NCBI GenBank assembly: GCA_966112355.1
Contig: CBHWCZ010000007.1
Coordinates: 22,752 to 86,751 of the forward strand
Source of the DNA: an uncultured Polaromonas sp.
GTDB lineage: Bacteria > Pseudomonadota > Gammaproteobacteria > Burkholderiales > Burkholderiaceae_C
Direction: 5' to 3'
DNA: 64,000 bases
Positions 1 through 64,000 of the stretch are shown here, one piece after another. The position numbers were made by a program, and so were the translations under genes. Numbering within the stretch: the stretch's first letter is position 1; every line of letters begins with the position of its first letter. The notes under the pieces were generated by a model, which did no database searches, was not told the origin of the DNA, and saw nothing but the letters and a program-made list of their open reading frames with translations.

Positions 1-264
1 GTGCAGGCCGCCCTGACCGGCCAGGGCGTGGTGCTCGCGCGCCTGCCGCTGATTGCCGAGAGCTTGGCGTCAGGCGACCTGATGGAGCCTCTGCCCGATC
101 TGCGCATGGACTCGCCCATGGCCTACTGGCTCATCCTAGGCCCGCGCAGCGCCGCACGCCCCGAACTGCAGGCCTTCTGCACCTGGCTGCAAGACCAGGC
201 CGCCCAGACCCGCCGGGCTATCGGCGATATGCCTGATCCGGACACGCTGGATTCGCTGGATTGA
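1..264 (+). CDS. LysR-family regulator (GcvA-like), C-terminal part, truncated by window edge
   Basis: AALTGQGVVLARLPLIAESLASGDL...YWLI resembles the end of a LysR substrate-binding domain. Confidence 0.8.
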   Translation: MQAALTGQGVVLARLPLIAESLASGDLMEPLPDLRMDSPMAYWLILGPRSAARPELQAFCTWLQDQAAQTRRAIGDMPDPDTLDSLD

Positions 265-269
265 GCCCC

Positions 270-578
270 GGCTTCGACAGAGCCTGTCCTGAGCCTGTCG
301 AAGGGCTCAGCCCGAATAGCATTCAGCAAGCCGAGCGATAGAGACAGGCAGGTATTCAAGCCAGCAGAGCCGCGGGACTGGCTTCGCCAGACCGCAGGCG
401 GACGGCCCCTGAGGGGCATCCTTCGACAGGCTCAGGACGAACGGAATTGAGCGAGCAAGCGGCAAACGCAGGCGGGTATTCAGGCCAGCGGAGCCGTGGA
501 ACCGGCTTTGCCGGGCCACAGGCGGACGGCCCCCTCGGGGGGCAGCGACCCACACGAAGTGGGGGAGCGTGGGGGCCC
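270..578. repeat. Composite REP-like palindromic repeat cluster
   Basis: Perfect 17-bp inverted repeat cctgagcctgtcgaagg (288-304) / ccttcgacaggctcagg (420-436); two related ~72-bp units at 345-416 and 469-540; lies between convergent genes. Confidence 0.85.
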
Positions 579-579
579 T

Positions 580-1218
580 CTATACAGGCCAGACCACCCC
601 TTTGTCATTGAGGATGGCATCCAGCGGAATATCATGCGGCTCTGGGTCCATGTCAGGCAGCCAGCCCTGGCTGAAACCGACGCCCACCGTGAAAGGCCGC
701 GGCTGCAGGGTGGCCAGCGTGCGGTCATAAAAACCGCCGCCGTAGCCCAGCCGGTAACCACCGGGCCCATAACCCACACAGGGCACAAAGAGCAGCGTGG
801 GCACGATGGCCTCGGTGTCCTTGGGTTTGGGAATGCCGTAGGCATCTTCTTCCATCGGGCAGCCCGGGTACCAGGCATGGAATGTGAGCGTCTTGTGCAG
901 CTTGTTCACCACCGGCAGCCCGATCTTGCGCGGCGAGCGCGCCGCAATGCTTTCGGTCGCCAGTTGTGCTTGCTGCACCTCCGCCAGTGCCGGGCTGGAT
1001 GAGACATCCTGGCTCAGGATCGCGTCTTCCTGCCAGCGGTACAGCGCGGGCAATGGATCGAACTCACCCTTGATGGGCCAATAGGCGCCGATCACCTCAT
1101 GGGTGCTGCCCACCAGCCAGATGCGCATCACGCGCTGCAGCAGATCAGCCCGCTCCAGACGGTCGGGCATGTTCAGGCGTTCTTCCACCAAAGCTTTGCG
1201 GGTACTTAATTTGTCCAT
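580..1218 (-). CDS. ygfA: 5-formyltetrahydrofolate cyclo-ligase
   Basis: YWPIKGEFD, VPCVG and GYRLGYGGGFYDRTL motifs. Confidence 0.93.
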   Translation of the reverse strand: MDKLSTRKALVEERLNMPDRLERADLLQRVMRIWLVGSTHEVIGAYWPIKGEFDPLPALYRWQEDAILSQDVSSSPALAEVQQAQLATESIAARSPRKIGLPVVNKLHKTLTFHAWYPGCPMEEDAYGIPKPKDTEAIVPTLLFVPCVGYGPGGYRLGYGGGFYDRTLATLQPRPFTVGVGFSQGWLPDMDPEPHDIPLDAILNDKGVVWPV

Positions 1219-1227
1219 AATGTCCCG

Positions 1228-3372
1228 ATGCTATCCACATTTCGTTTCAGCCCCACGGCCAGGCCTGCGCGTCAGCCCGTGGTGCTGGCACTGGCAGCAC
1301 TGCTGCTGTGCCACACGCTGGCGCCCGTCGCCTCCGCACAGACCCCACCGTCCGCCAACCCAGCCAACCCGTCCGCTGCCGACAACGTGATTGTCGAGAT
1401 GAACAAGGCCTTCAAGCGCGGCGACCGGGCCCGGCTGGCGCAGTTGCTGCCGCAGGCCCGCGGTCATGCGCTGGAGCCGTGGGCGGCCTACTGGGAGTTG
1501 CGCACACGCCTCGGCGAAGCCAGCGCGCAGGAGGTGCAGGACTACATGGCCCGTTATGCCGGCACCTACCAGGAGGACCGCCTGCGCAACGACTGGCTGC
1601 AACTGCTGGGCCAGCGCCGCGACTGGGCCGGCTTTGCTGCCGAATACCCCAGGTTTCGCATGAACGACGACAAGGAAGTGCGCTGCTACGCCTTGCTGGT
1701 CGAGCACCTGAAGAACCCGGCGCAAGACCCGCAACTCGCCGCCGAGGTGAAGAAGAACTGGCTGGCACAGCGCGAGGCCGACGACGGCTGCACCGCTGCC
1801 GCCGAACGCCTGGTGGGCACCAAAAACCTCACCGAACAGGATGCCTGGCAAAAAGCGCGTCTGGCCACCGAAGCCAACCGGCCGCGCGCCGCACGCGATG
1901 CGGTGCAGATCGTGGCACCGGAGGCGGTGGGCCTGGTGACCGATCTCCACACCAGCCCGGCCAAATTCCTGACCGAAAAACAACTCGCCATCCGCAAGGT
2001 GCGCAAGGAAATCGTGACGCTGGCGATCATCAAGCTGGCCAGCATGGACATTGAAGGCGCCGCCTTCCAGATGGAGAACAAATGGGGCATCCAGCTGACG
2101 CCCGAAGAACGCAACTGGGTCTGGGGTGTGATCGGCAAGCAGGCCGCCACGCGCCTGGGCGCCTTGCCGGCGGGTGATGCCTTGCGCTACTTTGCCAAGG
2201 TCAGCAAGGACACCGACCTCACCGACGAGATGCTGGCCTGGAAAACCCGCGCCGCCTTGCGCGCCGGCAACCAGCCGCAATGGCCGCTGGTGCTGTCGGC
2301 CGTGAACGCCATGAGCGACGAGGCCCGCAAGGACCCGACCTGGGCCTACTGGAAGGCGCGCGCGCTGCTGGCCACTGCGCCACCAGACAGCGCCGTGCGC
2401 CCGCCAGCGACTGCCACCGCCGGCACCGCAGCCGCGGCCGCACCCACCATCACGATCGCGCCACAGCGCGCCGAGGCTTTGGCGCTGCTGCAGTCGTTTG
2501 CCTCGGTCCGGGGGTTTTATGAGCAGCTCGCCCTGGAAGAGCTAGGCCAGAAAATCACCGTGCCGGCACGCCCTGCCGCGCTCACACCCGAAGAAAAAGA
2601 GACCGCGCGCCTGAACCCCGGTCTGAACCGTGCGGCCTACGCCATGGCGCTGGGCCTGCGCAGCGAAGGCGTGCGCGAATGGAACTACAGCACCAACCTG
2701 CACCAGCGCGGCGGCATGGGCGACCGCGAACTGCTCGCCGCCGCGCAGTTCGCCTGCGACCGGCAGATCTGGGACCGCTGCATCAACACCAGCGAGCGCA
2801 CCAAAAGCGAGACCGATTTCGAGCAGCGCTTTCCCACGCCGTTCCGCGAGACCGTGGTCAAACGCAGCCAGAGCATCAGCCTGGACCCGGCCTATGTGTA
2901 CGGCCTGATCCGCCAGGAAAGCCGCTTCATCATGGATGCACGCTCCGGTGTCGGCGCCTCCGGCCTGATGCAGGTCATGCCGGCCACCGCGCGCTGGACA
3001 GCCAAAAAAATCGGCCTGGACGGCTTCACCATCGAGCAGCTCAACGACCGCGACACCAACATCGCCATCGGCACTGCCTACCTCAAGCTCGCGCTCGACG
3101 ACCTCGGAGGCTCCATGCCCATGGCCGCTGCCGCCTACAACGCCGGGCCGGGCCGGCCGCGCATCTGGCGCAATGGCCCGGTGCTGGACGCCGCCATCTG
3201 GGCCGAGAACGTGCCCTTCACCGAAACGCGCGACTATGTGAAGAAGGTGTTGTCCAACACCACCAATTACGCCGCCCTGCTGACGGGCCAGCCGCAATCG
3301 CTCAAGGCGAGGCTGGGCACCGTCGGGCCGCGCGATGCCTCACTGCCGGAGGCTAACAAAGACCTGCCCTGA
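1228..3372 (+). CDS. slt: Soluble lytic murein transglycosylase (Slt70-like)
   Basis: Signal peptide; IRQESRF, GASGLMQVMPAT, AAYNAGPG and ETRDYVKKV motifs. Confidence 0.93.
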   Translation: MLSTFRFSPTARPARQPVVLALAALLLCHTLAPVASAQTPPSANPANPSAADNVIVEMNKAFKRGDRARLAQLLPQARGHALEPWAAYWELRTRLGEASAQEVQDYMARYAGTYQEDRLRNDWLQLLGQRRDWAGFAAEYPRFRMNDDKEVRCYALLVEHLKNPAQDPQLAAEVKKNWLAQREADDGCTAAAERLVGTKNLTEQDAWQKARLATEANRPRAARDAVQIVAPEAVGLVTDLHTSPAKFLTEKQLAIRKVRKEIVTLAIIKLASMDIEGAAFQMENKWGIQLTPEERNWVWGVIGKQAATRLGALPAGDALRYFAKVSKDTDLTDEMLAWKTRAALRAGNQPQWPLVLSAVNAMSDEARKDPTWAYWKARALLATAPPDSAVRPPATATAGTAAAAAPTITIAPQRAEALALLQSFASVRGFYEQLALEELGQKITVPARPAALTPEEKETARLNPGLNRAAYAMALGLRSEGVREWNYSTNLHQRGGMGDRELLAAAQFACDRQIWDRCINTSERTKSETDFEQRFPTPFRETVVKRSQSISLDPAYVYGLIRQESRFIMDARSGVGASGLMQVMPATARWTAKKIGLDGFTIEQLNDRDTNIAIGTAYLKLALDDLGGSMPMAAAAYNAGPGRPRIWRNGPVLDAAIWAENVPFTETRDYVKKVLSNTTNYAALLTGQPQSLKARLGTVGPRDASLPEANKDLP

Positions 3373-3400
3373 ACTGCGGGCCGATGAGCGCACCCAGGCC

Positions 3401-4491
3401 TCAGGCGGCCGCAGCGGCTTTCTGGATTTCGCTGCGCTGTAAAAACGGTTGTGATTGCGCTTCCGATTGCTTCAGATGCCGCGCCTGCCGCTCCGCACGC
3501 GCCGTGCCGGGCGCTGACGGGGCGGCTGTCCGGCTGGCATCCAGCAGTGCGGCCAGGCAAGCGGGCCGGGCCCGCGCACCGCTGGCCACATAGTCGGCCA
3601 GCAGCGCGCCGCGGACTTCCTCTGCCGGCAAACTGCGCGCCACGGTCAGGTGCTCGAACAGCAGGTCCACCAGTTTTTCCAGTGCAAACTCGTGCGTCTT
3701 GCCCGTGGTGTGCCAGAGCCAGTCGCTGAAGTTCAGAAAATGCTCGAAGGCCGAGCCTGGTCCCAACAGCAGACGCAAGCTCGCCGCGAAGCGGCCGGAA
3801 TTGGCCACCAGATCCCAGTAGCGCGCAAAGCGCTGGATGCGCTGCATCGTGGCGAAATCCACCGTGGAGTTCTGCAGAATAGTGTAGGGCGTCTGCGGGT
3901 CATAGACCATGGCGAACTCGGCAGTATGGCGCGCGATCGGCGTGCCGCGCAGGCGCTTGAGGATGCCGAACTGGATCTCGTGCGGCGCCAGCGCATGCAG
4001 GCGGTCAAAGCCCTCGGCAAAACTCGCCAGCGTTTCACCGGGCAGCCCGAAGATCAGGTCGGCATGCACATGGGCCTGGCTTTCGGTGACCAGCCAGCGC
4101 AGGTTGTCGGCGGTCTTGACGTTGTCCTGGCGCCGCGAGATGCGCTGCTGCACCTCGGGGTTGAAGCTCTGGATGCCGACTTCAAACTGCAGCGAGCCCG
4201 CAGGAAACTGTGCGATCAGGGCCTTGAGCCGGTCGGGCAGGCTGTCGGGCACCACCTCGAAATGCACAAACAGCTCCGGCGGCAGGCCCGCGCGGTCGCC
4301 CCCGGCCTGGAGTTTGTCCAGGAAGAACTGCAGGATGCGCACCGAAAAATCGACCTTGAGGTTGAAGGTGCGGTCGACAAACTTGAAGTTGCGCGCGCCG
4401 CGTTCATACAGCAGCGCCATCTCGGCCATGAAGCGGTCGAGCTCGAAGGCCCAGGCGGTCTTGTCGAGCGCACTGAGGCAGAACTCGCACT
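3401..4491 (-). pseudogene. 3' part of interrupted B12-binding radical SAM gene
   Basis: Begins at (K)CEFCLSALDKTAW and continues FKFVDRTFN, FEVGIQSFN, DLIFGLPGE. Joined to 36980-37520 it gives a 1632-nt in-frame ORF (543 aa) with GCPFKCEFC restored. Confidence 0.95.
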
Positions 4492-4497
4492 CAAAGC
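4492..4497. other. 6-bp footprint/coupling sequence caaagc at the element's left junction
   Basis: Six bases that belong neither to the reconstituted host gene nor to the terminal inverted repeat. Confidence 0.85.
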
Positions 4498-4509
4498 TTA
4501 TGTTGAATT
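4498..4509 (+). repeat. Left terminal inverted repeat ttatgttgaatt
   Basis: 11/12 match to the reverse complement of 36968-36979 (ttatgtggaatt). Confidence 0.85.
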
Positions 4510-4685
4510 TTTTTGTTCACATTTATGCCACTACTCCTGTTTTTATTTTTCACGCAGAGCTTTAGTCAATTTCTGCTGTTCATGAACACAATTCCAGACT
4601 GCGATACAGCGGTCAGAGACTCGTGATCGCGTGCATGTTCCGTCCTACAGCATGGACAGGCAGTGAGATTTTGCTATTGCTATGA

Positions 4686-5087
4686 CTAATGACGAGCCGC
4701 GAGCGCTAACTGCTCAAGAAGGCTCTCTTCGTCGTCTCCGCCAATTCCCGTGATGCGAGTCACGATCTCACGTTCGACCGCCCATTGATAGACCCGCAAT
4801 AAGTCCCATAGTGCACTCTCGCTAACTGTCATCTCGTCTTTTTTTGTTCTTGGCTTGGCTGAACCAAGAACTAAACACATGACCAGCATCATGGGCGCAG
4901 CGATCGACGGCGCCGGTTCTACGTCATCCCCCTCTTCAAGCGAGCGAAGGTCGCGCGCAACAGATAAAAGCATGGGCTCTGTCAATGAGGCTGGAAGGGC
5001 ACCTTGCCTCCATTTCTTCTGGCGTAAAAAGTTAGATAGCTGCGCTAGGTCAGTTGGCTGCGTAGGGCGAAGAGTGCTCAGGCTCAC
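4686..5087 (-). CDS. Hypothetical protein (~133 aa)
   Basis: Open frame; GGAG RBS 7 nt before GTG at 5087; divergent from the XRE gene. Confidence 0.6.
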   Translation of the reverse strand: MSLSTLRPTQPTDLAQLSNFLRQKKWRQGALPASLTEPMLLSVARDLRSLEEGDDVEPAPSIAAPMMLVMCLVLGSAKPRTKKDEMTVSESALWDLLRVYQWAVEREIVTRITGIGGDDEESLLEQLALAARH

Positions 5088-5170
5088 TATGTTCTCCGGT
5101 AGATGTAGGAACTGCACTTTGCACCATAAAAGCGGGTGCATAAAGTAGTCTACAACAGGAAAGTCTGGGC

Positions 5171-5440
5171 ATGAAAAAGCCCCGGAACGAAAGCCTGCTC
5201 AGAGCGTTGGCAGCGGAAATCAAGAGCCTGCGAACCGGGCTCGGTGTTAGCCAGGAGGAAATAGCGCATCGGGCTGGGCTGAACCGCACGTTTGTAGGAA
5301 AACTAGAGGTCGCACAGACCCAGCCGTCCTTGACTGTGTTATTTCAGTTGGCTGATGCTCTTGAAGTGGCCCCTGTGGAGCTTGTTGCTAATATTGCCAA
5401 GCGTACAAAGAAGGAATCGCGGTCAGGGCATCACAGATAG
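5171..5440 (+). CDS. XRE-family HTH regulator
   Basis: IKSLRTGLGVSQEEIAHRAGLNRTFVGKLE...PSLTVLFQLADAL. Confidence 0.9.
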   Translation: MKKPRNESLLRALAAEIKSLRTGLGVSQEEIAHRAGLNRTFVGKLEVAQTQPSLTVLFQLADALEVAPVELVANIAKRTKKESRSGHHR

Positions 5441-5447
5441 AAGAGTG

Positions 5448-5469
5448 GGCCTCCGCGTTGAGGCCTTTT
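5448..5469 (+). terminator. Probable intrinsic terminator
   Basis: ggcctc-cgcgtt-gaggcc followed by tttt, just after the XRE stop. Confidence 0.55.
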
Positions 5470-5598
5470 CGCACATTGCTGCTGCGCAACTAGGACGGCA
5501 AGTTAGGCACTAGAAATCGTGACTCGCCCAATCCGTCATGTTGAACCCAAAAGGCAGCTCCCGAGACAAAGCGGTATTCCAGGAGTTCGAACTGGACG

Positions 5599-5615
5599 CC
5601 CAAAAGCAGACACTG
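5599..5615 (-). repeat. Partial copy (reverse orientation) of the cargo hairpin motif
   Basis: Minus strand reads cagtgtctgcttttggg, like gtctgcttttggcc at 23080; coincides with the intI breakpoint. Confidence 0.6.
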
Positions 5616-5708
5616 GCTATAGTGCAAATAGCGAATTCGCTCGCGCACCTGTTCCAACAAGCGGACAGACTTGAGTTCAGGGGCGCGGGGTTTTATGGAG
5701 CTGTACAT
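5616..5708 (-). pseudogene. intI: Integron integrase N-terminal remnant (31 codons)
   Basis: [20 protein letters not shown] matches the IntI start ([20 protein letters not shown] in IntI1); divergent from an attC array. Confidence 0.85.
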
Positions 5709-5831
5709 AACTGAATATTTGAACTGCATAGTTAGTGGAAGCCCAAGCTGCAAGCCAATCTCAGGGAGTTGTCATGTCTAGAATATCGAACACGAGCCAG
5801 TTTATCGAGCAGGTTTTGCTCTATACATTAC

Positions 5832-5838
5832 GCTAGGT
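5832..5838 (+). other. Candidate attI recombination core (variant GCTAGGT)
   Basis: Between intI remnant and first cassette ORF; one change from GTTAGGY, the complement expected from the first attC inverse core GCCTAAC. Confidence 0.45.
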
Positions 5839-5863
5839 GGTTGCCCTCCGGAAAGGACTTGCC

Positions 5864-6049
5864 ATGTCAGCAAAGCGAAAAGTGAAGGACGCACTGAGTG
5901 CGGTAGAAGACGCATTGCGCGCGTTGCAACGGGCTGCAGCGGTGGCCCCGGGTGAGCCAAACATTACTCGTGCAATTCAAGAGCTTCGTGATGCCGAGGC
6001 ACTTTTGGAGCGGGCTGCTCGAGAGGTCGGTCGCCTCGAGGCCCAGTAG
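5864..6049 (+). CDS. Integron cassette 1: small helical hypothetical protein (61 aa)
   Basis: AAGGA RBS, ATG 5864, stop 10 nt before attC. Confidence 0.7.
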   Translation: MSAKRKVKDALSAVEDALRALQRAAAVAPGEPNITRAIQELRDAEALLERAAREVGRLEAQ

Positions 6050-6059
6050 CCGATGAGTG

Positions 6060-6117
6060 GCCTAACCCATCATTCCAGCAGACTGCATTTGGCAGCCGCT
6101 GAATTCAAACGTTAGAC
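6060..6117 (+). other. attC site 1
   Basis: GCCTAAC ... CAAAC GTTAGAC, 58 bp, internal dyad gcagactgc/gcagccgc. Confidence 0.9.
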
Positions 6118-6122
6118 CCCCG

Positions 6123-7043
6123 ATGTCACTCATCCACGACATACAAGCTGCCGCAATCGCACAGGACTCCGACATCCCGACGCTGCTGCGGATGTGCAAG
6201 CTACTCGCGGCCCGAATCTCACACCAAGATTTCGCGGACTGGGTAGATCGCGAGTTGAACGGCTACCCGAGCATCAACGACTTGCCCGACTATCGCGTAG
6301 TTCGAGTGGACTGCTATGGTTCTTTCATAGGAACATTCGCCCGCGCCGACAAGTTGCAGATTCCGGTATCCGTACTTCCAAAGGAGCTTCAAGAGCAGTT
6401 CCGAAACGCCTATATGGGTAGCAGCGTCAGCGCGTACACGGCGCTCCTTTCAGGTGACAAGTCAGGTAGCGTTCAGGAACCCTGGCCAGTCGCACTTGCC
6501 GTGCACAACGCTTCAAAGCTGACTCCGGACATGCAGTGCGTCTCCGCGTGGAAGGAGATCCCAATAGGTGCGATCGTTCGCCTGATGGACTCAGTAAAGA
6601 CCCGCGTCCTCGGCTTTGCAATCGATCTGGAACGCGAAGCGCCGAACGCCGGTGAGCTGCCGATTGGAAGTCAACCACCTCTAAGCCGCGAAAAAATGAC
6701 ACAAATCTTCAATACCAATATCACGGGCAACGTCGGCAACGTCGCCAACGCCAGTTCTGGGTTCAGCCAGTCGTCCATCCTCGTGGAGCCAGGCAACTGG
6801 CAGTCGCTCCAATCCCGCCTGCTAGAACTTGGGCTCACGGCCGGAGACATCGAGGACCTCAAGGCCGATCTTGAGCGCGCAGCCGCCTTGGGAAGCCAAG
6901 AGGACAAAACGAAGACAGCGAGCACGTGGATCGGCCGCCTCGCCGGCAAGGCTGCTACCGGAGCAGCAGGCGTAGGCATTGAAGTAGCAGCAACGGGCGT
7001 TGCTAAGGCAATTGCCGCCTACCTTGGCCTCGCTGGGGCCTAA
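6123..7043 (+). CDS. Integron cassette 2: AbiTii-domain protein
   Basis: N-terminus LLRMCKLLAARI...WVDRELNGYP...LPDYR resembles AbiTii; stop codon lies inside the attC inverse core. Confidence 0.75.
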   Translation: MSLIHDIQAAAIAQDSDIPTLLRMCKLLAARISHQDFADWVDRELNGYPSINDLPDYRVVRVDCYGSFIGTFARADKLQIPVSVLPKELQEQFRNAYMGSSVSAYTALLSGDKSGSVQEPWPVALAVHNASKLTPDMQCVSAWKEIPIGAIVRLMDSVKTRVLGFAIDLEREAPNAGELPIGSQPPLSREKMTQIFNTNITGNVGNVANASSGFSQSSILVEPGNWQSLQSRLLELGLTAGDIEDLKADLERAAALGSQEDKTKTASTWIGRLAGKAATGAAGVGIEVAATGVAKAIAAYLGLAGA

Positions 7044-7114
7044 CCCTTCGCTCGAGCGGACTGCCACCGGCAAGGCGCTTGGGCGGCGTTAGCCCCGCAC
7101 CTCAAACGTTAGAG
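7038..7114 (+). other. attC site 2 (partly degenerate)
   Basis: GCCTAAC ccttcgctcgagcggac ... ctcaaac GTTAGAG; right arm pairs poorly. Confidence 0.85.
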
Positions 7115-7125
7115 CAGACGAAACC

Positions 7126-7563
7126 ATGCGGCGATTGTTCATCACATATCTACTCGTTCTAGTGTCAGGCGTTGTCCATGCAGTGGGACCGTTTGAAGGT
7201 CATTGGTTATATGCGCAACCCTGTGGGTGGCAGCACGGAGCCGAGCTTCGCCTACTGCAAACTGGTAGCGTCGTCAAAGGCTCTTGGAGCGACGGTCACC
7301 GTGTCAAAGTGTGGGGCGGCGAATTGCAAGGCAACGTTAGGGGAGGCAAGCTTTTCATCCGCTTTTGCAGTGATGGTGCGTGGGGAGACGAGTCGCACGT
7401 CTGCCCAGAACTCGGGTCTGAGTCAGCCTACTTCGTGCGTCAAGGGGAGGCTTTGGTTTGGTACACCAAGAAGGAAGAAGCGTTCGGGGAATACGTTACG
7501 TTGCATCGAATCGCGAAGGGGAAGCACTTACCCAAGGACAACAAGTGTCCGAACGAGGAATAG
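7126..7563 (+). CDS. Integron cassette 3: secreted hypothetical protein
   Basis: Signal-peptide-like N-terminus, 4 Cys; ORF fills the space between two attC sites. Confidence 0.8.
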   Translation: MRRLFITYLLVLVSGVVHAVGPFEGHWLYAQPCGWQHGAELRLLQTGSVVKGSWSDGHRVKVWGGELQGNVRGGKLFIRFCSDGAWGDESHVCPELGSESAYFVRQGEALVWYTKKEEAFGEYVTLHRIAKGKHLPKDNKCPNEE

Positions 7564-7630
7564 CTCTAACTTCTCCATCGAGTGGAGACGCAGGGCATGT
7601 CACGCGTAGCCCTGATTTCAACTGTTAGCC
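7564..7630 (+). other. attC site 3
   Basis: CTCTAAC (exact complement of the cassette-start core GTTAGAG) ... cagggc/gccctg stem ... GTTAGCC. Confidence 0.88.
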
Positions 7631-7683
7631 AGTTGAAATCCGCCCTACGCGAAATTTGGTTACCTGATATCGGTCGTTCGCCA

Positions 7684-7715
7684 ATGTCAGCTTCTGGCCC
7701 GATAGCGGCTGTCGA
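7684..7715 (+). repeat. Cargo hairpin motif copy H1
   Basis: atgtcagcttctggcccgatagcggctgtcga. Confidence 0.8.
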
Positions 7716-7734
7716 GACAAAGCGGAAATCCAAG

Positions 7735-7766
7735 TGTCTGAACTGGCCGCCATAAAGCAGACATTC
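7735..7766 (+). repeat. Cargo hairpin motif, diverged copy H1b
   Basis: tgtctg-aactggccgccataaag-cagacattc. Confidence 0.55.
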
Positions 7767-8147
7767 ACCAACGCTTGTCGACAACTCTGATGCCGGGCTC
7801 AGATACAACATATGTGGTCGCTCAAGTTTGACGTTTGAACGACTATGGCGAAAAACAGCTTGGGCGTCGCCGAAGCGCGCGAAAGAACCGGTGCCCAGAT
7901 CAATGACGGTTCTCGGTACGCCATCAAACAATTCAAGGTAGCTGTTGCCATCGCTCCCAGTCGTTCCTGAACCACCCAAGCCGAACGCCACCAGTTCCAG
8001 TGATGCAGCGCTTGAAGTTTGAGCCGGATTCCCGGGAGCTAAAGGTGCTGGCGGCCCCGCAATGGCAAGAGTCGCTATCGCAGCGTGACAGCCAGCTTTA
8101 TCAGCGTCTTGCGGGCGGCCCTGATCTCACGCCGTTCTGGCCAACTC

Positions 8148-8489
8148 TCACTTCGTTTGCTCGTTGCCGTAGGTCTTGGCCAGGTAATCCACGATCAGCG
8201 GAATGTCCGCATCGTCCACCGGCGCCTTGAATACAGTTTTCATGCGTTTGACCATGGCCTCCCAATATGGGCGTGCCGCTGTCGGTGGCTGGTACTGCAT
8301 GTATTCGGCCGAATGACAAGCCGCACAGATGGCCTGTGCCTTGGCGTAACCCGGCAGGCTGCTGGGCTTGAGCTGCACACCATCAGGTGGCAGGTCGATG
8401 GACTTGGACCCGGCATGGGCCAGGGCGGAGCCGGCCAGAAGCGCGGCCGTGATCAGGATTTTGTGTGCCAGTAGGTGGGACATGCGCAT
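8148..8489 (-). CDS. sorB: Sulfite dehydrogenase cytochrome c subunit
   Basis: Signal peptide, CAACH heme motif, YWEAMVKRM...FKAP; directly downstream of sorA with RBS. Confidence 0.85.
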   Translation of the reverse strand: MRMSHLLAHKILITAALLAGSALAHAGSKSIDLPPDGVQLKPSSLPGYAKAQAICAACHSAEYMQYQPPTAARPYWEAMVKRMKTVFKAPVDDADIPLIVDYLAKTYGNEQTK

Positions 8490-8494
8490 GCTCC

Positions 8495-9724
8495 TTAAAC
8501 AGCGGTGACTTTGACGGACTCGACCACATTGCGCATGTAGCCGGCGGGCTGCCACAGGGCCTCCATCGGCTGGCTTTGGCCCGAGCGGTTCCAGGCGCGT
8601 ACGCGCAAATCGTGGCTGCCTTTTTCTGGGGTGAAGGCGAAGGTGAACTCGCGAAAGGAGTAGCGACCCATGTCAGCACCCAGCCTGGCGCTGCGCCAAC
8701 TCTGACCACCGTCAGTGGAGTAAGCCACTTCTCGAACACCTTGCCCGCCATCAAAGGCGATGCCACGCACCACGGCCTGCTCGCCCGCCCGCACCCGACC
8801 ACCGTTTTGGACCGAAGTGATGAAGGAGCGCACATTGAATCGCCCAATAGGCCGCGTCGCTGCGGGTGCTGTCCCCGGCTCGACACAGGCACAGTCGTTG
8901 TCTGGAATGCGGTAGGCCGGCTTCATCCAGAAGCCCTCGAAGCTCTGGTCCACCACCTCGATTTCCGACAGGTGCTTGACCCAGTAGGTGCCGTAGTAGC
9001 CGGGCACGATCAACTTGACCGGATAGCCGTTGAGCAGCGGAATGTCTGCACCATTCATCTGGTAGGCGATCATCACTTCGCCATCCATCGCGTGGTTCAC
9101 ATCGATCGACTTGACGAAGTCGCCACCGCCAAACAGGGCCTGATCGAGGCCGTTGAAGGTCACCTCGCGCGCACTGTTCTTGAGCTCGGCGCGGGCCAGC
9201 ACATCCTTGAGCGCGACCCCCACCCAGCGCGCATTGCCCATAGCACCGTTGGAAAGCTGACCACCAGTGACGCGCGGCGAGAAATGGCCGCGGCTGTTGC
9301 CGGAGCACTGATTGACTGCCAGGTACTCGACGGGTTTGAACTGCGTCTTGAGATCGGCCAGAGTCAACTCGTAGGGCTTGCCCGCCGCGTTGCCACCAAT
9401 CTTGATTACATGCTTGTCCGCGTCAATCGTGGTGGGAATGCCGGCATTGTGATAGCGCACGAAGAAGGCGTCATTGGGCGTGATCAGGCCATCGTTGAAC
9501 ACCTCGAACGGCGTTTCCAGTTGTGGCGGCCGCGAGGTCAGCACAATCAGCGGGCGCTTTTCCGGGTAGGCAACCAGATTGCGCTTGCCGTTGACGAAAG
9601 GCAGCTCGACAACGGTGCCTTGCGCGAAAGCACTTCGACCGAAGGCTGCTGCGGCAAGGGCACCAGCGCCTCCGGCGAGAAGCCTGCGGCGCAGCAGGTG
9701 CTTGTTCTTGTGGCCGTCTGTCAT
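8495..9724 (-). CDS. sorA: Molybdopterin sulfite dehydrogenase, Tat-exported
   Basis: RRRLL Tat signal; RPPQLETP, NDAFFVRYH, QCSGNSR, NGYPVKLIVPGYYG. Confidence 0.9.
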   Translation of the reverse strand: MTDGHKNKHLLRRRLLAGGAGALAAAAFGRSAFAQGTVVELPFVNGKRNLVAYPEKRPLIVLTSRPPQLETPFEVFNDGLITPNDAFFVRYHNAGIPTTIDADKHVIKIGGNAAGKPYELTLADLKTQFKPVEYLAVNQCSGNSRGHFSPRVTGGQLSNGAMGNARWVGVALKDVLARAELKNSAREVTFNGLDQALFGGGDFVKSIDVNHAMDGEVMIAYQMNGADIPLLNGYPVKLIVPGYYGTYWVKHLSEIEVVDQSFEGFWMKPAYRIPDNDCACVEPGTAPAATRPIGRFNVRSFITSVQNGGRVRAGEQAVVRGIAFDGGQGVREVAYSTDGGQSWRSARLGADMGRYSFREFTFAFTPEKGSHDLRVRAWNRSGQSQPMEALWQPAGYMRNVVESVKVTAV

Positions 9725-9769
9725 GATTGTCTCCTTGTGGTTGGTGAAGTGAAAGTGGTTGGCAAAACG

Positions 9770-10372
9770 CTAACGGGGCGACTGGGCAGTCGCTACTGGT
9801 GAAAACGTGGCTTGAGCGACCGATAGCGCATGCTTTTTTTGCGCCACCAAGACCAGCGGCTTGCCGTCACGTGACGTCACCACCTGCCAGTACACATTGC
9901 CCCACCAGCCGTGGTCTTCGCTGAGCTTCACCGGCTGGTCAAAGGCGAACACGGTCACCATGCCGCCTTTTTCAAAAAAAGTGGTCAGGTGATAGACCAA
10001 ATGGCCTTCAATATCGCAAGGCCGCATCAGTTGCGGAAAGCCGGGAAGAGTCTGGGATTGGCCCAGCCCCAGATGCTCCAGGATTTTCCGGCCCTCCATG
10101 AAGTTGCCGCGCAGGGTTCGCTCGTAGTACTCGTGCTCAATCGCGCCGCGCACCAGCTCCGGAGGCCGCATCGCGAACACGGCACCCACGCCGGTGCCCA
10201 GCAGCAGCAAACCTGCTATCCCGCGCTGCACAGCAGGCCGTAATAGCCATCGGCTTTGGCGGAACAGACTGGCGGGCGGTTGACCCGGCGCGTAGGCCAG
10301 CGCCAATTCGGCGCGGGCGCGGAGATCAAATTCGTTGTCTTCGAAGGGCTTCAACTCGTTTGTTTCTTTCAT
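9770..10372 (-). CDS. Putative anti-sigma factor (single transmembrane helix)
   Basis: Follows an ECF sigma gene by 2 nt; hydrophobic segment IAGLLLLGTGVGAVFA. Confidence 0.55.
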   Translation of the reverse strand: MKETNELKPFEDNEFDLRARAELALAYAPGQPPASLFRQSRWLLRPAVQRGIAGLLLLGTGVGAVFAMRPPELVRGAIEHEYYERTLRGNFMEGRKILEHLGLGQSQTLPGFPQLMRPCDIEGHLVYHLTTFFEKGGMVTVFAFDQPVKLSEDHGWWGNVYWQVVTSRDGKPLVLVAQKKHALSVAQATFSPVATAQSPR

Positions 10373-10374
10373 GG

Positions 10375-10947
10375 TCAGGAGTCCTGGTTTCTGCGCAGCA
10401 CCGTGACCTTGCTGTCCTCGGCATAGTCCCCAGGCGCCTGCAGGTCTGTGGATCTCACCGGTATCATGGCCGCTTTCAGCGCATCGCGCGCCCGCGCCAA
10501 GCGCGACAGAACCGTGCCGGGTGCTACTTCCAGCGCCTCCGCCATCAGGGCGGTGGGCATGTCGTCAAAGTAATAGAGCACCAGCACTTCGCGGTGTATG
10601 GGCGCGATTTTTTGCAAGGCGCGCACCACATCTAGACGGTCGTCAATGCCGGACTCCGGCGCGGCGCGTGAGGCTGTATCCATAGCCAGCGCGTCGTTGT
10701 CATCCAGACAGAGCAGGCCGGGTGCCATGTGGCGCAGCGCGCTGCGGCGCATGATCTGGAACAGCCAGGCGCGGGCGAGTTCAGGTTCCCGTAGCTGGTT
10801 GCGGTATTTCCACGCGCTGGTGAAACAGTCCTGCACCACATCCTCGGCCACGGCGCGTGAGCCACTCATGGCCCAGGCGCTGCGCATCAGGAAGCGGTAG
10901 TGGTCACGCACCCATTGGTTGTAGCGGGACTCGGCAGTTTCGAACAT
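10375..10947 (-). CDS. ECF RNA polymerase sigma factor
   Basis: AEDVVQDCF, RAWLFQI, GTVLSRLARAR. Confidence 0.92.
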   Translation of the reverse strand: MFETAESRYNQWVRDHYRFLMRSAWAMSGSRAVAEDVVQDCFTSAWKYRNQLREPELARAWLFQIMRRSALRHMAPGLLCLDDNDALAMDTASRAAPESGIDDRLDVVRALQKIAPIHREVLVLYYFDDMPTALMAEALEVAPGTVLSRLARARDALKAAMIPVRSTDLQAPGDYAEDSKVTVLRRNQDS

Positions 10948-11032
10948 GCGTATAAGAGCAGTAGTTCAGGGCGCTCATTCCATTCCCCTGATAAATAGTC
11001 ACAGGGGTTTACCCGCAGACCCAGAGGCGTGG

Positions 11033-11407
11033 TCAGCCACCGCCCCGGACCGCCCCCAGTGCCGGATAACCACCTGGCTCTGGGTTGGGCCCGTGTCGTA
11101 AGACCGCCATGCGCCCGCGCATCGCAGCGATTTCCACGGTCTGGCTGGCAATGATGTCCTCGGCAATCTGACGCACCAGCGGGTCGCGTCCGTGTATCAG
11201 CACCAGCCGCGCCATGTCCACCGCCCCCTCGTGGTGGGGAATCATCATCGCCAGAAAGTCTGCATCCGGGTTGCCGGTGTAGCCCGGCCCGTGCATGTCC
11301 TGCATCATGCGGGCCATGCCGGTGTCCATGTCGACTTCAAAGCGACTGGCCGGAGGCGGGTGACCTCCCGCCAACCCTTGTGCGTGGTGGTTACTGTGGT
11401 CGGTCAT
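11033..11407 (-). CDS. DUF305 / CopM-like metal-binding protein
   Basis: DADFLAMMIPHHEGAVDMA ... IIASQTVEI; ATGA overlap with the upstream gene. Confidence 0.85.
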   Translation of the reverse strand: MTDHSNHHAQGLAGGHPPPASRFEVDMDTGMARMMQDMHGPGYTGNPDADFLAMMIPHHEGAVDMARLVLIHGRDPLVRQIAEDIIASQTVEIAAMRGRMAVLRHGPNPEPGGYPALGAVRGGG

Positions 11408-12819
11408 GCAGTCTGCCCATTGCTGCCGGGCCGGACATAGACCAGGTTGATGCTCTTCTTGTTGCGCAATTCGCCTGACGGCAGTTTGAGTGCGCCCAGC
11501 GGAATCTGGGTGATGAGTTTGGGCTCCAGCGGTGATGACACATCGAATGCGGAGCACACCACCTGCCCTGCGTTGGGGGTTCCGGGCAGTTCGTCCTGTT
11601 CATGCGCCACGTAGAGCAGGTTGTTGGCCGGGTTGGTCCAGATTCCATGGGCCTCGCGGCCACCGGTGTAGACCATGCCCACGACCTTTTGCTGAGCCAC
11701 GGGGACCGAGCGGTCGATGATGGCCAGGCGGCTGGAGGCAGCGCCGTTCGGGCCACCGTCGTCGACGCGCGCCAGACTCATGTAGGTCACCTGGCCACGG
11801 GCATTGTCCACAAACTCCAGGTGGTTGGGGCGTGCCAGTTCACCCAGGGCAATCGTGCTCAACACAGCACCCGGGTCTTTGACCGACACGATCGAGACCG
11901 CATCAGCCAGCTTGTGCGACAGCCACATCTGGTTGCCGTCCGGCGAGAGTTTTTGGAACGGCGTGAAGGCAGGTTTGTCCTGACTGCTCAGGTCCACAAG
12001 GCGCAAGCGTTTCGGGCGTGAATGGCCTTTCGCGTCGGCGTTGACCTGCAGGATCTCGAGCTGTGCGGTTTTCTGGCTGATGACAAAGGCCAGCGCGCCG
12101 TCTTTGGAAAACCAGACCTGGGCCGGGCCGTTGAGCGTGGGGATGTACGCGCGAACAGCTAGCGCGGGGATGCCGGTCGGACTGGTCAGCTGCTGGGTGG
12201 CCTGCGCCACGTCGATGATGGCGATGCGGTCCTCACCGCGGAGGGTGACCCATAACTCCTTGCCGTTACGGGTAAAGGTCGGCTCATGCGGCTCACGTCC
12301 CAGCAAGATGCCACTGGACAACCGCTCCGGGTTGGTGGTGGCGCCAGCCTGTGGATTGGCCACATTGCCCACCACGCGCCGGTTCACCGCGTCAATCAGG
12401 TAAATGTTGCTGCTGCCGCGGCCCGAGGTGGCCAGCAGTGTGCCGTCCGGGTTGGGCACTGCGCCGTGGGCGTCAATGCAGCCGTGGTACAGGGGCTTGT
12501 GAATCATGGCGGCATGGGTGGGCATAACGCCGCCGGTGACAAACCGAAACGGCGGCCGTGCTTCTTCGTCAAAGCTGGTGAGGTTGATGGTGGTGTCCAC
12601 CGTATTGCTGGCAGGATTGATCACGCTGATGGTGTTTGAATCCTCGTTGGTGATGAAGACACGGTCCACCGGTGCGATGTCGGGTCCAGCGGATATTCCC
12701 ATCACTGGTGCAGGTTGCGCTGCAGCTGGTGCCACCGCCCAAGGCGCGGCCGCGACGGCGGGTAGCGCCGCAGCGGCTTTCAGGAAGTCGCGACGCGAGT
12801 CATTGAGAAATTCAGTCAT
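11404..12819 (-). CDS. Tat-exported YncE/YVTN-like beta-propeller protein
   Basis: SRRDFLK Tat motif; VFITNEDSNTISVI; repeated xHE/xHG blades. Confidence 0.8.
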   Translation of the reverse strand: MTEFLNDSRRDFLKAAAALPAVAAAPWAVAPAAAQPAPVMGISAGPDIAPVDRVFITNEDSNTISVINPASNTVDTTINLTSFDEEARPPFRFVTGGVMPTHAAMIHKPLYHGCIDAHGAVPNPDGTLLATSGRGSSNIYLIDAVNRRVVGNVANPQAGATTNPERLSSGILLGREPHEPTFTRNGKELWVTLRGEDRIAIIDVAQATQQLTSPTGIPALAVRAYIPTLNGPAQVWFSKDGALAFVISQKTAQLEILQVNADAKGHSRPKRLRLVDLSSQDKPAFTPFQKLSPDGNQMWLSHKLADAVSIVSVKDPGAVLSTIALGELARPNHLEFVDNARGQVTYMSLARVDDGGPNGAASSRLAIIDRSVPVAQQKVVGMVYTGGREAHGIWTNPANNLLYVAHEQDELPGTPNAGQVVCSAFDVSSPLEPKLITQIPLGALKLPSGELRNKKSINLVYVRPGSNGQTA

Positions 12820-12963
12820 GAGTTCTTTCGAAAGTTGAAAAATGGAGTTGCAAAAGTGCTGGCAAAGTACGCTCTGGCGTAAACCGGCTGCAAGGTCAGC
12901 CGCCCTCGTGATTCGCGCCAATGATGGTCTGATTAATTCGATGAATTGGGCGCGGTCACGCAG

Positions 12964-13815
12964 TCAGCGCGGCGTGTCGAGCTGTCGGTAGACCTCGCCG
13001 GACACCCGCGCCAGTTCGGCCTTGTCGGCGTCGGCCGAAATCGCATAGCCGAAGGGACCATTGACCCAGTAGAAAACATTGACGCCGCCTTCCCGGGCAA
13101 AGCGGAAGGCTGTTTCCTGATTCTTCTGGCCTGGCGCTGTAGCGCTCACACCACTGACCTCATTTGAGACATACAGCGTCAGCTTGGCGCCGGCGTTGTC
13201 GTGGTACATGAACTGCGCGACCGGCCCGTTGTCGCCCGGCAACAACCGGCCACCGTCGAGGGCGTAGCCCAGCGTCTGCAGATGGGGCGGTTTCATGGTC
13301 GCACCCATGCGCTTGGACAGCCAGGCCACCAGTTGGTCTTCATGGTCGGCGCTGACTTCAACGGGCCGCCGTACGTCAGGGCTGTAGACCGCATGGGCAA
13401 TCGCCGCGCGCTGCGCAAACCCTGTGGCCGACGCGACGGCGATGGCGCTGGGCGTGCGCTGGGCCACCATGCCAGCACCTGGCTCGGAGCCCAGACCGCC
13501 GCGCAGGCCCCAGCCTGCGGCGCCACTGACCACGGCAATCGCGATGCCAGCGGCCATGCGCTGCAGATACCAGGGCGTGCGTGGCCTGGCAGCCTGCCGG
13601 ATCCGCAGCGGCAGCGATTCTTCGAGCACTGGATTGAAGAGTGCGCGCAGTTCGCGCTTTTGGGTCAGATAGCTTTCGACGCGTTGCGCCTCTTCGGGGC
13701 GACGGGCCAGATACGCTTCGATCTCGCGCTGACGCTCCGGCGTGAGTTGACGATCCACGTAAGCGTGCAATTCAGCTTCGGTGACGGGTGTTGGGGGAGG
13801 TGTGACTGGGTTCAT
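12964..13815 (-). CDS. Transmembrane anti-sigma factor (RsiW-like)
   Basis: ELHAYVDRQL, AHAVYSPDVRRPVEV, LVAWLSKR, GGRLLP. Confidence 0.88.
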   Translation of the reverse strand: MNPVTPPPTPVTEAELHAYVDRQLTPERQREIEAYLARRPEEAQRVESYLTQKRELRALFNPVLEESLPLRIRQAARPRTPWYLQRMAAGIAIAVVSGAAGWGLRGGLGSEPGAGMVAQRTPSAIAVASATGFAQRAAIAHAVYSPDVRRPVEVSADHEDQLVAWLSKRMGATMKPPHLQTLGYALDGGRLLPGDNGPVAQFMYHDNAGAKLTLYVSNEVSGVSATAPGQKNQETAFRFAREGGVNVFYWVNGPFGYAISADADKAELARVSGEVYRQLDTPR

Positions 13816-13825
13816 GACGGTCTGT

Positions 13826-14350
13826 TCATTTAACGACTTTGAGTCGAACGGGATCATGTTGGCCTTCCATGAGAGAACGCAAGCGCTCACGACCACGCGA
13901 GAGGCGCGACATGACCGAGCCGATGGGGATACCCAGGGCAGCGGCCACTTCGGCGTAACTCATGTCTTCCAGCGCGATCAGCAAAATGATCTCCCTTTGC
14001 TCTACCGGCAGCTTCTCCAGAGCGGCCTGCAAATCCATGACGGCAAGGCTCTCACCCTGGGTCGCTGCGACCGGCAATTCGGGGGTGTCGTCATCGAGGA
14101 CCACGGTGTGCAGCTTGGGCCTGCGGACACCGTCCACGTGCAGGTTATGCATCATGCCGAACAACCACGCCCGCATATCCGAGACACCTCGCCACAGCGC
14201 CGATTTGGCCAGTGCCCGCTCCAGCGTGTCTTGCACCAGGTCATCGGCGTCCTCGCGGTTGCCCACCAGCGCCCGCGCGTAACGGCGCAGGCGCGGCACC
14301 CAGGTCAGCAGGTGGTCGTCACCGTTCTCGTCGTAGAGGTCGTTTTGCAA
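13826..14350 (-). CDS. ECF RNA polymerase sigma factor
   Basis: LRRYARAL, ADDLVQDTLERA, GSVMSRLSRGR. Confidence 0.92.
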   Translation of the reverse strand: MQNDLYDENGDDHLLTWVPRLRRYARALVGNREDADDLVQDTLERALAKSALWRGVSDMRAWLFGMMHNLHVDGVRRPKLHTVVLDDDTPELPVAATQGESLAVMDLQAALEKLPVEQREIILLIALEDMSYAEVAAALGIPIGSVMSRLSRGRERLRSLMEGQHDPVRLKVVK

Positions 14351-14390
14351 ACTGCCGCCTGGTTATTTTGCCGGTCTGAACGTCAACCCA

Positions 14391-14786
14391 TCATTCCTTG
14401 ATGATGTGCCAGACGTCCTTGAAGTTGTCGCCGGTGCGGTCACCCGCTTTCTGGTCAGCTTTGTAGAAGTACAGTGGCTTACCTTTGTAGGCGAGCTGGC
14501 GCGCGCCATCGTCGCGCGTCACGACACTGTAATCGCCAAAGGGCTGATCGGTGGTTGCCATCAGGGGCGGCCACAGGCCGGCGCAGGGACCATTGCAAAC
14601 GCTTTTGCCGCTGCCGGCCTTGTCGTTGTCAAAGGTGTAGAGCGTCATGCCATTGGATGCCACCAGCGCACCGCCAGACATTTTGGCGGGTGCATCGGCC
14701 GCAACGGCAGATATGCTGACAACCATGGAGGCCGCGCTGATGGCAAGGGTTGCCAGAAAAAGCGGGATTTTCATACTGTTCTCCAA
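14391..14786 (-). CDS. Secreted repeat protein (COG4315/Lipoprotein_15-like)
   Basis: GMTLYTFDND, CNGPCAGLWPP, KPLYFY..D. Confidence 0.85.
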   Translation of the reverse strand: MENSMKIPLFLATLAISAASMVVSISAVAADAPAKMSGGALVASNGMTLYTFDNDKAGSGKSVCNGPCAGLWPPLMATTDQPFGDYSVVTRDDGARQLAYKGKPLYFYKADQKAGDRTGDNFKDVWHIIKE

Positions 14787-14810
14787 TGAGTGTGTGTGGC
14801 GGGTTGGCGA

Positions 14811-15245
14811 TCAGTACGCGGCAACTGACAGCTTGGGATCAATCTGCCAGGTTTCGCTGACGATCTTGCCCAGTCGGAAGGTCAGCACGTAGCGAACCTT
14901 GATGGGGGCCTTGCCTTCGAACTGTACGTTGGCAGACACTGTCGAGCCGCTGGTGTTGGCAGACTCTTCCAGCTTGTCGACGCTGACTTTCAGCGGACCC
15001 TGCGACTTGGTGAACTTTTCCCACACGCCGCGAATCGCGTCCGGACTGGCGTAAGTGCCGTCCAGCGGACCACCCACCCAGTTGAACTGGGCCTGGTCCG
15101 CGTAGCCGCGCATGACGATGGACAAATCGCCCGAGCCGATGGCCTGGAAGTGGGTCTTGGCGTCATCGGCCGGGGCAGCCATGGCACCGGTGGCGGTAAA
15201 CAGCACAGCGGCGGCGCAAGCGGTAAGGGAAAGGGTTTTGAACAT
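14811..15245 (-). CDS. Secreted SnoaL/NTF2-like protein
   Basis: Signal peptide; HFQAIGSGDL...WVGGPLDGTY...ETWQI. Confidence 0.7.
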   Translation of the reverse strand: MFKTLSLTACAAAVLFTATGAMAAPADDAKTHFQAIGSGDLSIVMRGYADQAQFNWVGGPLDGTYASPDAIRGVWEKFTKSQGPLKVSVDKLEESANTSGSTVSANVQFEGKAPIKVRYVLTFRLGKIVSETWQIDPKLSVAAY

Positions 15246-15374
15246 GAAAAGCTCCTGGTAAGGTAAGACGAGTGAAGTTGCGGTGAGGCTTGAACTTGGT
15301 CGCAGCAGCCAATTGCTGCTGTCATGGAGGTAGACGGTTCGCAATGCCGGTTTATTCCAGAAGCCTGAAAATAA

Positions 15375-16532
15375 TTAACCAATCAGAGCAAACACCCACC
15401 GGTTGATCAGCGCACCGCCCACCACCAGCCAAGTGAAGAGGGTCAGCGCCAGCAAGAGAGGCTTGACGCCGGCTTTGCGTATGGAGGATATGTGGGTGGC
15501 AAGACCCAGCGCTGCCATCGCCATGGCCAGCAAACCGGTGTCGACCTCGGTCGTTACAGCCACGACACTTGGCGGCAGCAGGTTCAACGAGTTGAACAGC
15601 ACCACACCGACAAAGGCAAAGGCGAACCAGGGCACAGCCAGCTTGGGCTGGATGAGCGCCCCAAGACGTACAGTGTGCTCATGGGCAGCTGGTGCCGGGG
15701 CCATTCGCACGGTGCGCCTGGCGTCGTCCCGCGCCAGCCAGGCCGATAGCATGATGAGAAAGGGCGCCAGCATCATCACGCGCACCATCTTGGCGATGAC
15801 AGCCGTGTCGGCCGCGTGGGGGCCTACCGAGCGCGCTGCAGCCACCACCTGGGCCACCTCGTGAATGGTGGAGCCGACATAGATGCCGAAGCCGTCAGCG
15901 CCGCCCGGAACCAGCTGCCACTGGCGATTGAGCTCAAACAGCAGCGGGTACAAGAAGATGGCGATGGTGCCGAACACCACCACGGTGGCCACGGCGACCG
16001 TGACCTGTTCGGCGCGCGCTTTCACCACCGGCTCAGCGGCCATCACGGCAGCAGCGCCGCAAATCGAGCTGCCGGCACCAATCAACATCACCGTCTTGCG
16101 ATCCATGCCGAGGCAGCGGATGCCAATGACGCATGCCAGCGCAAACGTCGAACCCAGGACCAACGCATCGGTGGCCACGCCCGCCAGGCCGACGTGGCCA
16201 ATATCCTGCACCGTAAGCCGCAAGCCGTACAGCACCACACCCAGGCGCAGCAGGTTTTGTTTGGAAAAGTTGACCCCGGCGCCGCTCACTCTGGCCACAC
16301 GCGGATAAGCCGTGTTGCCGACCAGCATGCCCAGCACGATGGCGAGTGTCAGGGCGCTGAACCCGTGGTCCTGCAGCCAGCCGATGCGGCTCAGCGCGAT
16401 CGCGGCCGCAGCCAGAGCACCGCTAATTACCAGGCCAGGCAGCAGGCGCAGCAATGGGTCCATCGCATTCCTGACGGCCCGGCCAGACGCAGGGGCTTCG
16501 AAGGAAGGTCGGGAGGGTGCGGCGGTGGTCAT
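15375..16532 (-). CDS. yeiH: YeiH-family membrane exporter
   Basis: LLRLGVVLYG, GSSICGAAAV, GSTIHEVAQV, KMVRVMML; divergent LysR partner. Confidence 0.9.
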   Translation of the reverse strand: MTTAAPSRPSFEAPASGRAVRNAMDPLLRLLPGLVISGALAAAAIALSRIGWLQDHGFSALTLAIVLGMLVGNTAYPRVARVSGAGVNFSKQNLLRLGVVLYGLRLTVQDIGHVGLAGVATDALVLGSTFALACVIGIRCLGMDRKTVMLIGAGSSICGAAAVMAAEPVVKARAEQVTVAVATVVVFGTIAIFLYPLLFELNRQWQLVPGGADGFGIYVGSTIHEVAQVVAAARSVGPHAADTAVIAKMVRVMMLAPFLIMLSAWLARDDARRTVRMAPAPAAHEHTVRLGALIQPKLAVPWFAFAFVGVVLFNSLNLLPPSVVAVTTEVDTGLLAMAMAALGLATHISSIRKAGVKPLLLALTLFTWLVVGGALINRWVFALIG

Positions 16533-16659
16533 GGTGTTCTCCATCAGGTTCGGTTCGTCAGGGTCGAATGTAGAGTTCTGTAATCTATCCGTCCAACAGC
16601 TTGTTTGAGTAACATATAGCTGTTTAATCAATATACAAAGCACGCAGGGGAACTCGACC

Positions 16660-17586
16660 ATGGATGTACTGCGCCTGACATTGCGTCAACTGCAAATTTT
16701 TGTGGCGGTGGCCCAAACCGGCAGCACGACGGCAGCCAGCACGCAAATTGCCCTGTCGCAGTCGGCGACCAGCGCGGCCGTCAAGGAGCTGGAGCGTCTG
16801 CTGTCGCTCCACCTGTTCGACAGGGCAGGTAAACGCCTGCTGCTCAACGACAACGGACGAGCTCTGCTGCCGCGGGCGCAGGCCCTGCTGGACGGCGCGG
16901 CCGGGATCGAGCAGATGTCCCGTGATGGCATGGCGCAGTCCCAGTCGCTGCGGATTGGCGCTAGCACCACGATTGGTAACTACGTGTTGCCCCGGCTTCT
17001 CAGGCAGTTTCTGCGTGGACGGCACCAAGACATCGCCACCAGTTGGCATTCAAGGATTGCCATAAACAACACTGAAGCGATATGCGACGCAGTGGACCGG
17101 TTCGAACTCGATGTGGGGCTGATAGAAGGCCCCTGCCACCATACGTCACTCATAGTCACCCCATGGATGCAGGACGAGCTGGTGGTGGTGGGGCACCCGA
17201 CTCTTGCGAATAAATCGAAGCAAGGGCGGGTGTCACTGAAAACATTACGCGATTGGGTATGGCTGCTGCGCGAGGCGGGCTCGGGTACCCGAGAGGCGAC
17301 AGACCAATTGCTACTGCCTCATCTCACTTCCTACCGCCACAGCATCGAACTAGGAAGCTCAGAGGCGATTAAGCACTCGGCTGCAGCAGGACTTGGAGCG
17401 GCATGCCTTTCGCGATGGGTCGTAAGCGACATGCTAGAGGCAAAACTCTTGAAGCGTGTCAATACCACGCTGCCGAAAATGACCCGCCAGTGTTATACGG
17501 TGATTCATCGAGGCAAACAACATACGCCAGCGTTACTGGACTTTATCGATCAAGCAACATCGCTTACAAAATCTAGAGGGAAATAG
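16660..17586 (+). CDS. yeiE: LysR regulator, YeiE-like
   Basis: LTLRQLQIF HTH; GASTTIGNY, LREAGSGTR; divergent from yeiH. Confidence 0.8.
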   Translation: MDVLRLTLRQLQIFVAVAQTGSTTAASTQIALSQSATSAAVKELERLLSLHLFDRAGKRLLLNDNGRALLPRAQALLDGAAGIEQMSRDGMAQSQSLRIGASTTIGNYVLPRLLRQFLRGRHQDIATSWHSRIAINNTEAICDAVDRFELDVGLIEGPCHHTSLIVTPWMQDELVVVGHPTLANKSKQGRVSLKTLRDWVWLLREAGSGTREATDQLLLPHLTSYRHSIELGSSEAIKHSAAAGLGAACLSRWVVSDMLEAKLLKRVNTTLPKMTRQCYTVIHRGKQHTPALLDFIDQATSLTKSRGK

Positions 17587-17614
17587 AAATGTTCTGCGAA
17601 AAGTGAAGCGGGGG

Positions 17615-17840
17615 ATGCTTCGTATCCTTGATTCGTGGATCGAGGGACTTCGACTCGGTCCAGTCGCCTATAGAACTCACACCATTCGCAAAACTAAAGC
17701 ATCCTTGATTTACTGTCGAACGAAGAATATTCGACTTGTCCAATCGCTTCTGGGTCATACCAAACTCTAAAACACCGGGCGGTGCCTCGGCATTGAGGTA
17801 GCAGAAGCCTTGTAGCTTTCATAGTAGACAGAGATTTGCC
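17615..17840 (+). pseudogene. Small tyrosine recombinase, C-terminal remnant
   Basis: YRTHTIRKTKASLIYCRTKNIRLVQSLLGHTKL*NTGRCLGIEVAEAL* (HxxR and LGH boxes); stops at 17768 and 17813; catalytic Tyr position reads Cys. Confidence 0.85.
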
Positions 17841-17901
17841 AGATTGAACTTGGCTGCTGGTTGAATGATTTTTGACTTCCAGTTACAGGTCGTTCCGGTG
17901 C

Positions 17902-17928
17902 GTCCGCTTCTGGCCCGGATGCGGAAAC
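17902..17928 (+). repeat. Cargo hairpin motif copy H2
   Basis: gtccgcttctggcccggatgcggaaac, preceded by ggtcgttc. Confidence 0.8.
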
Positions 17929-18069
17929 TTTGTGCTCCGTCACCAGCATGGTGAAGAAGCCCTTCACCCCGGGCGCGCCGATTTTGGGAGGGTGCTGCAT
18001 TTGCCACCAGGTCGATAAAGCCTGTAGAGTCCAAATGCGCAAAGACGCGCCAACATTCAGGAGACTGCC

Positions 18070-18444
18070 ATGTTCAAAAGCGATACCTGCTGCACCTTGG
18101 TGCCCTACTTCGAAGTCGAGGAATCACAACTCGCCGCCTTCAAAGCACTCGGGCCTAAATTTGTCGAGAAGACACGCACGGAAGCGGGATGCGTGCACTA
18201 CGCGTTCTCTTACAGCGGCCACACAGCCCATTGCCGAGAAGGTTATGTCAACGCGGAAGCAGTTCTCGCACATCTCCAAAATGTCGGCGAGCTGCTTGGT
18301 GAGGCGCTCAAGATAGCCAAGATCACTCGACTCGAGGTCCATGCACCAGCAGCAGAGATCGAGAAACTCAAGGGTCCTATGGAGTCATTGAATCCGCAGT
18401 TCTTTGCCCTCGATCCAGGCATCCGACGCAGCAGCGAAGACTAA
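18070..18444 (+). CDS. ABM-domain putative monooxygenase
   Basis: GGAG RBS; TRTEAGCVHYAF ... REGY..AEAVLAH. Confidence 0.8.
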   Translation: MFKSDTCCTLVPYFEVEESQLAAFKALGPKFVEKTRTEAGCVHYAFSYSGHTAHCREGYVNAEAVLAHLQNVGELLGEALKIAKITRLEVHAPAAEIEKLKGPMESLNPQFFALDPGIRRSSED

Positions 18445-18470
18445 CCCATCAGTCCATCGGATCGCCCACG
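18441..18470 (+). other. Left half of an attC-like site (truncated)
   Basis: ctaacccatcagtcca is 15/16 identical to 6062-6077 of attC1 and contains the ORF stop; no matching GTTRRRY follows. Confidence 0.6.
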
Positions 18471-18506
18471 CCAAATCGAAAGGCTCACAAGCGGTCATTT
18501 AACTGC

Positions 18507-18540
18507 GGCCGCTTCTGGCCCGATTACGGCTGCCGAGACA
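18507..18540 (+). repeat. Cargo hairpin motif copy H3
   Basis: ggccgcttctggcccgattacggctgccgagaca; preceded by aagcggtcatt. Confidence 0.8.
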
Positions 18541-18708
18541 TTGCGGACGTTATCCGCTTCAGTAATTTCACATTTTCATCGTCGGTTCCCTTGATTTGGG
18601 CGATGAGGCGGTCCCTCCCGACGGCGATTTCAGCGGCTACAAGCGCACAGTAAACTGAGACGGCCGAATTGCGGCTAATTACAAAAGACAATGAGAAGGA
18701 GACAAGCC

Positions 18709-20094
18709 ATGAAGCGACGATGTTTTGTTGCAGCTGCCGCGCTGCTGCTGGGCGCATGTTCAACCCCGTCGGGGCCGCCCGCAACTCAGTCGGGCCTAGC
18801 CTCGGCCTCGGAGCGGTGGATCGCGACTTGGGCGGCCCCTGCGGTCGCCCGACTCGACCAACCAACGCAGACTCTTTCAGCGGCGGCGCTCGCCTATCCA
18901 TGGGCGCGTGATGTGCCGGCCGCCGTCGATGCGGCGGGAATTGGCTCGCAGCCGCTGCCGGTGGGGGGTATGTCTCCACTCCACTTCAAAGACCAGACCC
19001 TGCGACAAATCGCTCGCGTTTCGGTGGGGGGTACACGCGTGCGTGTCGTGTTATCCAACAGCCTCGGTACCTCGCCACTGCGCATCGGGGCTGCGCAAGT
19101 GGCGCTTAGGGATACAGGGGCCAGCATCGTCGCGGGCTCCAACCGAGTATTAACCTTCGGCGGTATTTCCCAGCCAGTGGTGCCGGCTGGCGCTTTGATG
19201 GTCAGCGATCCGGTGGATCTCGCAGTGAAGGACTTTGGCGACCTGGCGATTGATCTGCACCTGCCAGACGACACGTCCACATGGAAATCTCCGGTAACGG
19301 TTCACCCTGCCTCCTGGCAAGTTAACTATGTATCGTCACAGGGAAACTACATTGGCGCGACGCGCTTCCCAGTGATGGCCACGACGGCCTATCGCCGCAG
19401 CGACGGCCTTGCCTCAGCTTCATCGTTCTTCCTTGCCCGCGTCGAGGTTGTCGCAGCGCCGCCAACAGGCGTGCTGGTAGCGTTTGGCGACTCCATTACC
19501 GATGGCACGCAGTCCGGAATCGATGCGAATCGCCGTTGGCCAGATCTGCTAAATACTCGTCTTCATACAGCTGGCACGAGGCTAAGCGTGGTGAACGGTG
19601 GGATCGGAGGCGGCCGCGTGCTGGAGGATGGCGTCGGACCGAATGCGCTGGCCCGCTTCGACCGGGACGTTCTCGCCCAGCCGGGTGTCACTCATGTCAC
19701 GGTGCTCGAAGGGGTCAACGATATTCGGGCAGGTGGCACCAAACCATCACCGACCGTTGCCGACCTTATTGCCGGGCATCGACAACTGATTGACCGCGCA
19801 CACGCCCGCGGCTTGCGCGTTTTCGGTGGAACGGTACTTCCCTTTGAAGGTGACTCAAACTGGACCCCTGAGGGTGAGGCTAAACGCCAAGCGCTGAACG
19901 ACTGGATTCGTAAGAGTGGCGCCTACGACGCCGTGCTGGACTTCGATCGCGTGGTGCTCGACCCCGCGCGGCCGACTCGTATGCAAGCCGAGTTTGACTC
20001 TGGTGACCACCTGCATCCCGCGCCGGCTGGCTACCGGGCTATGGCCGACAGCATTGATCTGAACCTGTTCCGTCCGGGAGTGCTGGCAAAGTAG
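18709..20094 (+). CDS. SGNH/GDSL hydrolase lipoprotein
   Basis: Lipobox LLGAC; FGDSITDG, NGGIGG, LEGVND, DHLHP. Confidence 0.9.
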   Translation: MKRRCFVAAAALLLGACSTPSGPPATQSGLASASERWIATWAAPAVARLDQPTQTLSAAALAYPWARDVPAAVDAAGIGSQPLPVGGMSPLHFKDQTLRQIARVSVGGTRVRVVLSNSLGTSPLRIGAAQVALRDTGASIVAGSNRVLTFGGISQPVVPAGALMVSDPVDLAVKDFGDLAIDLHLPDDTSTWKSPVTVHPASWQVNYVSSQGNYIGATRFPVMATTAYRRSDGLASASSFFLARVEVVAAPPTGVLVAFGDSITDGTQSGIDANRRWPDLLNTRLHTAGTRLSVVNGGIGGGRVLEDGVGPNALARFDRDVLAQPGVTHVTVLEGVNDIRAGGTKPSPTVADLIAGHRQLIDRAHARGLRVFGGTVLPFEGDSNWTPEGEAKRQALNDWIRKSGAYDAVLDFDRVVLDPARPTRMQAEFDSGDHLHPAPAGYRAMADSIDLNLFRPGVLAK

Positions 20095-20158
20095 TCCAAT
20101 TAATGGGCACGTAGACTTTCGCGAGTCTCGTGCCCAACCCGTTACCGGTCATTCGCGT

Positions 20159-20188
20159 ATGTCGGCTTCTGGCTACGAAAGCGGACAC
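20159..20188 (+). repeat. Cargo hairpin motif copy H4
   Basis: atgtcggcttctggctacgaaagcggacac, preceded by ggtcattcg. Confidence 0.8.
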
Positions 20189-20334
20189 GGGTCAGCGTCA
20201 ATGATTTGATCAGTTTGCGCCAGAAACTAGCCGGCAAGATCAATGGATTAGATGCGCTCTAGACCGGGGCGGGCCTGATCGGCAGTCTTTTGTTTAAAGG
20301 CAATTTCTTGAATACTAGCAGAGGGGTGTAGGCC

Positions 20335-23025
20335 ATGGGGACTGTCGATAGCCAGATTCGTAGCGCTGCAGAGGCGATCTCACGCAATATCCAGATGCTG
20401 GGTGAGCAGCGTGGATTGCTGTCGCAGAACGTTCTTGCTCAAATTCGGAACCTGATTGAAGGAACGCTAGTTCGCCTCCACTCTCGGTCCGCTACCAACG
20501 AGTTCCATTACGATGCGGTCGAGCCAGCATTGGCCTTTGTGAAGGGCATTGCAAAGTTCAGCTACTTGGCGAAATTTCACAAGCTAGTACAGAAGAGCGC
20601 GTCGCACTACACCCTTGACGAGGACGCCTCCGAACGCTTGATGCTCAAGTATTACGAATACCTGCATCGCATGCGGCGCTCACTCCATGACGATTGCGGG
20701 ATGGCCGTACTGGAAAACCTCGAAGATTTCCCAGTAAACCTCGACCCGTCTCTGCGCGAATATCACAAGGCGATCGCGCAGCGAGTCGACAATTCACGTC
20801 TGGCAGGCGATAACGCTTGGAACGCAAGGTACTATATTCACAAGACGCGGCCGTTTTTTGTTGGTGGCCGCATCTACTACGAGGTCACCTGCTACCTTGC
20901 GGTGAACAAGGTCAGCAAATTTGATCGAATCATTGCTTTCACTGACATCGATATCACCGACAACTATGCGGCGATGCTCGTATTGCATCGCGACTCAATT
21001 CAGGTGCTTGATCGTTCTATGCCGATCACGATCATACAGGCGTGGTCAGTGTCAGTGCGGCCATGCGAGTTCGAAAACTTTGCGCGACTTCTTGGCGAGA
21101 CCATATCCGTTCGAACGACCTCCCCTGAGTACCTGAATCTCATGCGCTGGCTGACTGTTAGCGGTGGCAGCTTGGTGGACTTGGTGGAGATGAGCGACGA
21201 CGCATATGCGGCCATGTACCAAGCGCATGCTACAGGCGCTGCGAAGCTGCAGATATTTCCACTGTTGGATAAGTCCCGTCGGATCATCCGCTCCGGGGCC
21301 ACTGGTCAGAACGTGTTGCGCTACGTCTTGCTTCGTTTGTATAACCAGATCATCAAGCAGCTCCACTCTTGGGATGCATGCAACCGCCTCTCAAACCTCA
21401 AACTCACCTGGGGTTGCATTCCTTTCGAAGAGATGCCCTTTTGCACTTCGCTTCCGGGTCATAACCCGCGATTCTGGGATTTGATCGAAAGCTTGGATGC
21501 CACGGGTCGCACACACGAGTTGCTTGCACGCCGTGTCCGTACAAATGTGGAAAGCCACGGGATTCTTTACACCGCAGTCGCCGACCTTAAGCAGTTCGTA
21601 GAGATCCCTGATCTGATCGCCACCTACAACGGGCGCCTTTACTTCAAACACACGCATCGTCACCTCGTGCTTGAGATGGATCATGTGTTCATTCGCGGCT
21701 ATGAGGACCAGACTGTTGAGATCGTCAAAAAGTTGCAGCAATCTGCAGCGTCCAGAATTGATGGGTATACGCAGGCAGTCGAGCGGTGGCTGGGCGATGC
21801 CTCGCGGGGCATTGATGATTTGATCAAACAGGACGCATTGAAGAAGTTGTTCAGTCAATCGCGCGTCGCTCTGATTTACGGGGCCGCAGGTACGGGAAAA
21901 TCCACGATGGTGAACCACATTGCGGACTATTTCAACGACAAGCAGAAACTGTTTCTCGCCCACACTCACCCAGCTGTCGACAATCTCAAACGGAGAGTGA
22001 GCGCGCAGAACTCTGAATTTCGAACGATCAGTAGCCAGACTCGTAGGAAGTCAGTCGGGACAGACTATGACCTTGTAGTCATCGACGAATGCAGCACCGT
22101 CTCGAACTCTGACATGCTGGCGGTCCTTGCCAGCACGTCGTTCAAACTCCTGGTGCTCGTTGGCGACGTCTATCAGATCCAGGCTATTCAGTTTGGCAAC
22201 TGGTTCGGGATCATTCGCTCTTTCATCCCGACTGAATCAGTGTTCGAGCTCACGACCCCTTACAGGGCAAAGAGCGCGTCTCTCGTGTCGTTCTGGGACA
22301 AGGTGAGGCGCATAGAGGACGACATTGCCGAATCAATGGTCAAGAGCCACTACACCACTGTGCTGGACAGGACGCTTTTTGAACCCCTGCGAAATGACGA
22401 AATAATCTTGTGCCTGAATTACGATGGTCTTTATGGCATCAACAACGTCAATCGTTTCTTGCAGAGCGGCAACGACGGGGACGCCACGATATGGCGTACG
22501 CAGACCTACAAGGTCGGTGACCCTGTGCTCTTCAACGAGATCGAGCGATTCCGTCCGGTCATCTATAACAATCTGAAGGGCCGAATCGTCGAGATTCAAG
22601 CGGCAGCAGGGCAGATTCACTTCGATGTTGAATTGGATCGGCCGTTATCAGAGTTCGATGTGGATGGGGACGAGCTTCAGTGGATAGGTGGATCTACCGT
22701 TCGCTTCGCCGTCTACGAGAAGGACGCGAGCGATGAAGATGACGATTCGATCAATACGACCGTGCCTTTTCAAGTCGCGTATGCGGTGTCAATTCACAAG
22801 GCTCAGGGACTTGAGTACGACTCGGTGAAGATTGTTATTACCGATGCGAACGAGGATGCAGTCACTCACAGCATCTTTTACACGGCTATTACGCGAGCGC
22901 GCGAGAGACTGCGAATCTTTTGGACACCCGAGACCCAACAGACGGTGCTCGCTCGTCTTGCGAGGCGCGAAAGCAGAAAAGATGTCCAGCTCCTTGTGAA
23001 ACGAACAGGGCTGACGCCGGTGTGA
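20335..23025 (+). CDS. SF1B (RecD-like) DNA helicase with long N-terminal region
   Basis: GAAGTGKST, IDECS, VGDVYQI, SIHKAQGLEY, YTAITRAR. Confidence 0.88.
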   Translation: MGTVDSQIRSAAEAISRNIQMLGEQRGLLSQNVLAQIRNLIEGTLVRLHSRSATNEFHYDAVEPALAFVKGIAKFSYLAKFHKLVQKSASHYTLDEDASERLMLKYYEYLHRMRRSLHDDCGMAVLENLEDFPVNLDPSLREYHKAIAQRVDNSRLAGDNAWNARYYIHKTRPFFVGGRIYYEVTCYLAVNKVSKFDRIIAFTDIDITDNYAAMLVLHRDSIQVLDRSMPITIIQAWSVSVRPCEFENFARLLGETISVRTTSPEYLNLMRWLTVSGGSLVDLVEMSDDAYAAMYQAHATGAAKLQIFPLLDKSRRIIRSGATGQNVLRYVLLRLYNQIIKQLHSWDACNRLSNLKLTWGCIPFEEMPFCTSLPGHNPRFWDLIESLDATGRTHELLARRVRTNVESHGILYTAVADLKQFVEIPDLIATYNGRLYFKHTHRHLVLEMDHVFIRGYEDQTVEIVKKLQQSAASRIDGYTQAVERWLGDASRGIDDLIKQDALKKLFSQSRVALIYGAAGTGKSTMVNHIADYFNDKQKLFLAHTHPAVDNLKRRVSAQNSEFRTISSQTRRKSVGTDYDLVVIDECSTVSNSDMLAVLASTSFKLLVLVGDVYQIQAIQFGNWFGIIRSFIPTESVFELTTPYRAKSASLVSFWDKVRRIEDDIAESMVKSHYTTVLDRTLFEPLRNDEIILCLNYDGLYGINNVNRFLQSGNDGDATIWRTQTYKVGDPVLFNEIERFRPVIYNNLKGRIVEIQAAAGQIHFDVELDRPLSEFDVDGDELQWIGGSTVRFAVYEKDASDEDDDSINTTVPFQVAYAVSIHKAQGLEYDSVKIVITDANEDAVTHSIFYTAITRARERLRIFWTPETQQTVLARLARRESRKDVQLLVKRTGLTPV

Positions 23026-23079
23026 ACAAAAGGCAGAGGAGTCCAGCTCAGATTTTCCTCAGAGTATCTCGAAGAGGTG

Positions 23080-23106
23080 GTCTGCTTTTGGCCCGATAGC
23101 GGACAC
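23080..23106 (+). repeat. Cargo hairpin motif copy H5
   Basis: gtctgcttttggcccgatagcggacac. Confidence 0.8.
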
Positions 23107-23180
23107 TCTCTGGTTGGCATTTAATAACCGTTGTGCAGCAGTAGCGGCCACCTGGCGAGTCGGGTCGCTTCTGTAGGAAC

Positions 23181-23438
23181 TCAGCGCCGTTTTATCTGCC
23201 GGTTTAATTGATCCAAACTACCAAGTCCCAGCTTCTCCATCGCATCGTCACCGCTTATCTCACCTGCCTCATACAAATCCAGTATCTCCAGGCGTTCATA
23301 GTCCGGGCTGCCAAATTCTCTTCCTACAGGTGCTACGTCGAGCCATGCTTGCTCTTCAGCGGACCACGGCCAGACTTTTCGGTTGAACTGGCCATGACGC
23401 AGCTGGCTAATCCGACGCTTATTCTTTCGGATGCTCAT
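23181..23438 (-). CDS. Small hypothetical protein
   Basis: 85-aa ORF with upstream gagagagcc; plausible composition (WLDVAPVGREFGSPDY). Confidence 0.55.
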   Translation of the reverse strand: MSIRKNKRRISQLRHGQFNRKVWPWSAEEQAWLDVAPVGREFGSPDYERLEILDLYEAGEISGDDAMEKLGLGSLDQLNRQIKRR

Positions 23439-23638
23439 CAGGCTCTCTCTCTTTGCTAGGGGACATATTCGCAGTCAGCTGAGATTTTTACTGACATCCC
23501 TTGGTCCTTGACCAGTTCGACCGCTCAGCGTTGAAGTCAAGACTGAGTTTCCTTCTTGTAACCATACACCGCCTCCAGTTTCATCGACCACCTCAACAAA
23601 GTGTCTATGAAACCGGCATCAACGGAATTTAATCCAAG

Positions 23639-23929
23639 TCAGAGCATCCTCACTCTATCGGCGACCGTAGGAATACTTTCGTATGGCAAGGTGTTGTCTT
23701 CCAGCAGTGCGCGCGCAGCTTCGCGCGGGACCAGCATCACCACCTGCTCGTTTGCGTGAGCGAGGGCCAGTAACGTAACGACAGTGAAATTTTGGTGCCC
23801 ACTGAGCGCTCTGCTTACACTTTGACGAGTCAGACCTGTTCGCGCAGCAAGATCCACATCGCTAGCGATCTTTCGACCGCGGCGAAGACTCTCGGCCAAG
23901 CTTTTTAGGGTATTCATTTGTGAATGCAA
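23639..23929 (-). CDS. XRE-like HTH protein
   Basis: DLAARTGLTRQSVSRALSG...TVVTLLALA. Confidence 0.7.
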   Translation of the reverse strand: MHSQMNTLKSLAESLRRGRKIASDVDLAARTGLTRQSVSRALSGHQNFTVVTLLALAHANEQVVMLVPREAARALLEDNTLPYESIPTVADRVRML

Positions 23930-24077
23930 GTAATGACTCTACTTCGGTGAAAAATAATGTTAATTATATTTAACATTTCTGCGATTTGTTAAATATATTT
24001 GACAAACCAAATGGGCGAGAAAACGTGCTGACCAGCACAGAGATCGCTGCCGAGGAGCCGACACCAGTCACTTACCA

Positions 24078-24110
24078 ATGTCCAGTTCTGGCCCGAAGGC
24101 CGTCGACACA
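24078..24110 (+). repeat. Cargo hairpin motif copy H6
   Basis: atgtccagttctggcccgaaggccgtcgacaca. Confidence 0.7.
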
Positions 24111-24528
24111 AAGACCACCTCCAGGACATTGATCCGACCGGCTGAATGCTGGCTTCGAAGATTACTAATCGACAGGGTCGCAGGCTAACTGAAATGCGGG
24201 GGGAGCCGGAATAGTTTCACTTACCTATGAAACGGTAGGGCACGACGAACTGGGGTGTGATCTTGTGCACGTGCTGCCGTGAGCATCAATTTTTCCTCTG
24301 TTGGTGCTGCCTGTCCTAGGCTACAGGCCAAGAATACTAGGCATCTATGAGCACAGCACCGCCTACCCCCAATTGGTTAGCGATGCTTGCGGGGGAGGTG
24401 CCGCCTCCCGAGCGTCGAGAGCGTATCCATGGCGCGGGAGAGTTGCTCGTCGGGCGCATGGTTCAAACCGATGTGCAGGCGAGTGACACCCTGATCGGAA
24501 GGGCTACGCTTTCAAAACGAACCCTATT

Positions 24529-24687
24529 TTGGAGCCCCTAGACTGCATTGAAAACCGCGATGCCGTTCTCAACGCTGACGGGACCCAGGCGGCCTGGCCA
24601 GCGGCTAGTGTTGTCGTCGGAAATCCTCCGTTTGTAGGCAGCAAGAAGATGAACAGGGAGCTCGGAAAAGAATACTCCGCAACCCTT
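24529..24687 (+). pseudogene. Internal fragment of an MmeI-like (type IIG/IIL) adenine methyltransferase
   Basis: LDCIENRDAV...WPAASVVVGNPPFVGSKKM.RELG.EY (NPPF motif IV); lacks both ends. Confidence 0.75.
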
Positions 24688-24811
24688 AGCGCCGGAAAGT
24701 GGTCGCTCAAACGTCAAATTGCCGCATATTGCTAGACGGGTACGCAGCAATTGCTGTCAGTCACAACTCAGTAAGGACGGTCGCAAGGAGCGCGCATCGG
24801 ATAGCTGAACC

Positions 24812-27790
24812 TCAGAACGTGACTCGCAGCCGCTTGGCGCGCTCTTGGAAGGCCCGCTTACCACCTTCCAGAATCGCGCATACCGTTTCGCGTATCGCCG
24901 ACTCTTCAAGGCCTCCAGACTGGTAATTCATACGCGGCAAGCGCCCGGGTTCATGACTACCGCAACTAGCGACGATTACCTGGTCAGCATCCGTGTTGAC
25001 GACAAGATTGGCGTTGTGCGTGACGATGATGACCTGGCGTCGAAGCTTTGCGCGCTGGAACTCCACAACAAGTTCGTCGTAGATCGACTGGGGATCGAGG
25101 TTTTCTTCGGGCTGGTCCACAATCAGTGGCCGGTCGTCCTGGGCGTCTACCGCCAAATACAAGAGCAACAGCACAATCCCTCGCGTGCCTGGGGACAGAC
25201 GCTCAATCGGGACACCGTCAAACTCCAAACCGTAACCGACAGAGATGTGCTCGGTGCCGAACAACCATGCCGAGACGGAGCGGGCCCACTCTTTGGGCTC
25301 GGCGTGATCTGGACGATGGACGCGAAGGTCCTTGCCGTAGGCAGCTACGAACTGCAGCAATGCTTCGCACGCGGCTGCGGCGTCGCCGGACTGCCAAGCT
25401 TCTAGCAGCGAAACTCCGGCGACCGCCCGAAGGCTACCCTTGCCTTTGAAGGGGCCTGCCGCACGCAGGTCTAGCAGGGCTTCGCCGGCTTCGCACCAAA
25501 CGTTTAGGTCGACATGCCGCCGAACGGTGAATGCCAACTTTGACAGTGAACCTTGCGCCTGCGAAATCTGGGCCTTCAGCGGCTGGTACAGCGCCTCCAG
25601 CGCGGCCTCTTCGTCCACCACGGCCTGGAACACACCGACATATGCTTCACGGCGCTGCTGCCGCAGGGAAGTGATCCTGTCGTCCGCCCCATTTGCCCGG
25701 CCGATCTCGGCGTCCATCTTGGCAAGTCCGATTTTTGCCGTGGACACCCGATCACTGATTAGCTTGAATCGCCGTGCGTTCTGTGCATCCAAGCCTATCA
25801 ATTGGCGTAGGCGGCCTAGTTCTCGCTCCAGCAGAGTCAAGGGATGTTTGGATAGGTCATCGGCTTCAGCAATCAGTGGCACGTTCGGGTCGGCCTGGGC
25901 ATCGTGCGCGGTCGTCGAGGCGTCACCTTCTAGGGTGCGCAGAGTCCGACGGATTTCTTGTTCAAGCTGGGTAAGGATCACGTCCACATCGCCAGCGAAT
26001 ACCAAGCGGAACCTCGCCCATTCGCCGACTGGCAACTCGGCTTCCTCGCGCTCCGTCTGCATTCTTTCAAGCATATCCGGCAGTACCCGCTCCCGCAAAT
26101 TTTTGACGTCGGCTGTCAGATGACGTAGAGCCTCCAGCCGGACCTTTGCCTTAAGTACTTGTGAGCGTTTAGTGTCGACTGCTTGCGATACAGCATCATG
26201 GCGCATGGCGCGGTCTGTATCCCCCTTAGGCATAAGCGCCTTCATGTCAGCCTCATCGTTCTGGAGGGCCTTCAACTTTTCGGTGCGGTCCTTTATCAGT
26301 GAGGCCAGCCCATCTTTCCTCGCTTGCTCGGCGGCCATGGCCTGTGACGCCCGCGAGATGGCATCGACCTGACGGACGCGGCTGGTCCTTGCGCCTTCCA
26401 GCCGGATTGCCAGCAACTCTTCGAACGAAGTGGCGTCCAGCCGATCTGCTTCCGAGTGCGCGTCGAAAACGACGCGCTCGATTTCCCGGAGCAACGGATC
26501 TTCCAAGCCCTCAGCTGAGCACAGTTGGTCCACGAATTGCTGGGACAGATATTGCACCTGTGGCGCGTCGACAAGATCCTCCATTTCCAAGCCCGAGAAG
26601 GAGTTTGAGGTCGTGTCCCCCGACTCCCAAAGCAGCTTAGCTTCGGACCCATTCAAATGGTCCGCGGCACGACGCAGAAAGGACTTATCGCTGAGGTGGG
26701 CGTAGACCGCGCAGCCACCCATTGCGATGAAATCAGCGAGAGCCGTCTTGCCCGATCCACGCGCGCCGATAATGGCGATGAGGCCAGGGTTCAACTCAAT
26801 GGACGAGGGCGACATCCATGGCGCTTGGCTCACGGTGACCGAGCGGATGACATTGCTAGGCAGAGCGCCTCTCGGTGGCTCAGCACCGATGAAGACGCGG
26901 CCTTCCGGGTTCATGCAGGCCTGGCGTAGGGTTTCGAAGCTCGAAGCGCCTTTGAGCCAGCAGTACCTATTCAGCGCAGGCTTGCCGACCTTCTCGTATC
27001 CATGTGCATCAGAGCCGTGCAAGCAAGGCTTAGGCCCACCCCATTTTGCATTCAGCTCTGCCAGTGAAACAGCGCCTTTGCCTTGGTAGAAGGCCGCTTG
27101 CTTGGGGTTACCACTGAAGATTATGTGGGCGAAGCCTTCGATGTTAGTGCGCGTTGCAGAAAATGACGACGACTCGTCGCGCAGCCCCGATGTGCCGTCG
27201 CGTTCACCAGCAGCGACCGCAATCAGACAATTGCTGCGGAGCCAGTCGCTCCCCTCCCAAGTCTGACGCAGATCCTCGAAGTCGATCTTGAACTGGTTAA
27301 CCCCTGCCGTAAGCGCTGCGCCGTTGTCGACAATGGACGGATCATGCGCGCGTCCGAGCCGGATTAGTTCCGACCGCTCACAACGGAACTCATCGCGCAG
27401 GTAACGAAATTTGAATCCGGCCATTAAGCGCCGGATGCGCTCCATATGGTCGTCTGCCTCAGGCGAGAACAGGAGATGGGCATTGATGGCCGCGTTGCTG
27501 GAGGTGCCGATCGATAGCCGGATCTCAACGTTGGGCAACAGCAGTTCAACGCCAGGCAGGCGGCCCCCTGCCTGCACAGCCAGGGCCGTTTCGTAAGTGT
27601 CGATAAGGAAGTAATCAGTGATGCCCAATACCTTGATCGCCGGTTCATGCTGGTTGACTCGATTACAAAAATCTGCCCATGGATCGTCTCCCGAAAATTG
27701 ATCGTTCATCGCGGTACCGGGAGCATGGATATGGGGATCCCAGCGCTGCCACAACGAGCCGCGGGTCTTGTCCGATGCGACGTCTTTCAT
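24812..27790 (-). CDS. PHP-domain + ABC/SMC-type ATPase (TrlF/Ppl-like)
   Basis: WDPHIHAPG, GITDYF, GSDAH; Walker A GARGSGKT; coiled coil; LSPG signature, VDQPEENLD, VTHNAN. Confidence 0.85.
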   Translation of the reverse strand: MKDVASDKTRGSLWQRWDPHIHAPGTAMNDQFSGDDPWADFCNRVNQHEPAIKVLGITDYFLIDTYETALAVQAGGRLPGVELLLPNVEIRLSIGTSSNAAINAHLLFSPEADDHMERIRRLMAGFKFRYLRDEFRCERSELIRLGRAHDPSIVDNGAALTAGVNQFKIDFEDLRQTWEGSDWLRSNCLIAVAAGERDGTSGLRDESSSFSATRTNIEGFAHIIFSGNPKQAAFYQGKGAVSLAELNAKWGGPKPCLHGSDAHGYEKVGKPALNRYCWLKGASSFETLRQACMNPEGRVFIGAEPPRGALPSNVIRSVTVSQAPWMSPSSIELNPGLIAIIGARGSGKTALADFIAMGGCAVYAHLSDKSFLRRAADHLNGSEAKLLWESGDTTSNSFSGLEMEDLVDAPQVQYLSQQFVDQLCSAEGLEDPLLREIERVVFDAHSEADRLDATSFEELLAIRLEGARTSRVRQVDAISRASQAMAAEQARKDGLASLIKDRTEKLKALQNDEADMKALMPKGDTDRAMRHDAVSQAVDTKRSQVLKAKVRLEALRHLTADVKNLRERVLPDMLERMQTEREEAELPVGEWARFRLVFAGDVDVILTQLEQEIRRTLRTLEGDASTTAHDAQADPNVPLIAEADDLSKHPLTLLERELGRLRQLIGLDAQNARRFKLISDRVSTAKIGLAKMDAEIGRANGADDRITSLRQQRREAYVGVFQAVVDEEAALEALYQPLKAQISQAQGSLSKLAFTVRRHVDLNVWCEAGEALLDLRAAGPFKGKGSLRAVAGVSLLEAWQSGDAAAACEALLQFVAAYGKDLRVHRPDHAEPKEWARSVSAWLFGTEHISVGYGLEFDGVPIERLSPGTRGIVLLLLYLAVDAQDDRPLIVDQPEENLDPQSIYDELVVEFQRAKLRRQVIIVTHNANLVVNTDADQVIVASCGSHEPGRLPRMNYQSGGLEESAIRETVCAILEGGKRAFQERAKRLRVTF

Positions 27791-27822
27791 CTTCCACTCC
27801 TCTTCTCTCGACGTATGACCAC

Positions 27823-28452
27823 TCACCAGACCCCTTCAATCGACGGGGCACAAATGACTAGTTTCTTGGGTGTACCTTGGTTGCCACCTAGGGCCAGTTC
27901 CTTCAAGGCCGATGGAGGACGGCGGTACCAAGTAAGGCAGACATTTACAAGGTCAATCGAGCCAGCCGATTGAGAATCAATCAACGACTCAGCAAGCGCA
28001 GAGTCATGCTCAAGGTAGAAGTCCCCGACTCGCTCTAGATCGTTGATGCTGGCCTTCTGTTCGGCCAATGGCTTCTGAAGCATCCGCCTCGGCACGTTTA
28101 GCGGGTGCCCGTCTTCCGTGATAGCCATGCCCATGATGGGCGCCATGAAGTCAACCAGCCAGCCTTGGCACTCCACCCACGCGTGAAACGCCCGCCTGTC
28201 ACTTTCAGGCCCGTTCCCAATACGTCCATACATGGCAACGCTTGCGCTTTTATCGTCAACCATCATCCCCATGAATCCAGCGCTGATCGTAGCGTGGAGC
28301 TTGTAATGCTGCCGAAGGATCAACGTCCCTGCGATAGTGAAAAAAATACAGGCTCGATGGGTACGTGCAACTTCGCTGGCCTCAAGTACGCTGTAGATGA
28401 CTTGATAAATGCGCTGATAGACCGGCAGCGGGATCAGTGGGTGAGCCTTCAT
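27823..28452 (-). CDS. DUF2026-like protein
   Basis: LIPLPVYQRIY...ACIFF...AFHAWVEC..WLVDFMAP. Confidence 0.6.
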   Translation of the reverse strand: MKAHPLIPLPVYQRIYQVIYSVLEASEVARTHRACIFFTIAGTLILRQHYKLHATISAGFMGMMVDDKSASVAMYGRIGNGPESDRRAFHAWVECQGWLVDFMAPIMGMAITEDGHPLNVPRRMLQKPLAEQKASINDLERVGDFYLEHDSALAESLIDSQSAGSIDLVNVCLTWYRRPPSALKELALGGNQGTPKKLVICAPSIEGVW

Positions 28453-28679
28453 GCTGTTACTTTACACGGCACCCTCATATTGCATCCCTGTTCAACTACG
28501 AAGTTGTGGCTGAAGGACACCCGGTCAGGAGCGAGATTTCAGCAATCTACCTTGAGTAAGCTCGTATCGCGAGGTCAATCGCTCGTAATGGCTGAGGTTA
28601 TCTAGTACCGAATCCGGAGATCAGACCACTGGATGTCTTTAAGGAAGCCGGTTTTGATCCAGGGTTCGATAATGCGTGG

Positions 28680-30317
28680 ATGGTTTCCTCTCACGTCCCT
28701 GCTATTGTCCTGACCACCCTCAACGCAAAGTACATCCACGCCTCGCTTGGCCTGCGCTATCTCTTGGCCAACATGGGGGCGCTGAAGCGGCAAACCGTGC
28801 TGCGGGAGTTCACCATCGCGCGAAGGGCATCTGAGGTGGCGGCTGAGTTGCTGGCGACGCTGGGTGAGCCGCTGTCGGGGACTGTGCAGGTCATCGGGTT
28901 TGGCGTCTATATTTGGAACGTGACCCAAACAACCGAAGTGGTGCGCTTGCTCAAGAACCAGCGACCAGGGGTCAAAGTGGTGCTAGGTGGGCCCGAGGTC
29001 AGCCATGAACTGGGCGAGCAGGAGATTGTCAGCCTGGTCGACCATGTGATTACAGGCTGGGGTGATGTGAGTTTTCCGAAACTGTGCCGCGCGCTCTTGC
29101 AAGGGCCGCAACCGCTGATGAAAATCATCAAGGGTGAAGAGCCGCCGCTCGACGACATCGTACTGCCCTACGCCGAGTACACCGATACCGATCTGGCGCA
29201 CCGCCTGCTCTACGTCGAAGCGTCGCGCGGGTGTCCTTTTAAGTGCTCGTTTTGCCTAAGCTCACTCGACAAGACCGCTTGGGCGTTTGATTTGGACGCT
29301 TTTCTGGCCGAGATGGCGGGGTTGTACCAGCGCGGTGCGCGGAATTTCAAGTTTGTCGACCGTACGTTCAACCTTAAGATTGATGCCTCGGTGCGCATTC
29401 TGCAGTTTTTTCTGGATCGGATGACAGACGATTTGTTCGTGCATTTTGAAGTCGTGCCTGACCACTTACCAGATCGACTCAAAACTATGATTGCGCAGTT
29501 CCCCCCAGGAGTGCTTCAGTTTGAAGTGGGCGTGCAAAGCTTTAATACTACGGTTCAGCAACGCATCTCGCGCAAGCAGGACAACGACAAAACCGCGCTG
29601 AATTTGCGCTGGCTGGTGCAAGAGTCCAACGCGCATTTGCACACCGACTTGCTGTTTGGCCTGCCGGGCGAGTCGTTGGAGAGTTTTGCAGCGGGCTTTG
29701 ACCGCCTGCACGCCTTGCGGCCGCACGAAATTCAATTGGGGATTTTGAAGCGTCTGCGCGGCACGCCGATTGCCCGCCTCACCGCGGCATACGGCATGGT
29801 TTATGACCCCGAGCCGCCCTACACCGTACTGCAGACCGGTGCCGTGGACGCGGATACGATGAAGCGTTTTACGCGCTTCTCGCGCTACTGGGATCTGGTC
29901 GCCAATTCAGGGCGTTTCACGCAGACGCTGAACTTATTGCTGGGAGTCGGCGCCGAGACTTGCGCCGATGAACCTGCCGATGGGGACGTCACCCCAGCCA
30001 GCGTGGTGCCAGCATCGCCGTTTTACGCGTTCATGGGTTTTGCCGACTGGCTCTGGCAAAGCACCACCAAAACCAGTGGGCTGACGCCCGAAGCGCTGGT
30101 GGATGCTCTGTGTGACTACCTGATCGGTCCGTGTGCTTTGCCTTTGGACCAAGTTCAACGCGCCTTGCTGGCCGACTATGTGGCGAGTGGCGCCCGGTCC
30201 AACCCGCATGCTCTCAAAGGCCTGTTGCCCAAACGCGAAGCTCCCCAATTGCGTGGCGTCAAAACGCTGGCGAATCGCCAGGTGCTACATCAGGCTGTTC
30301 GTCAGACTGCGGACTGA
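28680..30317 (+). CDS. Intact B12-binding radical SAM protein (545 aa), element-borne homolog of the interrupted host gene
   Basis: TLNAKYIHASLGLR, GGPEVS, EASRGCPFKCSFC, FKFVDRTFN, DLLFGLPGE; colinear with both host halves. Confidence 0.95.
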   Translation: MVSSHVPAIVLTTLNAKYIHASLGLRYLLANMGALKRQTVLREFTIARRASEVAAELLATLGEPLSGTVQVIGFGVYIWNVTQTTEVVRLLKNQRPGVKVVLGGPEVSHELGEQEIVSLVDHVITGWGDVSFPKLCRALLQGPQPLMKIIKGEEPPLDDIVLPYAEYTDTDLAHRLLYVEASRGCPFKCSFCLSSLDKTAWAFDLDAFLAEMAGLYQRGARNFKFVDRTFNLKIDASVRILQFFLDRMTDDLFVHFEVVPDHLPDRLKTMIAQFPPGVLQFEVGVQSFNTTVQQRISRKQDNDKTALNLRWLVQESNAHLHTDLLFGLPGESLESFAAGFDRLHALRPHEIQLGILKRLRGTPIARLTAAYGMVYDPEPPYTVLQTGAVDADTMKRFTRFSRYWDLVANSGRFTQTLNLLLGVGAETCADEPADGDVTPASVVPASPFYAFMGFADWLWQSTTKTSGLTPEALVDALCDYLIGPCALPLDQVQRALLADYVASGARSNPHALKGLLPKREAPQLRGVKTLANRQVLHQAVRQTAD

Positions 30318-30375
30318 ATCATTAACGCCACCTTCTAGCTTTTCGAAAATTTCAGGGACGATCGAGGGGAGACCA

Positions 30376-31287
30376 TTACTCCTTGTCCTTCCGGGCAGAA
30401 TGAATGCTCGTCACCTTCGCTCTATCGACCTTCCCGGCCTTGGTGGGGATTTTCTTCAGTAGTTCCTCGGTAGGCACCCAGATGGCTTTCGTGCGCTTCA
30501 TGACATCGGCAGGAATCTGGTGGGTCGACTTACCTTTATGGGTCGCGTCGATGATTTGGTAATCGAATCCAAGATCGACGTAGGGCTGTACGTCCTGGAC
30601 AGTCGCAAAGACGTTGGCGACCACCACGTACTCGCCATCGGCCAGCGCCTTCCGTGTCTGCTCTAGGCACCATGCGTGAGCCTGCGGCAGCTTTGTTTCG
30701 TCAAAGGCATAACCGTCTTCTGCCTGGAAGAACTGATCCGATTCGAAATGCTGGTACCCGTCTTCACGGTAGCCGTTGGCCTTGGTGCTCTTTCCGCTGC
30801 CAGGCAGTCCTCGAATCAGGACTAGGCGAGGTAATGCCGCTTCCTTTTGCGGTAGATGAACCACTTTTTCAAACTCGACTACCAGTTTGCGCAACTGAGA
30901 GGCTTCCGCCGCATCTCGCCGCGCATTCACTTCGGCCTTTCGGCGGGCGAGCACATGATCCGCCATCTTGGTTTCCAGAAGGCGCTTTTCTGCTTTGACG
31001 GTAGCCAGGTCCGCGCGCAGGTTTTCGATGAGCTGGGTGTAAGTGGTGGGCAGCGCCTTCTTACCCCCTTGCGCGAGTTTGACGGCCTCGCGCACCATGG
31101 GGTAGCGACAATCCTCCAATGCGATCAGCGTCCTGCTGCGGCCGGCTTCACGTGCAACGCTGACGGTATTGACCTTTAGCTTGCCAGCCTTGGCACTGGC
31201 TTTGAGTATTTTGTTCTGCGGCTTGCCCTCTACCAACCGGTGAAGGGCTTCGAGGAAGTCCTGCTCAATGGGGTCAGGCTGGGGCAT
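30376..31287 (-). CDS. Recombination auxiliary (TnpC/Srap-like) domain fused to a P-loop kinase (AAA_33-like)
   Basis: N-terminal VAREAGRSRTLI HTH plus coiled coil; C-terminal LVLIRGLPGSGKST...ESDQFF...AHAWC; overlaps the intB-like gene. Confidence 0.75.
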   Translation of the reverse strand: MPQPDPIEQDFLEALHRLVEGKPQNKILKASAKAGKLKVNTVSVAREAGRSRTLIALEDCRYPMVREAVKLAQGGKKALPTTYTQLIENLRADLATVKAEKRLLETKMADHVLARRKAEVNARRDAAEASQLRKLVVEFEKVVHLPQKEAALPRLVLIRGLPGSGKSTKANGYREDGYQHFESDQFFQAEDGYAFDETKLPQAHAWCLEQTRKALADGEYVVVANVFATVQDVQPYVDLGFDYQIIDATHKGKSTHQIPADVMKRTKAIWVPTEELLKKIPTKAGKVDRAKVTSIHSARKDKE

Positions 31288-33475
31288 GCTCAGCCTCCAA
31301 CGTCTGTTCGATCTGTCGGTCCAGTTGCACCACCTTAACGCCGATCTTCTTGAGCAGCTTGCCGGCCTGCTCGGCGCGCTCCTTGATCACCTTATAGCCA
31401 CTGACATCACCGCTGCGCTCCGCCCGTTTGTACGCCAGCCAGTTGTCCAAGTACCTTGCTGCCCAGAAGTCCGCGTGCCGGGCATCGAGTACAAAGCAGC
31501 CGCAGCCAGCGCACAGCGACGGTTGGCGCGTGCGGGTATTGGGTTGCTTACGCAGGAGCAACGACGTGCCAGCCTCGTCCTGGCAACGCATCTCATGGGT
31601 CCTCAGAGGCATGCAGGCACCGTGAGGTGAGAAGAAGATCGGTAGTTGCGCGTGCTCGCAAAACTTCACGACTTCCTTGTACGCATCGCTCGTCGGCAGT
31701 CCCTTGACCTGCTCAGCCAGTTTCTGCGTCGCCTGCTCCAGTTCCTCACCCATCCTGCCCGCAAGCGGGTTGCAGCCCAGCACGTTTTCGAGAATCATCA
31801 GGTTGCGGGCCTGGGTCGCCACCGACTCCATATCATTGAGTAGACTCATGTTGCTCCCGATGTAACCGCTGTCCGTCATAGCCATCGACATGTGATGAAA
31901 CTGCAACTGGATAGCAGGCATTAAGCTTGGGTCAACGGCGAACATAAACTGCGCCCAACTCTTTCGTAGCATGTGACTTTTGAAGACGTGCCCCTTGGAC
32001 TCGCGCCACTCGATAAGGTCGTTGTCCTTGATCTTGTGCCGTGACTCTTTCGGCAAACCCGACAGATCGACCCAACGTTCAATGAAACGCTTCATGCTGA
32101 GGAGCATCTTGTCGGAAGTCAACTCCCCTAGCCCGGTGGTTTTGACTGGCAAGACTATTCCGCCGTGCATCCCCAGAAGCAAGCGGGTCGTCTTGGCGTG
32201 CTCATGCCAAGGCTCATACAAGCGGTTAAGTAGGCGCAGGGCGCGCACGGGAAGCGGTTCATCCATGGAACCTTTCGGCCGCATACCCAGCACCCAGTCC
32301 ATCTCTCTAGGCAAGCCGGTTTCCGTTTTGGACAAGACTGTGCGAATCACGAACAATTCATAGAGGCCGGATGCCGAGACCTCGATCCGGACCCCCCTGG
32401 GCAACCCGCTCTCCGCATCGAACCCCGCTTCGATGCCCATCAGCTCACTGATGCGCATACCCGACATCCCTTGGATGCACAAGGCGTAGGCATCGCGCAC
32501 GGCTTCGAACAGTTGGCGCACTCGCGCCAGTGAACCATTTTGGTCTTCACTCGCATAGTTCCCGTCCAATGGCGCATGCCAGGGCTGAGATTCACCGGGC
32601 AGGTTCCTGAAGGAGAAGTCAGCAAGGAAGCGGTTGTGACGCCTCGCCCTTGCCGAACTGCCAACCCCGGCCGTTATCTTGCGAATACCTGTTTTGCTTC
32701 GTCTTTCTTCTATGTCGACTTTCGTGCCTGCGAGCGGGTCATCTAGATACCCCAGCAGGGCGATCACGTCTTCTGCCGGCCCACCCATCCACCAGGTTAC
32801 CTTGTTGAAGAGCGGTATTGCGACCTCATCAGGCAAAGGCGGAATCCAGCCCACAGCTTTGGTCGCCAACGCATCCGCGTAGTAATGTAGGCTGTGCTCG
32901 CGGAACGGGTCTTGATTGAGGGTGGGTACACCCCACCTCGTCAGCAAACGTCGCTCCGACCAGAGCTTTGGAATGATTACAAGTGCATGTTTGACTTGAC
33001 TAGTTGTAATTTCGTCTACGTCTGAACGCTCTGCGATGTAGCGCGGCAGGTCTTCGAGATAACCCTCCACATCCAGCTCATTCGGAGTTTGCATACCGCG
33101 CATTGCCATCCACGACAGGAGCCACCTAAGTCCCAGCTGGTAACTCACCATTGACCCAGCTGCCGGTACGACGCCGTTCGCTGGAGCGAGCGTGATAAGC
33201 GCAACAAGTTTTTTGGCCCACGTCAGCCGAAGTGCATGACGGGTGTCGGTGAGCCTGCTGCCGTCGCTGAGTTCCATGCCCCAGTTCACTTTGGCCTTTG
33301 TACTGCGTTGTCCAGGGGTGGTAGGCACCCACATCCAAACCGTATCCTCTCCCTTACTCAGCGGCGTGACCTGGAACGTGGCGAACTCTGCTGGGGTCAT
33401 TTCGCAGAGAGGTCGATGGCCGTTCGGCTTTTCCTGCTTTGGGACCTCATTATCGAGGGCGGAGGTCGGTTTCAT
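31274..33475 (-). CDS. Large tyrosine recombinase (IntB-like)
   Basis: GMRISEL (R), SHMLRK (HxxR), FHH, MTDSGY; Cys-rich C-terminus. Confidence 0.85.
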   Translation of the reverse strand: MKPTSALDNEVPKQEKPNGHRPLCEMTPAEFATFQVTPLSKGEDTVWMWVPTTPGQRSTKAKVNWGMELSDGSRLTDTRHALRLTWAKKLVALITLAPANGVVPAAGSMVSYQLGLRWLLSWMAMRGMQTPNELDVEGYLEDLPRYIAERSDVDEITTSQVKHALVIIPKLWSERRLLTRWGVPTLNQDPFREHSLHYYADALATKAVGWIPPLPDEVAIPLFNKVTWWMGGPAEDVIALLGYLDDPLAGTKVDIEERRSKTGIRKITAGVGSSARARRHNRFLADFSFRNLPGESQPWHAPLDGNYASEDQNGSLARVRQLFEAVRDAYALCIQGMSGMRISELMGIEAGFDAESGLPRGVRIEVSASGLYELFVIRTVLSKTETGLPREMDWVLGMRPKGSMDEPLPVRALRLLNRLYEPWHEHAKTTRLLLGMHGGIVLPVKTTGLGELTSDKMLLSMKRFIERWVDLSGLPKESRHKIKDNDLIEWRESKGHVFKSHMLRKSWAQFMFAVDPSLMPAIQLQFHHMSMAMTDSGYIGSNMSLLNDMESVATQARNLMILENVLGCNPLAGRMGEELEQATQKLAEQVKGLPTSDAYKEVVKFCEHAQLPIFFSPHGACMPLRTHEMRCQDEAGTSLLLRKQPNTRTRQPSLCAGCGCFVLDARHADFWAARYLDNWLAYKRAERSGDVSGYKVIKERAEQAGKLLKKIGVKVVQLDRQIEQTLEAEHAPA

Positions 33476-33487
33476 AGTTGCTCCTCA

Positions 33488-35536
33488 TTAGCCGATATCG
33501 GGCAGTTCAACGGTGAGTTTGCGTGACTCTTGAAGGACCTGAGGCGGAACGTTCGCCAGTAGACCGTCCAAGGCGGCGACTACGGGTGCCCAGCGATCCT
33601 TCCACACGGGGGCAGTCACTCGTATCATGCTACGGTAGATGGCACGCCGTAGCGCCTCATAGAGCATGACGTTGCTAGGATTGACTGGGCGTGCAGCAGA
33701 CAACGGGCAGTCGGGGCATTCGCCATAGGCGCTGCAAAGACGACCCTGCTTTTGATTGGGGCGCGGCGAATCAAACGGGTCTAGGCAAATCCAGCCAGGC
33801 GTTGCGCACCCTTTGCTCTCCCACTCACTGTGTTTGCGCGGATCAATCTTGCCTTCTGAGTCCAGCCAACGCTCCCTCACCAGCATAGTCTCGCCGGTGG
33901 CTTCCTTCAGCATTCGTTTCACTAGGTCGCTGGTGTAATGCGTCCAAGTGGTGACGCGGCTGGCATGGTTTCCTACCTGGCGCGCAGCCTCAAGATCGCC
34001 GCGATTGAAGAGTTGCACGTAGTCCAACATCGTCGCTCGGATCGTTTTGAGTGTAAAACTAGGAAGATTGTTGTCTTTGATGAATTTGGCAATAGCGTCC
34101 GACCAAGTCTTATCCCCCACTGCATCGTAGGTGTCGCCTCCAAAACCCTTTGCCCGCTTCATCCGATTTTTCTGGACATACAAAAAAATACGGTCGCCGT
34201 ACCTCTCTGGCTCAATCACAAATGGACGGATTCGCGAAGTTATGGCGATGAGTAGATCGAGGACCATATTGAGGCTCACCTGATTGACGCCGCCACCTTC
34301 AGGGTCCAACAGCCGTACGAGTTGTCGCCTAGCGCGCGGCTTATCGCCGGTAATTTTTGTCAAGCGAGATTCGGTTGCGTCGGACGCTTCCGCTTCCATT
34401 GATGTGTCAACCTCGTCAGCCTCTTGCGTTACGTCAAACTGCACCGCTCGCCGCCCGTTGCTCAACGGGTCAACATTGCGATCTATGTCTTTCCAATTCA
34501 GGGTAAGGATCGTGTTTGAGTTGAATACGGTTGATATGGCGATGCTCAGAACCAGCGGCACTAGTTCGCGCGCGCTCGGATAGAAGTAGCGAGTCATCTT
34601 CCCAGTACTGATACCATATTTAATCGTGTATCCGAGTAAAGCATTGTCTGCATTGATTACAGTTTGGTCGGGAATCACGCCTGGGTAGCGCTGATCAATA
34701 AGCGCAATGGCTACTGCGAGATTAGATTCCTCAACCACCGTTACGTTTCGTGTTCGAGGACTTTTTACAAGCACAGCGCCGTTGCGGCGCAATTCTCGCC
34801 CGCGCATCAGAATACTTTGGCCTTTTTCCCAATCCTCGCGCAGGGCTAGAACCTCTTTCTCGACGGCAGATATGACCGCGAGCAATTGGTCGAACTGCAG
34901 CACCTCTGTGGGTTCCACCTTGCGTTGTGCTCCACGAGGTCCACTCGGCACCAAATCAATCAAGCTCGGCATTTTAGATGCGCCAAGTGCTCCGCGTAGC
35001 GCATTGAGTTTCGAGCCGATGGTCATAGGCAGATATGCGCTTCCATCTGCTTTTCGCCTCTGACTTAACCAAGTATTGAATCCAGTAAAAATCTGTTCGT
35101 CCAAATCCGCCGGACGCAGGTTGGTGTACCCGCGCTCACCGAGAAACGCAAACCAAGAACCGCGCAGGTTTTGAGCGAAACCAATTCGGGACATGGTCCT
35201 GTAGTTCTTAATCGCCTTGAGTAACGCCTCAGCAAAGAAATCCGTCAGCCCCGGAAACGCCAGCAAGAAGCTTAGATCGAGTCGGTCGGGCTCTCCTCCG
35301 CCCTTCTTAGGGAAGATGGCAGTGAGCGTCGGCTTGCCGCCAGCTGTGCCATGTTCGATTCGTGTGGAGGGGAGGTTTTGGACGTTGGCTTGCTCAGCAT
35401 TTCGTCGACGAGCCGCTTCAAACACTTGCCGCGCGCGCTTGTTGCGGATTTTTTTGTTGGGCGGTGACTCCGGTAAGACACGTCCAGCGTTACCCGCATT
35501 CAGATCCATTGAGTCATCCATCAATCCCTCACCCAA
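33488..35536 (-). CDS. Degenerate tyrosine-recombinase-fold protein (SE CDS2-like)
   Basis: LKTIRAT, GNH, TTWTHY retained, but first catalytic Arg (FNSNTI) and HxxR His are replaced. Confidence 0.7.
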   Translation of the reverse strand: MGEGLMDDSMDLNAGNAGRVLPESPPNKKIRNKRARQVFEAARRRNAEQANVQNLPSTRIEHGTAGGKPTLTAIFPKKGGGEPDRLDLSFLLAFPGLTDFFAEALLKAIKNYRTMSRIGFAQNLRGSWFAFLGERGYTNLRPADLDEQIFTGFNTWLSQRRKADGSAYLPMTIGSKLNALRGALGASKMPSLIDLVPSGPRGAQRKVEPTEVLQFDQLLAVISAVEKEVLALREDWEKGQSILMRGRELRRNGAVLVKSPRTRNVTVVEESNLAVAIALIDQRYPGVIPDQTVINADNALLGYTIKYGISTGKMTRYFYPSARELVPLVLSIAISTVFNSNTILTLNWKDIDRNVDPLSNGRRAVQFDVTQEADEVDTSMEAEASDATESRLTKITGDKPRARRQLVRLLDPEGGGVNQVSLNMVLDLLIAITSRIRPFVIEPERYGDRIFLYVQKNRMKRAKGFGGDTYDAVGDKTWSDAIAKFIKDNNLPSFTLKTIRATMLDYVQLFNRGDLEAARQVGNHASRVTTWTHYTSDLVKRMLKEATGETMLVRERWLDSEGKIDPRKHSEWESKGCATPGWICLDPFDSPRPNQKQGRLCSAYGECPDCPLSAARPVNPSNVMLYEALRRAIYRSMIRVTAPVWKDRWAPVVAALDGLLANVPPQVLQESRKLTVELPDIG

Positions 35537-36796
35537 TCAATTTTGCAAACCGAGCAGCCTGCGGATGTCCATCACACCTTGCTTCTCACCGAAGATGGAG
35601 ACATGCGCCAGATAAGTGTCCGTGGTGACTTTCAGGCTCTTATGTCCCAGTTTGATCTGCACGATCTTCCAAGGCTCAGTTTTCCCCTGAGACTTTTCAG
35701 CGTGATAAGTCAGCACGGCGCAGTTGTGCCTAAGGTCATGGAATGAGTGAGCAGGGACTGTCTTGACATGCTTCTTACCGGTCTCAACGTCTTCCATATC
35801 AATCCGCTCAGTGATACCGCATTTCATGCATGCCAGGGCGAACATCTTCTGGATGGCGGAGCCCGTAATCCGCTTGCCTGCACTCTTGCTGGCGGCATGA
35901 CCAAGAAATAGGGCAGTGGTAGCCTTGACTCCCCGTTTCTTTCCCTCGCGCTCGCTTGATGCGCGCTCTCCGTTGATGTACGTCTGAATGGCAAGGACAA
36001 GCCAGCCTGGTGCGGCCACCTTGCGCGTGACCTTCATCTTGCCTTCTACGATCAAGGGGAAGTCCATGAGTTGTTCATGTGGCTCCACGATGATGTTCAA
36101 AAATTGAAGCGTCGTAAGCGTTGTCACATCGCCAAGTCTGGTACCTGCGACATAGCCCAGGTCACAGATAAGGCGATTACGTACTTGCCGCTTATCTTGT
36201 GTGGTTTGAACCGTGGGACCGACGTGCTCCAGTAGCTTACGCAATTGCTTTACCTGCAGCGGCCTGATTACATCCTTTCGCCCCACCTTTTTGAGCAGTG
36301 GGTCCTTTTCCTTTACACGCCCCCCCGTGGGGCGCGTGTGTGCAAGAGCGTCGTCATCGATGCGCCGATTGTCAACCAGTCGTTCCTCAATTGAAGCACC
36401 TATATCCCGGTGATACCAACCCTCGGCGCGCGCAAAGTCATAGAACCTGCGCACCGCAGTCAATTTACGGTTGATTGTTTTGTCATCGCTTGCCGCCTCG
36501 GAATAGTCGTCTGCGAATTGGTGCCTGTCTGACTCTGTCGCGGCGTGCCAGTCGATCTCTTTTAACTGACACCATTGAAACCAACTCAACAGGTCATATC
36601 CAGCGGCCGCCCAGGTGTGTGGACTTGGAGTACCGCCGACACTCACAAACTTTTGATGAAGAAAGATTGTCGGCTCTGAAAAGAGATCGACCTGATCTTT
36701 GAAATATTGGAATATCAAGGGTTGTTGTGGCACAACCAACTCTGCTCGATCACGGGCCTTAACCAGTCGTAAGTCTGCAGTTAAAAAATTGTTCAC
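35537..36796 (-). CDS. Tyrosine recombinase (IntA-like)
   Basis: AGTRLGDV, HDLRH, LGH, TTDTY: full catalytic set; 183 bp from the element end. Confidence 0.93.
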   Translation of the reverse strand: MNNFLTADLRLVKARDRAELVVPQQPLIFQYFKDQVDLFSEPTIFLHQKFVSVGGTPSPHTWAAAGYDLLSWFQWCQLKEIDWHAATESDRHQFADDYSEAASDDKTINRKLTAVRRFYDFARAEGWYHRDIGASIEERLVDNRRIDDDALAHTRPTGGRVKEKDPLLKKVGRKDVIRPLQVKQLRKLLEHVGPTVQTTQDKRQVRNRLICDLGYVAGTRLGDVTTLTTLQFLNIIVEPHEQLMDFPLIVEGKMKVTRKVAAPGWLVLAIQTYINGERASSEREGKKRGVKATTALFLGHAASKSAGKRITGSAIQKMFALACMKCGITERIDMEDVETGKKHVKTVPAHSFHDLRHNCAVLTYHAEKSQGKTEPWKIVQIKLGHKSLKVTTDTYLAHVSIFGEKQGVMDIRRLLGLQN

Positions 36797-36967
36797 GGCA
36801 TTGCTTTCACACCATCAGTAGGATGAACATAATTTATCACCGACCACTCTAATATCCATTTAAATAATGGATTTATTAAATTCCATGAACATTTTGACAA
36901 AACCTTACATTTCCGTAGATTCCAAAAAAATGAGGCGTCGAATGAGTCTTTTGTTCTGCTGCAGGGG

Positions 36968-36979
36968 AATTCCACATAA
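36968..36979 (-). repeat. Right terminal inverted repeat
   Basis: aattccacataa, directly abutting host sequence tgaaggggcagcc. Confidence 0.85.
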
Positions 36980-37520
36980 TGAAGGGGCAGCCGCGCGAGG
37001 CTTCCACATACAGCAGCCGCTTGGCGAGGTCCTCGTCGGTGTACTCGCGGTAAGGCAGGGCCAGCGCCTCCAGCGGGGGCTGCTCGCCGGCAATGATTTT
37101 CATCAGCGGCTGCGGCCCATCGAGCAAGGCGCGGCAGAGTTTCGGAAAGCTCACGTCGCCCCAGCCGGTGACCACATGGTCGGCCAGGCGGCAGATGTCC
37201 TGCTCGTTCGTTTCATGGCTGACTTCAGGGCCGCCCAGCACCACCTTGATGCCGGGGCGCAACGCCTTGAGCAGACGCACCACTTGCGTGGTTTCCACCA
37301 CGTTCCAGATGTAGACGCCGAGGCCGATGACTTCGGGCGACAGCGCCAGCAGTTCCTCGACGATCTGCGCGGGCTTCTGCTGGATCACAAACTCGCGCAG
37401 CGTGGTCTGCGCGCGCAGGCCCGGCCCGCCATGCTCATCCATGTTCGCCGCGAGGCAGCGCAGCCCCAGGGAGGCATGAATGTATTTGGCATTCAGGGTG
37501 GCAAGGACAATGCGGGACAT
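36980..37520 (-). pseudogene. 5' part of interrupted B12-binding radical SAM gene
   Basis: MSRIVLATLNAKYIHASLGLR...LLYVEASRGCPF, then homology breaks at the element end. Confidence 0.95.
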
Positions 37521-37709
37521 GACGGCATTATCGGAGCAGGGTGTAATAAAGTCGCGGGGAGACAGACTAAGCTGTATCCCGCCTGTCGGATCGCAAGCGC
37601 ACGGAGCCTCTGGGGCGATGGAGGATCAACTCCTTCACTCCGGCGCCAACCACAAGAACCCCCTGGAATCCCCCTGGAACTATTGCACCGGCCACCTGCT
37701 CACACCACC

Positions 37710-39929
37710 ATGTCTTTGATTCGCGCGCTTTCTTCTGCTCTCCCGTCATCCCTTGTTGCAGGTCTGGCCGCCACGATGTTCGCAGCCCTGGCAAGCCTTC
37801 CGGCCGGGGTTCTGGCCCAGGCGCCGTCTTCCGCCTCCTTCAATGTGCTCGGCAAAAGCAGCGCCCCAGCCAGCACCATCGTGACCACCGATCAGGTGCG
37901 TGCCGAACTGCTGGCGTGGGCGCCCGAAGGTGTCGAGCCGGGCAAACCGGTCTGGGTCGGTCTGCAACTGACGCACCAGCCCGAGTGGCACACCTACTGG
38001 AAGAATTCCGGCGACTCGGGTCTGCCCACGCAACTCGAGTGGAAACTGCCTGCCGGCATCAGCGCCGGCGACATCGCCTGGCCGACACCGAAAAAAATCT
38101 CCATCGGCACACTGGCCAACTACGGCTACGAAAACACCGTGCTGCTGCCGGTGCCGCTGACGGTGGCCTCCGGCTTTTCAGGCACGCAGGTGGCGGTGCA
38201 GCTCAAGGCCGTGTGGCTGGTCTGCCGCAAGGAATGCATTCCGCAGGAGGGTGAATTCACCCTCAGCCTGCCGGTGAAGGGCTCCACCGCCATCCACCGT
38301 GCGCTGTTCGAGGCCACCTTCGAGGCCACGCCAAAGTCACTGCCCGCAGGCGCCAGCCAGGTGGCTGTGAACGGCAAGTCCATCGAGGTGTCGCTGGCTG
38401 GCTTGCCGGCCGCCGCGCAGGGCAAGACATTGGCGCTTTACCCCGAAACCAACGGCGTGACCGAGCCCGCCGGCACCTGGCAACAGGCCTGGAAGGGTGA
38501 TGTGTGGACAGCGCAGGTGCCCTTGTCGGCGCAGCGCACCGAGAGCCCGGCCAGCATGCCGCTGGTGGTGGCCCTCAGCAACGCGGCCTGGCGTATCGAG
38601 GCGCCTGTCAAAGGCACTTGGCCGGCCGTCGCACCGGCCGCCACCTTGCCGCCGGCGCTGGAAACCGCGCTGCGCGCCAATGCCTCCGCGGGCGCCCTTC
38701 CGGTTCAGAACACAGCCCCGCCCCTGGGTCTGCTGGCAGCGCTGTTGGGCGCCCTGCTGGGTGGCATGGTCCTCAACCTGATGCCGTGCGTCTTCCCGGT
38801 GCTGGCGTTGAAGGTGGTGAGCTTTGTGCACGTGAAGGACCAGCGCGCCCGCATGGCCAACGGGCTGGCCTACACGGTGGGCGTGGTGGTGTCCTTCCTG
38901 GCCCTGGGCGCCCTGCTGCTGGGCCTGCGTGCCGCAGGCGACCAGCTGGGCTGGGGCTTCCAGCTGCAAAGCCCGGCGGTGGTGGCGACGCTGGCCGCGC
39001 TGTTCACGCTGCTGGGGCTCAACCTCGCGGGCGTCTTTGAATTCGGCAATCTGTTGCCCGGCAAGCTGGCCGGTCTGCAGGCTAAAAACCCCACCACCAA
39101 TTCTTTTCTCTCGGGTGTGCTGGCCACGGCGATTGCGTCGCCCTGCACGGCGCCGTTCATGGGTGCCTCGCTCGGCTACGCCATCGGACTGCCCGCCGCA
39201 CAGGCACTGGCGGTGTTTGGCGCCATCGGCGTCGGCATGGCCTTGCCTTACCTCGCCGCAAGCGCCGTGCCCGCCGTGGCCCGCGCCCTGCCGCGCCCAG
39301 GTGCCTGGATGGTGACCTTCAAACAGTTGATGGCCTTCCCGATGTTCGCCACCGTGGTGTGGCTGGTGTGGGTGCTGGGCCAGCAGAGCGGCATTGACGG
39401 CGCGGCTGCGTTGCTGGCGCTGCTGGTGCTGATGGCGCTGGTGATCTGGACTTTCAGTCTGCGCGGCACGGCACGCGTGCTGCTGGCGGCGCTGTCCATC
39501 GCCGCCCTGGCCTTGTCGCTCTGGTCCATCGGCCCGAACATCACGAAAGAAGCCACCGGCAACGGGCTGGCCAGCGCACCGCAGCCCGGTGAGCGCTGGC
39601 AGGCCTGGGAGCCGGGCCGCGTGGACCAGCTCGCCGCCGAGGGCCGCAGCGTGTTTGTCGACTTCACCGCCGCCTGGTGTGTGACCTGCCAGTACAACAA
39701 GAAGACGACGCTGTCCAACGCTTCGGTGCTTGCCGACATCGACGCCAAGAAGGTGACACTGCTGCGCGCCGACTGGACGCGGCGCGACCCGGCCGTGACG
39801 GCAGCGCTCGCGCAGCTCGGCCGCAGCGGGGTGCCGGTGTACGTGATCTACAAGCCGGGCAGCGCGCCGGTGGTACTGTCGGAGGTGTTGTCTGTCGATG
39901 ACGTGCGGGCCGAACTGGCCAAGCTGTAG
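37710..39929 (+). CDS. dsbD: DsbD-family protein-disulfide reductase
   Basis: WHTYWKNSGDSG, CRKEC, NLMPCVFPVL, SPCTAP, PRPGAW, thioredoxin AAWCVTC. Confidence 0.9.
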   Translation: MSLIRALSSALPSSLVAGLAATMFAALASLPAGVLAQAPSSASFNVLGKSSAPASTIVTTDQVRAELLAWAPEGVEPGKPVWVGLQLTHQPEWHTYWKNSGDSGLPTQLEWKLPAGISAGDIAWPTPKKISIGTLANYGYENTVLLPVPLTVASGFSGTQVAVQLKAVWLVCRKECIPQEGEFTLSLPVKGSTAIHRALFEATFEATPKSLPAGASQVAVNGKSIEVSLAGLPAAAQGKTLALYPETNGVTEPAGTWQQAWKGDVWTAQVPLSAQRTESPASMPLVVALSNAAWRIEAPVKGTWPAVAPAATLPPALETALRANASAGALPVQNTAPPLGLLAALLGALLGGMVLNLMPCVFPVLALKVVSFVHVKDQRARMANGLAYTVGVVVSFLALGALLLGLRAAGDQLGWGFQLQSPAVVATLAALFTLLGLNLAGVFEFGNLLPGKLAGLQAKNPTTNSFLSGVLATAIASPCTAPFMGASLGYAIGLPAAQALAVFGAIGVGMALPYLAASAVPAVARALPRPGAWMVTFKQLMAFPMFATVVWLVWVLGQQSGIDGAAALLALLVLMALVIWTFSLRGTARVLLAALSIAALALSLWSIGPNITKEATGNGLASAPQPGERWQAWEPGRVDQLAAEGRSVFVDFTAAWCVTCQYNKKTTLSNASVLADIDAKKVTLLRADWTRRDPAVTAALAQLGRSGVPVYVIYKPGSAPVVLSEVLSVDDVRAELAKL

Positions 39930-39989
39930 CCATTCCCGGCACATCCGACAAACCAGCGCCAGCGCAACCCTTCAAACCGGTCACCCCCC

Positions 39990-40421
39990 ATGAGCAGCCT
40001 GCCCGTCCTCGAACGCATCCCGCACATCCTCCAGCACTGCCGCACCATTGCCGTGGTGGGCCTGTCCGCCAAGCCGCACCGCGCCAGTTTTGACGTGGCC
40101 CGCCACATGCAGGCCAGTGGCTACCGCATCATTCCGGTCAACCCCAACGAGACGGAAGTGCTGGGCGAAAAAGCCTATGCCACGCTGACCGATGCGGCAC
40201 GGCATGAAAACATCGACCTGGTGAACTGCTTTCGCAACAGCGAGGACATCCCGCCCATCGTCGACGAGGCGATTGCCGTCGGCGCGAAGGCAGTGTGGAT
40301 GCAGCTCGGCATTGCCCATCACGACGCGGCGGCCAAGGCCGAAGCCGCCGGCCTGCTGGTGGTGCAGGACCACTGCCTCAAGATTGACCACCGGGTGATG
40401 CGGGCGCAGGGTCTGGTCTAG
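39990..40421 (+). CDS. CoA-binding protein (YccU-like)
   Basis: IAVVGLS.KPHRAS, IIPVNP, VWMQLG. Confidence 0.9.
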   Translation: MSSLPVLERIPHILQHCRTIAVVGLSAKPHRASFDVARHMQASGYRIIPVNPNETEVLGEKAYATLTDAARHENIDLVNCFRNSEDIPPIVDEAIAVGAKAVWMQLGIAHHDAAAKAEAAGLLVVQDHCLKIDHRVMRAQGLV

Positions 40422-40483
40422 ACCCCCCGCGGCCCGCGGGAAAGCCATGGTTGCAGCCCCCGCACGACACGCCACAATAACGC

Positions 40484-41290
40484 ATGCCTTTGCGCCCGAG
40501 CCCGACGCCATCGTCACCCCTGGACACCCCCCGGCGCCGCGCATTGAAGGCCACGGGCTGGTCCGCCGTCAGGAGGATGTGCCTCGCAGCGGCGTCGCTG
40601 GCGCTGCTGTCGGCCTGTGCCAGCCCGCCCGCCAACCCCAGGGGCGAGGTCAACACCGCACCCATGTCGTCGGGTGAGATCGCACAATCGGACATCAACC
40701 GCATGGCCACCCTGGGCATGCGCGAGAACCTCGACAGCCTGCTGCGGCTGGCTGACAAGCTCTACCGGCGCAACCCCGCCGAATGGCGCAAAAGCGGCAG
40801 CAACAGCCGGGAAGCGGCCCTGGTGCAACTGCGCACGGCAGTGGATCAGCGCACGCCCTGGAGCGATCTTCAGGGCCGGCGCGACATCGCCGCGCTGTCG
40901 CTGGCACTGGGCCCGGACTTCAGGGGCGACCGTGTGGCGGCATTCATCTACGCCAGTGCCGACATGGTGGTCACGGCGCACGGCGGCAGGACGAACTTCT
41001 ACCTGACGGACGCGCTCGACGCACAGTACATCTACAACGCCGCCCGCAACATCGAGATCGCCGTGTGGATGCTGTCCAACCGGCGCAACGCGGCCAACCA
41101 GCCGCTGCTGCTGGCAGACGAGATCAGCGAACGGGAGCGCAACCTCAGCTTCGAGCGCGAGTTCGGCAAGATCATCGGCCGGCTGGACCTGCTGTCGCAG
41201 GTGCTGACCGAAAAATACCGCCGCGCCGTCATCACCTATGTGCAGAACCTGCTGGGCGGCGCCTTTCTTCAGTTCCTTCCGGTCAGATAG
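40484..41290 (+). CDS. Conserved hypothetical lipoprotein
   Basis: Lipobox LSAC; KLYRRNP.EW; start uncertain. Confidence 0.7.
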   Translation: MPLRPSPTPSSPLDTPRRRALKATGWSAVRRMCLAAASLALLSACASPPANPRGEVNTAPMSSGEIAQSDINRMATLGMRENLDSLLRLADKLYRRNPAEWRKSGSNSREAALVQLRTAVDQRTPWSDLQGRRDIAALSLALGPDFRGDRVAAFIYASADMVVTAHGGRTNFYLTDALDAQYIYNAARNIEIAVWMLSNRRNAANQPLLLADEISERERNLSFEREFGKIIGRLDLLSQVLTEKYRRAVITYVQNLLGGAFLQFLPVR

Positions 41291-41292
41291 CT

Positions 41293-41473
41293 CACCCCCT
41301 TCTCGGCTCACTGCGTGTAGCCGGATCCCCCCTTCCAGGGGGCGACAGCTGCGGCCCGGCAAAGCCGGTTCCGCGCTGCCTGTGACCCACCCCCTTCTCG
41401 GCTCACTGCGTGTAGCCGGATCCCCCCTTGCAGGGGGCGACAGCTGCGGCCCGGCAAAGCCGGTTCCGCGCTG
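41293..41473. repeat. Two tandem 86-bp REP-like units (period 95 bp)
   Basis: 41293-41378 and 41388-41473 differ at one base; share ggcccggcaaagccggttcc with 480-540 and the priA insert. Confidence 0.92.
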
Positions 41474-41527
41474 TCACTGATCCGGGCAGGTAAGCTGCAG
41501 TGAAAAGAGTCGCTGACCAGACACAAT

Positions 41528-42892
41528 ATGCATATCACGCCCCGTTTCCCGGAAGCTTTCATGCCCGACAACTATCTGCCCGAAGTCAGAAACCAGTACG
41601 AAGCCCTGCCTTACCCGCCCTGCAACCCGGAAGACGACCACAAGCGTCTGGTGCTCACCTGGCTGGAAGATCTGCCGATGATCAACCACTACTGCTTTGC
41701 CGGAAAGCAGTCGTTCCGCCACGGCTTTCGCGCGCTGGTGGCCGGTGGCGGCACCGGCGACGCGACGATTTTCCTGGCCGAGCAGTTGCGCGCGCTGAAG
41801 GCCGACGACGCGCAGGTGGTGCACCTCGACATGAGCGAGGCCAGCATTGCACTGGCCCGGCGCCGCGCCGAAATCCGCGGCCTCACCAACATCACCTGGG
41901 TGCACGACTCGCTGCTCAACCTGCCGGCGCGGGCCGCTGAACTGGGACGCTTCGACTACATCAACTGCAGCGGCGTGCTGCACCACCTGGCCGATCCGGA
42001 CCTGGGCCTGAAGGCCTTGCTGAGCGTGCTCAGGACCGATGGTCTATGCCCCGGCGCCATCGGCCTGATGGTCTACGCCACACTGGGCCGCCTCGGGGTG
42101 TACCAGATGCAGACGCTCATGCGCATGGTCAACGACCACCTCGGTGAAGCACCTTTGGACATCCCCCGAAAAATCGCCAACACCCGGGACCTGCTGGCCA
42201 GCCTGCCGCCCAGCAACTGGTTTGTGCGGAGCGAGGACCTGCACCACGACCACAAGATGGGCGACGCCGGCATTTACGACCTGCTGCTGCATTCCCAGGA
42301 CCGCGCCTACACCGTGGGCGAGCTCTATGACTGGTTCGGCGGCCATGGCCTGCACCTGAACTTCAGCGATGTGCAGCGCGGCCGCGCACCCTACCTGCCG
42401 CACATGGTGCTGGGCCACAAGCCGCCCGCCATGGCGCCGGCGCTGCGCAAGCTGCCGCTGCGCCAGCAGCATGAGATGGCTGAACTGATGATTGGCAACC
42501 TGATCACCCATTCGCTCTACCTCACGCAGAACGCGGCCTGCACTGCACCGTATGGCGATGCGCAATACATCCCCTTTTTCTACCACGAGCCGCTCACCGG
42601 CGAGCTGGCCGCGCAGGTGTTCGGCAGCAACCGCGGCCAGCCCTTTGTATTGCGTCACCAGCATTCGGGTGTGTCGCTCACCGTGAACCCGGGGCGCTAC
42701 GGCCCGCAGTTGCTGAGGCTGATCGACGGCCAGAAGAGCTTTGGCGAAATCTTCGATGCCTTCCGCGCCGCGTGGCAGGGCAAGGCCGCGGCGCCGGACA
42801 ACGCGACGCTGTTTGCCGACTTCGCCGAATGCTATGAGACCCTCAATGCGCTGGAGAGGCTGCTGCTGCGGCATCCGGACGCCGCCCGCTGA
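41528..42892 (+). CDS. Class I SAM-dependent methyltransferase
   Basis: QYEALPYP, LVAGGGTG, DYINCSGVLHHL, LLLHSQDRAY; start may be 41561. Confidence 0.85.
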   Translation: MHITPRFPEAFMPDNYLPEVRNQYEALPYPPCNPEDDHKRLVLTWLEDLPMINHYCFAGKQSFRHGFRALVAGGGTGDATIFLAEQLRALKADDAQVVHLDMSEASIALARRRAEIRGLTNITWVHDSLLNLPARAAELGRFDYINCSGVLHHLADPDLGLKALLSVLRTDGLCPGAIGLMVYATLGRLGVYQMQTLMRMVNDHLGEAPLDIPRKIANTRDLLASLPPSNWFVRSEDLHHDHKMGDAGIYDLLLHSQDRAYTVGELYDWFGGHGLHLNFSDVQRGRAPYLPHMVLGHKPPAMAPALRKLPLRQQHEMAELMIGNLITHSLYLTQNAACTAPYGDAQYIPFFYHEPLTGELAAQVFGSNRGQPFVLRHQHSGVSLTVNPGRYGPQLLRLIDGQKSFGEIFDAFRAAWQGKAAAPDNATLFADFAECYETLNALERLLLRHPDAAR

Positions 42893-42947
42893 AGAGCCGC
42901 TCACTCGCTGCTATGCTGTTTCCGTCACCCTGAACTCCTGACCCAAC

Positions 42948-44066
42948 ATGTTTGCACCCCTCCAAAACGACACCTTTCTCCGCGCCTGCCTGCGCCAGGC
43001 CACTGACCACACCCCCGTCTGGCTGATGCGCCAGGCCGGCCGCTACCTCCCAGAATACCGTGCCACCCGGGCCAAGGCCGGCAGCTTCATGGGGCTGGCC
43101 ACCAACACCGACTACGCCACCGAAGTCACGCTGCAGCCATTGGAGCGCTACCCGCTGGACGCGGCCATCCTGTTCAGCGACATCCTCACCGTGCCCGACG
43201 CCATGGGCCTGGGCCTGTCGTTTGCGCTCGGCGAAGGCCCCAAGTTCGCCACCGCCGTGCGCGACGAAGCCGCCGTGGCCAGGCTCGAAGTGCCCGACAT
43301 GAACAAGCTGCGCTACGTGTTTGATGCCGTCACGTCGATCCGCAAGGCGCTCAATGGCCGGGTGCCGCTGATCGGCTTTTCGGGCAGCCCCTGGACGCTG
43401 GCCTGCTACATGGTCGAAGGCGCCGGCTCGGACGACTACCGCCTGGTCAAGACCATGATGTACCAGCGGCCCGACCTGATGCATCGCATGCTGGCCGTCA
43501 ATGCCGACGCGGTGGCCGCCTACCTGAACGCCCAGATCGAGGCTGGCGCACAGGCGGTGATGATCTTTGACAGCTGGGGCGGTGTGATGGCTGATGCAGC
43601 CTTCCATACCTTCAGCCTCGCCTATACCCGGCGCGTGCTGGCCCAGCTCAAGCGCGAGCATGACGGCGTGAAGATTCCGCGGCTGGTCTTCACCAAGGGC
43701 GGCGGCCAGTGGCTGGAGAGCATGGCCCCGCTGGACTGCGAGGTGCTGGGTCTGGACTGGACCGTGAACCTGGCGCAGGCCCGCGCCCGTGTGGGCGAGG
43801 ACAGCCCTGAAGGCAAGCCCGGCAAGGCCCTGCAGGGCAACCTGGACCCCAACGTGCTGTTTGCCGGAGCCGGGCAAATCGAAGCCGAGGTAGTGCAACT
43901 GCTGGAGAGCTTTGGCACGCCCCACACCGACTTGACGCGGACCGGAGCGACCCATATTTTCAACCTCGGCCATGGCATCAGCCAGCACACGCCGCCCGAG
44001 AGTGTCGATACCCTGGTGCGCGCAGTACACGCTCACTCTCGCAAGATGCGCGCAGCCGGGCGCTGA
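42948..44066 (+). CDS. hemE: Uroporphyrinogen decarboxylase
   Basis: [32 protein letters not shown]. Confidence 0.97.
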
Positions 44067-44151
44067 CCAGCTTCCGAGCCATTGACGTCAAGGCCTGATG
44101 ACATCTGTTTTGTGCTGCTACTAGCACAAATCAGCAGTTGGGCGAACGGAC

Positions 44152-44391
44152 TTATGCACAAAATTTGTGCTGCGCTGCAGTAGGCCTGCAGACCTGCGGC
44201 GCCTTGTGCTATGAAAGCCATAGCGCTCCTAAGTTGTTGATTTATATAGGATCCTTCAATTGCTTTTTTTACGGGCAGTTTAGGCAAAGCCTTGATTTAC
44301 AAGGCCTCGTGACGCGCCCCGGTCAAACTATCAACAAAGTTATCCACAGAAAATCTGGACATCTCTAAAGCGGTGAAAAATCAACGACTTA
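44152..44391. promoter_or_regulatory. Cluster of DnaA boxes and IHF consensus sites
   Basis: TTATGCACA 44152-44160 and TTATCCACA 44340-44348; WATCAANNNNTTR at 44230-44242 (-), 44285-44297 (-) and 44379-44391 (+); AT-rich. Confidence 0.75.
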
Positions 44392-44443
44392 GCGCATTCT
44401 TTGTATGTAATTTTGAAGAACTAAATACAACTGATTACATCGG

Positions 44444-46690
44444 ATGACCTTCTGGCACCAGATCGTGGTGGCCACGCCGGCACACAGTGCCGTGGCGGGG
44501 CCGCTGACCTACAAAAGTGGGCAGGCACTCGCGCCGGGTGCGTTGGTACGCGTGCCGCTCGGCAAGCGCGAGGTGCTGGGGGTCGTCTGGAGCAATCTGG
44601 CGGACAGTGGCGACCTGCCCGAAGCCCAGGCCCGCGCCATTGCCGGCGTGCTGGAAGGCCTGCCCCCCCTCACGGCCACCTGGCGCCAGCTGGTCAGCTT
44701 CACCGCCAGCTACTACCAGCGCTCGCTGGGCGAGGTGGCGTTGGCCGCCCTGCCGCCGCAGCTACGCGATCTGAGCAGCGAGCAGTTGGCGCGGCGACTG
44801 AAGCGGCCCGTGGCCGACACCAGCTACGCCCCCGACAGCGCAGTGGACGCCCGCCTCGCCGTGGCGCTGAGCACCGAGCAGGCGAAGGCGCTGGCTGAGT
44901 TTGCCGCCGACAGCCGGCCTGCGCTGCTGTTTGGCGCCACCGGCAGCGGCAAGACCGAGGTCTACCTGCGCGCCGCCGCACAAGTACTGGACGACGACCC
45001 GCTGGCCCAGGTGCTGGTGATGGTGCCGGAAATCAACCTCACACCCCAGTTGCAGCAGCGCTTCGAGGCCCGCTTTGCGCACCTCGGCAAGGAAAGGGTG
45101 GTGGCCCTGCACAGCGGGCTCACGCCGGCACAGCGCCTCAAGAGCTGGCTGTCCGCGCACACCGGCCACGCCCGGCTGGTGCTGGGAACCCGCATGGCGG
45201 TGCTGGCGCCCCTGCCGCGCCTGCGGCTGATCGTGGTGGATGAAGAGCACGACCCCAGCTACAAGCAGCAGGAGGGCGCCCGCTACTCGGCACGCGACCT
45301 GGCGGTGTACCGCAGCAAACTGGAAACGGAAGACGCCGCCGCCCCCTGCCGCGTGCTGCTGGGCTCGGCCACGCCGTCGCTGGAGAGCTGGCAGGCCACC
45401 CTCGCCGGCCGCTACCAGCGCCTCACCTTGAATGACCGGATAGATGGAGCCCCCACGCTTGTCGCTTCGCGTACTGCGCTGCCCCCCGAGGGGGCCGCCC
45501 GCCTGTGGCCCGGCAAAGCCGGTTCCACGGCTCAAGCTGATGGAATACCGGCCCCCACGCTTGTCGCTTCGCCTGCTGCGCTGCCTGTGAAGGGGGAGCT
45601 ACCACTCGTCAGGCGCGTGGACATGAACCATCAGCCCAAGCACTGCACCATCGCGCCGCCCCTGCTCGACGCCATCGCCCAGCGCGTGGCGCGCGGGGAG
45701 CAGTCGCTGATCTTTCTCAACCGGCGCGGTTATGCCCCGGTGCTGGCCTGCCACGACTGCGGCTGGAAAAGCGAGTGCCCGCACTGCAGCGCCTTCCGGG
45801 TGTTCCACAAGATCGACCGCACGCTGCGTTGCCACCACTGCGGCTACACCGAGCGCGTGCCGCGCGCCTGCCCCAGCTGCGGCAACATCGACATCGCGCC
45901 GGTCGGGCGTGGCACCGAACGGCTGGAGGAACACCTGGCCGAGCTGCTGGCTGGCGTAGAGCGCCCGGGCGGCGGCACCGTGCGCATTGCGCGCATCGAC
46001 GCCGACAGCACGCGCCTCAAAGGCTCGCTCGAATCGCAGCTGGCCAGCGTACATGCCGGCGAGGTGGATGTGCTGGTCGGCACGCAGATGATCGCCAAGG
46101 GCCACGACTTTCGCCACATCACGCTGGTCGCTGCCATCAACCCGGACGGCGCACTGTTTTCCAGCGACTTCCGCGCGCCCGAGCGTCTGTTCAGCCTGTT
46201 GATGCAGGCAGGCGGTCGCGCCGGGCGCGATGCGCGCCACAGTGCCGCCAGCGAAATGTGGGTGCAGACCTTCCACCCCACGCACCCGCTGTTCGAGTGC
46301 CTGAAAAAACACGACTACCCGGGCTTTGCCACCCAGCAGCTGGAAGAAAGGCAGGCCGCGGGCATGTCGCCTTTCGGCTTCTCGGCATTGATCCGCGCCG
46401 AGGCCCGGTCGCAGGATGTCGCCCAGGGCTTTCTCAACGCGGCGGCGGCAGCAGCCAGCGCGCAGCAGATCACGGCCCACGATCAGGTCAGTGCCTACCC
46501 GGCGGTGCCGATGACGATACAGCGCGTGGCCAACATCGAACGGGCGCAGATGCTGGTGGAGAGTCCGTCGCGCAAAGCCTTGCAGCATTTTCTGGCCGCC
46601 TGGCAGCCGCTGCTTTTCGAGACCCGCGCGCAGCCAGAGCACAAGAGCCTGGTCCGCTGGGCGATTGATGTGGACCCGATTGCGATCTGA
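44444..46690 (+). CDS. priA: Primosomal protein N'
   Basis: GATGSGKTEVY, VDEEHD, GSATPSLES, four CxxC pairs, GTQMIAKGHD, WAIDVDP. Confidence 0.97.
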   Translation: MTFWHQIVVATPAHSAVAGPLTYKSGQALAPGALVRVPLGKREVLGVVWSNLADSGDLPEAQARAIAGVLEGLPPLTATWRQLVSFTASYYQRSLGEVALAALPPQLRDLSSEQLARRLKRPVADTSYAPDSAVDARLAVALSTEQAKALAEFAADSRPALLFGATGSGKTEVYLRAAAQVLDDDPLAQVLVMVPEINLTPQLQQRFEARFAHLGKERVVALHSGLTPAQRLKSWLSAHTGHARLVLGTRMAVLAPLPRLRLIVVDEEHDPSYKQQEGARYSARDLAVYRSKLETEDAAAPCRVLLGSATPSLESWQATLAGRYQRLTLNDRIDGAPTLVASRTALPPEGAARLWPGKAGSTAQADGIPAPTLVASPAALPVKGELPLVRRVDMNHQPKHCTIAPPLLDAIAQRVARGEQSLIFLNRRGYAPVLACHDCGWKSECPHCSAFRVFHKIDRTLRCHHCGYTERVPRACPSCGNIDIAPVGRGTERLEEHLAELLAGVERPGGGTVRIARIDADSTRLKGSLESQLASVHAGEVDVLVGTQMIAKGHDFRHITLVAAINPDGALFSSDFRAPERLFSLLMQAGGRAGRDARHSAASEMWVQTFHPTHPLFECLKKHDYPGFATQQLEERQAAGMSPFGFSALIRAEARSQDVAQGFLNAAAAAASAQQITAHDQVSAYPAVPMTIQRVANIERAQMLVESPSRKALQHFLAAWQPLLFETRAQPEHKSLVRWAIDVDPIAI
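45443..45596 (+). repeat. REP-like element inserted in frame in priA
   Basis: 45481-45533 is 52/53 identical to the reverse complement of 491-543; 22-bp direct repeats at 45449 and 45551, 102 bp apart. Confidence 0.9.
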
Positions 46691-46723
46691 CAGCGGCCTC
46701 GCCTCGGTGCACGCACATACCCG

Positions 46724-47233
46724 TCACGTCTCCGGTCGCTCATCCCCGGTTGGCATCGCCGCCGTATCGGGAACGCCCAGCCTGCCAGCAGCTGTCTGAC
46801 GCCGGCCCGAGACCGGCTCCAGGCGCCCCGCCCGTCCCAGCCCGAAAGCCGGCATGTTCACGTACACGCTCTCATAGCGGCCGGCAGACACGGCATAGGT
46901 TTCATGCCAGATGCCCACCGAACCATCCGTGCCGATGGCCCGGTTGAAGGCACGCCACGCGGGCAGGTGCGCGGCGTCGCGTTGGCGCGCGTACGCCAGC
47001 AACTGGTCCATCGAACGCCAGTACTGCACCAGCAGCGAGGTACGGCCAAACCAGGTTTCGGCGTGGATCAGGCCCAGCTCCGGCTGCCGGTGCAGTTCAC
47101 GCAGCATCGGGCCCATTGCCTGCGCGACCGGCAGCCACTTGTGCAGCCTCCAGAAGTGATTGATGCGCATGCCGATCAGGAAGACGACAAAGTCGCCCTC
47201 AAGTGTGGCCGTGAGACGTTCTGGCCGGACCAT
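46724..47233 (-). CDS. DUF4188 protein
   Basis: VVFLIGMRIN, LVQYWRS, VGIWHETY, YESVYVNMP.FGL. Confidence 0.85.
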   Translation of the reverse strand: MVRPERLTATLEGDFVVFLIGMRINHFWRLHKWLPVAQAMGPMLRELHRQPELGLIHAETWFGRTSLLVQYWRSMDQLLAYARQRDAAHLPAWRAFNRAIGTDGSVGIWHETYAVSAGRYESVYVNMPAFGLGRAGRLEPVSGRRQTAAGRLGVPDTAAMPTGDERPET

Positions 47234-47237
47234 GGGC

Positions 47238-47609
47238 TCAGGCTGGTTCGGTGTGGCACACCGCTTCAATGTTGTGCCCGTCCGGGCCGATGACGAACGC
47301 GCCGTAGTAGTTCGGGTGGTAGGCCGCCCGCACGCCGGGTGCGCCGTTGTCCTGGCCACCCGCCGCCAGCGCGGCCGCATGGAAGGCACGGACCTGTTCA
47401 CGCGTGGCCGCTGCAAACGCGAGATGAATGGGCCCCGGCGCCGGCCCGAAGGCACCGAACCAGAACTGGCCCTTGCCGTCCCGGCCCATCATGGCCCAGC
47501 CCTCCCCTTCGCCCACCACGCCGATCCCGAGCGGGGCCAGCGCGGCCAGGTAGAAGGATTTGCTCCTTGGAAATTCACTGACATGGAAACCGACGTGATC
47601 CAGAATCAT
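47238..47609 (-). CDS. VOC/glyoxalase family protein
   Basis: LDHVGF, HLAFAA, DNGAPG.R..YH..YYGAFV..PDGHNIEAV. Confidence 0.92.
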   Translation of the reverse strand: MILDHVGFHVSEFPRSKSFYLAALAPLGIGVVGEGEGWAMMGRDGKGQFWFGAFGPAPGPIHLAFAAATREQVRAFHAAALAAGGQDNGAPGVRAAYHPNYYGAFVIGPDGHNIEAVCHTEPA

Positions 47610-47666
47610 GTGCACTCCGCCAAAGACCGGCCTTGTCCGGGGCAACATGATGACCCGGGGCCGGAC

Positions 47667-48620
47667 TCAGGTCAACAGTGCCACCGCTGCGGAAAAGCTG
47701 AAAAAGGCCAGCACCGTCGACAGCAGGATGATGCGGGCGATGCGCCCGTTGTCAGCGCCGAAGCGCTCGGCCAGCAGGGCCACATTGCTGGCGCTGGGCA
47801 AGGCGGCGACCAGCACGATCACCGTGAGGGCGAAAGGCTGGATCGGCGCCCCGAGGGCCATGGCGCCCAGCCCGGCCGCGCCCACCAGCACGGGGTGCAG
47901 CACCAGCTTCATCAGCGCCACGGGGACATAGTCCTTCAGCGGCGTGGGCTGCTGGTTGTTCATCTGCGAACGCGCCAGCACCGCGCCGATGGTGAACAGG
48001 GCCACCGGTGAGGCGGCGTCGGCCAGCAAACCCACGGTCTGCACCACCGGGCCGGGCAGCACCAGCCCGAAACCGGACGACAGGCCGCCCAGCACAATCG
48101 CCCACGGCATGGGGTTCAGCGCCACACCCTTGAGCGCGTGGGCGGCGGCGACCTCGGCACCATGGACGTCGGCGGAATCGAGGCGCGAAAGCGCTATGCA
48201 CAGGGAACTGGTGATCAGCAGGTCCACCACGATGGTCACGATGGCCGGACCGGCCGCCGGAGCGCCCAACAAGGCCACCAGCAAGGGCACCCCCATGAAG
48301 CCGGTGTTGGGAAACGAGGCTACCAGCGCACCGAAGGAGGCGTCATTCCAGCCGATGCGGCCCTTGCGCGTGAAGGTGATCGTGAGCGCCACCATGACCA
48401 GCGCGCACAGCAGGTAGACGGCGGCGAGGCTGAAGTCCAGCAACTGGGCGATCGGCGTGCTGGCACCAAAGCGGTAGAGCATGCAGGGCAGCGCGAAGTA
48501 CAGCACAAAGGTGTTGAGCCCCGGGATGGCGAGCTGCGGCAGCCAGGCCCGGCGTGCAGCGACATAGCCACACAGCACCAGCGCGAAGAAAGGGAAGGTG
48601 ACCAGAAGAATGGATAGCAC
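47667..48620 (-). CDS. AEC family transporter
   Basis: FALPCMLY, FPNTGFMGVP, ALPSASN; many hydrophobic helices. Confidence 0.9.
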   Translation of the reverse strand: MLSILLVTFPFFALVLCGYVAARRAWLPQLAIPGLNTFVLYFALPCMLYRFGASTPIAQLLDFSLAAVYLLCALVMVALTITFTRKGRIGWNDASFGALVASFPNTGFMGVPLLVALLGAPAAGPAIVTIVVDLLITSSLCIALSRLDSADVHGAEVAAAHALKGVALNPMPWAIVLGGLSSGFGLVLPGPVVQTVGLLADAASPVALFTIGAVLARSQMNNQQPTPLKDYVPVALMKLVLHPVLVGAAGLGAMALGAPIQPFALTVIVLVAALPSASNVALLAERFGADNGRIARIILLSTVLAFFSFSAAVALLT

Positions 48621-48634
48621 GGGATGATGGGGTG

Positions 48635-50188
48635 TTAAAAGAGCATGAGAAACGCAGCCAGCGGCACAACCGCCAAAGGCAGCGGCGACAGGGTTTTCAG
48701 CTTCTCGATGTTGTCGGGTGCCATGGGCTCTTTGGTCACCATGATGCCGGCTTCACAACCATGCTCGTGAGCCAGCCTTGCTGCTTTGAGAACGTCCTTG
48801 TCCTGCACTTCGTTGCGGTATTTCACCTCTACGCCAATGCGGGTGGAACCCAAATCCACAATGAAGTCGAGTTCATCGTTGTTGCGCCGCCAGTAACCCA
48901 GTTCGACCAAGCCCGGCCAGCGCCTGAGGTGGTTGGCGACCACATTCTCTGCATAAGAACCCATGAGCGTCGGGTCGGCCACCATCTGCTCCTGGCTCAA
49001 CTTCATCACCGCATTGCGTACCGCCAAGTCCACCAGATAGGTTTTGAAGTTGCCTGCTTTGGGCGTTGACTTGGTGCTGGTGTGCTTGTGCAGTCGCCAG
49101 ACCAGATCGGTTGCCTCAAGCAGCGGAAAGTAATTCTCAATCGTGCTGCGTGCCAGTGCGATTTCACTGCTGAGTTGAGACAGGTTGGTCTCGCGACCAG
49201 GGTCTTTAAGCAAACCCAAATAAAAGCGTCGCAGCATCTCGGGTTTGCGGAATTCGGCAGCTACCAGTAAGTCTTCGAAGATGACGCGTTCGACCTGGTT
49301 CTGGTAGAGATACTCTTGTTTGGCGAGAAGCGTAGGGAGATTCCAAACCTCGGGGAAACCGCCTTCAAACAAGTAGTCTTCAACTTTCGATACGGATCTA
49401 ATAGCGGAATACGAGTCTTCGGTGGAAAAAAAGACAGCTGCATCAGACAAAACATCGACCATCTCAGTCGGGGCTGTTCCGTGCCTACGAAGATCGTTCC
49501 CAAGCGTTCGCCAAATTTTCCCCAACTCAATTGATCCAGCCTGATAGTGAATAAATTCCTTATCGTTAAAAATCCACTTTGATGTCTCACTGACTATTTT
49601 TGTCGGGCCTAGCGAACTCCATTCACGGTAACTAAACGGCAATACATGAAAATCTTTTACCCGCCCCAACAAGCTCTCTCGTGACTTCTTGAAGATGGGC
49701 GCACTCGCCGAACCCGACACCACAAAACGCACGGGTGTCTTCAAGTCATAGAACTTTTTGAGATACAGCTCCCAACGCGGAAAGCGCTGAATCTCGTCAA
49801 GAAAGAGATAAGTCACTCCGCCCTTGGAAGCCTCAACCGCCGTGGCGACCAGCTCATTGAAAAATTTGTCCTGGTTGAAGCCAGGAATTTCGAGGCCCGG
49901 GTCTTGCATCGAAAAATAAACAATGCGACTGGCCTGCGCCTGGGGGTCCGGCGCGTCCTTGATCAGCTGCTTAATGCACTGCTGAAGCAAGGTGCTCTTG
50001 CCCACACGGCGCGGGCCGGTGACCGAAACCATTTGCGGAAGCTGTTTGACGTCAGCATAAAGCTCGTCAAATACATCGCGCCGAAGCTCCGGAAGCCCGA
50101 CAAACGCCTGCTCGAGATCACCCCACCACAGGTTGTATGCCTGTAGGATGGCATGCTTGGCGAAAAGACTGGATGCAATCTCAGGCAT
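48635..50188 (-). CDS. AAA_14 ATPase with DUF4143 domain
   Basis: GPRRVGKST, FLDEIQ, VSGSAS, GGFPE, ELDFIV..GVEVKY; visibly lower GC than neighbours. Confidence 0.88.
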   Translation of the reverse strand: MPEIASSLFAKHAILQAYNLWWGDLEQAFVGLPELRRDVFDELYADVKQLPQMVSVTGPRRVGKSTLLQQCIKQLIKDAPDPQAQASRIVYFSMQDPGLEIPGFNQDKFFNELVATAVEASKGGVTYLFLDEIQRFPRWELYLKKFYDLKTPVRFVVSGSASAPIFKKSRESLLGRVKDFHVLPFSYREWSSLGPTKIVSETSKWIFNDKEFIHYQAGSIELGKIWRTLGNDLRRHGTAPTEMVDVLSDAAVFFSTEDSYSAIRSVSKVEDYLFEGGFPEVWNLPTLLAKQEYLYQNQVERVIFEDLLVAAEFRKPEMLRRFYLGLLKDPGRETNLSQLSSEIALARSTIENYFPLLEATDLVWRLHKHTSTKSTPKAGNFKTYLVDLAVRNAVMKLSQEQMVADPTLMGSYAENVVANHLRRWPGLVELGYWRRNNDELDFIVDLGSTRIGVEVKYRNEVQDKDVLKAARLAHEHGCEAGIMVTKEPMAPDNIEKLKTLSPLPLAVVPLAAFLMLF

Positions 50189-50343
50189 GGCAAAAATTAT
50201 GCATATTTGATGTTATAAAGTCAAATATTCATATTTGCTACCTTTTTCCTCGCAGCCTTGCTCGACGCATCCAACATGACTAGCAGCCTGCTAGTTACCG
50301 CACTTCGTCCTCTCCCACCGCATTCCTCGCGAATTCACCTTCC

Positions 50344-52434
50344 ATGTCCGCAGGCCTGAATCCCGCCCAACAAGAAGCCGTCAATTACCTGCATGGTCCC
50401 TGCCTCGTGCTGGCGGGCGCTGGCTCGGGCAAGACGCGCGTCATCACGCACAAGATCGGCAGGCTGATCCATTCGGGCATGAAGCCCGAGGAGATTGCCG
50501 CCATCACCTTCACCAACAAGGCCGCCGCCGAGATGCGCGAGCGGGCCAAGGGGCTGATCGGCAAACCGGCCAGGGGCGTGCTGATCTGCACCTTCCATGC
50601 GCTCGGCGTGCGCATGCTGCGGCAGGATGGCGCCGCGCTGGGTCTCAAACCCCAGTTCTCGATTCTCGACAGCGACGACGTCACCAGCATCCTCAAGGAC
50701 GCGGGCGGCACCACCGACGCGGCCACGGCGCGCCAGTGGCAATGGACCATCAGCCTCTGGAAGAACATGGGGCTCAACGCTGCCCAGGCCGAGGCGCAGG
50801 CCAGCGGCGACGAGGACAAACTGATCGCCCGCATCATGGGCCGCTATGAAGAGCGCCTGACCGCCTACCAGAGCGTGGACTTCGACGACCTGATCGGCCT
50901 GCCGCTCAAACTGCTGCAGGAGCACGCGGCCGTGCGCGAAAAATGGCAGGAGTCGCTTGGCCACGTGCTGGTCGATGAATACCAGGACACCAACGCCACC
51001 CAGTACGAGGTGCTCAAGCTGCTGGTGGGCGCGCGCGGCCGCTTCACGGCGGTGGGCGACGACGACCAGTCCATCTACGGCTGGCGCGGCGCCACGCTGG
51101 ACAACCTCAAGAAGCTGCCGCAGGACTATCCACGGCTCAAGGTGGTGAAGCTGGAGCAGAACTACCGCTCCACCAGCGCCATCCTGCGGGCGGCCAACAA
51201 CGTGATCGGCCCCAACCCCAAGCTCTTTCCCAAGACCCTGTTCAGCGAACTCGGCGAAGGCGAGCCGGTGCGGGTGGTCGATTGCGACAGCGAGGAACAC
51301 GAGGCCGAGCGCGTGGTGGCGCGCATCCAGAGCCTGCGCGCCGAAGGCACGCTGCAGGCCGAGGGCCACCAGCACCGCGAGTGGAAGGATTTCTGCGTGC
51401 TGTACCGGGCCAACCACCAGGCCAAGCCGTTTGAAAAAGCCCTGCGCAAGGCCAACATCCCTTACAAGGTGTCGGGTGGCCAGAGTTTCTTTGACCGCGC
51501 CGAGATCAAGGACCTGTGCAGCTGGATGCGCCTTTTGGTCAACAACGACGATGACCCGGCATTCCTGCGCGCGGTGACCACGCCCAAGCGCGGCATCGGC
51601 CACACCACGCTGGGCGCACTGGGCACCTTTGCCACCCAGTACAAGCTCAGCCTGTTCGAGTCGCTCTTCAGCAACTCGCTGGGCTCGATGCTGCCGGCGA
51701 AAGCCGTGGGCTCGCTGCAGGAGTTCGGCCGCTACCTCAATGACCTGGAATACCGCGCCAAGCGCACGGTAGGGGCCGAGGACGCGCGCGCGTTTCTGAA
51801 CGACTGGCTCAAGGACATCGACTACGAAAAGCACCTGTATGACGGCGAAGAGAGCGAAAAGCTCGCCGCCTCGCGCTGGACCAACGTGATGGATTTTTGC
51901 GACTGGGTGGCGCAGCGCTGCGGCGGCCAGATCGACGACACCTCGGGCGCCGTGATCGCCGCCGAAACCAAAACCATGCTGGAGGTGGTGCAGACCATTG
52001 CGCTGCTCTCCACCATCAGCGAGCGCGAGGGCGACCAGAACGTGGTGACGCTCTCCACCCTGCACGCGGCCAAGGGCCTGGAGTGGCCGCACGTGGTGCT
52101 GGCCGGCGTGAACGAGGGCCTGCTTCCCTTCAAGCTCGAACAGGACGACGGCGTGAACACCGACAGCATCGCGCTGCGCCTGCAGGAAGAACGCCGGCTG
52201 ATGTACGTGGGCATCACGCGCGCCCAGCGCACGCTGGCGGTGAACTGGCTGCGCAAGCGCAAGAAGGGCCGCGACATGATCCCCGGTGCGCCCAGCCGCT
52301 TCATTGCCGAGATGGCACTCGACAAGGCCACGGTGCGCGAGGACCCGCGCGAAAAGCTCAAGGCCCTGCGCGCCGAGTTCGCCCGGAAATCAGCCGAAGG
52401 CCTGGCCGCGGCGGCGGCTTCGGAAGCGCGTTAG
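50344..52434 (+). CDS. rep: Rep/UvrD family DNA helicase
   Basis: LNPAQQEAV, AGAGSGKTRVITHK, DEYQDTN, LEQNYRS, EERRLMYVGITRA. Confidence 0.9.
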   Translation: MSAGLNPAQQEAVNYLHGPCLVLAGAGSGKTRVITHKIGRLIHSGMKPEEIAAITFTNKAAAEMRERAKGLIGKPARGVLICTFHALGVRMLRQDGAALGLKPQFSILDSDDVTSILKDAGGTTDAATARQWQWTISLWKNMGLNAAQAEAQASGDEDKLIARIMGRYEERLTAYQSVDFDDLIGLPLKLLQEHAAVREKWQESLGHVLVDEYQDTNATQYEVLKLLVGARGRFTAVGDDDQSIYGWRGATLDNLKKLPQDYPRLKVVKLEQNYRSTSAILRAANNVIGPNPKLFPKTLFSELGEGEPVRVVDCDSEEHEAERVVARIQSLRAEGTLQAEGHQHREWKDFCVLYRANHQAKPFEKALRKANIPYKVSGGQSFFDRAEIKDLCSWMRLLVNNDDDPAFLRAVTTPKRGIGHTTLGALGTFATQYKLSLFESLFSNSLGSMLPAKAVGSLQEFGRYLNDLEYRAKRTVGAEDARAFLNDWLKDIDYEKHLYDGEESEKLAASRWTNVMDFCDWVAQRCGGQIDDTSGAVIAAETKTMLEVVQTIALLSTISEREGDQNVVTLSTLHAAKGLEWPHVVLAGVNEGLLPFKLEQDDGVNTDSIALRLQEERRLMYVGITRAQRTLAVNWLRKRKKGRDMIPGAPSRFIAEMALDKATVREDPREKLKALRAEFARKSAEGLAAAAASEAR

Positions 52435-52468
52435 CAAGCGCTCGCACTGCCGCCGGTCGTTTGCAGCA

Positions 52469-53284
52469 TCAGACGCCCAGCCATTTCCCGATGCCCACCA
52501 GGGCGCCCTGGTCGAACTCCACGAAGCCGGGAACGTTGAGGGCCTCCAGGCGCTTCTTGCCTTCGGCAGACTGCTCCAGTCCCACAAAGTAGTTGGTAAG
52601 TTGCGCCCGCTGCGCGTCGCTGAGCTTGTTGCTGGCAATCATGTGCTTGATGGGCACCGGCTTGCTGACGCCCAGGATCTTGCCGCCCTTGTCCTGCCAG
52701 TCCTTTGCCACCGCCTTGGAAGCGGTCACACCGGAGGCCACCATGCCGTGCTCGACCATGAAGGGTACGGCGTCCTGCAGCTTCACGTACGTGGTTTCGG
52801 GAATCTGCGCACCGACGGCGTCGCGCATCGTGGCCCGCATGATGACCGAGGTGATGGAGTCCTCATCGGGGGAGCCCACTTTCTGGCCCTTGAGGTCTGC
52901 CAGCGTCTTCAGCGGGGAGTCGCTGCGCACCAGGAACGAGGCGCGGTATTCCGTGAAGCCCTTGGTCAGTGCAATCAGGCTGTAGCCGCTCTTGCTCATC
53001 GCACGGATGGAGTGGTGGGCGGGGTGCACATAGGCCATCTCGTAGCGCTGCTCGGCCAGGCCCGCGGCCAGTTCCTTGTAGTCACTGACTGGCTGCACCT
53101 TGACCGGCCGCTTCAGGAGCTTGCTCAGGTCCTCCGAGAGTTCCTTGAAGCGCTCCATGGTGGCGCCTGGATTGACGCGGTAGGTCACGCCTTCGTTCAC
53201 CGCAAAAATCATGGGGCCCTGAGCCCAGGCCTGGCCGAATCCGGCCACAAGTAAAAGGCAGACGATCTGTCGACGAATGTTCAT
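52469..53284 (-). CDS. Phosphate/phosphonate-type ABC substrate-binding protein (orphan)
   Basis: Signal peptide; AYVHPAH, KTLADLKG, VSKPVP; no adjacent permease or ATPase. Confidence 0.8.
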   Translation of the reverse strand: MNIRRQIVCLLLVAGFGQAWAQGPMIFAVNEGVTYRVNPGATMERFKELSEDLSKLLKRPVKVQPVSDYKELAAGLAEQRYEMAYVHPAHHSIRAMSKSGYSLIALTKGFTEYRASFLVRSDSPLKTLADLKGQKVGSPDEDSITSVIMRATMRDAVGAQIPETTYVKLQDAVPFMVEHGMVASGVTASKAVAKDWQDKGGKILGVSKPVPIKHMIASNKLSDAQRAQLTNYFVGLEQSAEGKKRLEALNVPGFVEFDQGALVGIGKWLGV

Positions 53285-53468
53285 GAGGGTCTTTCAAAAT
53301 AGATCATTGCCAGCTGCAACGTATGCTTAGTATGCTGGTTACATGCGGTTACAAAACACCGGATTTACCCATGTTTACTTTCGAATGACAACAGGGAGGG
53401 CACATCCGTGCGATAGTTCTCGCCGGTAGAGATTTCTGTCGTTTTTCCACACTGTCGGTCGTCTGGTT

Positions 53469-54074
53469 ATGCACCTGCCCGGGCCGCAAGGCCACCGACT
53501 GTGGCAGCCAACCCGCCGTTTTCCACCCATGCCGTCCCGCCTTCGCCCCACTTTTCGCCTGCTTTTTCGCCCCATGGCCCTGGCAGCCGTTTACCTGGGT
53601 GTGGTGCTGACCTCGGTCCTGCCACCCGCCCTCCACGCCCAGACGCCAGCCCCCGCCCGCACCACCAGATGCCCAGCCGCATCGGCCATGAAGGCCGAGC
53701 AGCTCTTCGGCCGGTGGGCCGTCCGCTTTTCCAATCCGCCCGCCGGCCTGCCGGCCCAGGCCACGATGCTGCTGGAGCGGCACGCGGAGTTCTCCGACAG
53801 TCTGGCCGGCGTGGTGAACCGCGATCTGGGTGCGGCCGCCGGCGCCAAGGCCATCGCCGGCCATGCAGCCAAGGCGATGCTGGCAGGCGATCTGGAGGGC
53901 GGCATGCTGTTGCTGGATGAATCATCAGACAACGTCAGCATCACCGGCACCTGGAACGGCGAGATGGTGGAAGGCTCCTGCGGCAAGGCCTTCAAGGGCA
54001 CCTGGAAAGACACCAGCAGCAGCGCGCCAGACAATGCGCCGGACGTGCCCTTCACCCTGACACGCCTGCAATAA
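53469..54074 (+). CDS. Hypothetical secreted protein
   Basis: Signal-like segment; LERHAEFSDSLAG, LDES.D..SITGTW; start uncertain (~53529). Confidence 0.65.
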   Translation: MHLPGPQGHRLWQPTRRFPPMPSRLRPTFRLLFRPMALAAVYLGVVLTSVLPPALHAQTPAPARTTRCPAASAMKAEQLFGRWAVRFSNPPAGLPAQATMLLERHAEFSDSLAGVVNRDLGAAAGAKAIAGHAAKAMLAGDLEGGMLLLDESSDNVSITGTWNGEMVEGSCGKAFKGTWKDTSSSAPDNAPDVPFTLTRLQ

Positions 54075-54262
54075 CCCTGAATCGCCCTGAGCCGCGCCAG
54101 GCGCGCATGGCCCGTCCACGGGCACACAGGCGGCCTATGCCTACAGCTTTTCGGACAGACCGGGTATAGGCTGGAAGGCATGCGTTTTGATGCTTTTTTT
54201 GACTGCCTTTTTGAATGCCTCTTTGGATGCTTGTTCACCGTCATGCCTGAAGCCTGAGCCGC

Positions 54263-55570
54263 ATGTTTGAACCGGATTCCTTCACACTGGGCTGCATCCT
54301 GACAGGACTGCTGCTGATCGGCATGACAGCGGGCAGCTCCTTCATCGCCCGCCTGCCGCTGAGTTCGGCCATGCTGTATCTGGTGGCAGGCATCGCCATG
54401 GGGCCCTGGGGGCTGGGGCTGGTGAAGCTGGATGCGCTGAAAAACACCTTGCTGCTGGAGCGGCTGACCGAGGTCGCGGTGCTGATCTCGCTCTTCACCG
54501 TCGGCATGAAGCTGGAGCTTCCCTTCACCCATCTGCGCTGGCGCATCCCGGTGCAGCTGGCCACGGTGTCCATGCTGGTCACGGTGGTGACCATCACCGC
54601 GATCGGCCTCTGGGCGCTGGATCTGCCGCTGGGCGCTGCGGTGCTGCTCGGTGCCATCCTGGCACCGACCGACCCGGTACTGGCCTCGGACGTGCAGGTG
54701 ACCAACCCTGGCGACCGCGATCGCCTGCGCTTCGGCCTGACCGGCGAAGGCGGGCTGAACGACGGCACCGCATTTCCGCTGGTCCTGCTGGGCATGGGGC
54801 TGCTGGGTCTGCATGAGCTGGGTACAGGCGGCTGGCGCTGGTGGGCCGTCGACGTGCTGTGGGCCGTGGCCGGCGGGCTGGGGCTGGGCTACCTGCTGGG
54901 CAACCTTGTCGGCCGAGCCATCGTGTACCTGCGCATGCGCCACCTGGAGGCGCTGCGCTCCGACGAATTCATTGCCCTCGGCCTGATTGCCCTGACCTAT
55001 GGCCTGGCTCTGTGGAGCCAGACCTACGGCTTTCTGGCCGTGTTCGCCGCAGGCCTGGCGCTCAGGCGTATCGACGAGCCCCGCCAAGGGCCGGCGCCAG
55101 ACAAATCGCACGAGGGCTTGAGCCCGGAAGAAGAGGCGGCATCGGGCGCCGAGGCTCCCGCCCACATGATGGAGGCCGTGCAGCGCTTCAACAGCCAGCT
55201 CGAAAGCTTTGTCGAAGTGGCGATGGTGACGGCGATCGGCGTGCTGATCGCCACCGTCAGGTTCCGCAGCGAAGTGCTGTGGCTCATTCCGCTGCTGTTT
55301 CTGCTGGTGCGGCCACTGGCAGTCTATGCCGGCCTGCTCGGCACCCCGGTGGCGGGTACCCAGCGGCAATTGATGGCCTGGTTCGGCATTCGCGGCATCG
55401 GGTCCCTGTATTACCTGCTGTACGCCATCAACCATGGCATGGAGCCCGCGCTGGCGCAGCGGCTGCTGTCCATCACGCTGGCGGTCATCGTCGCCTCCAT
55501 CGTGGTCCACGGGATTTCGGTGACGCCCTTGATGAACCGCTACGAGCAGCGCAAGAAATCACGCCGCTGA
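54263..55570 (+). CDS. CPA1/NhaP-type cation:proton antiporter
   Basis: LAPTDPVLA, EGGLNDG, WFGIRGIGSLYY. Confidence 0.92.
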   Translation: MFEPDSFTLGCILTGLLLIGMTAGSSFIARLPLSSAMLYLVAGIAMGPWGLGLVKLDALKNTLLLERLTEVAVLISLFTVGMKLELPFTHLRWRIPVQLATVSMLVTVVTITAIGLWALDLPLGAAVLLGAILAPTDPVLASDVQVTNPGDRDRLRFGLTGEGGLNDGTAFPLVLLGMGLLGLHELGTGGWRWWAVDVLWAVAGGLGLGYLLGNLVGRAIVYLRMRHLEALRSDEFIALGLIALTYGLALWSQTYGFLAVFAAGLALRRIDEPRQGPAPDKSHEGLSPEEEAASGAEAPAHMMEAVQRFNSQLESFVEVAMVTAIGVLIATVRFRSEVLWLIPLLFLLVRPLAVYAGLLGTPVAGTQRQLMAWFGIRGIGSLYYLLYAINHGMEPALAQRLLSITLAVIVASIVVHGISVTPLMNRYEQRKKSRR

Positions 55571-55595
55571 GCCCACAGCTCCGAAGCCACCGGAC

Positions 55596-55631
55596 AAAAC
55601 AAAACCCCAGCCGTTGGGAAGGGCTGGGGTT
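55596..55631 (-). terminator. Intrinsic terminator
   Basis: aaccccagcc/ggctggggtt stem with a T-rich tail on the minus strand. Confidence 0.65.
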
Positions 55632-55706
55632 GGCGGCGGCAGGTCACGACCCGCATGGCGCGGGGCCGCAGGAGCCGGCCTTGGCATCCTGCCGCAGGGC
55701 TGGCAC

Positions 55707-55994
55707 TTACTGGGCGGTTTTCACCACCTCGGCGGCCGCTTGCGGCGCTGTGCCGGGCTTGTCGGCGCGCGGGGCGGCAAGTGTCTGCTGGGCCGTGGCG
55801 CCGTTGTAGGCAGAGGTGGGGGCAGCACCTTCGCGCTGCGCCTGCAACACCTCGGCCTTGACTTCAGCGCGCGTCTTCGTGGACGGCGCCTGCATCTGGT
55901 CGAACAGATAGGAGTTGAAGATCTGGGCATTGGCAGCGACAGAAGTCAGTGCGGCGGCGGTCAGGACGGTGGCAGCGATCAGTTTCGATTTCAT
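55707..55994 (-). CDS. Small secreted protein (DUF4148-like)
   Basis: Signal peptide; STKTRAEVKAEVLQAQREG. Confidence 0.75.
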   Translation of the reverse strand: MKSKLIAATVLTAAALTSVAANAQIFNSYLFDQMQAPSTKTRAEVKAEVLQAQREGAAPTSAYNGATAQQTLAAPRADKPGTAPQAAAEVVKTAQ

Positions 55995-56212
55995 GATGGA
56001 TTTCCTCTCAAGGTTGAATGGATATTCCGGGCATGGCGGACTCATGTTTCCGTCTGTCCAGCCTCGGTGAGTCGCCTTTTGCCGGACTCTCCGGCGGTTT
56101 CGGCTCATCGATGGATGTACTTTATTCCTTCGAAATCAATCAAAAAACAGCTTATTCAACAATACATTACTGCTGAATCAGCAATAATTGAATGTCACTT
56201 TGAAAGAACGGC

Positions 56213-57166
56213 ATGGACCGACTCCAATCAATGCGGGTGTTTCAGCAGGTGGTGGACGACGGCAGCTTTGCCGCAGCGGCGCGCCGCCTCGACATGTCTG
56301 CAGCCGTGGTGACGCGGCTGGTGGGCGACCTCGAGGAGCATCTCGGCGTGCGCCTGCTGCAGCGCACCACCCGGCGCCTGGCACTCACCGATGCGGGTGA
56401 AGCCTACCTCTCGCGCGTACGCCACATCCTCAACGACATCGAAGACGCCCACGCGGCCGCGCAGGCGCATGCTCAGGAGATGTCAGGTGTGATCCGCATC
56501 CTCACGCCGCCCATCTTCGGCGTGCACGTGCTGGGCCCGCTGGTGGCCGAGTTCGGCCGGCGCTACCCGAATGTGGTGCTCGACATCCATGTGGACTCCC
56601 CCACCGTGCCGCCGGTGGAAGACTATGACCTGACCCTGCTGGGCGCCACCGAAGCATTTGACGCCAACATCATCGCGCGGCCCATCGTGTCGTCCAACGG
56701 CATCCTTTGCGCCTCGCCCGACTACCTGCGCCGCCACGGCACACCGCAGGCGCCCGATGACCTGGCGGCGCACCGCTGCCTGCGCATCAAGCTGCCGGCC
56801 AACCGCTCCCGCGTCTGGCGCCTTGTGAACCCCGAAGAAGCAATGCGTGAGATCGAAATACCCGTGGAGCCGGCCATGCTGGTCAACCACTCCGACACGC
56901 TGATACGCGCCGGCGTGGACGGCGCCGGCATCATCAGCCAGTCCATCGACCTGGTGGCCAGCCACCTCCAGAGTGGCGAGCTGCAGCGGGTGCTCTCACC
57001 GTGGATCACCGGCACGAACACGCTCTACGCTGCACTGCCCAGCCGCAAGTTCATTCCGACGCGCACCAGCGTGTTCCTCGAGTTCATGACGGAGTTCACG
57101 CGGCGGGTGATCAAAAAAATGGATTCGGCGAAAAGCCGGCAGGAAACCCGGCGTGCCGGGGACTGA
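56213..57166 (+). CDS. LysR regulator (CrgA/DmlR-like)
   Basis: MDRLQSMRVF, LGVRLLQRTTRRLALTDAGEAY. Confidence 0.92.
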   Translation: MDRLQSMRVFQQVVDDGSFAAAARRLDMSAAVVTRLVGDLEEHLGVRLLQRTTRRLALTDAGEAYLSRVRHILNDIEDAHAAAQAHAQEMSGVIRILTPPIFGVHVLGPLVAEFGRRYPNVVLDIHVDSPTVPPVEDYDLTLLGATEAFDANIIARPIVSSNGILCASPDYLRRHGTPQAPDDLAAHRCLRIKLPANRSRVWRLVNPEEAMREIEIPVEPAMLVNHSDTLIRAGVDGAGIISQSIDLVASHLQSGELQRVLSPWITGTNTLYAALPSRKFIPTRTSVFLEFMTEFTRRVIKKMDSAKSRQETRRAGD

Positions 57167-57191
57167 ATCGCCCCGGGTTTGAACTGACACC
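57164..57191 (+). mobile_element. IS3-family-like terminal repeat remnant
   Basis: tgaatcgccccgggttt...gacacc resembles IS3-family ends (TGAAYYGCCCCGG); no transposase follows. Confidence 0.5.
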
Positions 57192-57717
57192 AAGAAGCTG
57201 GGGCGCATCGTCAGACCCAGTCACCGTGTGACGGGCAACCGGCGCGATAGCGTAGAAGGTGCGGGCTGGGAAATGCTGTTCGTGGCCGTCGATGACCATG
57301 CCCGCATCGCCTTTACCGATCTTCACGCCGGCGAGAAGACCGCCAATGCAGTGCAGTTCCTGTGCGACGCGCGCACGCCTACTATGCAAGCTTGGGGGTG
57401 CGCATCCAGCGCTTGCTCACCGACAACGGCTCGGCTTTCCGTTCACGAGACTTTGCACAGGCCTGCCAGGCTCTGGGCATCAAGCACAGATTTACGCGCC
57501 CCTACCCCCCAAACCCATGGCAGGGCCGAGCGCTTCATCCAATCGGCTCTGCGCGAGTGGGCCTATGGTTTCACTTACCAGAACTCCAGCGAACGCATGA
57601 CCGCTCTGGACTACTGGAATCATCACTGCAACCGGCACCGGCCCCACCAAGGCATCGGTGGCGTCGCTCCCCTGTCCAGACTCAATCGGTCAAGAAACAA
57701 CCTCTTGACTCTTCACA
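57186..57717 (+). mobile_element. IS481-family element, 3' fragment, frameshifted
   Basis: DTKKLGRI.RP.HRVTGNRR, VAVDDHARIAF, TDNGSAF, AERFIQSALREWAY; ends in ...ACA followed by TCTAG. Confidence 0.88.
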
Positions 57718-57799
57718 TCTAGCGCGGATGTTTTTGGTCCAGTGGTGGTTGATAGGGCCGGCCGGCAGGTCCGCCAGTCTCTCGGGTGCCGCCGTGATG

Positions 57800-58018
57800 C
57801 GGATGGGTCTGCTCCGCCGCATACGGAAAGCGCACCACCGCGTCGCTGTTGGGCTGCACCTACACCCAGCGCGGGTGGTCCAGGCTGGCGGCCAGGGCAG
57901 TGACCGCCAAGCCGGGTATGGCCATCGGCATGTGGCCTGCAGGCCAGCCCCGCGCCGGTGCGATGTTGACGGTAGGGATCAGCCGGCTCTGCGGCACGGG
58001 CAAGGTCGGGTTGGCACC
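57800..58018 (-). pseudogene. Sorbosone dehydrogenase (PQQ sugar dehydrogenase) family remnant
   Basis: GANPTLP...LIPTVNIAPARGWP...LDHPRWV* then, after an apparent deletion, DAVVRFPY. Confidence 0.6.
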
Positions 58019-58219
58019 ATGCCCCCGGAAGGCTGCAAGACGGTGGTATCGCCACACCCGGACAAGGTCGCCGCCAGGGGGCCAGCACACCCCATGACCG
58101 ACGACACCCCATGGAGAACCACACCGAAGACAACGCGCAAGACATGCCCAACCCCTCCACCGGGCCCGCAAGAGCGCAGGCCATGGCCTGACTCTGCCTG
58201 CCCGGCGCGCCCGGCGCTG

Positions 58220-58678
58220 TCAGCCGGGCAGCAGGGGCAAATCGGCTCGCTTGAGGGTGCGCAGCACAAAGCTGGACTTGCTGTGGCGGATGCCCTTGAT
58301 CTTGTAGAGCCGCTCGCGGAGCAGCCGCTCATAGTCCTTGGTGTCCTTCACCGCAATGCGCAACAGGTAGTCGTACTCGCCAGACACCAGCCAGGCCTCG
58401 ATCACCTCGGGAATGGCGGCCAGGGTTTCACCGAATTTTTCCAGCGTGTTGTCGGAATGGCTGTCGAGCGTGACCTGCACCAGCACCGTGTCACCCAGGC
58501 CCAGCGCCTGCGCATTGAGGCGCACCGTGTAACCCTCGATCACACCGGCCTCTTCCATCTTCTTGATGCGCCCCCAGCAGGGCGACGGGCTCAGGCCCAC
58601 AGCCTGGCCGATCTCCTGCAGGCTGGTGCGCGCATCGGCCTGCAAGACCTGAAGGATTTTTCGGTCCAGATTATCCAT
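58220..58678 (-). CDS. Lrp/AsnC family regulator
   Basis: LDRKILQVLQADAR, GLSPSPCWGRIKKMEEAGVIEGY, SGEYDYLL. Confidence 0.93.
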   Translation of the reverse strand: MDNLDRKILQVLQADARTSLQEIGQAVGLSPSPCWGRIKKMEEAGVIEGYTVRLNAQALGLGDTVLVQVTLDSHSDNTLEKFGETLAAIPEVIEAWLVSGEYDYLLRIAVKDTKDYERLLRERLYKIKGIRHSKSSFVLRTLKRADLPLLPG

Positions 58679-58823
58679 GCAGACAATTTATCTGAATTAC
58701 CTGATTTATTGGAATATTTATCTTAAATATGTCTGTAAAACAGGAAATCAGGCAAATTATTCGGCCCAAGCTCAGCGATACTTTGGCCATGACAGCGGAC
58801 TTACCGGTCCGACTGACAAGACA

Positions 58824-58865
58824 AAGCCCCCAACAGGTTACCGCTTGTTGGGGGCTTGGTTTTTT
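58824..58865 (+). terminator. Strong hairpin with U-tract
   Basis: 12-bp stem aagcccccaaca/tgttgggggctt followed by ggtttttt. Confidence 0.7.
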
Positions 58866-58994
58866 GGGGTTGCAGAGCGAGGCGGTCAACTCGCGCTGAC
58901 ATGCTGTCTGCGGGAAGCGGGGCATGCATGAGCACCGAGACGTTAGGCCTCACAATTGCAAATTCAGGTCCCTAATAACTTAGATTAAATTCAA

Positions 58995-59468
58995 ATGCTC
59001 AGAATCATCCTCCTCTGCACTTTTCTTCTATCGGCTTGCGCTACCGGAACGGTAACTTCGCTCGCGGAAAGAAAGCTTGAAGGACCTAAGGTTATAGCGC
59101 TCGATGCGCCCCGTACGCCTTGGATGTTAGAAATTGAAACGCGCCTTCGTAAGGCAGGATTTCAAGTGCTCAGATGGTCCAGCACCTCCCGCGTGAGAGA
59201 GCAAACTTCAGAAACTCGCACAGAGGAATTTCGGAAATCTGCCGCTCGATATGTTCTCGTCGTAGACGGCTATGCACCGCTTGATAAGATGAGACGATGT
59301 TTTGCTGGTGGATATAACTTCGACTATCTACAAGTCGAACTTGTTGACACTCAGAACAATGAAACTGTGCTTAACGTCAGCGGATCGGGCTACTCGGAAA
59401 ATTGCCCCCCGGCATCAGGAACTATTTTTTCTGATATCACAAACGCATTGAATAACGCTTGGAAGTAA
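58995..59468 (+). CDS. Hypothetical lipoprotein, low GC
   Basis: Lipobox LSAC; clean 157-aa ORF with AT-rich codon usage. Confidence 0.8.
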   Translation: MLRIILLCTFLLSACATGTVTSLAERKLEGPKVIALDAPRTPWMLEIETRLRKAGFQVLRWSSTSRVREQTSETRTEEFRKSAARYVLVVDGYAPLDKMRRCFAGGYNFDYLQVELVDTQNNETVLNVSGSGYSENCPPASGTIFSDITNALNNAWK

Positions 59469-59606
59469 AGGCTTCGCCTACCTCGTGAAGCGGTGATGCT
59501 CGGCCCTTGCCCCGGCGGCTCGCCCATAGAAAACTATCAAGACTAGATCCGTGGCGGGCGGTCCGTTTTTGAGTCACAGGTCTGGTGTCATGCCGACTCT
59601 CGGTGC

Positions 59607-60434
59607 TCAATCAGCTAGCGTATTCCCAGGCAGCCGGTCCATCTCGACAAGCAAGCCAGCCAAGCTGCGGCCTGCAGCCGAAAGCACCGCACGGCCCTTG
59701 TCTGCCGTGGCAGCAGCCGCATTACCCACCGCGCCCTGCGGGTTGTAGTCCTGCATCTGCCAGCCCAGCTTGGCGCTGCGGCCATCGCCGAGGATACTGA
59801 ATTTCTTGGAACGGTCTTCGGACGACGAATGAAAGTTCTGCGCCTGGCCCATGTCCACCTGCTCAGGTTTCAACGCCAGCATCATTGACGTTTCGATCTC
59901 GCCGGCGTGGATGCCGAAGCGGTGTTCGTGGTCGCTGAACAGGCCGCTCAGTGATTTGCCGTTCTCGTCCAGCAGCGGCAAATTGAACGAACTGGCGCTG
60001 TACACCAGCATGCCGAGCCGGGCACGTAAATCACGCGCCACCACATCCAGCAGACCCACCTGCCCACCATGCGAATTGAGCAGCAGCAGCTTTTTGACGC
60101 CACTGGCCGCCACCGACTCCGCGAGTTCCGTCCACAGGCGAATCACCGTTTCAGCTTTCAGCGTGAGCGTGCCGGCAAAGCGTGTGTGCTCCGGGCTCAG
60201 GCCGACGGACTGGGTGGGCAGGAACAGCACCGGCTGGCTGGCGGGCAGGTGCGGCAGTGCCGCGGCGATCACGCCATCGACCAGCGTGGCGTCCACATTG
60301 AGCGGCAGGTGCGGGCCGTGCTGTTCAATCGCCGCCACCGGGAGCACCGCGATGCAGCGCGCCAGATCGAGCCTGGCGAAGTCCGGGCTTTTGAGGTCGG
60401 ACCAGAAACGGAGTGGGATCGTGGGGTTGGGCAT
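59607..60434 (-). CDS. Creatininase family protein
   Basis: LPVAAIEQHGPHLPL.VD, NSHGG, HAGEIETS. Confidence 0.92.
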   Translation of the reverse strand: MPNPTIPLRFWSDLKSPDFARLDLARCIAVLPVAAIEQHGPHLPLNVDATLVDGVIAAALPHLPASQPVLFLPTQSVGLSPEHTRFAGTLTLKAETVIRLWTELAESVAASGVKKLLLLNSHGGQVGLLDVVARDLRARLGMLVYSASSFNLPLLDENGKSLSGLFSDHEHRFGIHAGEIETSMMLALKPEQVDMGQAQNFHSSSEDRSKKFSILGDGRSAKLGWQMQDYNPQGAVGNAAAATADKGRAVLSAAGRSLAGLLVEMDRLPGNTLAD

Positions 60435-60550
60435 GAGGGTATTTTGAGGCTGTTTTGTGTCGGATGGGAGTGGAGAGTTGGTGAGGTGGAGACCGGGACT
60501 CGCCCCAGCCTCAGAACCCAGAAAATCCCCAAGTCAATATGGCAGCAACC

Positions 60551-61561
60551 TTAACCACCGACCTGCAACCGGAAAGCCGGTCGCCTCTCCCCCACCAACA
60601 CCCCCCGTGCATTGACAATGCTCGCTGCCCGCCAGGGCTTGAGCGCCTCGCGCTGCGCGTCGTCCAGCCAGCCCAGCTGGTCCAGCACTTCCACGGTGGC
60701 CGCATGCAGCGCCACCTTGTTGGCATCGAGAATCTTCAGTGCCACCGCCTCGCCGCGGCTTTTGCTGCCCACCACCTGCACGCCGTCGGCACCGATCTTG
60801 GTGACCCAGTCGCCGCGGCCTGCGCGCATGAAGGCCAGGTCGTTGCGGCCGGTGCCGGACACCAGGTCGGGGTGGGCGGTCATGGCCTCGCCGAGGGCCG
60901 AGAAGCTCTCGCCGAACTCGGCGTCGCGGCTACCGCTGGCCAGGCGCGCGTAACCATGGGCGAGCCTGGACAGGGGCAGGGCATAGTTGGGCGCCGAGCA
61001 ACCGTCGATGCCCATCGTCAGGTCGCCGGCCTCCATGCCCACCGCACGGGCCACGTCGCGGCGAATGGCCTGCTGCAGCGGGTGCTCTGGCGCGATGTAG
61101 TCGTCCAGACTCAGGCCGTGCTGCACGCAATAGGCCAGAAAGCCGGCATGCTTGCCGCTGCAGTTGTTGTGGCGTTCGTCGAACACGGCGCCTGCTGGCG
61201 GTGCCGTTTCTGTCTGGGCAAAAATCATCGGCACATGGCAGCCGCAGCGCATGGCCCGGTAGCTGAGGCCTGTTTTCTCCAGCATGCCCTGTGCTTCGGC
61301 CACATGCATGTCCTCGCCGTTATGGCTGGCGCACAGCATGGCCAGCTGGCGTGTGCTGAAGCCGAACTGCCGGTGGCCGCCGGCCTCGACAAAAGGCAGC
61401 GCCTGCAGCGCCTTGAGGGTGGAGCGCGAAAACGACAGCCAGTGCGGATGGCCCGCGTGGGCGACGAGCTGGCCGCGGGTGTTCACCACGGCCACAGAAC
61501 CCAGATGCTGGCATTCCAGCGTGCCGCCGCGCGTCAGTTCAATCAGGGGGATGTGTTGCAT
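60551..61561 (-). CDS. L-asparaginase II family protein
   Basis: RSTLKALQA, CASHNGE, NNCSGKHAG, DGCSAP, KIGADGV. Confidence 0.9.
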   Translation of the reverse strand: MQHIPLIELTRGGTLECQHLGSVAVVNTRGQLVAHAGHPHWLSFSRSTLKALQALPFVEAGGHRQFGFSTRQLAMLCASHNGEDMHVAEAQGMLEKTGLSYRAMRCGCHVPMIFAQTETAPPAGAVFDERHNNCSGKHAGFLAYCVQHGLSLDDYIAPEHPLQQAIRRDVARAVGMEAGDLTMGIDGCSAPNYALPLSRLAHGYARLASGSRDAEFGESFSALGEAMTAHPDLVSGTGRNDLAFMRAGRGDWVTKIGADGVQVVGSKSRGEAVALKILDANKVALHAATVEVLDQLGWLDDAQREALKPWRAASIVNARGVLVGERRPAFRLQVGG

Positions 61562-61603
61562 GGGGCGATTGTGGCGCATCCTCCCGGCCACCGACCGCCG
61601 CTC

Positions 61604-63694
61604 TCAGGGCTGCGGGACCGGCAGGCCTTGAATGAAGATTTCCAGCTCGTCGATCGGCAGCGCCTTCGAAAACAGGAAGCCCTGGTAGCAGGTGCAGCCA
61701 TAGCGTGCCAACAGGTCACGCTGCGCCACGGTCTCAACGCCCTCGGCCATCACGGCCAGGCCCAGGCTTTGGGCCAGGCCGATGATGGTGCGGGCAATGG
61801 CTGCATCGTTCGGATCGGTGAGGATGTCCTTCACGAAGGTGCGGTCGATCTTGAGCTGGTCCAGCGGCAGGTACTTCAGGTACGACAGCGCGGAATAGCC
61901 CATGCCGAAATCGTCGATGGACAGCGTCAGGCCGGCTTCTTTCAGTACCCCCATCTTGGCGATCGTCACTTCGATGTTGGTGGCCAGCAGGCTTTCGGTG
62001 AGCTCCAGCTTCAGCCGGTGGGCATTGATGCCTGCGCTCTTGATGGCGGCCATCACCAGCTCCACGAACTCGGGGTGGCGGAACTGGCGCACGCTGACAT
62101 TGACCGCCACGCCGAGCTTGGCGGTTTCGGGCCGCTGGGCCCACAGCGCCAGTTGTGCGCAGGCGGTTTCCAGCACCCATTTGCCCAGCGGCAGGATCAG
62201 TCCGCTCTCCTCGGCTTGTGCGATGAATTCATCGGGAAACACCAGGCCGCGTACGGGATGCCGCCAGCGCAGCAGCGCTTCCACACCGAACATGTGGCCA
62301 TCGTGGCCCACCTGGGGCTGGTAGTACAGCTCAAAGGCGCCGTCCCGCAGGCCCTGTCGCAATTCCAGGTTGAGTGCTGCCCCGGCGGTGGCTGCAGCCT
62401 GCATGCGCGGATCAAAAAAGCAGACCGAGTTGCGACCGGCGGCCTTGGCCTCGTACATGGCCAGGTCGGCCTGCTTGAGCAGGTCGCCGATGTTCTCGCC
62501 CTGCCGCGCGAAGGTGGTGATGCCGATGCTGCAGGTGGCATGGTGGTCGGTGCCGGCGAGGTCGTAGGGCTCGCTCAGGGCTGCGAGGATTTTTTCGCCC
62601 ACCACGCGGGTCCGGGCGGTGGCGACGTCGATGTCGTCACCCTGGTCGTCCAGCATCACAACAAACTCATCGCCGCCGAGCCGCGCCACGGTGTCGGTGT
62701 GCCGCACGCAGGCACTCAGGCGGCCCGCCACCTTCTGCAGCAACAGGTCGCCCTTGGCATGGCCCTGCGTGTCGTTGATCACCTTGAAGTGGTCGAGGTC
62801 GATGAACATCAGTGCACCGACCCTCGGTGGCGCGGCACTTTGCGACAGCGTTGCCTCGAGGCGTTCCATCAGCAACTGGCGGTTGGGCAACTGCGTCAGT
62901 GCGTCGTAGAAGGCCAGCTTCTCGATGTCTTCCTTGGCCACGCGGCGCTCGGTGATGTCGCGGAAGTACACCGCCAGGCCTTCCTCGAACGGGTAGGCAC
63001 GCAGCTCCAGCCACTTGCCGACGCTGGCGTAGAACTCCTCGAACTCCACCGGGTGCCCGTTGCTGAGCGCCATGCGCAGCTCGCGGCGCAGCCGCCCGCC
63101 GGCAATGCCGCTGAGGGTATGCCACAGCGTCTTGCCGAGCAAATCGGTGCTGACCCGGCCCAGCAGCCGTTCGCTTTCGGCGTTCAGGTAGGTGAAGCGG
63201 CCATCGGTGTCCAGCGTCACGAAGGCCTCGGTGATGCTGGCCAGCGTGGTGCTGAGCCGCATGTTCAGGCGCACGGAGGCGGCTTCAGCCTGCTTGCGTT
63301 CCGTCAGGTCCTGCACGACGCCGTGAAGACCCGTCATGTCGCCGTGTTCGTTGCGAACGGCTTCCCCGACGGTGCGAACCCAGATGCGCTGGCCGCTGGC
63401 CACCGCCACCTGCACCTCTTCGTCGAAGGCGTCGCCATACATCAGACAGTCTTGCAACAACTGCTGCATGGTCTCCTGCGCTTCGGGCGCGTAGAGGGTG
63501 AACATCTGATCAAAAGGCGGCGCCGCTGCACCCGCCATGCGGAACAGACTGGCCAGACGCGGCGTCCAGGTGAACTTGTGGTCGGGCAGGTGCAGCGTCC
63601 AGGCGCCGGCGCTGGCTGTGCGTTCCAACAGGCCCTGCAGCGGCGGATGCGGCAGGCCGAGGCTGGCGGGGGAAAGGGGGGGGGCCTGTGTCAC
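61604..63694 (-). CDS. PAS-PAS-GGDEF-EAL c-di-GMP signalling protein
   Basis: YDALTQLPNR, GGDEF, EALLRW, ELTES, DDFGMGYS, EGVE. Confidence 0.95.
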   Translation of the reverse strand: MTQAPPLSPASLGLPHPPLQGLLERTASAGAWTLHLPDHKFTWTPRLASLFRMAGAAAPPFDQMFTLYAPEAQETMQQLLQDCLMYGDAFDEEVQVAVASGQRIWVRTVGEAVRNEHGDMTGLHGVVQDLTERKQAEAASVRLNMRLSTTLASITEAFVTLDTDGRFTYLNAESERLLGRVSTDLLGKTLWHTLSGIAGGRLRRELRMALSNGHPVEFEEFYASVGKWLELRAYPFEEGLAVYFRDITERRVAKEDIEKLAFYDALTQLPNRQLLMERLEATLSQSAAPPRVGALMFIDLDHFKVINDTQGHAKGDLLLQKVAGRLSACVRHTDTVARLGGDEFVVMLDDQGDDIDVATARTRVVGEKILAALSEPYDLAGTDHHATCSIGITTFARQGENIGDLLKQADLAMYEAKAAGRNSVCFFDPRMQAAATAGAALNLELRQGLRDGAFELYYQPQVGHDGHMFGVEALLRWRHPVRGLVFPDEFIAQAEESGLILPLGKWVLETACAQLALWAQRPETAKLGVAVNVSVRQFRHPEFVELVMAAIKSAGINAHRLKLELTESLLATNIEVTIAKMGVLKEAGLTLSIDDFGMGYSALSYLKYLPLDQLKIDRTFVKDILTDPNDAAIARTIIGLAQSLGLAVMAEGVETVAQRDLLARYGCTCYQGFLFSKALPIDELEIFIQGLPVPQP

Positions 63695-63814
63695 AGTGGA
63701 CCCTTGAATGTCATGGGAGGAATCCCGAAAGAGGCGGCAGGCTGCACGGGCGGCCTGCCAAGGGTGAATGGAATCCTGCTGCAGGGGGCCAGTGTGTCGT
63801 GATGATTTCTCGCC

Positions 63815-64000
63815 TTAGGGAGGATGGTGAAGACTGCGTTCCTGGTGGAGTGCGCGGTGCAGTTTTTCGAGGGCGCTCACACTGTCCAGCACGCAGTCGC
63901 GAACCTTGTCGGCGGTGTGGGCCACATCGAATCCGGCGGTCAGTCCGTTGCGCTGCCCCAGCACGGTGGCACACAGGCGTGACTGGATGGCTTCAAATAG
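63815..64000 (-). CDS. Hypothetical protein, C-terminal part, truncated by window edge
   Basis: Open frame LFEAIQSRLC...VLDSVSALEKLHRAL to TAA at 63815. Confidence 0.55.
   Translation of the reverse strand, partial: LFEAIQSRLCATVLGQRNGLTAGFDVAHTADKVRDCVLDSVSALEKLHRALHQERSLHHPP

Follow-up and report, generated by a model that had tools for sequence, protein, structure and literature searches.

Within the window, the 64-kb stretch of DNA analysed here, short hairpin-forming repeats alternate with accessory and defence genes, and just ahead of one of them lies what an initial annotation took for the remains of a small tyrosine recombinase. The locus raises the question of whether these repeats are recombination sites and, if so, whether the family to which the remnant belongs supplied the enzyme that acts on them.

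A genomic island of repeat-bounded modules

The related Comamonadaceae genome L217, whose hemE is 96% identical, corresponds at positions 1-3494 to window 976-4491 and at 3495-4079 to window 36980-37552. Since this genome runs straight from the equivalent of 4491 to that of 36980, the intervening sequence represents an inserted island, which also explains its lower G+C content. Sites designated E1-E6 separate accessory and defence modules inside the island (Table 1), so that hairpin H2 of the initial annotation, here E2, does belong to a run of bounded modules, with six co-oriented site copies lying between them. The higher-G+C block ahead of the remnant is present at ~90-95% identity in other metagenomes, from which its flanking modules are missing. 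Other island cargo includes a Ppl-like ATPase with DUF2026, and the right end is formed by a 419-aa tyrosine integrase (35537-36796), the sole apparently intact tyrosine recombinase of the island, followed by two large ORFs.

Neither an integron integrase nor an IS91-type HUH/Y2 transposase neighbour was found in the window. An IntI-sized ORF of 342 aa to the left of the array (3401-4429), considered as a candidate integron integrase, is a radical-SAM/DUF4080 fragment, and a comparison of the three large ORFs of the island with the three-integrase module of plasmid pPUV-7 revealed nothing shared beyond the catalytic motif.

Table 1. Coordinates of the island, its modules, the recombinase remnant and the repeat sites in the window
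Feature	Position	Strand	Remarks
Genomic island, 32.5 kb	4492-36979		Inserted in a B12-binding radical-SAM gene; empty site in related genome L217
E0, half site	5540-5615	+	Right-hand part alone recognisable; 80% identical to 7705-7763
AbiTii-domain gene (6123-7043) and 145-aa ORF	6123-7563	+	Module
E1, long form	7666-7767	+	Core 7695-7701, then degenerate inverted site GGCCGCCATAAAGCAGAC; 20.5 bits
E1 breakpoints	7667, 7702, 7755		7667 and 7702 in run X5; 7755 in run X3
10-kb higher-G+C block, E1 to remnant	7768-17602		Genes on both strands; ends in a LysR/YeiE-like gene
Pseudogene remnant of ~200-aa tyrosine recombinase	17609-17839	+	Residues ~131-206; profile searches and tblastn
Probable decayed canonical site	17838-17849	-	GCCAGATTGAAC against consensus GGCCAGAAGCGGAC; read by flank comparison
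E2 (H2 of the initial annotation)	17880-17928	+	Outer arm GCGTCCGCTTC, core TGGCCCG 17911-17917, inner arm GATGCGGAAA
E2 breakpoints	after 17916/17917		Runs X3, X5 and X6
124-aa ORF, weak ABM-domain likeness	18070-18444	+	Pfam E 0.0033, 18 bits; curated cut-off 23.1
E3	18487-18556	+	Core 18516-18522; inverted box TTGCGGACGTT; breakpoints 18511, 18524, 18546
GDSL/SGNH hydrolase	18691-20094	+	Module
E4, short form	20141-20188	+	GTCGGCTTC TGGCTAC GAAAGCGGAC; variant core; breakpoints 20164, 20173
896-aa SF1 helicase	20335-23025	+	Full-length match to candidate defence family PDC-S53; E = 0, 1327 bits
E5, short form	23076-23106	+	GGTCTGCTTT TGGCCCG ATAGCGGACA; clearest 10-7-10 core site
Two small ORFs, 85 aa and 96 aa	23181-23929	-	96-aa ORF with HTH_3 domain
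E6, long form	24060-24150	+	Core 24089-24095; last of the run

The remnant and the small recombinase family

Profile searches and tblastn confirmed that the remnant derives from a small tyrosine recombinase: residues 131-206 of an intact 206-aa homologue align with window 17609-17836 at 55% identity, and the same query found no second match elsewhere in the 64-kb window. The profile matches fall in the C-terminal part of the catalytic domain (PF00589, E 0.0019; XerA/XerC models, E 5e-6 to 2e-5), and the IntI model TIGR02249 returns 15 bits against a cut-off of 265. What survives is the last ~76 codons, the N-terminal two thirds (before residue ~131) being absent because the LysR/YeiE-like gene, which directly abuts the remnant (16660-17586), ends at 17586. 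The H-x-x-R motif (THTIRK) and the LLGH histidine are retained, Arg-I and Lys have gone with the N-terminal part, and the catalytic Tyr is lost, as had been reported, its codon reading TGC at 17783-17785 (RY to RC). Where two in-frame stops had been reported, four are counted (TAA at 17768, TAG at 17813 and TAG TAG at 17822-17827, the last of these beginning at 17825), and the natural stop has itself mutated from TGA to TGC (17837-17839). The in-frame translation of 17603-17932 is VKRGMLRILDSWIEGLRLGPVAYRTHTIRKTKASLIYCRTKNIRLVQSLLGHTKL-stop-NTGRCLGIEVAEAL-stop-LS-stop-stop-TEIC; read from the THTIRKTKASLIYCRTKNIRLVQSLLGHTKL part, the remnant frame runs THTIRKTKASLIYCRTKNIRLVQSLLGHTKL-stop-NTGRCLGIEVAEAL-stop-LS-stop-stop-TEIC.

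Because the Tyr and the N-terminal part with Arg-I and Lys are lost, the remnant is a member of the tyrosine recombinase superfamily by descent, without function, and an intact copy of the gene is absent from the 64 kb. The remnant and its junction with the LysR gene recur almost unchanged in other metagenome runs, and the inactivation is therefore old. Together with the downstream E2 site, the remnant is colinear with an intact Rhodoferax gene (L068) and the site downstream of it. Comparison of the flanks hints, in addition, that 17838-17849 could be a decayed copy of the canonical minus-strand site present behind the stop codon in intact genes.

Intact family members are ~200-206 aa in length, mostly 206 aa, and consist of the catalytic domain only, with PF00589, the superfamily fold characterised by R-K-H-R-H/W and the nucleophilic Tyr. 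Over 8000 proteins in the database match at E <= 1e-10, and the family occupies no fewer than 599 genome loci; its hosts are Gamma- and Betaproteobacteria, including Pseudomonas, Halomonas, many Burkholderiales, Methylococcales, Xanthomonadales and E. coli. Intact members score 60-71 bits with the XerA/XerC/XerD models, below the cut-offs of 220-335, in an alignment that spans the catalytic half alone, the family protein starting ~35 residues before it. Scores are lower still with the FimB/FimE invertase model NF007371 (23-26 bits, cut-off 222) and with the IntI models TIGR02249 (22-25 bits, cut-off 265) and NF011946 (18.8 bits, cut-off 435); the protein is ~120 aa shorter than IntI and has no counterpart of the additional domain of IntI near patch III. 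Among PDB sequences, XerA-like 4a8e and XerD 1a0p match best (E 5e-5 to 3e-4), and an AlphaFold2 model of an intact protein had a mean pLDDT of 54, too poor for a fold search.

We had presumed the family to be a companion of IS91-type transposases, as an upstream integrase ORF; no such neighbour occurs in the P. aeruginosa, E. coli and plasmid contexts inspected, and the idea was dropped. The same holds for a truncation hotspot near residue 130, which three remnants had suggested: one of these (L012) is a frameshifted full-length gene, and the breakpoint of another (L059) has no evident site.

Anatomy of the repeat

The co-oriented plus-strand copies of the repeat begin at 7686, 17902, 18507, 20161, 23080 and 24080, with a half copy at ~5554. 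Each represents a site of ~27 nt composed of an outer arm (GnCnGCTTC), a 7-bp core (TGGCCCG) and an inverted inner arm, the core being common to five of the six window sites and to the Rhodoferax homologue L068. The small hairpin at E2 (GTCCGC..GCGGA) begins at 17903, 64 bp past the last homologous codon of the remnant, in agreement with the ~60 bp given previously; the sequence found at this distance is GTCCGCTTCTGGCCCGGATGCGGA, and a box, AGGTCGTTC, precedes E2.

A motif model was built from 80 recombinase loci of different species, with the consensus TTTGAACGTCCGCTTCTGGCCGGTTAGCGACCGT. In the logo of 112 sites, A..G.C.GCTTyTGGCCG is almost invariant, followed by a weaker rTwrsCG.C. Five of the six window sites reach at least 9.8 bits with this model, which derives from other taxa, against one such match in 1.21 Mb of related control DNA. 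For the family as a whole, the site consists of the outer arm A..GnCnGCTTY, the core TGGCCGG (TGGCCCG in this Comamonadaceae lineage) and the imperfectly inverted inner arm TTAGCGAC or ATAGCGGAC. The two arms are imperfect inverted repeats that share CGCT, which accounts for the small hairpin of the initial annotation. When the ends of Pseudomonas-type units are aligned, the outer arm GnCnGCTTY varies with context, the core is TGGCCGG and the inner arm (TTAGCGAC...) is constant and part of the unit.

Within the motif, conservation peaks at TGGCCG, which is unusual for a mere spacer. A requirement for identical overlap regions would explain why conservation is strongest here, and TGGCCG may also serve as a recognition element, instead of or besides being the overlap region.

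Two-way association of gene and site

The suggestion, put forward with the initial annotation, that this ~200-aa family often neighbours such repeats proved well founded. Among loci with an intact homologue, drawn from diverse Proteobacteria, a minus-strand site lies ~45 bp past the stop codon in 35-42 of 76 and a plus-strand site ~64 bp ahead of the start in 11-18 of 79; an upstream minus-strand site was seen in none of the 79. Eight P. aeruginosa loci exemplify the arrangement: an intact gene is preceded by a plus-strand copy of the motif and followed, after 36 bp, by a minus-strand copy. The enrichment of the motif beside intact homologues, which had been set as a test of the idea, is pronounced: site density is 0.067/kb in the flanks from 150 bp to 10 kb of the recombinase gene, compared to 0.0008/kb, a single match of at least 10 bits, in 1.21 Mb around 80 Comamonadaceae hemE loci. 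At a threshold of 12 bits, the 1.3 Mb of recombinase loci contain 112 matches and the reversed sequences none.

The association also holds in reverse, as 24 of 46 metagenome loci chosen by the motif alone (with an exact 19-base version of it) have the gene, whole or as a fragment, immediately next to the site (52%); ~10 of these 24 genes are intact and the rest are mostly gene ends beside a site, as in the window. The model detects no site at about half of the intact genes, and the gene is absent within a few kb at about half of the motif loci. A scan of the genome collection with the exact pattern CCGGCCARAAGCGGNC was too unspecific, yielding mostly chance matches in unrelated phyla; ~16 loci looked real, and the gene lay within 8 kb in four of them. 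The window-type 30-mer had no match in metagenomes.

In the commonest arrangement, the gene and two inner arms form a 0.74-kb unit between two inverted sites. Across all loci, 72 adjacent site pairs are co-oriented and 39 opposite, 12-15 of the opposite pairs bracketing the gene, and the median spacing is ~1.5 kb (1.55 kb). The window sites lie 3' of plus-strand genes, an orientation opposite to the commonest one of the family, which is found too in Rhodoferax L068 and Leclercia L049. An extended array is present in Massilia sp. L073, where four plus-strand sites precede the gene and seven minus-strand sites follow it; the downstream sites are spaced at 420-630 bp, each unit holding a single small ORF. 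Most of these are ORFans, one being DMP19-like and one LprI-like.

Natural rearrangements at the cores

Units of ~741-747 bp in L014, L365 and L326, whose sole gene is the small recombinase, are 99.5-99.9% identical to one another, with unrelated outer arms and flanks, and their identity ends at the core. Of these, L326 and L014 share the same 1350-bp right flank (99.85%) with the unit inverted, the switch falling inside GTCGCTAACCGGCCA. Contigs of public runs X19 and X24 likewise carry the unit inverted against the L014 right flank, the forward orientation is found in L014 and in runs X10, X14, X16 and X18, and run X17 holds both junction forms; the locus was not found in raw Nanopore run X33. 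The joint to the opposite strand carries 22 ambiguous letters, which correspond to the site.

Parts of the window array recur in runs X3-X6 at 95-99% identity and in other combinations. Homology ends after 17916/17917 at E2, 18524 at E3, 20173 at E4 and 7702 at E1, all of them positions within or immediately past TGGCC(C)G, and E2 is followed by three alternative right-hand continuations. The GDSL module (18546-20164) is found again, ~99% identical, in X3, X4 and X6, where it adjoins another sequence on its left and is not accompanied by the ABM-like and PDC-S53 modules; the ABM-like module is found in X4 and X5 and is largely absent from X3, and the PDC-S53 module was found in runs X1 and X2 only. 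These junctions come from different samples and, in part, from de Bruijn contigs, whose ends often fall at repeats, and some could have arisen via homologous recombination across the ~25-nt conserved motif. Comparative data of this kind show where rearrangements happened and not the identity of the catalyst.

A probable dedicated recombination system and its alternatives

The remnant is a decayed small recombinase, and we consider it likely that the hairpins are the recombination sites of its own family and that the two belong to a dedicated system that inserts, excises, exchanges and inverts modules. From the remnant, the sites, their two-way association with the gene and the natural junctions at the cores, we infer that the small recombinase is the probable catalyst, that cleavage would occur at the cores and that the substrates would be duplex rather than single-stranded. 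In the proposed mechanism, the enzyme would bind both arms of a site and exchange strands within the 7-bp core. Co-oriented sites would lead to excision, insertion and exchange of modules, as the mosaics and arrays suggest, and inverted sites to inversion, as seen for the 0.74-kb unit, which can invert and has inserted at different pre-existing sites. In the window, the six sites delimit the AbiTii, ABM-like, GDSL, PDC-S53 and other modules, which have been reshuffled at the cores in related populations. The window array itself is a fossil, frozen unless a paralogue elsewhere supplies the enzyme in trans; with the recombinase copy of the window dead, present activity would need such a paralogue. 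Both inferences made initially, the neighbourhood of family and repeats and the small family as the best candidate enzyme, are supported at the family level, the latter by sequence comparison: its gene is the only one in a unit that is inserted in different places and inverted in nature, with junctions in the core, and the window modules have recombined at the cores in other metagenomes.

An integron-type mechanism, in which attC-like hairpins would be folded from single strands, recombined one strand at a time and resolved by replication, is in our estimation quite unlikely. Long forms of the site do fold strongly as single strands relative to shuffled sequences (z -4.0 in P. aeruginosa and -4.6 in Massilia), the stems beside the gene keep their pairing although 35 loci show 31 distinct arm sequences (perfect stems average 7.6 bp, and 4.7 bp in shuffles), and arrays of single small ORFs resemble integron cassettes. 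However, the short window hairpins are marginal in the same analysis (z -0.8 to -2.1), the conserved feature is the site sequence and not the fold, and the long hairpins are accounted for as two sites facing each other. With their layout of arm, 7 bp and arm, the sites look like ordinary duplex core sites; moreover, they contain no R''/R' boxes, and the protein is without the extra domain of IntI. The 0.74-kb unit could also be a selfish mini-element that inserts site-specifically, solo sites being its targets, scars or MITE-like relics, in which case neighbouring genes would not be mobilised as cassettes and the mosaicism would have arisen as the unit repeatedly inserted and was lost, or as the repeats underwent homologous recombination. 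The clearest evidence of mobility indeed concerns the unit itself, gene-end fragments beside sites are common, and PDC-S53 travels without sites elsewhere: none was found near its homologues in 24 loci, mostly from Actinobacteria and Campylobacter, and the flanks of a 71%-identical Steroidobacteraceae copy are not homologous. As such homologues in other phyla lack the site, modules do not always travel with sites. Nevertheless, we hold this explanation to be unlikely, given that in Massilia L073, on either side of the gene, every small ORF is followed by a site and no recombinase fragments intervene, that three different window modules break at cores and E2 has three alternative continuations, and that array sites are mostly co-oriented.

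Two further explanations were weighed. Repeats with a regulatory or structural role, for instance as intrinsic terminators or REP-like stabilisers of mRNA, located by chance in accessory DNA and with the remnant as an unrelated passenger, would fit the position of the window sites 55-120 bp past plus-strand genes and their dyad symmetry. This is highly improbable and largely refuted, as there is no T-run, Rfam at gathering thresholds returned no match in the whole window, distance and orientation relative to the recombinase gene are fixed across bacterial orders, half of the motif-selected loci carry the gene, 1.2 Mb of related genomes are almost free of the motif, and natural rearrangement junctions fall inside the sites. 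That the large integrase of the island acts on the hairpin sites, for which its intactness might speak, is scarcely credible either: it is located at the island end, as expected of an integration module, no site lies near it, and elsewhere the sites go with the small family in loci that lack this integrase.

Relation to known systems

The dedicated small-recombinase system favoured here resembles integrons in that a tyrosine recombinase stands beside arrays of mostly single-gene, co-oriented modules, each with a short imperfect palindrome, in a cargo rich in ORFans, immunity-like and phage-defence genes, and in that recombinase-less arrays and dead recombinases are common, as with CALINs. Co-oriented cassettes that each end in a site are present both in the window (six sites) and in Massilia L073. 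The parallel to intI-attI-attC drawn in the initial annotation thus stands in its logic, but not in its components: the protein is distinct from IntI, the sites lack R boxes, and nothing resembling attI is evident. Family proteins, ~200 aa long, lack both a core-binding domain and the IntI-specific insertion (15-25 bits against 265), and their sites are conserved in sequence (GCTTYTGGCCG) and not in structure alone, without RYYYAAC/GTTRRRY boxes, no such pair being seen at the site boundaries on reading the sequences; no Pc is evident. In addition, the family gene usually lies between inverted sites and is itself invertible and mobile.

In Bacteroidales, rAID-1 combines a XerD-like recombinase with arrays of orphan immunity genes separated by repetitive intergenic sequences, an arrangement that was called reminiscent of integrons, and it is defined by co-oriented low-GC genes behind a recombinase with at least 44% identity to BF9343_RS08045 (Ross et al., 10.1101/471110). 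Common to both are a non-IntI tyrosine recombinase at the head of co-oriented small accessory or immunity genes, a conserved repeat between them and a skewed G+C content. However, rAID-1 belongs to another phylum, its recombinase is full length and XerD-like, and no invertible recombinase unit is reported in that work. The likeness is one of architecture only. FimB and FimE, too, are tyrosine recombinases of ~200 aa that use short inverted repeats as substrates. As with hin, which sits inside an invertible segment, the family gene is enclosed by inverted sites of its own and occurs in both orientations. In contrast, the family scores 23-26 bits against 222 with the FimB/FimE model, Hin is a serine recombinase, the family has no identified promoter or phase-variable target, and its sites also occur as direct repeats in arrays. 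With Xer/dif and the pdif sites of Acinetobacter plasmids, the family shares a Xer-like catalytic domain, ~27-bp sites of arm, spacer and arm, and modules in different contexts, whereas its enzyme is a single small protein, dedicated and element-encoded, unlike housekeeping XerC/XerD, and its site sequence is another one. The family belongs to the superfamily and shares the array layout, and it falls outside the known systems in every other membership test run.

To our knowledge, the gain and loss of single genes in defence islands and accessory regions is mostly unexplained outside integrons. For Pseudomonas defence hotspots, no single mobilising mechanism has been reported (PMC10250203). A search of the literature by concept and by site sequence, with thin coverage of subscription journals, found no description of the family or the site. 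We tentatively propose, as a possibility on which we would stake a little less than an even wager, an undescribed and very widespread proteobacterial shuffling system, in which a ~200-aa recombinase on a 0.74-kb invertible, site-specifically inserting unit, together with a 27-nt site (GnCnGCTTY-TGGCCSG-inverted arm), would shuffle single-gene modules, many of them for phage defence or immunity, in islands. If true, it would represent a second, independent solution to cassette capture and an integron-independent counterpart of integrons and rAID arrays, which could explain the diversification of some defence islands; the 27-nt site would be a practical marker for mobile defence and immunity genes, and a 200-aa recombinase with a short defined site a possible genetic tool.

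Family arrays include AbiTii, PDC-S53, an RT-containing system and GmrSD-type genes. In P. aeruginosa, the neighbours of the gene are an RT-containing system, a HATPase/GmrSD pair and a PIN gene, and in E. coli, C-terminal stubs of the family gene adjoin a TrlF-type ATPase. An E. coli homologue, 60% identical, has a 3' hairpin followed by GCCAGATGCGGACGTT, conserved beside the gene, as well as a 5' hairpin in which the ribosome-binding site is sequestered.

An inverted box precedes the proposed recombination sites

Ahead of each site in the window's lineage lies an inverted box, (C/G)CGGTC(R)TT, at a fixed spacing of 8 nt, and the box-plus-site arrangement is found five times in the window (see table) as well as at locus L068 from Rhodoferax and at locus L159. 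Together, the inverted box and the site form a second palindrome of 7-8-7 layout, e.g., GCGGTCA-TTTAACTG-CGGCCGC. Two weak site-like sequences, neither of which receives a score from the motif model, were also observed. One, AATGTTCTGCGAAAAGTGAAGCGGGG (window 17589-17615), coincides exactly with the 5' breakpoint of the recombinase remnant; the other, GTCACCAGCATGGTGAAGAAGCCC, is located at window 17944-17968, where the public metagenome runs X4 and X5 carry GTCAGCTTGGTGAGAAAGCAC instead.

Features of the window
Feature	Window position	Strand	Remarks
Inverted box plus site	7667-7702
Inverted box plus site	17882-17918
Inverted box plus site	18487-18523
Inverted box plus site	20141-20177
Inverted box plus site	24060-24096
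AbiTii-domain protein	6123-7043		Defence-type cargo
PDC-S53 helicase	20335-23025		Full-length; PADLOC E = 0; defence-type cargo
Ppl/AriA-like ATPase (1004 aa), adjoining DUF2026 protein	24812-28452		Defence-type cargo
Three consecutive large ORFs	31274-36796	-	Right end of island
Tyrosine integrase (419 aa)	Within 31274-36796	-	SAM-like N domain and catalytic domain

Start-codon hairpin, decay and paired copies of the recombinase gene

At the recombinase loci L014-L093 and L214, a conserved hairpin is located approximately 10-45 nt upstream of the recombinase start codon, in which the Shine-Dalgarno sequence is paired with an upstream complement, e.g., CCTTGTCCTCC...GGAGGACAAG. The pairing is kept while the sequence itself differs by lineage, and this conservation suggests that the recombinase is under translational control, the hairpin sequestering the Shine-Dalgarno sequence.

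At the position of the catalytic tyrosine, the database fragments P0001, P0005, P0007 and P0008 of this family read RC rather than RY, as does the remnant at window 17783-17785. The recurring RC may be an artefact of a word-based search that favours the query's own RCLGIE, or may reflect recurrent A-to-G decay.

The same permuted remnant is present in four metagenome samples (L327, L333, L336 and L342), in which residues 106-206 and a minus-strand site are followed, after approximately 1.7 kb, by a plus-strand site and residues 1-35; judging from this order, it looks as if an insert is flanked by two truncated units. Some genomes (L015, L042, L074 and L087) possess two recombinase copies that are separated by 2-6 kb and are either co-oriented or inverted relative to each other.

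The island and its gene content

The low-GC stretch of the window (4492-36979) corresponds to a single 32.5-kb island, which interrupts a B12-binding radical-SAM/DUF4080 gene whose split halves lie at 3401-4491 and 36980-37520. This gene is uninterrupted in the related Comamonadaceae genome L217, and a second, 72%-identical copy is located inside the island at 28680-30317. The large-ORF trio at the right end is possibly a trio-type integration module; its 682-aa and 733-aa ORFs gave no Pfam match. Plasmid pPUV-7 carries a module of three integrases, to which the trio bears no real resemblance.

Between E1, a window copy of the site, and the remnant lies a 10-kb block (7768-17602) whose G+C is higher (0.62) and whose genes are those of metabolism, transport and regulation. 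This block behaves like one very large module, since several soil metagenomes contain it at 90-95% identity without the neighbouring modules.

Elsewhere in the window, ARAGORN called a 93-nt tRNA-Gln(ttg) at 61737-61829, where long ORFs cover both strands; this call is doubtful because of its unusual length. The ORF at 57362-58726, whose first ~50 residues match an IS481-family transposase at its C-terminal end only, is probably an IS fragment.

Follow-up and report, generated by a model that had tools for sequence, protein, structure and literature searches.

Integrative elements such as e14 in icd and the dusA- and tRNA-specific islands rebuild their target with a terminal fragment at the attachment site. 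Among elements with several recombinase genes, Tn554 has two recombinases together with TnpC, and RIT elements consist of three recombinases of ~300-400 aa between 34-bp inverted repeats. GInt elements use gene ends or intergenic sites, including ssb, an ABC transporter gene's 5' end, RNR alpha and HU, and the authors who described them considered that the target genes are probably not fully inactivated (PMC5385486). GInts excise as a circle, for which all four genes are needed. SEs have the gene order intA-tfp-intB-srap between imperfect inverted repeats of 13-19 bp; they have been reported in Gammaproteobacteria only, and their Tfp protein is devoid of catalytic residues (PMC10214605). In SEs, a 6-bp footprint from the donor's left flank is reproduced as the right flank of the new copy, and recombination leaves no empty site behind. 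Homologs of Tfp and Srap were not found in Alpha- or Betaproteobacteria by Idola et al.

Here, we analyzed a stretch of 64,000 nucleotides from an uncultured Polaromonas sp. (the window), which contains an island of a four-gene tyrosine-recombinase family with GInt/SE-like architecture. The island splits a radical SAM gene and carries a complete, diverged copy of the same gene (Table 1).

The island, its recombinase core and its ends

The GC content of the island is 0.572 compared with 0.664 in each flank. The core operon lies at the high-coordinate end, followed by the cargo and, as the last part, an AT-rich far end (GC 0.375 at 4493-4620). Four co-oriented genes, which abut or overlap, make up the core (36796-30376), and the same four genes were found at ~60 loci, with hosts among the Beta- and Alphaproteobacteria, Acidobacteria and Verrucomicrobia. 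Pfam and NCBIfam hold no models for core genes 2-4. An alignment of 28 homologs of core gene 2 revealed the conserved residues R495, H519 and Y529, for which we infer a catalytic role, and a C-terminal cluster of four cysteines. The C-terminal AAA_33 domain of core gene 4 is present only in the lineage of the window and in neighbouring lineages. A tblastn search with core gene 2 against 72,556 plasmids yielded only two records (Sphingobium and Methylomonas), with the element in neither case inserted in a radical SAM gene.

Both ends of the island carry a terminal inverted repeat of 12 nt with 11/12 matching positions, and the flanks show short imperfect direct repeats, which read CCCTTC(A) on one side of the island and GCTTT(G) on the opposite side. 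The same arrangement of motif and spacer was found at the far end of a related element (L064). The spacer of 5-6 nt differs between the two (GCTTT in the window vs TGCTC in L064) and is not host sequence; it would be compatible with an SE-type footprint. Insertion via homologous recombination through the carried copy was rejected, because the junctions are found at the terminal inverted repeats instead of inside it. The other cargo includes an AbiTii protein, a helicase and a Ppl-like ATPase, together with a block at 8-17 kb of the window that has a host-like GC content and encodes a Mo-oxidoreductase, two ECF sigma factors, YeiH, LysR and a GDSL lipase.

Table 1. Position of the island, its parts and the interrupted gene in the window
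Feature	Coordinates	Strand	Basis or remark
Whole integrative element, 32,488 bp	4493..36980	-	GC shift, exact rejoining of the host ORF, terminal inverted repeat
N-terminal half of split host gene	36981..37520	-	ends ...SRGCPF; tblastn and ORF rejoining
C-terminal half of split host gene	3401..4492	-	starts ECEFCLSALDK..., reaches stop codon; tblastn and ORF rejoining
Recombinase-end terminal motif TTATGTGGAATT	36968..36979	-	identical in L001-L005 and L022
Core gene 1, tyrosine recombinase, 419 aa	35537..36796	-	Phage_int_SAM_1 and Phage_integrase domains, strong Phage_integrase matches
Core gene 2, 682 aa	33488..35536	-	without Pfam or NCBIfam match
Core gene 3, large recombinase-like protein, 733 aa	31274..33475	-	C-terminal catalytic region matches Phage_integrase weakly
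Core gene 4, 303 aa	30376..31287	-	N-terminal ~150 aa conserved family-wide
Cargo copy, intact B12-binding radical SAM/DUF4080, 545 aa, motif CPFKCSFC	28680..30317	+	opposite strand to host gene
Block upstream of cargo copy, 57 nt	28623..28679	+	conserved in four elements with unrelated sequence further upstream
Other cargo	4686..28452	.	domain searches and GC
AbiTii	6123-7043		part of other cargo
PDC-S53 helicase	20335-23025		part of other cargo
Ppl-like ATPase with DUF2026	24812-28452		part of other cargo
Far-end inverted copy of terminal motif, TTATGTTGAATT read inward	4498..4509	+	5-nt spacer 4493-4497 before host sequence

The split radical SAM gene and its intact cargo copy

The interrupted host gene encodes a 543-aa B12-binding radical SAM/DUF4080 protein, and the break point lies between RGCPF and ECEFC, within the codons of the CxxxCxxC motif. 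Joining position 36981 to 4492 restores a single 543-aa ORF without frameshift or stop codon, and DsbD adjoins the N-terminal half, as is the case for native alleles at two other loci (L065 and L073). The insertion parts the second and third cluster cysteines from the first, and the host gene is thereby inactivated.

A sequence-only reading of the locus had proposed that the element carries an intact 545-aa homolog of this gene. This was confirmed by tblastn, the rejoining of the host ORF and the intact domains. Searching the window with the 545-aa product resulted in three matches, namely the cargo gene itself and the two host halves, with 68 % identity for aa 9-187 (37511-36981, minus strand) and 62 % for aa 187-537 (4495-3476, minus strand). 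In Pfam, the protein scored 40.2 bits for PF02310 (cut-off 32.1), 49.1 bits for PF04055 (29.5) and 32.2 bits for PF13311 (22.9), and it has all features that define a B12-binding radical SAM protein with DUF4080. It keeps 237 of the 239 columns that are conserved to at least 97 % in 114 homologs; across the related cargo copies, 2-4 of these columns are altered. The ORF starts at 28680 and not, as first read, at 28667. The gene is convergent with core gene 4, with 58 bp between their ends.

Identity of the carried protein with the host allele is only ~65 %, compared with 80-84 % for native Rhodoferax-type alleles and 91-94 % for the cargo copies of other elements. These nearest native alleles are found in normal chromosomal synteny (L065), which indicates that the cargo copy was recruited from hosts. 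A local duplication as its origin, already dismissed by the sequence-only reading on account of the opposite strand and the diverged DNA, is rejected given the identity values and by the native synteny of the nearest alleles in another genus. Within the cargo clade of elements at this site, amino acid identity is at least 90 % and dN/dS ranges from 0.16 to 0.25, showing that the copies are under purifying selection.

The copy may be independently promoted, as the sequence-only reading assumed, but no sigma-70 consensus was found upstream; a search for sigma-70 promoters and terminators around the cargo gene gave nothing above shuffle expectation. A conserved block of 57 nt does travel with the gene, and its retention in four different neighbourhoods makes it a candidate for the expression signals of the cargo gene. 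A search for RNA runs of the source organism found none. Contigs of a wastewater metatranscriptome, which map to the gene at 85-95 %, were discarded as an expression signal: they derive from other native alleles and are uninformative on the cargo copy.

The cargo clade differs from the interrupted gene around the crossover point, where GGC is changed to GGG, TGC to TGT and GAG to TCG or GCT. Over eight codons, the native site reads GGC TGC CCC TTC GAG TGC GAG TTC and the cargo version GGG TGT CCT TTT AAG TGC TCG TTT. The GAG to TCG or GCT change replaces a glutamate inside the Cys motif by serine or alanine. This exchange is not exclusive to cargo copies, as the one other allele without the glutamate (P0132) sits in native synteny.

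Targets and carried genes in related elements

Insertion took place at one and the same codon, and with an identical terminal motif, in four hosts (window, L001, L002 and L003/L072), and L064 represents a fifth element at this site, visible at the far junction alone. A DUF4080 copy was found in every informative case, which are the window, L001, L002 and, from the other end, L064; L003 and L072 break off 3.2 kb beyond the core and give no information in this respect. Of ~45 related elements inserted elsewhere, none has a copy of the DUF4080 gene. The expected outcome of such a site survey, copies in elements inserted in this gene family and not elsewhere, was therefore observed for DUF4080. 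Among the four copies the position differs: 65 bp, 478 bp or 3.2 kb from the core, or beside the far end. Variable position combined with constant presence fits selection for presence and not a fixed structural accident. All four cases belong to a single lineage and thus count as one acquisition.

Distant lineages of the family insert directly after ...NPYRGCEH of PA0069-family radical SAM genes, a family labelled 'DNA repair photolyase' at JGI. Here, L011, L012, L028, L040 and L067/68 carry an intact PA0069-family gene, all above the cut-off of NF033668. The cargo genes of L011, L012, L024, L028, L040 and L049 reach 407-519 bits (cut-off 360), and the ORFs are intact with the motif CEHGCxYC or CENGCVYC. 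The copy of L012 is 80-84 % identical to native Massilia alleles and ~70 % identical to the cargo of L011 and L024, and that of L028 is closest to the fragment of its own Verrucomicrobia host gene. Judged by these relationships, the PA0069 cargo alleles are of several independent origins. L024 carries a PA0069 copy although it is inserted at a non-radical-SAM site. In 12 further PA0069-inserted elements, among them L007, L008, L014, L015 and L038, the 3.6-7.5 kb of visible sequence that follow the core show no copy. The copy may be located deeper in these elements, as in L064, or it may be absent, which would make complementation optional. Consequently, the proposal that elements at such a target always carry a copy holds for the informative cases at the DUF4080 site but is not established family-wide.

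Another lineage inserts directly after the GDYD motif of recJ, and in 6/6 of these elements a full RecJ follows directly after core gene 4. The cargo RecJ proteins score 325-339 bits, below the TIGR00644 cut-off of 396.9. The short recJ host fragments gave no match in Pfam, and a PDB sequence search supported RecJ for L060 only; a profile built from cargo RecJ set 5/6 of the fragments apart from 300 shuffles. The N-terminal host fragment of L055 belongs to the cargo type, with 54.5 % identity and a score of 67.9 bits in the cargo-RecJ profile, while the other host fragments stay at or below 20 bits. L055 therefore brings up the idea that the internal copy serves as a second attachment site which recruits related elements, so that islands grow by nesting. 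We regard this as highly improbable, since the DUF4080 cargo site is altered around the crossover point, contrary to what would be required of a landing pad, and no nested element was seen in the DUF4080 or PA0069 cargo copies.

Target motifs in the element family comprise the radical-SAM CxxxCxxC motif of two gene families, GDYD of RecJ and DEAQ of a helicase; ComEC is also a target. Elements in ComEC, DUF455, helicase and other genes showed no copy in their visible part. Where a copy is present, the cargo family switches with the target family, with a PA0069 copy at the PA0069 site and RecJ at the recJ site, and no mismatched pair of target and cargo was seen among the ~60 loci. These pairs bear on another alternative, that the homolog is ordinary cargo from an earlier host or a mechanical by-product unrelated to the site. 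Such elements do gather diverse host genes, as illustrated by the metabolic block of the window, and the four DUF4080 cases go back to one lineage. Chance hitch-hiking is nevertheless already disfavoured, and we give it a very small probability: three target families have matching cargo, the PA0069 copies arose several times, the cargo is under purifying selection and is kept at varying positions, and no plausible mechanism makes an intact target gene from the insertion that splits it.

The nature of the targets leads to a further alternative, in which the element knocks out a nucleic-acid-processing enzyme of the host and installs a variant adapted to its own life cycle, such as a RecJ that leaves a single-stranded intermediate of transposition untouched. 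Many targets are DNA-metabolism genes (recJ, ComEC, helicase and, going by its 'DNA repair photolyase' label, the PA0069 family), the targets of published relatives include ssb, HU, RNR, umuC and radC, and both the low TIGR00644 scores of the cargo RecJ and the exchange in the Cys motif of the DUF4080 cargo clade could reflect adaptation. The DUF4080 radical SAM protein, however, has no known link to DNA, and the cargo alleles are ordinary family members: the PA0069 copies pass the equivalog cut-off, the DUF4080 copies deviate in few conserved columns, and several cargo alleles were recruited recently from host-like alleles. An adapted variant therefore seems quite unlikely to us.

Probable target-gene complementation and comparison with known systems

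Taken together, target-gene complementation, which we consider probable, best explains the split target, the intact copy of separate origin, the fact that this copy is under purifying selection, and the matching of target and cargo across three gene families. The sequence-only reading had favoured the same explanation, and it gains support from the way in which the cargo family tracks the target family (DUF4080, PA0069 and RecJ). The four-gene tyrosine-recombinase operon would drive site-specific insertion where the iron-sulfur motif of the radical SAM enzyme is encoded. The element carries this enzyme a second time, as a diverged allele of full length that it obtained from a related lineage of hosts. 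By replacing the lost function, this allele would allow insertion at a conserved and widely available site at little cost to the host. We infer that the cargo copy is expressed, complements the broken gene and is retained for that reason. As a by-product, a host deleting the element would also lose the enzyme and thus become dependent on it.

Host dependence could also be the primary function: the element destroys the chromosomal gene and holds the sole working copy, making its own loss costly. The anatomy is identical to that expected for complementation, and the two readings, which both need a functional copy, are indistinguishable by sequence. In line with addiction, elements of GInt/SE architecture often fail to regenerate the empty site (PMC10214605, PMC5385486), so that a host cannot simply revert, and the cargo copies lie at differing internal positions, both ends included. 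On the other hand, the many PA0069-inserted relatives without a nearby copy argue that retention is not copy-dependent everywhere. As the primary role, addiction thus appears unlikely, yet less so than the alternatives discussed above.

Coming back to complementation, matched copies at three targets point to "bring your own replacement" as a general strategy. A more specific version is possible, and we offer it tentatively: the element family would home to catalytic-motif codons and recruit local spare alleles, the DUF4080 spare would be immune to insertion, and the resulting cassette would be harmless to acquire and costly to lose. If complementation is true, it explains how the most conserved codons of an enzyme can be used as a landing site across genera. 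The DUF4080 B12-radical SAM and PA0069-family radical SAM proteins are uncharacterized enzymes, and the elements provide a new handle on them; that elements pay for a spare copy argues that loss of these enzymes is costly. For genome annotation, a pair of "pseudogene plus paralog" may represent one functional unit made by an element. The locus could furthermore serve as a compact experimental system for addiction by gene replacement and as a possible tool that integrates site-specifically at a conserved motif and brings the complementing cassette with it.

By architecture, the island resembles GInts in its operon of three recombinase-like genes and a small fourth gene at one end, the cargo directly after the fourth gene, the short AT-rich far end and the site-specific insertion with short imperfect flanking repeats. 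GInt hosts across Alpha- and Betaproteobacteria and Verrucomicrobia are a further likeness. In contrast, insertion in the middle of a gene at a catalytic motif and a carried copy of the target are without description for GInts (PMC5385486). With SEs, the island shares the order of the four core genes (a small recombinase and a large protein that matches no family, then a large recombinase and a small auxiliary protein), terminal inverted repeats that are short and imperfect, and a spacer of short, variable sequence beside the far-end motif. Order and sizes fit, but the inverted repeat has 12 nt (11/12) and core gene 2 keeps R/H/Y, unlike Tfp. The hosts differ as well: a gammaproteobacterial genus or class is named for only 1 of 28 titled genome loci (the MAG fragment L016, Stagnimonas), five of these titles giving no class, and a further 34 metagenome loci carry no host names. 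Descriptions of SEs contain no replacement copy (PMC10214605). Membership in the Tn554-type or RIT elements was rejected, given the four genes (419, 682, 733 and 303 aa) and the 12-nt inverted repeat. In the limited literature searched, we found no description of a replacement copy, or of a radical SAM or recJ target, for GInt, SE, RIT or BIM elements; the carried full target copy is a trait without description there.

Like e14 and the dusA- and tRNA-specific islands, the element would occupy a conserved gene while the gene's function is retained. The difference is that the gene remains in two parts, and a second, complete allele, preceded by an upstream block of its own, is found inside the element. 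Inteins and homing endonuclease genes follow the same logic, in that their portable landing site is placed in the most strongly conserved codons of widespread enzymes. With the NCBIfam model of intein-containing Rv2578c-family radical SAM proteins, the alignment of the PA0069 cargo does not begin before profile position 335, after the Cys motif, which suggests an intein at the same motif region. Inteins excise themselves from the protein, whereas the island leaves the gene broken and would compensate by the spare copy. If this holds true, a complete spare allele is a third way to occupy a conserved gene, besides rebuilding its end and splicing out as inteins and introns do.

Split host gene and its intact homolog in the element

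The 545-aa product of the cargo gene was compared with the whole window by tblastn, which returned three matches: the gene itself and two fragments of a host gene on the opposite strand. Joining base 36981 to base 4492 restored one 543-aa open reading frame without stop codon or frameshift, bearing out the sequence-only reading that the element holds an intact homolog of the gene it splits. The gene itself stood as described, with its start at 28680 instead of 28667. The host gene is broken between ...SRGCPF and ECEFCLS..., within the CxxxCxxC motif of the radical-SAM iron-sulfur cluster, so that neither half is able to hold a full cluster. As the split gene adjoins DsbD, like the native alleles in loci L065 and L073, it is the chromosome's resident allele.

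The cargo copy is an intact gene of foreign origin and under constraint. Its protein exceeds the Pfam cut-offs for the B12-binding, Radical_SAM and DUF4080 domains and deviates at 2 of 239 columns whose conservation reaches 97% or more across 114 homologs that are not cargo. The proposed divergence from the host allele held as well: identity is about 65% to the latter, versus 80-84% to native Rhodoferax-type alleles that have the usual chromosomal neighbours (P0099 in L065), and reaches 91-94% within a small clade (P0093-P0095, L001, L002). Among four cargo copies, dN/dS was 0.16-0.25.

The island (~4.5-37 kb) has a GC content of ~0.57 compared with 0.66 on either side; further GC dips lie outside the element at 49001-50000 (0.50) and 58001-60000 (0.55-0.59). 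A 12-nt imperfect inverted repeat marks the island ends, with TTATGTGGAATT at one and TTATGTTGAATT at the other, and both ends are AT-rich (GC 0.36-0.38). At the high-coordinate end, the four core genes are co-oriented and abutting, and the cargo DUF4080 gene follows on the opposite strand, 58 bp past the end of core gene 4. All 28 homologs of the second core protein have R, H and Y residues and a cluster of four Cys in common. The fourth core protein is ~150 aa long in most lineages (cf. L012:14015-14491) but 303 aa in that of the window and in neighbouring ones, where a kinase-like P-loop domain (AAA_33) extends the C-terminus. Likely anti-phage cargo comprises AbiTii, PDC-S53 and a Ppl-like ATPase followed by a DUF2026 protein; metabolic and regulatory genes form a further block.

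Several short sequences recur near the ends. The host gene holds TATGTGGAA (codons LYVE) at 37002-37010, 32 nt upstream of the junction and identical to the core of the terminal motif of the element (36970-36978); the host sequence is the same in L001 and differs at 2-3 positions in L002 and L003. This match may be due to chance or be part of site recognition. TGTTCATG occurs seven times in the window, with about two copies expected: it makes the palindrome TGTTCATGAACA ~85 nt inside the far end (4577-4588), a feature shared with L064, and one copy lies ~90 nt inside the recombinase end (36884-36891). Together with TGTTCA(T/C), which recurs family-wide between terminal motif and gene 1 (e.g. 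L007-L014, L017, L023), these repeats are candidate arm-type binding sites. Pieces identical to the element were also found at lower depth in a second isolate of the same study (run X2, organism B; window 27500-38500 compared), reflecting either the same element or carry-over between libraries.

Positions of the element, its genes and further features in related loci
Feature	Position	Strand	Remarks
Island limits	4493-36980		GC profile and junctions
Host fragment, N-terminal part	37511-36981	minus	tblastn, residues 9-187 at 68%
Host fragment, C-terminal part	4495-3476	minus	tblastn, residues 187-537 at 62%
Cargo DUF4080 gene	28680-30317	plus	545 aa
Core gene 1			419-aa tyrosine recombinase
Core gene 2			682 aa, without Pfam or NCBIfam match
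Core gene 3			733 aa, weak integrase match
Core gene 4	30376-31287		303 aa, first ~150 residues kept across the family
AbiTii	6123-7043
PDC-S53	20335-23025		Full-length match to PADLOC candidate, 1327 bits
Ppl-like SMC-type ATPase, then DUF2026 protein	24812-28452
ComEC target	L022:7411-8517		Competence and DUF4131 domains
DUF455 protein target	L005:7975-8508
Helicase target	L048:2-1093		Insertion directly past DEAQ motif
Apparently nuclease-like target	L018:8098-8436		Gene ending ...VDGLDAPE at the junction; without Pfam support
Plasmid pSES189 (L063), spans noted	18583-24302, 30926-36133, 986-4454

Related elements at the DUF4080 site

For the survey, 28 gene 2 homologs were aligned and one genome per species together with a metagenome collection was scanned, which yielded 62 loci; contig look-ups added six. 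The same DUF4080 codon was hit in Rhodoferax sp. U11-2br (L001), a Comamonas MAG (L002) and an uncultured betaproteobacterium (L003, with the near-identical L072), all with an identical terminal motif. A cargo-clade copy lies 0.5 kb past the core in L001 and 3.2 kb past it in L002. In L064, it is found at the other end of the element, where ~0.8 kb separate it from the C-terminal part of a further interrupted host gene. L003 and L072 are uninformative on cargo, as their sequence stops 3.2 kb past the core. Every informative element at this site thus carries a copy at a varying internal position, whereas no DUF4080 gene was seen among ~45 related elements at other sites, which is the outcome the sequence-only reading had anticipated. 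The DUF4080 cases form a single lineage. Since the closest relatives of the window's element by gene 3 (L006, L033, L034 and others) use a different site, in PA0069-family genes, the DUF4080 lineage seems to have switched targets.

The cargo copies of window, L001, L002 and L064 differ much less at synonymous sites (0.10-0.26) than do the core genes of their elements (0.45-0.76, window against the others), so the cassette was apparently passed between elements that had already diverged. A 57-nt block directly 5' of the start codon is kept in all four elements, and the sequence further upstream differs. The cassette that the lower divergence suggests to have been exchanged would comprise the gene, 57 nt upstream and ~35 nt downstream. 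Only the upstream block hints that the gene carries expression signals of its own; a search for a sigma-70 consensus found none for the cargo gene.

PA0069-family, RecJ and other targets

Most other lineages insert directly after ...(S/I)(L/I)NPYRGCEH of PA0069-family radical SAM genes (24 junctions seen), and the break again falls two residues past the first cluster cysteine. An intact PA0069-family gene lies 0.2-4.6 kb from the core in L011, L012, L028, L040 and L067/68; L049 also carries one, its target lying out of view. L024 has an intact copy at a non-radical-SAM site (L024:8400-8724 and 19656-20822), and its recombinase end abuts sequence without a radical SAM fragment. This element may have inserted at a secondary site while keeping the spare gene. 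In twelve further PA0069-inserted elements, no copy was found in the 3.6-7.5 kb viewed past the core; as a copy can lie at the far end (L064), these elements may or may not carry one.

The six copies scanned with NCBIfam (L011, L012, L024, L028, L040, L049) all exceeded the NF033668 cut-off; the L067/68 copy is 95% identical to that of L012. NF038136, the intein-containing Rv2578c-family profile, aligns to the same six from position 335 only, just past the Cys motif, which suggests that an intein occupies this motif region in a sister family. The PA0069 cargo is of several origins, judged by sequence: the L012 copy shares 80-84% identity with native Massilia alleles (L069 showing native synteny) and only ~70% with the L011 and L024 copies, the L028 copy (Verrucomicrobia MAG) is nearest to the fragment of its own host, and that of L040 is very divergent.

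A third target is recJ, hit directly after GD(Y/F)D of DHH motif I in L023, L052, L054, L055, L056 and L060. All six elements have a full-length RecJ-family gene on the same strand, starting 6-165 bp past core gene 4. Of the six host fragments, all short, five beat 300 shuffled controls against a cargo-RecJ profile, and the L060 fragment also matches RecJ in PDB. Because the host fragments vary by locus while the RecJs downstream, 72-100% alike, travel with the element, the downstream gene is the cargo. The N-terminal recJ fragment of L055 is itself cargo-type (54.5% identity and 67.9 bits to the profile; L055:2-211; 6196-6801), and this element may be nested in the spare copy of another. At no surveyed locus did a cargo copy match a target family that was not the locus's own. 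For the elements in ComEC, DUF455, helicase and other genes, no target copy was seen in the visible sequence. The family seems to insert typically within open reading frames at conserved motifs.

Proposed target-gene complementation and known systems

Target-gene complementation is the most economical reading of these data. Highly conserved codons would serve as attachment site, which would thus be present in many hosts, and a spare allele recruited from local hosts would offset the insertion damage. As the host gene would remain broken, the host would depend on the element, be it as a by-product or as a selected function, between which sequence cannot tell. We infer expression of the cargo, complementation and copy-out behaviour. 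In the cargo-clade DUF4080 alleles, the E of C-x-x-x-C-E-x-C, found in 115 of 120 listed homologs, is replaced by S or A (6/6), and the codons flanking the crossover are changed in the four alleles read as DNA (GGG for GGC in four, TGT for TGC in three). These changes would fit an insertion-immune allele, but GC3 of the cargo is lower overall (0.70 vs 0.83) and the native allele P0132 also lacks the E. The matched pattern of target and cargo is recurrent and testable, and touches two enzyme families of unknown function.

Gene 2 matched 2 of 72,556 plasmids, and gene 3 has distant relatives (~25%) among other clusters of four genes in Alpha- and Betaproteobacteria. Within 40 kb, the Sphingobium plasmid pSES189 holds a family member, a trio of recombinase genes and a second four-gene recombinase cluster, more distantly related, whose products measure 380, 605, 600 and 154 aa. 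By layout, the tripartite element resembles the GInts (PMC5385486), and its core gene order recalls the SEs (PMC10214605). Recombinase modules and site specificity were described for both, with gene ends, 5' ends and other genes as reported targets (PMC5385486, PMC10214605), and the GInt authors propose incomplete inactivation of target genes (PMC5385486). In these papers, their supplements and the wider literature searched, neither insertion into radical SAM genes or recJ nor cargo that duplicates the target was found. Conceptually, the two nearest systems are elements that restore the end of a gene at their attachment site, and inteins and homing endonucleases, which likewise choose codons of catalytic motifs.

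Follow-up and report, generated by a model that had tools for sequence, protein, structure and literature searches.

The DNA that we analyzed, a stretch of 64,000 nucleotides (the window), carries at positions 30376 to 36796 four open reading frames (ORFs), all on the minus strand, that encode proteins of 419, 682, 733, and 303 amino acids (aa). Successive ORFs meet at 0 bp, are separated by a 12-bp gap, and overlap by 14 bp, junctions which show that the core genes are tightly coupled. The original prediction had described four coupled genes of these sizes, and ORF calling and the junctions bore this out. [quoted passage not shown] The first gene, intA (35537 to 36796, minus strand), encodes a 419-aa tyrosine recombinase with Pfam Phage_int_SAM_1 and Phage_integrase domains, and intB (31274 to 33475, minus strand) encodes a large, 733-aa tyrosine recombinase with a weak Pfam Phage_integrase match. 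Alignments of 13 and 12 sequences showed invariant R220, K253, H353-x-x-R356, H385, and Y395 in IntA and a catalytic set of R341, K383, H501-x-x-R504, H528, and Y538 in IntB, so that both proteins have the full sets that had been predicted, with the lysine also present (R-K-HxxR-H-Y). A match to the XerA profile brings the catalytic motifs of IntB into register. The C terminus of IntB carries an invariant four-cysteine motif (C621, C631, C655, and C658).

The second gene, tfp (33488 to 35536, minus strand), has a TTG start and encodes a 682-aa protein that was placed in the recombinase fold by alignment, hhalign, and AlphaFold2 (AF2) modeling followed by Foldseek. An ATG lies five codons into tfp and would give an alternative 677-aa form (P0001). 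The absence of the first catalytic arginine and of the HxxR histidine, both noted in the original prediction, was evident in the alignments, where the Arg-I position is occupied by N339 and the histidine is replaced by K497. K399, R500, H524, and Y534 are retained in the same alignments, and Tfp may therefore not be fully inactive, since it keeps the lysine, Arg-II, His-III, and a tyrosine at the nucleophile position. Its C terminus also has a four-cysteine motif (C584, C601, C607, and C610). The only Protein Data Bank match that Foldseek returned for the AlphaFold model was the XerH tyrosine recombinase (E value of 8e-4), and XerH (5JJV) is the template also reported for the Tfp of SEs (PMC10214605). 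As modeled, Tfp has a XerH-like tyrosine recombinase fold.

The last gene, srap (30376 to 31287, minus strand), encodes a 303-aa protein that was divided into two domains by hhalign, the Pfam AAA_33 match, and AF2 modeling with Foldseek. Residues 1 to ∼145, which comprise a helix-turn-helix (HTH) and a long coiled coil, are homologous to SE Srap, and the HTH motif VAxEAGxSRxLI..YP is common to both proteins. Residues ∼150 to 280 form an AAA_33 or polynucleotide kinase-like P-loop domain (Pfam) with the Walker A sequence GLPGSGKS and invariant E182 and D184. The AF2 model of Srap had a pLDDT of 81, and its best Foldseek matches were PNKP, CthPnk, and T4 Pnk. No obvious conserved RxxxR lid was found in the kinase-like domain. 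The fusion of Srap to a polynucleotide kinase-like P-loop domain is a new feature relative to known SEs.

The known SEs are SE-6283, SE-6945, and 35 further elements (Nonaka et al., 2022, PMC9345347; Idola et al., 2023, PMC10214605). The profile comparison with SE proteins that had been proposed as a check was significant for two proteins: against four gammaproteobacterial SEs, hhalign gave probabilities of 97.3% for Tfp (E value of 2.5e-11 over 424 columns) and 96.4% for Srap (E value of 1.4e-9). Single SE sequences, compared in the same way as the GInt reference discussed below, reached 93.9% with Srap and aligned colinearly with Tfp over 212 columns. IntA is 23 to 24% identical to SE IntA. 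Direct BLASTP matched Srap to SE Srap at 38 bits and returned nothing for window Tfp against SE Tfp, whose link is made by profiles and intermediates. A BLASTP chain ran from the window through Sphingobium pSES189 and Methylomonas pUP202, next through Novosphingobium pLA1, and on to the Vibrio, Pseudomonas, and Rahnella SEs, with matches only between proteins at the same position (IntA to IntA, Tfp to Tfp, IntB to IntB, and Srap to Srap). By these sequence comparisons, each of the four proteins is homologous to the SE protein at the same position (IntA, Tfp, IntB, or Srap).

The four-gene core is only the left-hand part of an island of 32,482 bp (4498 to 36979), at whose left end intA starts 183 bp from the terminal repeat. 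The original prediction had placed the core operon correctly, and its coordinates take in 6.4 kb of the 32.5 kb of the element. Inverted repeats of 12 bp delimit the island; their motif, TTATGTKGAATT, occurs exactly twice in the 64 kb, at the island ends and inverted, compared to 0.20 occurrences expected by chance. Repeat C (TTATGTGGAATT, 36968 to 36979, minus strand) is at the intA-proximal end and repeat C' (TTATGTTGAATT on the plus strand, 4498 to 4509) at the intA-distal end; they match at 11 of 12 positions and, when extended, at 13 of 18. The repeat C motif also lies 180 to 196 bp upstream of intA in five relatives (L023, L026, L027, L028, and L031). Each arm has two subterminal TGTTCA repeats, which are 62 bp apart in attL (36886 to 36891 and 36824 to 36829; arm at 36824 to 36891, minus strand) and 63 bp apart in attR (4514 to 4519 and 4577 to 4582; arm at 4514 to 4582, plus strand), with the attR pair inverted relative to the attL pair. 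Relatives keep the paired repeats in their attL arms, and the attR arm of one relative, L039, has the same pair. The repeats are candidate binding sites for an accessory protein and, by homology with SE-6283 and SE-6945, are probably accessory sites.

Between C' and the host flank lie 6 bp (4492 to 4497; GCTTTG in the orientation of the element) that are missing from the empty site. L039, a related element in the identical attB position, has TGCTCA in place of GCTTTG. The 6 bp adjoining the intA-proximal end (CCTTCA, the attL flank) are the host's own. The insertion has no target duplication and has 6 foreign bp at the intA-distal repeat only. The absence of duplication together with a variable 6 bp on one side is, as read from the junctions, the footprint of an SE/Tn554-type element. 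Short terminal inverted repeats and a 6-bp footprint, named in the original prediction as defining such elements, are both present at the island ends. We found no donor site that accounts for GCTTTG.

The island is cleanly inserted into a gene for a B12-binding radical-SAM protein, which it splits. The N-terminal part (36980 to 37520, minus strand) is the attL flank, encodes residues 1 to ∼180, and ends in ...SRGCPF; it was identified by tblastn, the Pfam B12-binding domain, and alignment with the empty site. The C-terminal part (3401 to 4491, minus strand) is the attR flank, starts with ...(K)CEFCLS, and was identified by tblastn and by synteny with L008 to L010. The insertion point, between ...GGCTGCCCCTTCA and AGTGCGAG..., falls inside the codons of the CxxxCxxC cluster motif. 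We found empty sites, with an uninterrupted gene, in 14 related genomes, and the synteny is base exact, with positions 8553 and 8554 of L009 mapping to 36980 and 4491 of the window. The flanks are 88 to 89% identical to Polaromonas-type contigs, and the island is missing from genomes with flanks at this identity. Flank comparison places the host as Polaromonas-like, within the predicted Comamonadaceae.

Three independent junctions (window, L026, and L039) are in this same B12 radical-SAM site. Four relatives (L025, L027, L031, and L032) have junctions in SplB-like radical-SAM genes immediately after ...YRGCEH, the equivalent point; L028 is inserted in comM and L023 elsewhere. These six relatives and L026 have the same inverted repeat as the window. 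The junctions of the window and its relatives show that insertion favors a small number of particular sites, as it does in SEs. Codons of a radical-SAM Cys motif are a new target for an SE-type element, and the new target that had been expected is the B12-binding radical-SAM gene.

A published survey did not find Tfp or Srap homologues in Betaproteobacteria, and a betaproteobacterial host for an SE-type element is new relative to the literature. The named relatives of Tfp are all from Betaproteobacteria, and a profile built on Tfp extends to 798 clusters at 50% identity. SE-type cassettes are also present, unremarked, in public records of beta- and alphaproteobacterial plasmids, such as C. metallidurans pMOL28. 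Because such cassettes are already in public plasmid records, the extension of host range is real against the literature yet not unique to the window.

Next to srap, the element carries an intact paralogue of its target gene (28680 to 30317, plus strand) that encodes a 545-aa B12-binding radical-SAM/DUF4080 protein. This copy is 62 to 68% identical to the split host gene, its closest relative among named organisms is from Rhodoferax, and its attB-equivalent sequence has diverged (GGGTGTCCTTTTA). L039 has a 94%-identical copy of this cargo gene in a different arrangement. The remaining cargo (4510 to 28679), annotated with Pfam and PADLOC, includes AbiTii (6123 to 7043), a Mo-oxidoreductase, ECF sigma/anti-sigma, DUF305, and TAT-lactonase operon (8495 to 14350), a YeiH-like gene with LysR (15375 to 17586), a GDSL lipase (18691 to 20094), a PDC-S53 helicase (20335 to 23025), and a Ppl-like PHP-ATPase with DUF2026 (24812 to 28452). 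No relaxase or type IV secretion genes were found by Pfam and PADLOC among the cargo ORFs scanned, in agreement with the predicted lack of conjugation genes. Two of the new features of the element are its defense cargo and its replacement for the target gene.

The element resembles SEs in its translationally coupled intA-tfp-intB-srap operon at one end, in having two RHRY recombinases (one ordinary and one large) with a recombinase-fold protein that lacks the full motif, and in a Srap with an N-terminal HTH and coiled coil. It also resembles them in its imperfect inverted repeats as terminal repeats, in site-specific insertion with no duplication and a 6-bp footprint at the intA-distal end, in the absence of conjugation genes, and in a G+C content below that of the host. 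At all four positions, homology to the SE proteins is seen at the profile level. The element interrupts a gene and has a homologue of that gene immediately after srap, as do members of the SE-6283 family, which insert in bcp and have their own bcp copy in that place (PMC9345347). The element differs from SEs in its betaproteobacterial host, SEs having been reported from Gammaproteobacteria only, and in its larger Tfp and IntB (682 and 733 aa, compared with about 550 and 620 aa in SEs). SE Tfp does not detect window Tfp by BLASTP, the polynucleotide kinase-like domain of Srap is extra, and both the targets and the terminal motif are different. The 12-bp repeat is at or below the short end of the 13 to 19 bp reported for SEs.

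Two other families have part of this organization. The Tn554 family (tnpA, tnpB, and tnpC) is likewise site specific, makes no duplication, and has a variable 6-bp junction from the donor site. However, Tn554 has no Tfp-type pseudorecombinase, whereas the window has a gene for one of 682 aa between its recombinase genes, and the family is described from Staphylococcus, Enterococcus, and Actinobacteria, phyla other than that of the window. We did not assign the element to this family on account of the tfp gene, the junction behavior being common to both. RIT elements (Van Houdt et al., 2012, PMC3414803; Ricker et al., 2013) have tandem overlapping tyrosine recombinase genes and are common in beta- and alphaproteobacteria, but all three of their proteins are of ordinary size with the catalytic motif, and there is no fourth accessory gene. 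The four genes and degenerate Tfp of the window set it apart from RIT elements by architecture.

On the sequence evidence, the island at 4498 to 36979 is most probably an intact, nonconjugative element of the SE superfamily, carried on the chromosome of a Polaromonas-like member of the Betaproteobacteria. Points against this reading are the failure of direct BLASTP to link window Tfp with SE Tfp, the short terminal repeat, the catalytic residues kept in Tfp, the lack of an obvious lid in the kinase-like domain, the missing donor site for GCTTTG, and the published survey of Betaproteobacteria. A conventional integrative mobilizable island, using a multisubunit tyrosine recombinase and two-strand excision that restores the empty site, would be SE-like in gene content only. 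The Tyr, Lys, Arg-II, and His retained in Tfp would suit such an island, and GInts, which also have four genes, leave an empty site behind in certain strains (PMC10214605, Table 1). However, conservative two-strand exchange over a common core would not give the asymmetric junction. There is no duplication, the 6 foreign bp lie on a single side, and the two elements that share the site have different 6-bp sequences, a signature described for SEs and Tn554. This asymmetry and the homology of all four window proteins to SE proteins make a two-strand island unlikely. An SE-type element that is fixed in the lineage as an immobile relic, its genes persisting without transposition, is very unlikely; a single copy in the 64-kb window and the lack of a circle joint in the assembled contigs are consistent with a relic, but the four core ORFs, both terminal repeats, and the subterminal repeats are all intact. 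Also speaking against a relic are the absence of the island from genomes with closely matching flanks, the several different sites occupied by relatives whose Tfp is 62 to 81% identical, and the different arrangement in which L039 has the 94%-identical cargo gene.

The least probable reading is that the element is a GInt (ginABCD, Tn6571 family; Bardaji et al., 2017, PMC5385486). GInts are nonconjugative, have four essential genes that include a small accessory protein and a degenerate, recombinase-like protein without the first Arg, carry large cargo that often has defense genes, and are known in Betaproteobacteria, where they occur in 2.5% of replicons (PMC10214605). Their flanks are 10- to 11-nucleotide direct imperfect repeats, in contrast to the inverted repeats of the window, and the GInt proteins are far smaller (401, 437, 543, and 132 aa). 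With E. coli Sakai as the sole GInt reference, GinC and GinD had no BLASTP match to the window proteins and reached 0.3% and 1.0% by hhalign. The degenerate protein is third in GInts (E. coli Sakai ECs_3512 to ECs_3509) and second in the window, an order that matches SEs and upholds the SE identity first proposed for the four genes.

If the element is of the SE superfamily, its movement would follow that of SE-6283 and SE-6945, by homology with which the four proteins would assemble on attL and attR. In SEs, attL and attR recombine on one strand only, which yields a nicked double-stranded circle and leaves no empty donor site. Here, single-strand exchange would close the element into a circle, with the attL flank (CCTTCA) as the template for its 6-bp spacer, and the donor copy would remain in place (copy-out). 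The circle would integrate at CGN-GGN-TGY+7 sites and leave its spacer beside C', from which we infer that GCTTTG is the footprint of the previous donor site. Tfp may occupy recombinase positions without cleaving, which would explain a bias to one strand, and the polynucleotide kinase-like domain of Srap may act on 5'-OH ends left by tyrosine recombinases. The cargo radical-SAM gene would compensate for the broken host gene, as bcp does in SE-6283, and cell-to-cell transfer would require help from a plasmid, for example, or from some other conjugative element.

We tentatively suggest, as a possibility that is still doubtful, that the element is the first to be described from a deep branch of the SE superfamily, one that is mainly betaproteobacterial, that homes to CxxxCxxC-encoding DNA in at least two unrelated radical-SAM families and whose Srap has gained a 5'-OH polynucleotide kinase domain. 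If this is true, the kinase would process DNA ends from one-strand cleavage by tyrosine recombinases, and it would open a direct biochemical route to the mechanism by which SE, Tn554, and GInt elements copy out.

The core operon comprises intA (35537-36796, 419 amino acids), tfp (33488-35536, 682 amino acids), intB (31274-33475, 733 amino acids) and a srap fusion gene (30376-31287, 303 amino acids), all on the minus strand and joined with spacings of 0 bp, +12 bp and -14 bp. The original prediction had given these four open reading frames and their sizes correctly, and it was also right that the first and third proteins carry full tyrosine recombinase residue sets and that the second lacks Arg-I and the HxxR histidine. 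Pfam assigned Phage_int_SAM_1 and Phage_integrase to IntA, a sub-threshold integrase match and nothing else to IntB, and an AAA_33 P-loop domain to the C-terminal half of the Srap fusion, and it returned no domain match for Tfp. When the core proteins were aligned with homologous proteins of 12 other loci, R220, K253, H353, R356, H385 and Y395 proved invariant in IntA. The IntB catalytic set is R341, K383, H501, R504, H528 and Y538, with four cysteines also invariant, and the IntB profile matched XerA across exactly these motifs. Single-sequence phmmer searches of the PDB with IntA and IntB gave no match.

In Tfp, Asn339 occupies the Arg-I position (STVFN versus TGxR) and Lys497 replaces the HxxR histidine; K399, R500, H524 and Y534 are retained, and a four-cysteine motif is present. 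The AlphaFold model of Tfp (pLDDT 70.5) had the tyrosine recombinase XerH as its sole significant type of PDB neighbor (5jk0 and 5jjv, E values of 8e-4 to 3e-3), and a Tfp profile search of PDB sequences returned only noise. When Tfp was compared with IntA by hhalign (59.8% probability), the N-terminal SAM-like region alone aligned, so the mapping of the Tfp catalytic residues depends on the motif alignment together with the fold similarity to XerH. The model of the Srap fusion (pLDDT 81) consists of a helix-turn-helix, a 60-residue helix and the P-loop domain, whose best PDB neighbors are mammalian PNKP, Clostridium thermocellum Pnk and T4 Pnk; the Walker A motif, E182 and D184 are invariant. 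The Srap-AAA_33 fusion occurs in approximately 90 clusters, chiefly from Betaproteobacteria, plus Halothiobacillus, and a short form of Srap is found in more distant members from Janthinobacterium, Sphingobium and Methylomonas.

[quoted passage not shown] The core showed no DNA-level similarity to plasmids, and tblastn against plasmids found cassettes with the identical four-gene layout. The nearer ones are on Sphingobium pSES189, Methylomonas pUP202 (between traU and traN) and Novosphingobium pLA1; the farther ones are typical gammaproteobacterial SEs on Vibrio pVb1796, Pseudomonas aeruginosa Rms139, a second P. aeruginosa plasmid and in Rahnella, with proteins of about 380, 550, 620 and 135 amino acids, the last annotated as TetR-like, as published for Srap. 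All-against-all BLASTP matched proteins at the same position only and linked the window to the SEs through a graded chain. When the window clade was compared directly with four SEs by hhalign, leaving out the intermediates, the similarity was significant for both Tfp (97.3% probability, E value of 2.5e-11, 424 columns) and Srap (96.4%, E value of 1.4e-9), and the motif VAxEAGxSRxLI..YP is common to Srap of the window clade and the SEs.

The GInts (ginABCD, Tn6571 family) also combine integrases with a degenerate recombinase and a small protein, and we used one published GInt, E. coli Sakai ECs_3512-3509 (coordinates from PMC10214605, Additional file 10), as the reference. Its order is Int, Int, degenerate, small (401, 437, 543 and 132 amino acids), which differs from that of the window. 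BLASTP of Sakai GinC and GinD against the window proteins gave no match, and hhalign gave probabilities of 0.3% and 1.0%; in the same test, single SE sequences gave 93.9% for Srap and a colinear match over 212 columns for Tfp. We therefore rejected GInt membership, and recombinase-in-trio (RIT) and BIM elements were rejected on architecture. Judged by gene order and sequence similarity, the element belongs with the SEs and not with the GInts.

The element reaches far beyond the operon, as shown by a drop in G+C content, a split host gene and the exact limits of the insert. G+C falls from 65-68% to 50-62% across about 4.0-37 kb of the window, and a minus-strand B12-binding radical-SAM/DUF4080 gene is divided into an N-terminal part (37520-36980) and a C-terminal part (4491-3401). 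The rebuilt host protein found 15 related genomes, mostly Polaromonas metagenome-assembled genomes (MAGs) and isolates (best protein identity, 94%), and in all 15 the gene is uninterrupted across the insertion site. Adjacent positions 8553 and 8554 of one of these loci (L009) correspond to window positions 36980 and 4491, so the insert is exactly 4492-36979, without target duplication or deletion. At the DNA level, the closest genome (L008) matches the flanks at 88-89% identity, and, as flanks of this Polaromonas type indicate, the host is Polaromonas-like, within the Comamonadaceae (Betaproteobacteria), in line with the host originally proposed.

Three MAG records titled Synechococcus sp. UW140, Rhizobium sp. 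Q54 and Candidatus Kapabacteria (L008, L009, L021) hold this Polaromonas-type locus, the first two with DNA 80-89% identical to the window flanks; their organism labels look wrong, or the bins look contaminated. A 1020-amino-acid open reading frame (36867-39929, plus strand) has an artefactual 5' end, which begins inside the attL arm of the element and crosses the host radical-SAM fragment in antisense; the 3' two-thirds hold the real gene, for a DsbD-like thiol:disulfide interchange protein. Outside the element, short G+C dips at 49001-50000 (0.50) and 58001-60000 (0.55-0.59), against about 0.65, may be small islands, one of them near a tRNA-Gln gene (61737-61829).

In element orientation, attL (the intA-proximal side) reads ...GGCTGCCCCTTCA|TTATGTGGAATTCC..., attR reads ...AAAAATTCAACATAA|GCTTTG|AGTGCGAGTTCTGC... 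and the uninterrupted target attB reads ...GGCTGCCCCTTCA|AGTGCGAGTTCTGC.... The 12-bp motif TTATGTKGAATT occurs only twice in the window, once at each end of the island and inverted, where 0.20 occurrences are expected by chance. The intA-proximal repeat (C) directly adjoins the host flank, and 6 extra bp separate the intA-distal repeat (C') from it. A sediment-metagenome contig (L039) contains the attR of a related element in the same gene at the same position, ...AATACTACATAA|TGCTCA|AGTGCGAGTT..., in which the 6 bp differ from GCTTTG of the window. SEs and Tn554 leave 6 bp from the previous donor site beside C' and the central 6 bp of the host beside C (PMC10214605, PMC9345347), and the window and L039 match this behavior. 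The element thus has the short terminal inverted repeats and 6-bp footprint that the original prediction named as defining features of SEs. Each arm also contains a pair of TGTTCA repeats with a spacing of 62-63 bp; the pairs of the two arms are inverted relative to each other and are kept in the arms of relatives.

A fuzzy search for C' at the loci of relatives found none inside the 10-kb flanks, and the minimal element of Methylomonas pUP202 has 9-bp inverted repeats that are candidate termini. An attR junction scan of metagenomes (C' plus N6 plus host flank) gave five matches, all chance matches on AT-rich contigs. Assembled contigs of two sequencing runs holding the window sequence and of a glacier metagenome with a relative of about 90-95% identity contained no informative circle joints.

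Six of the eight attL junctions examined lie 7 nucleotides past the first Cys codon of a radical-SAM CxxxCxxC motif, in two unrelated families: SRGC-PF| in the B12/DUF4080 family (window, L026) and YRGC-EH| in SplB-like genes (...INPYRGCEH|; L025, L027, L031, L032). The other two are in comM (L028) and in a gene without assignment (L023). The flank common to the radical-SAM insertions, CGN GGN TGY N7, suggests that the clade recognizes DNA coding for the conserved RGC motif, which fits the new target anticipated for this element. Immediately after srap comes an intact gene paralogous to the target; it shares 62-68% identity with the host gene and, among named organisms, is closest to Rhodoferax (77-78%). 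SE-6283 carries a bcp copy with the same logic at the same position, and L039 has a 94%-identical copy of the cargo radical-SAM gene, differently positioned. The paralogue's own target site has diverged (GGGTGTCCTTTTA versus GGCTGCCCCTTCA), which may shield it from self-insertion.

Among the cargo are AbiTii, a candidate-defense helicase of the PDC-S53 type (1327 bits) and a Ppl-like PHP-ATPase paired with a DUF2026 protein. A sulfite-oxidase-like Mo enzyme is accompanied by two ECF sigma factors, one anti-sigma factor, a DUF305 protein and a beta-propeller protein exported by TAT. The cargo also has a GDSL lipase and a YeiH-like gene together with LysR. In line with the original prediction, it showed neither a relaxase nor a type IV secretion gene. 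The Ppl-like locus (24812-28452, minus strand) encodes a 1004-amino-acid protein whose N-terminal region is PHP-like (HIHAPG...) and whose C-terminal ATPase is of the ABC/AAA_21 type. In PADLOC it scored best against Ppl (105 bits), a match that covers the C-terminal part only. The protein shows translational coupling to the DUF2026 protein, and the two together may represent a variant, two-gene form of the Ppl defense system. Many relatives carry two conserved genes after srap that the window's element lacks, one of 152-154 amino acids (152 in many; weak DUF6262, coiled coil) and one for a 743-amino-acid RecD2-like helicase (HHH_RecD2, AAA_30, SH3_13), as in L026 (15140-17828), L027 (15146-17835) and L028 (15106-17795). 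These may be extra core genes of the clade. The PDC-S53 helicase was rejected as a counterpart of the RecD2-like helicase, having generic SF1 similarity only.

An island-specific intergenic repeat with the core GGTCrTTC...GTCnGCTTCTGGCCCGAnnGCGG...GAGACA is present in 6-7 copies of one orientation (5554-5612, 7666-7763, 17882-17924, 18487-18547, 20141-20183, 23080-23102 and 24060-24102, all plus strand), each at a boundary between cargo modules. With up to 2 mismatches allowed, its 13-mer matches 10 times, compared with 3.1 ± 1.8 in shuffled sequence, and every close copy lies within the island. The repeat shows neither a conserved hairpin nor an Rfam match and has no counterpart at any of the other loci retrieved; it might be a recombination site or a marker of the junctions between cassettes. 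An Rfam search of the whole window found nothing, and a promoter and terminator scan did not rise above shuffles.

What the sequence shows is the element anatomy, the homology of the four core proteins to SE proteins, a clean insertion whose 6-bp footprint is variable and lies on one side only, and the preference for particular targets; the mechanism proposed here is modeled on SE experiments. Exchange between attL and attR on one strand would produce a circle with the spacer CCTTCA, and the predicted joint is ...AATTCAACATAA-CCTTCA-TTATGTGGAATT..., with the spacer coming from the attL flank only and never being GCTTTG. The donor copy would be retained (copy-out), and empty attB (GGCTGCCCCTTCAAGTGCGAG) should be absent or far rarer. 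Integration, predicted at CGN-GGN-TGY+7 sites of radical-SAM genes, would leave the spacer beside C', and movement between cells would need a helper. We further propose that Tfp may be a non-cleaving subunit that thereby enforces strand bias, that the TGTTCA pairs are putative accessory binding sites, and that the kinase-like domain of the Srap fusion may act on 5'-OH ends.

A published survey found Tfp and Srap homologues absent from Alpha- and Betaproteobacteria. SEs had been found only in some Gammaproteobacteria, and for that reason they were put forward as a model for mobile elements with host restriction. The element shows all the structural hallmarks of an SE, yet it resides in a Comamonadaceae chromosome. 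Named relatives of the window Tfp come from Curvibacter, Niveibacterium, Chitinimonas and Janthinobacterium, and the window-clade Tfp profile, searched against 1.84 billion representatives, matched 798 clusters (50% identity) at E values of ≤1e-3 and 377 at ≤1e-30. The cassette on Cupriavidus metallidurans CH34 pMOL28 (NC_006525.1, 73126-78311) is 27-32% identical to a Vibrio SE at all four positions, and SE-type modules were thus already in betaproteobacterial records, unrecognized. Further intA-tfp-intB-srap cassettes are on Novosphingobium pLA1 and pLA4 and Sphingobium pSES189, and the pUP202 cassette spans roughly 6 kb without cargo. The alpha- and betaproteobacterial plasmid cassettes contradict the published Gammaproteobacteria-only range. 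Together with the Comamonadaceae element, they make the narrow host range seem a matter of limited PSI-BLAST sensitivity, not of biology.

The element removes the claimed host restriction of SEs. Anti-phage systems (AbiTii, PDC-S53, Ppl-like) also travel with it in the absence of conjugation genes, which bears on the spread of defense islands. The clade has three experimentally useful features: a target that is a coding motif of universal conservation (the radical-SAM cluster-binding site), a replacement copy of the disrupted gene built into the element, and a polynucleotide-kinase-like domain on the accessory protein. This last fusion suggests that end processing is part of the copy-out chemistry, and, with the conserved-motif target, it gives specialists in mobile DNA experimental handles.
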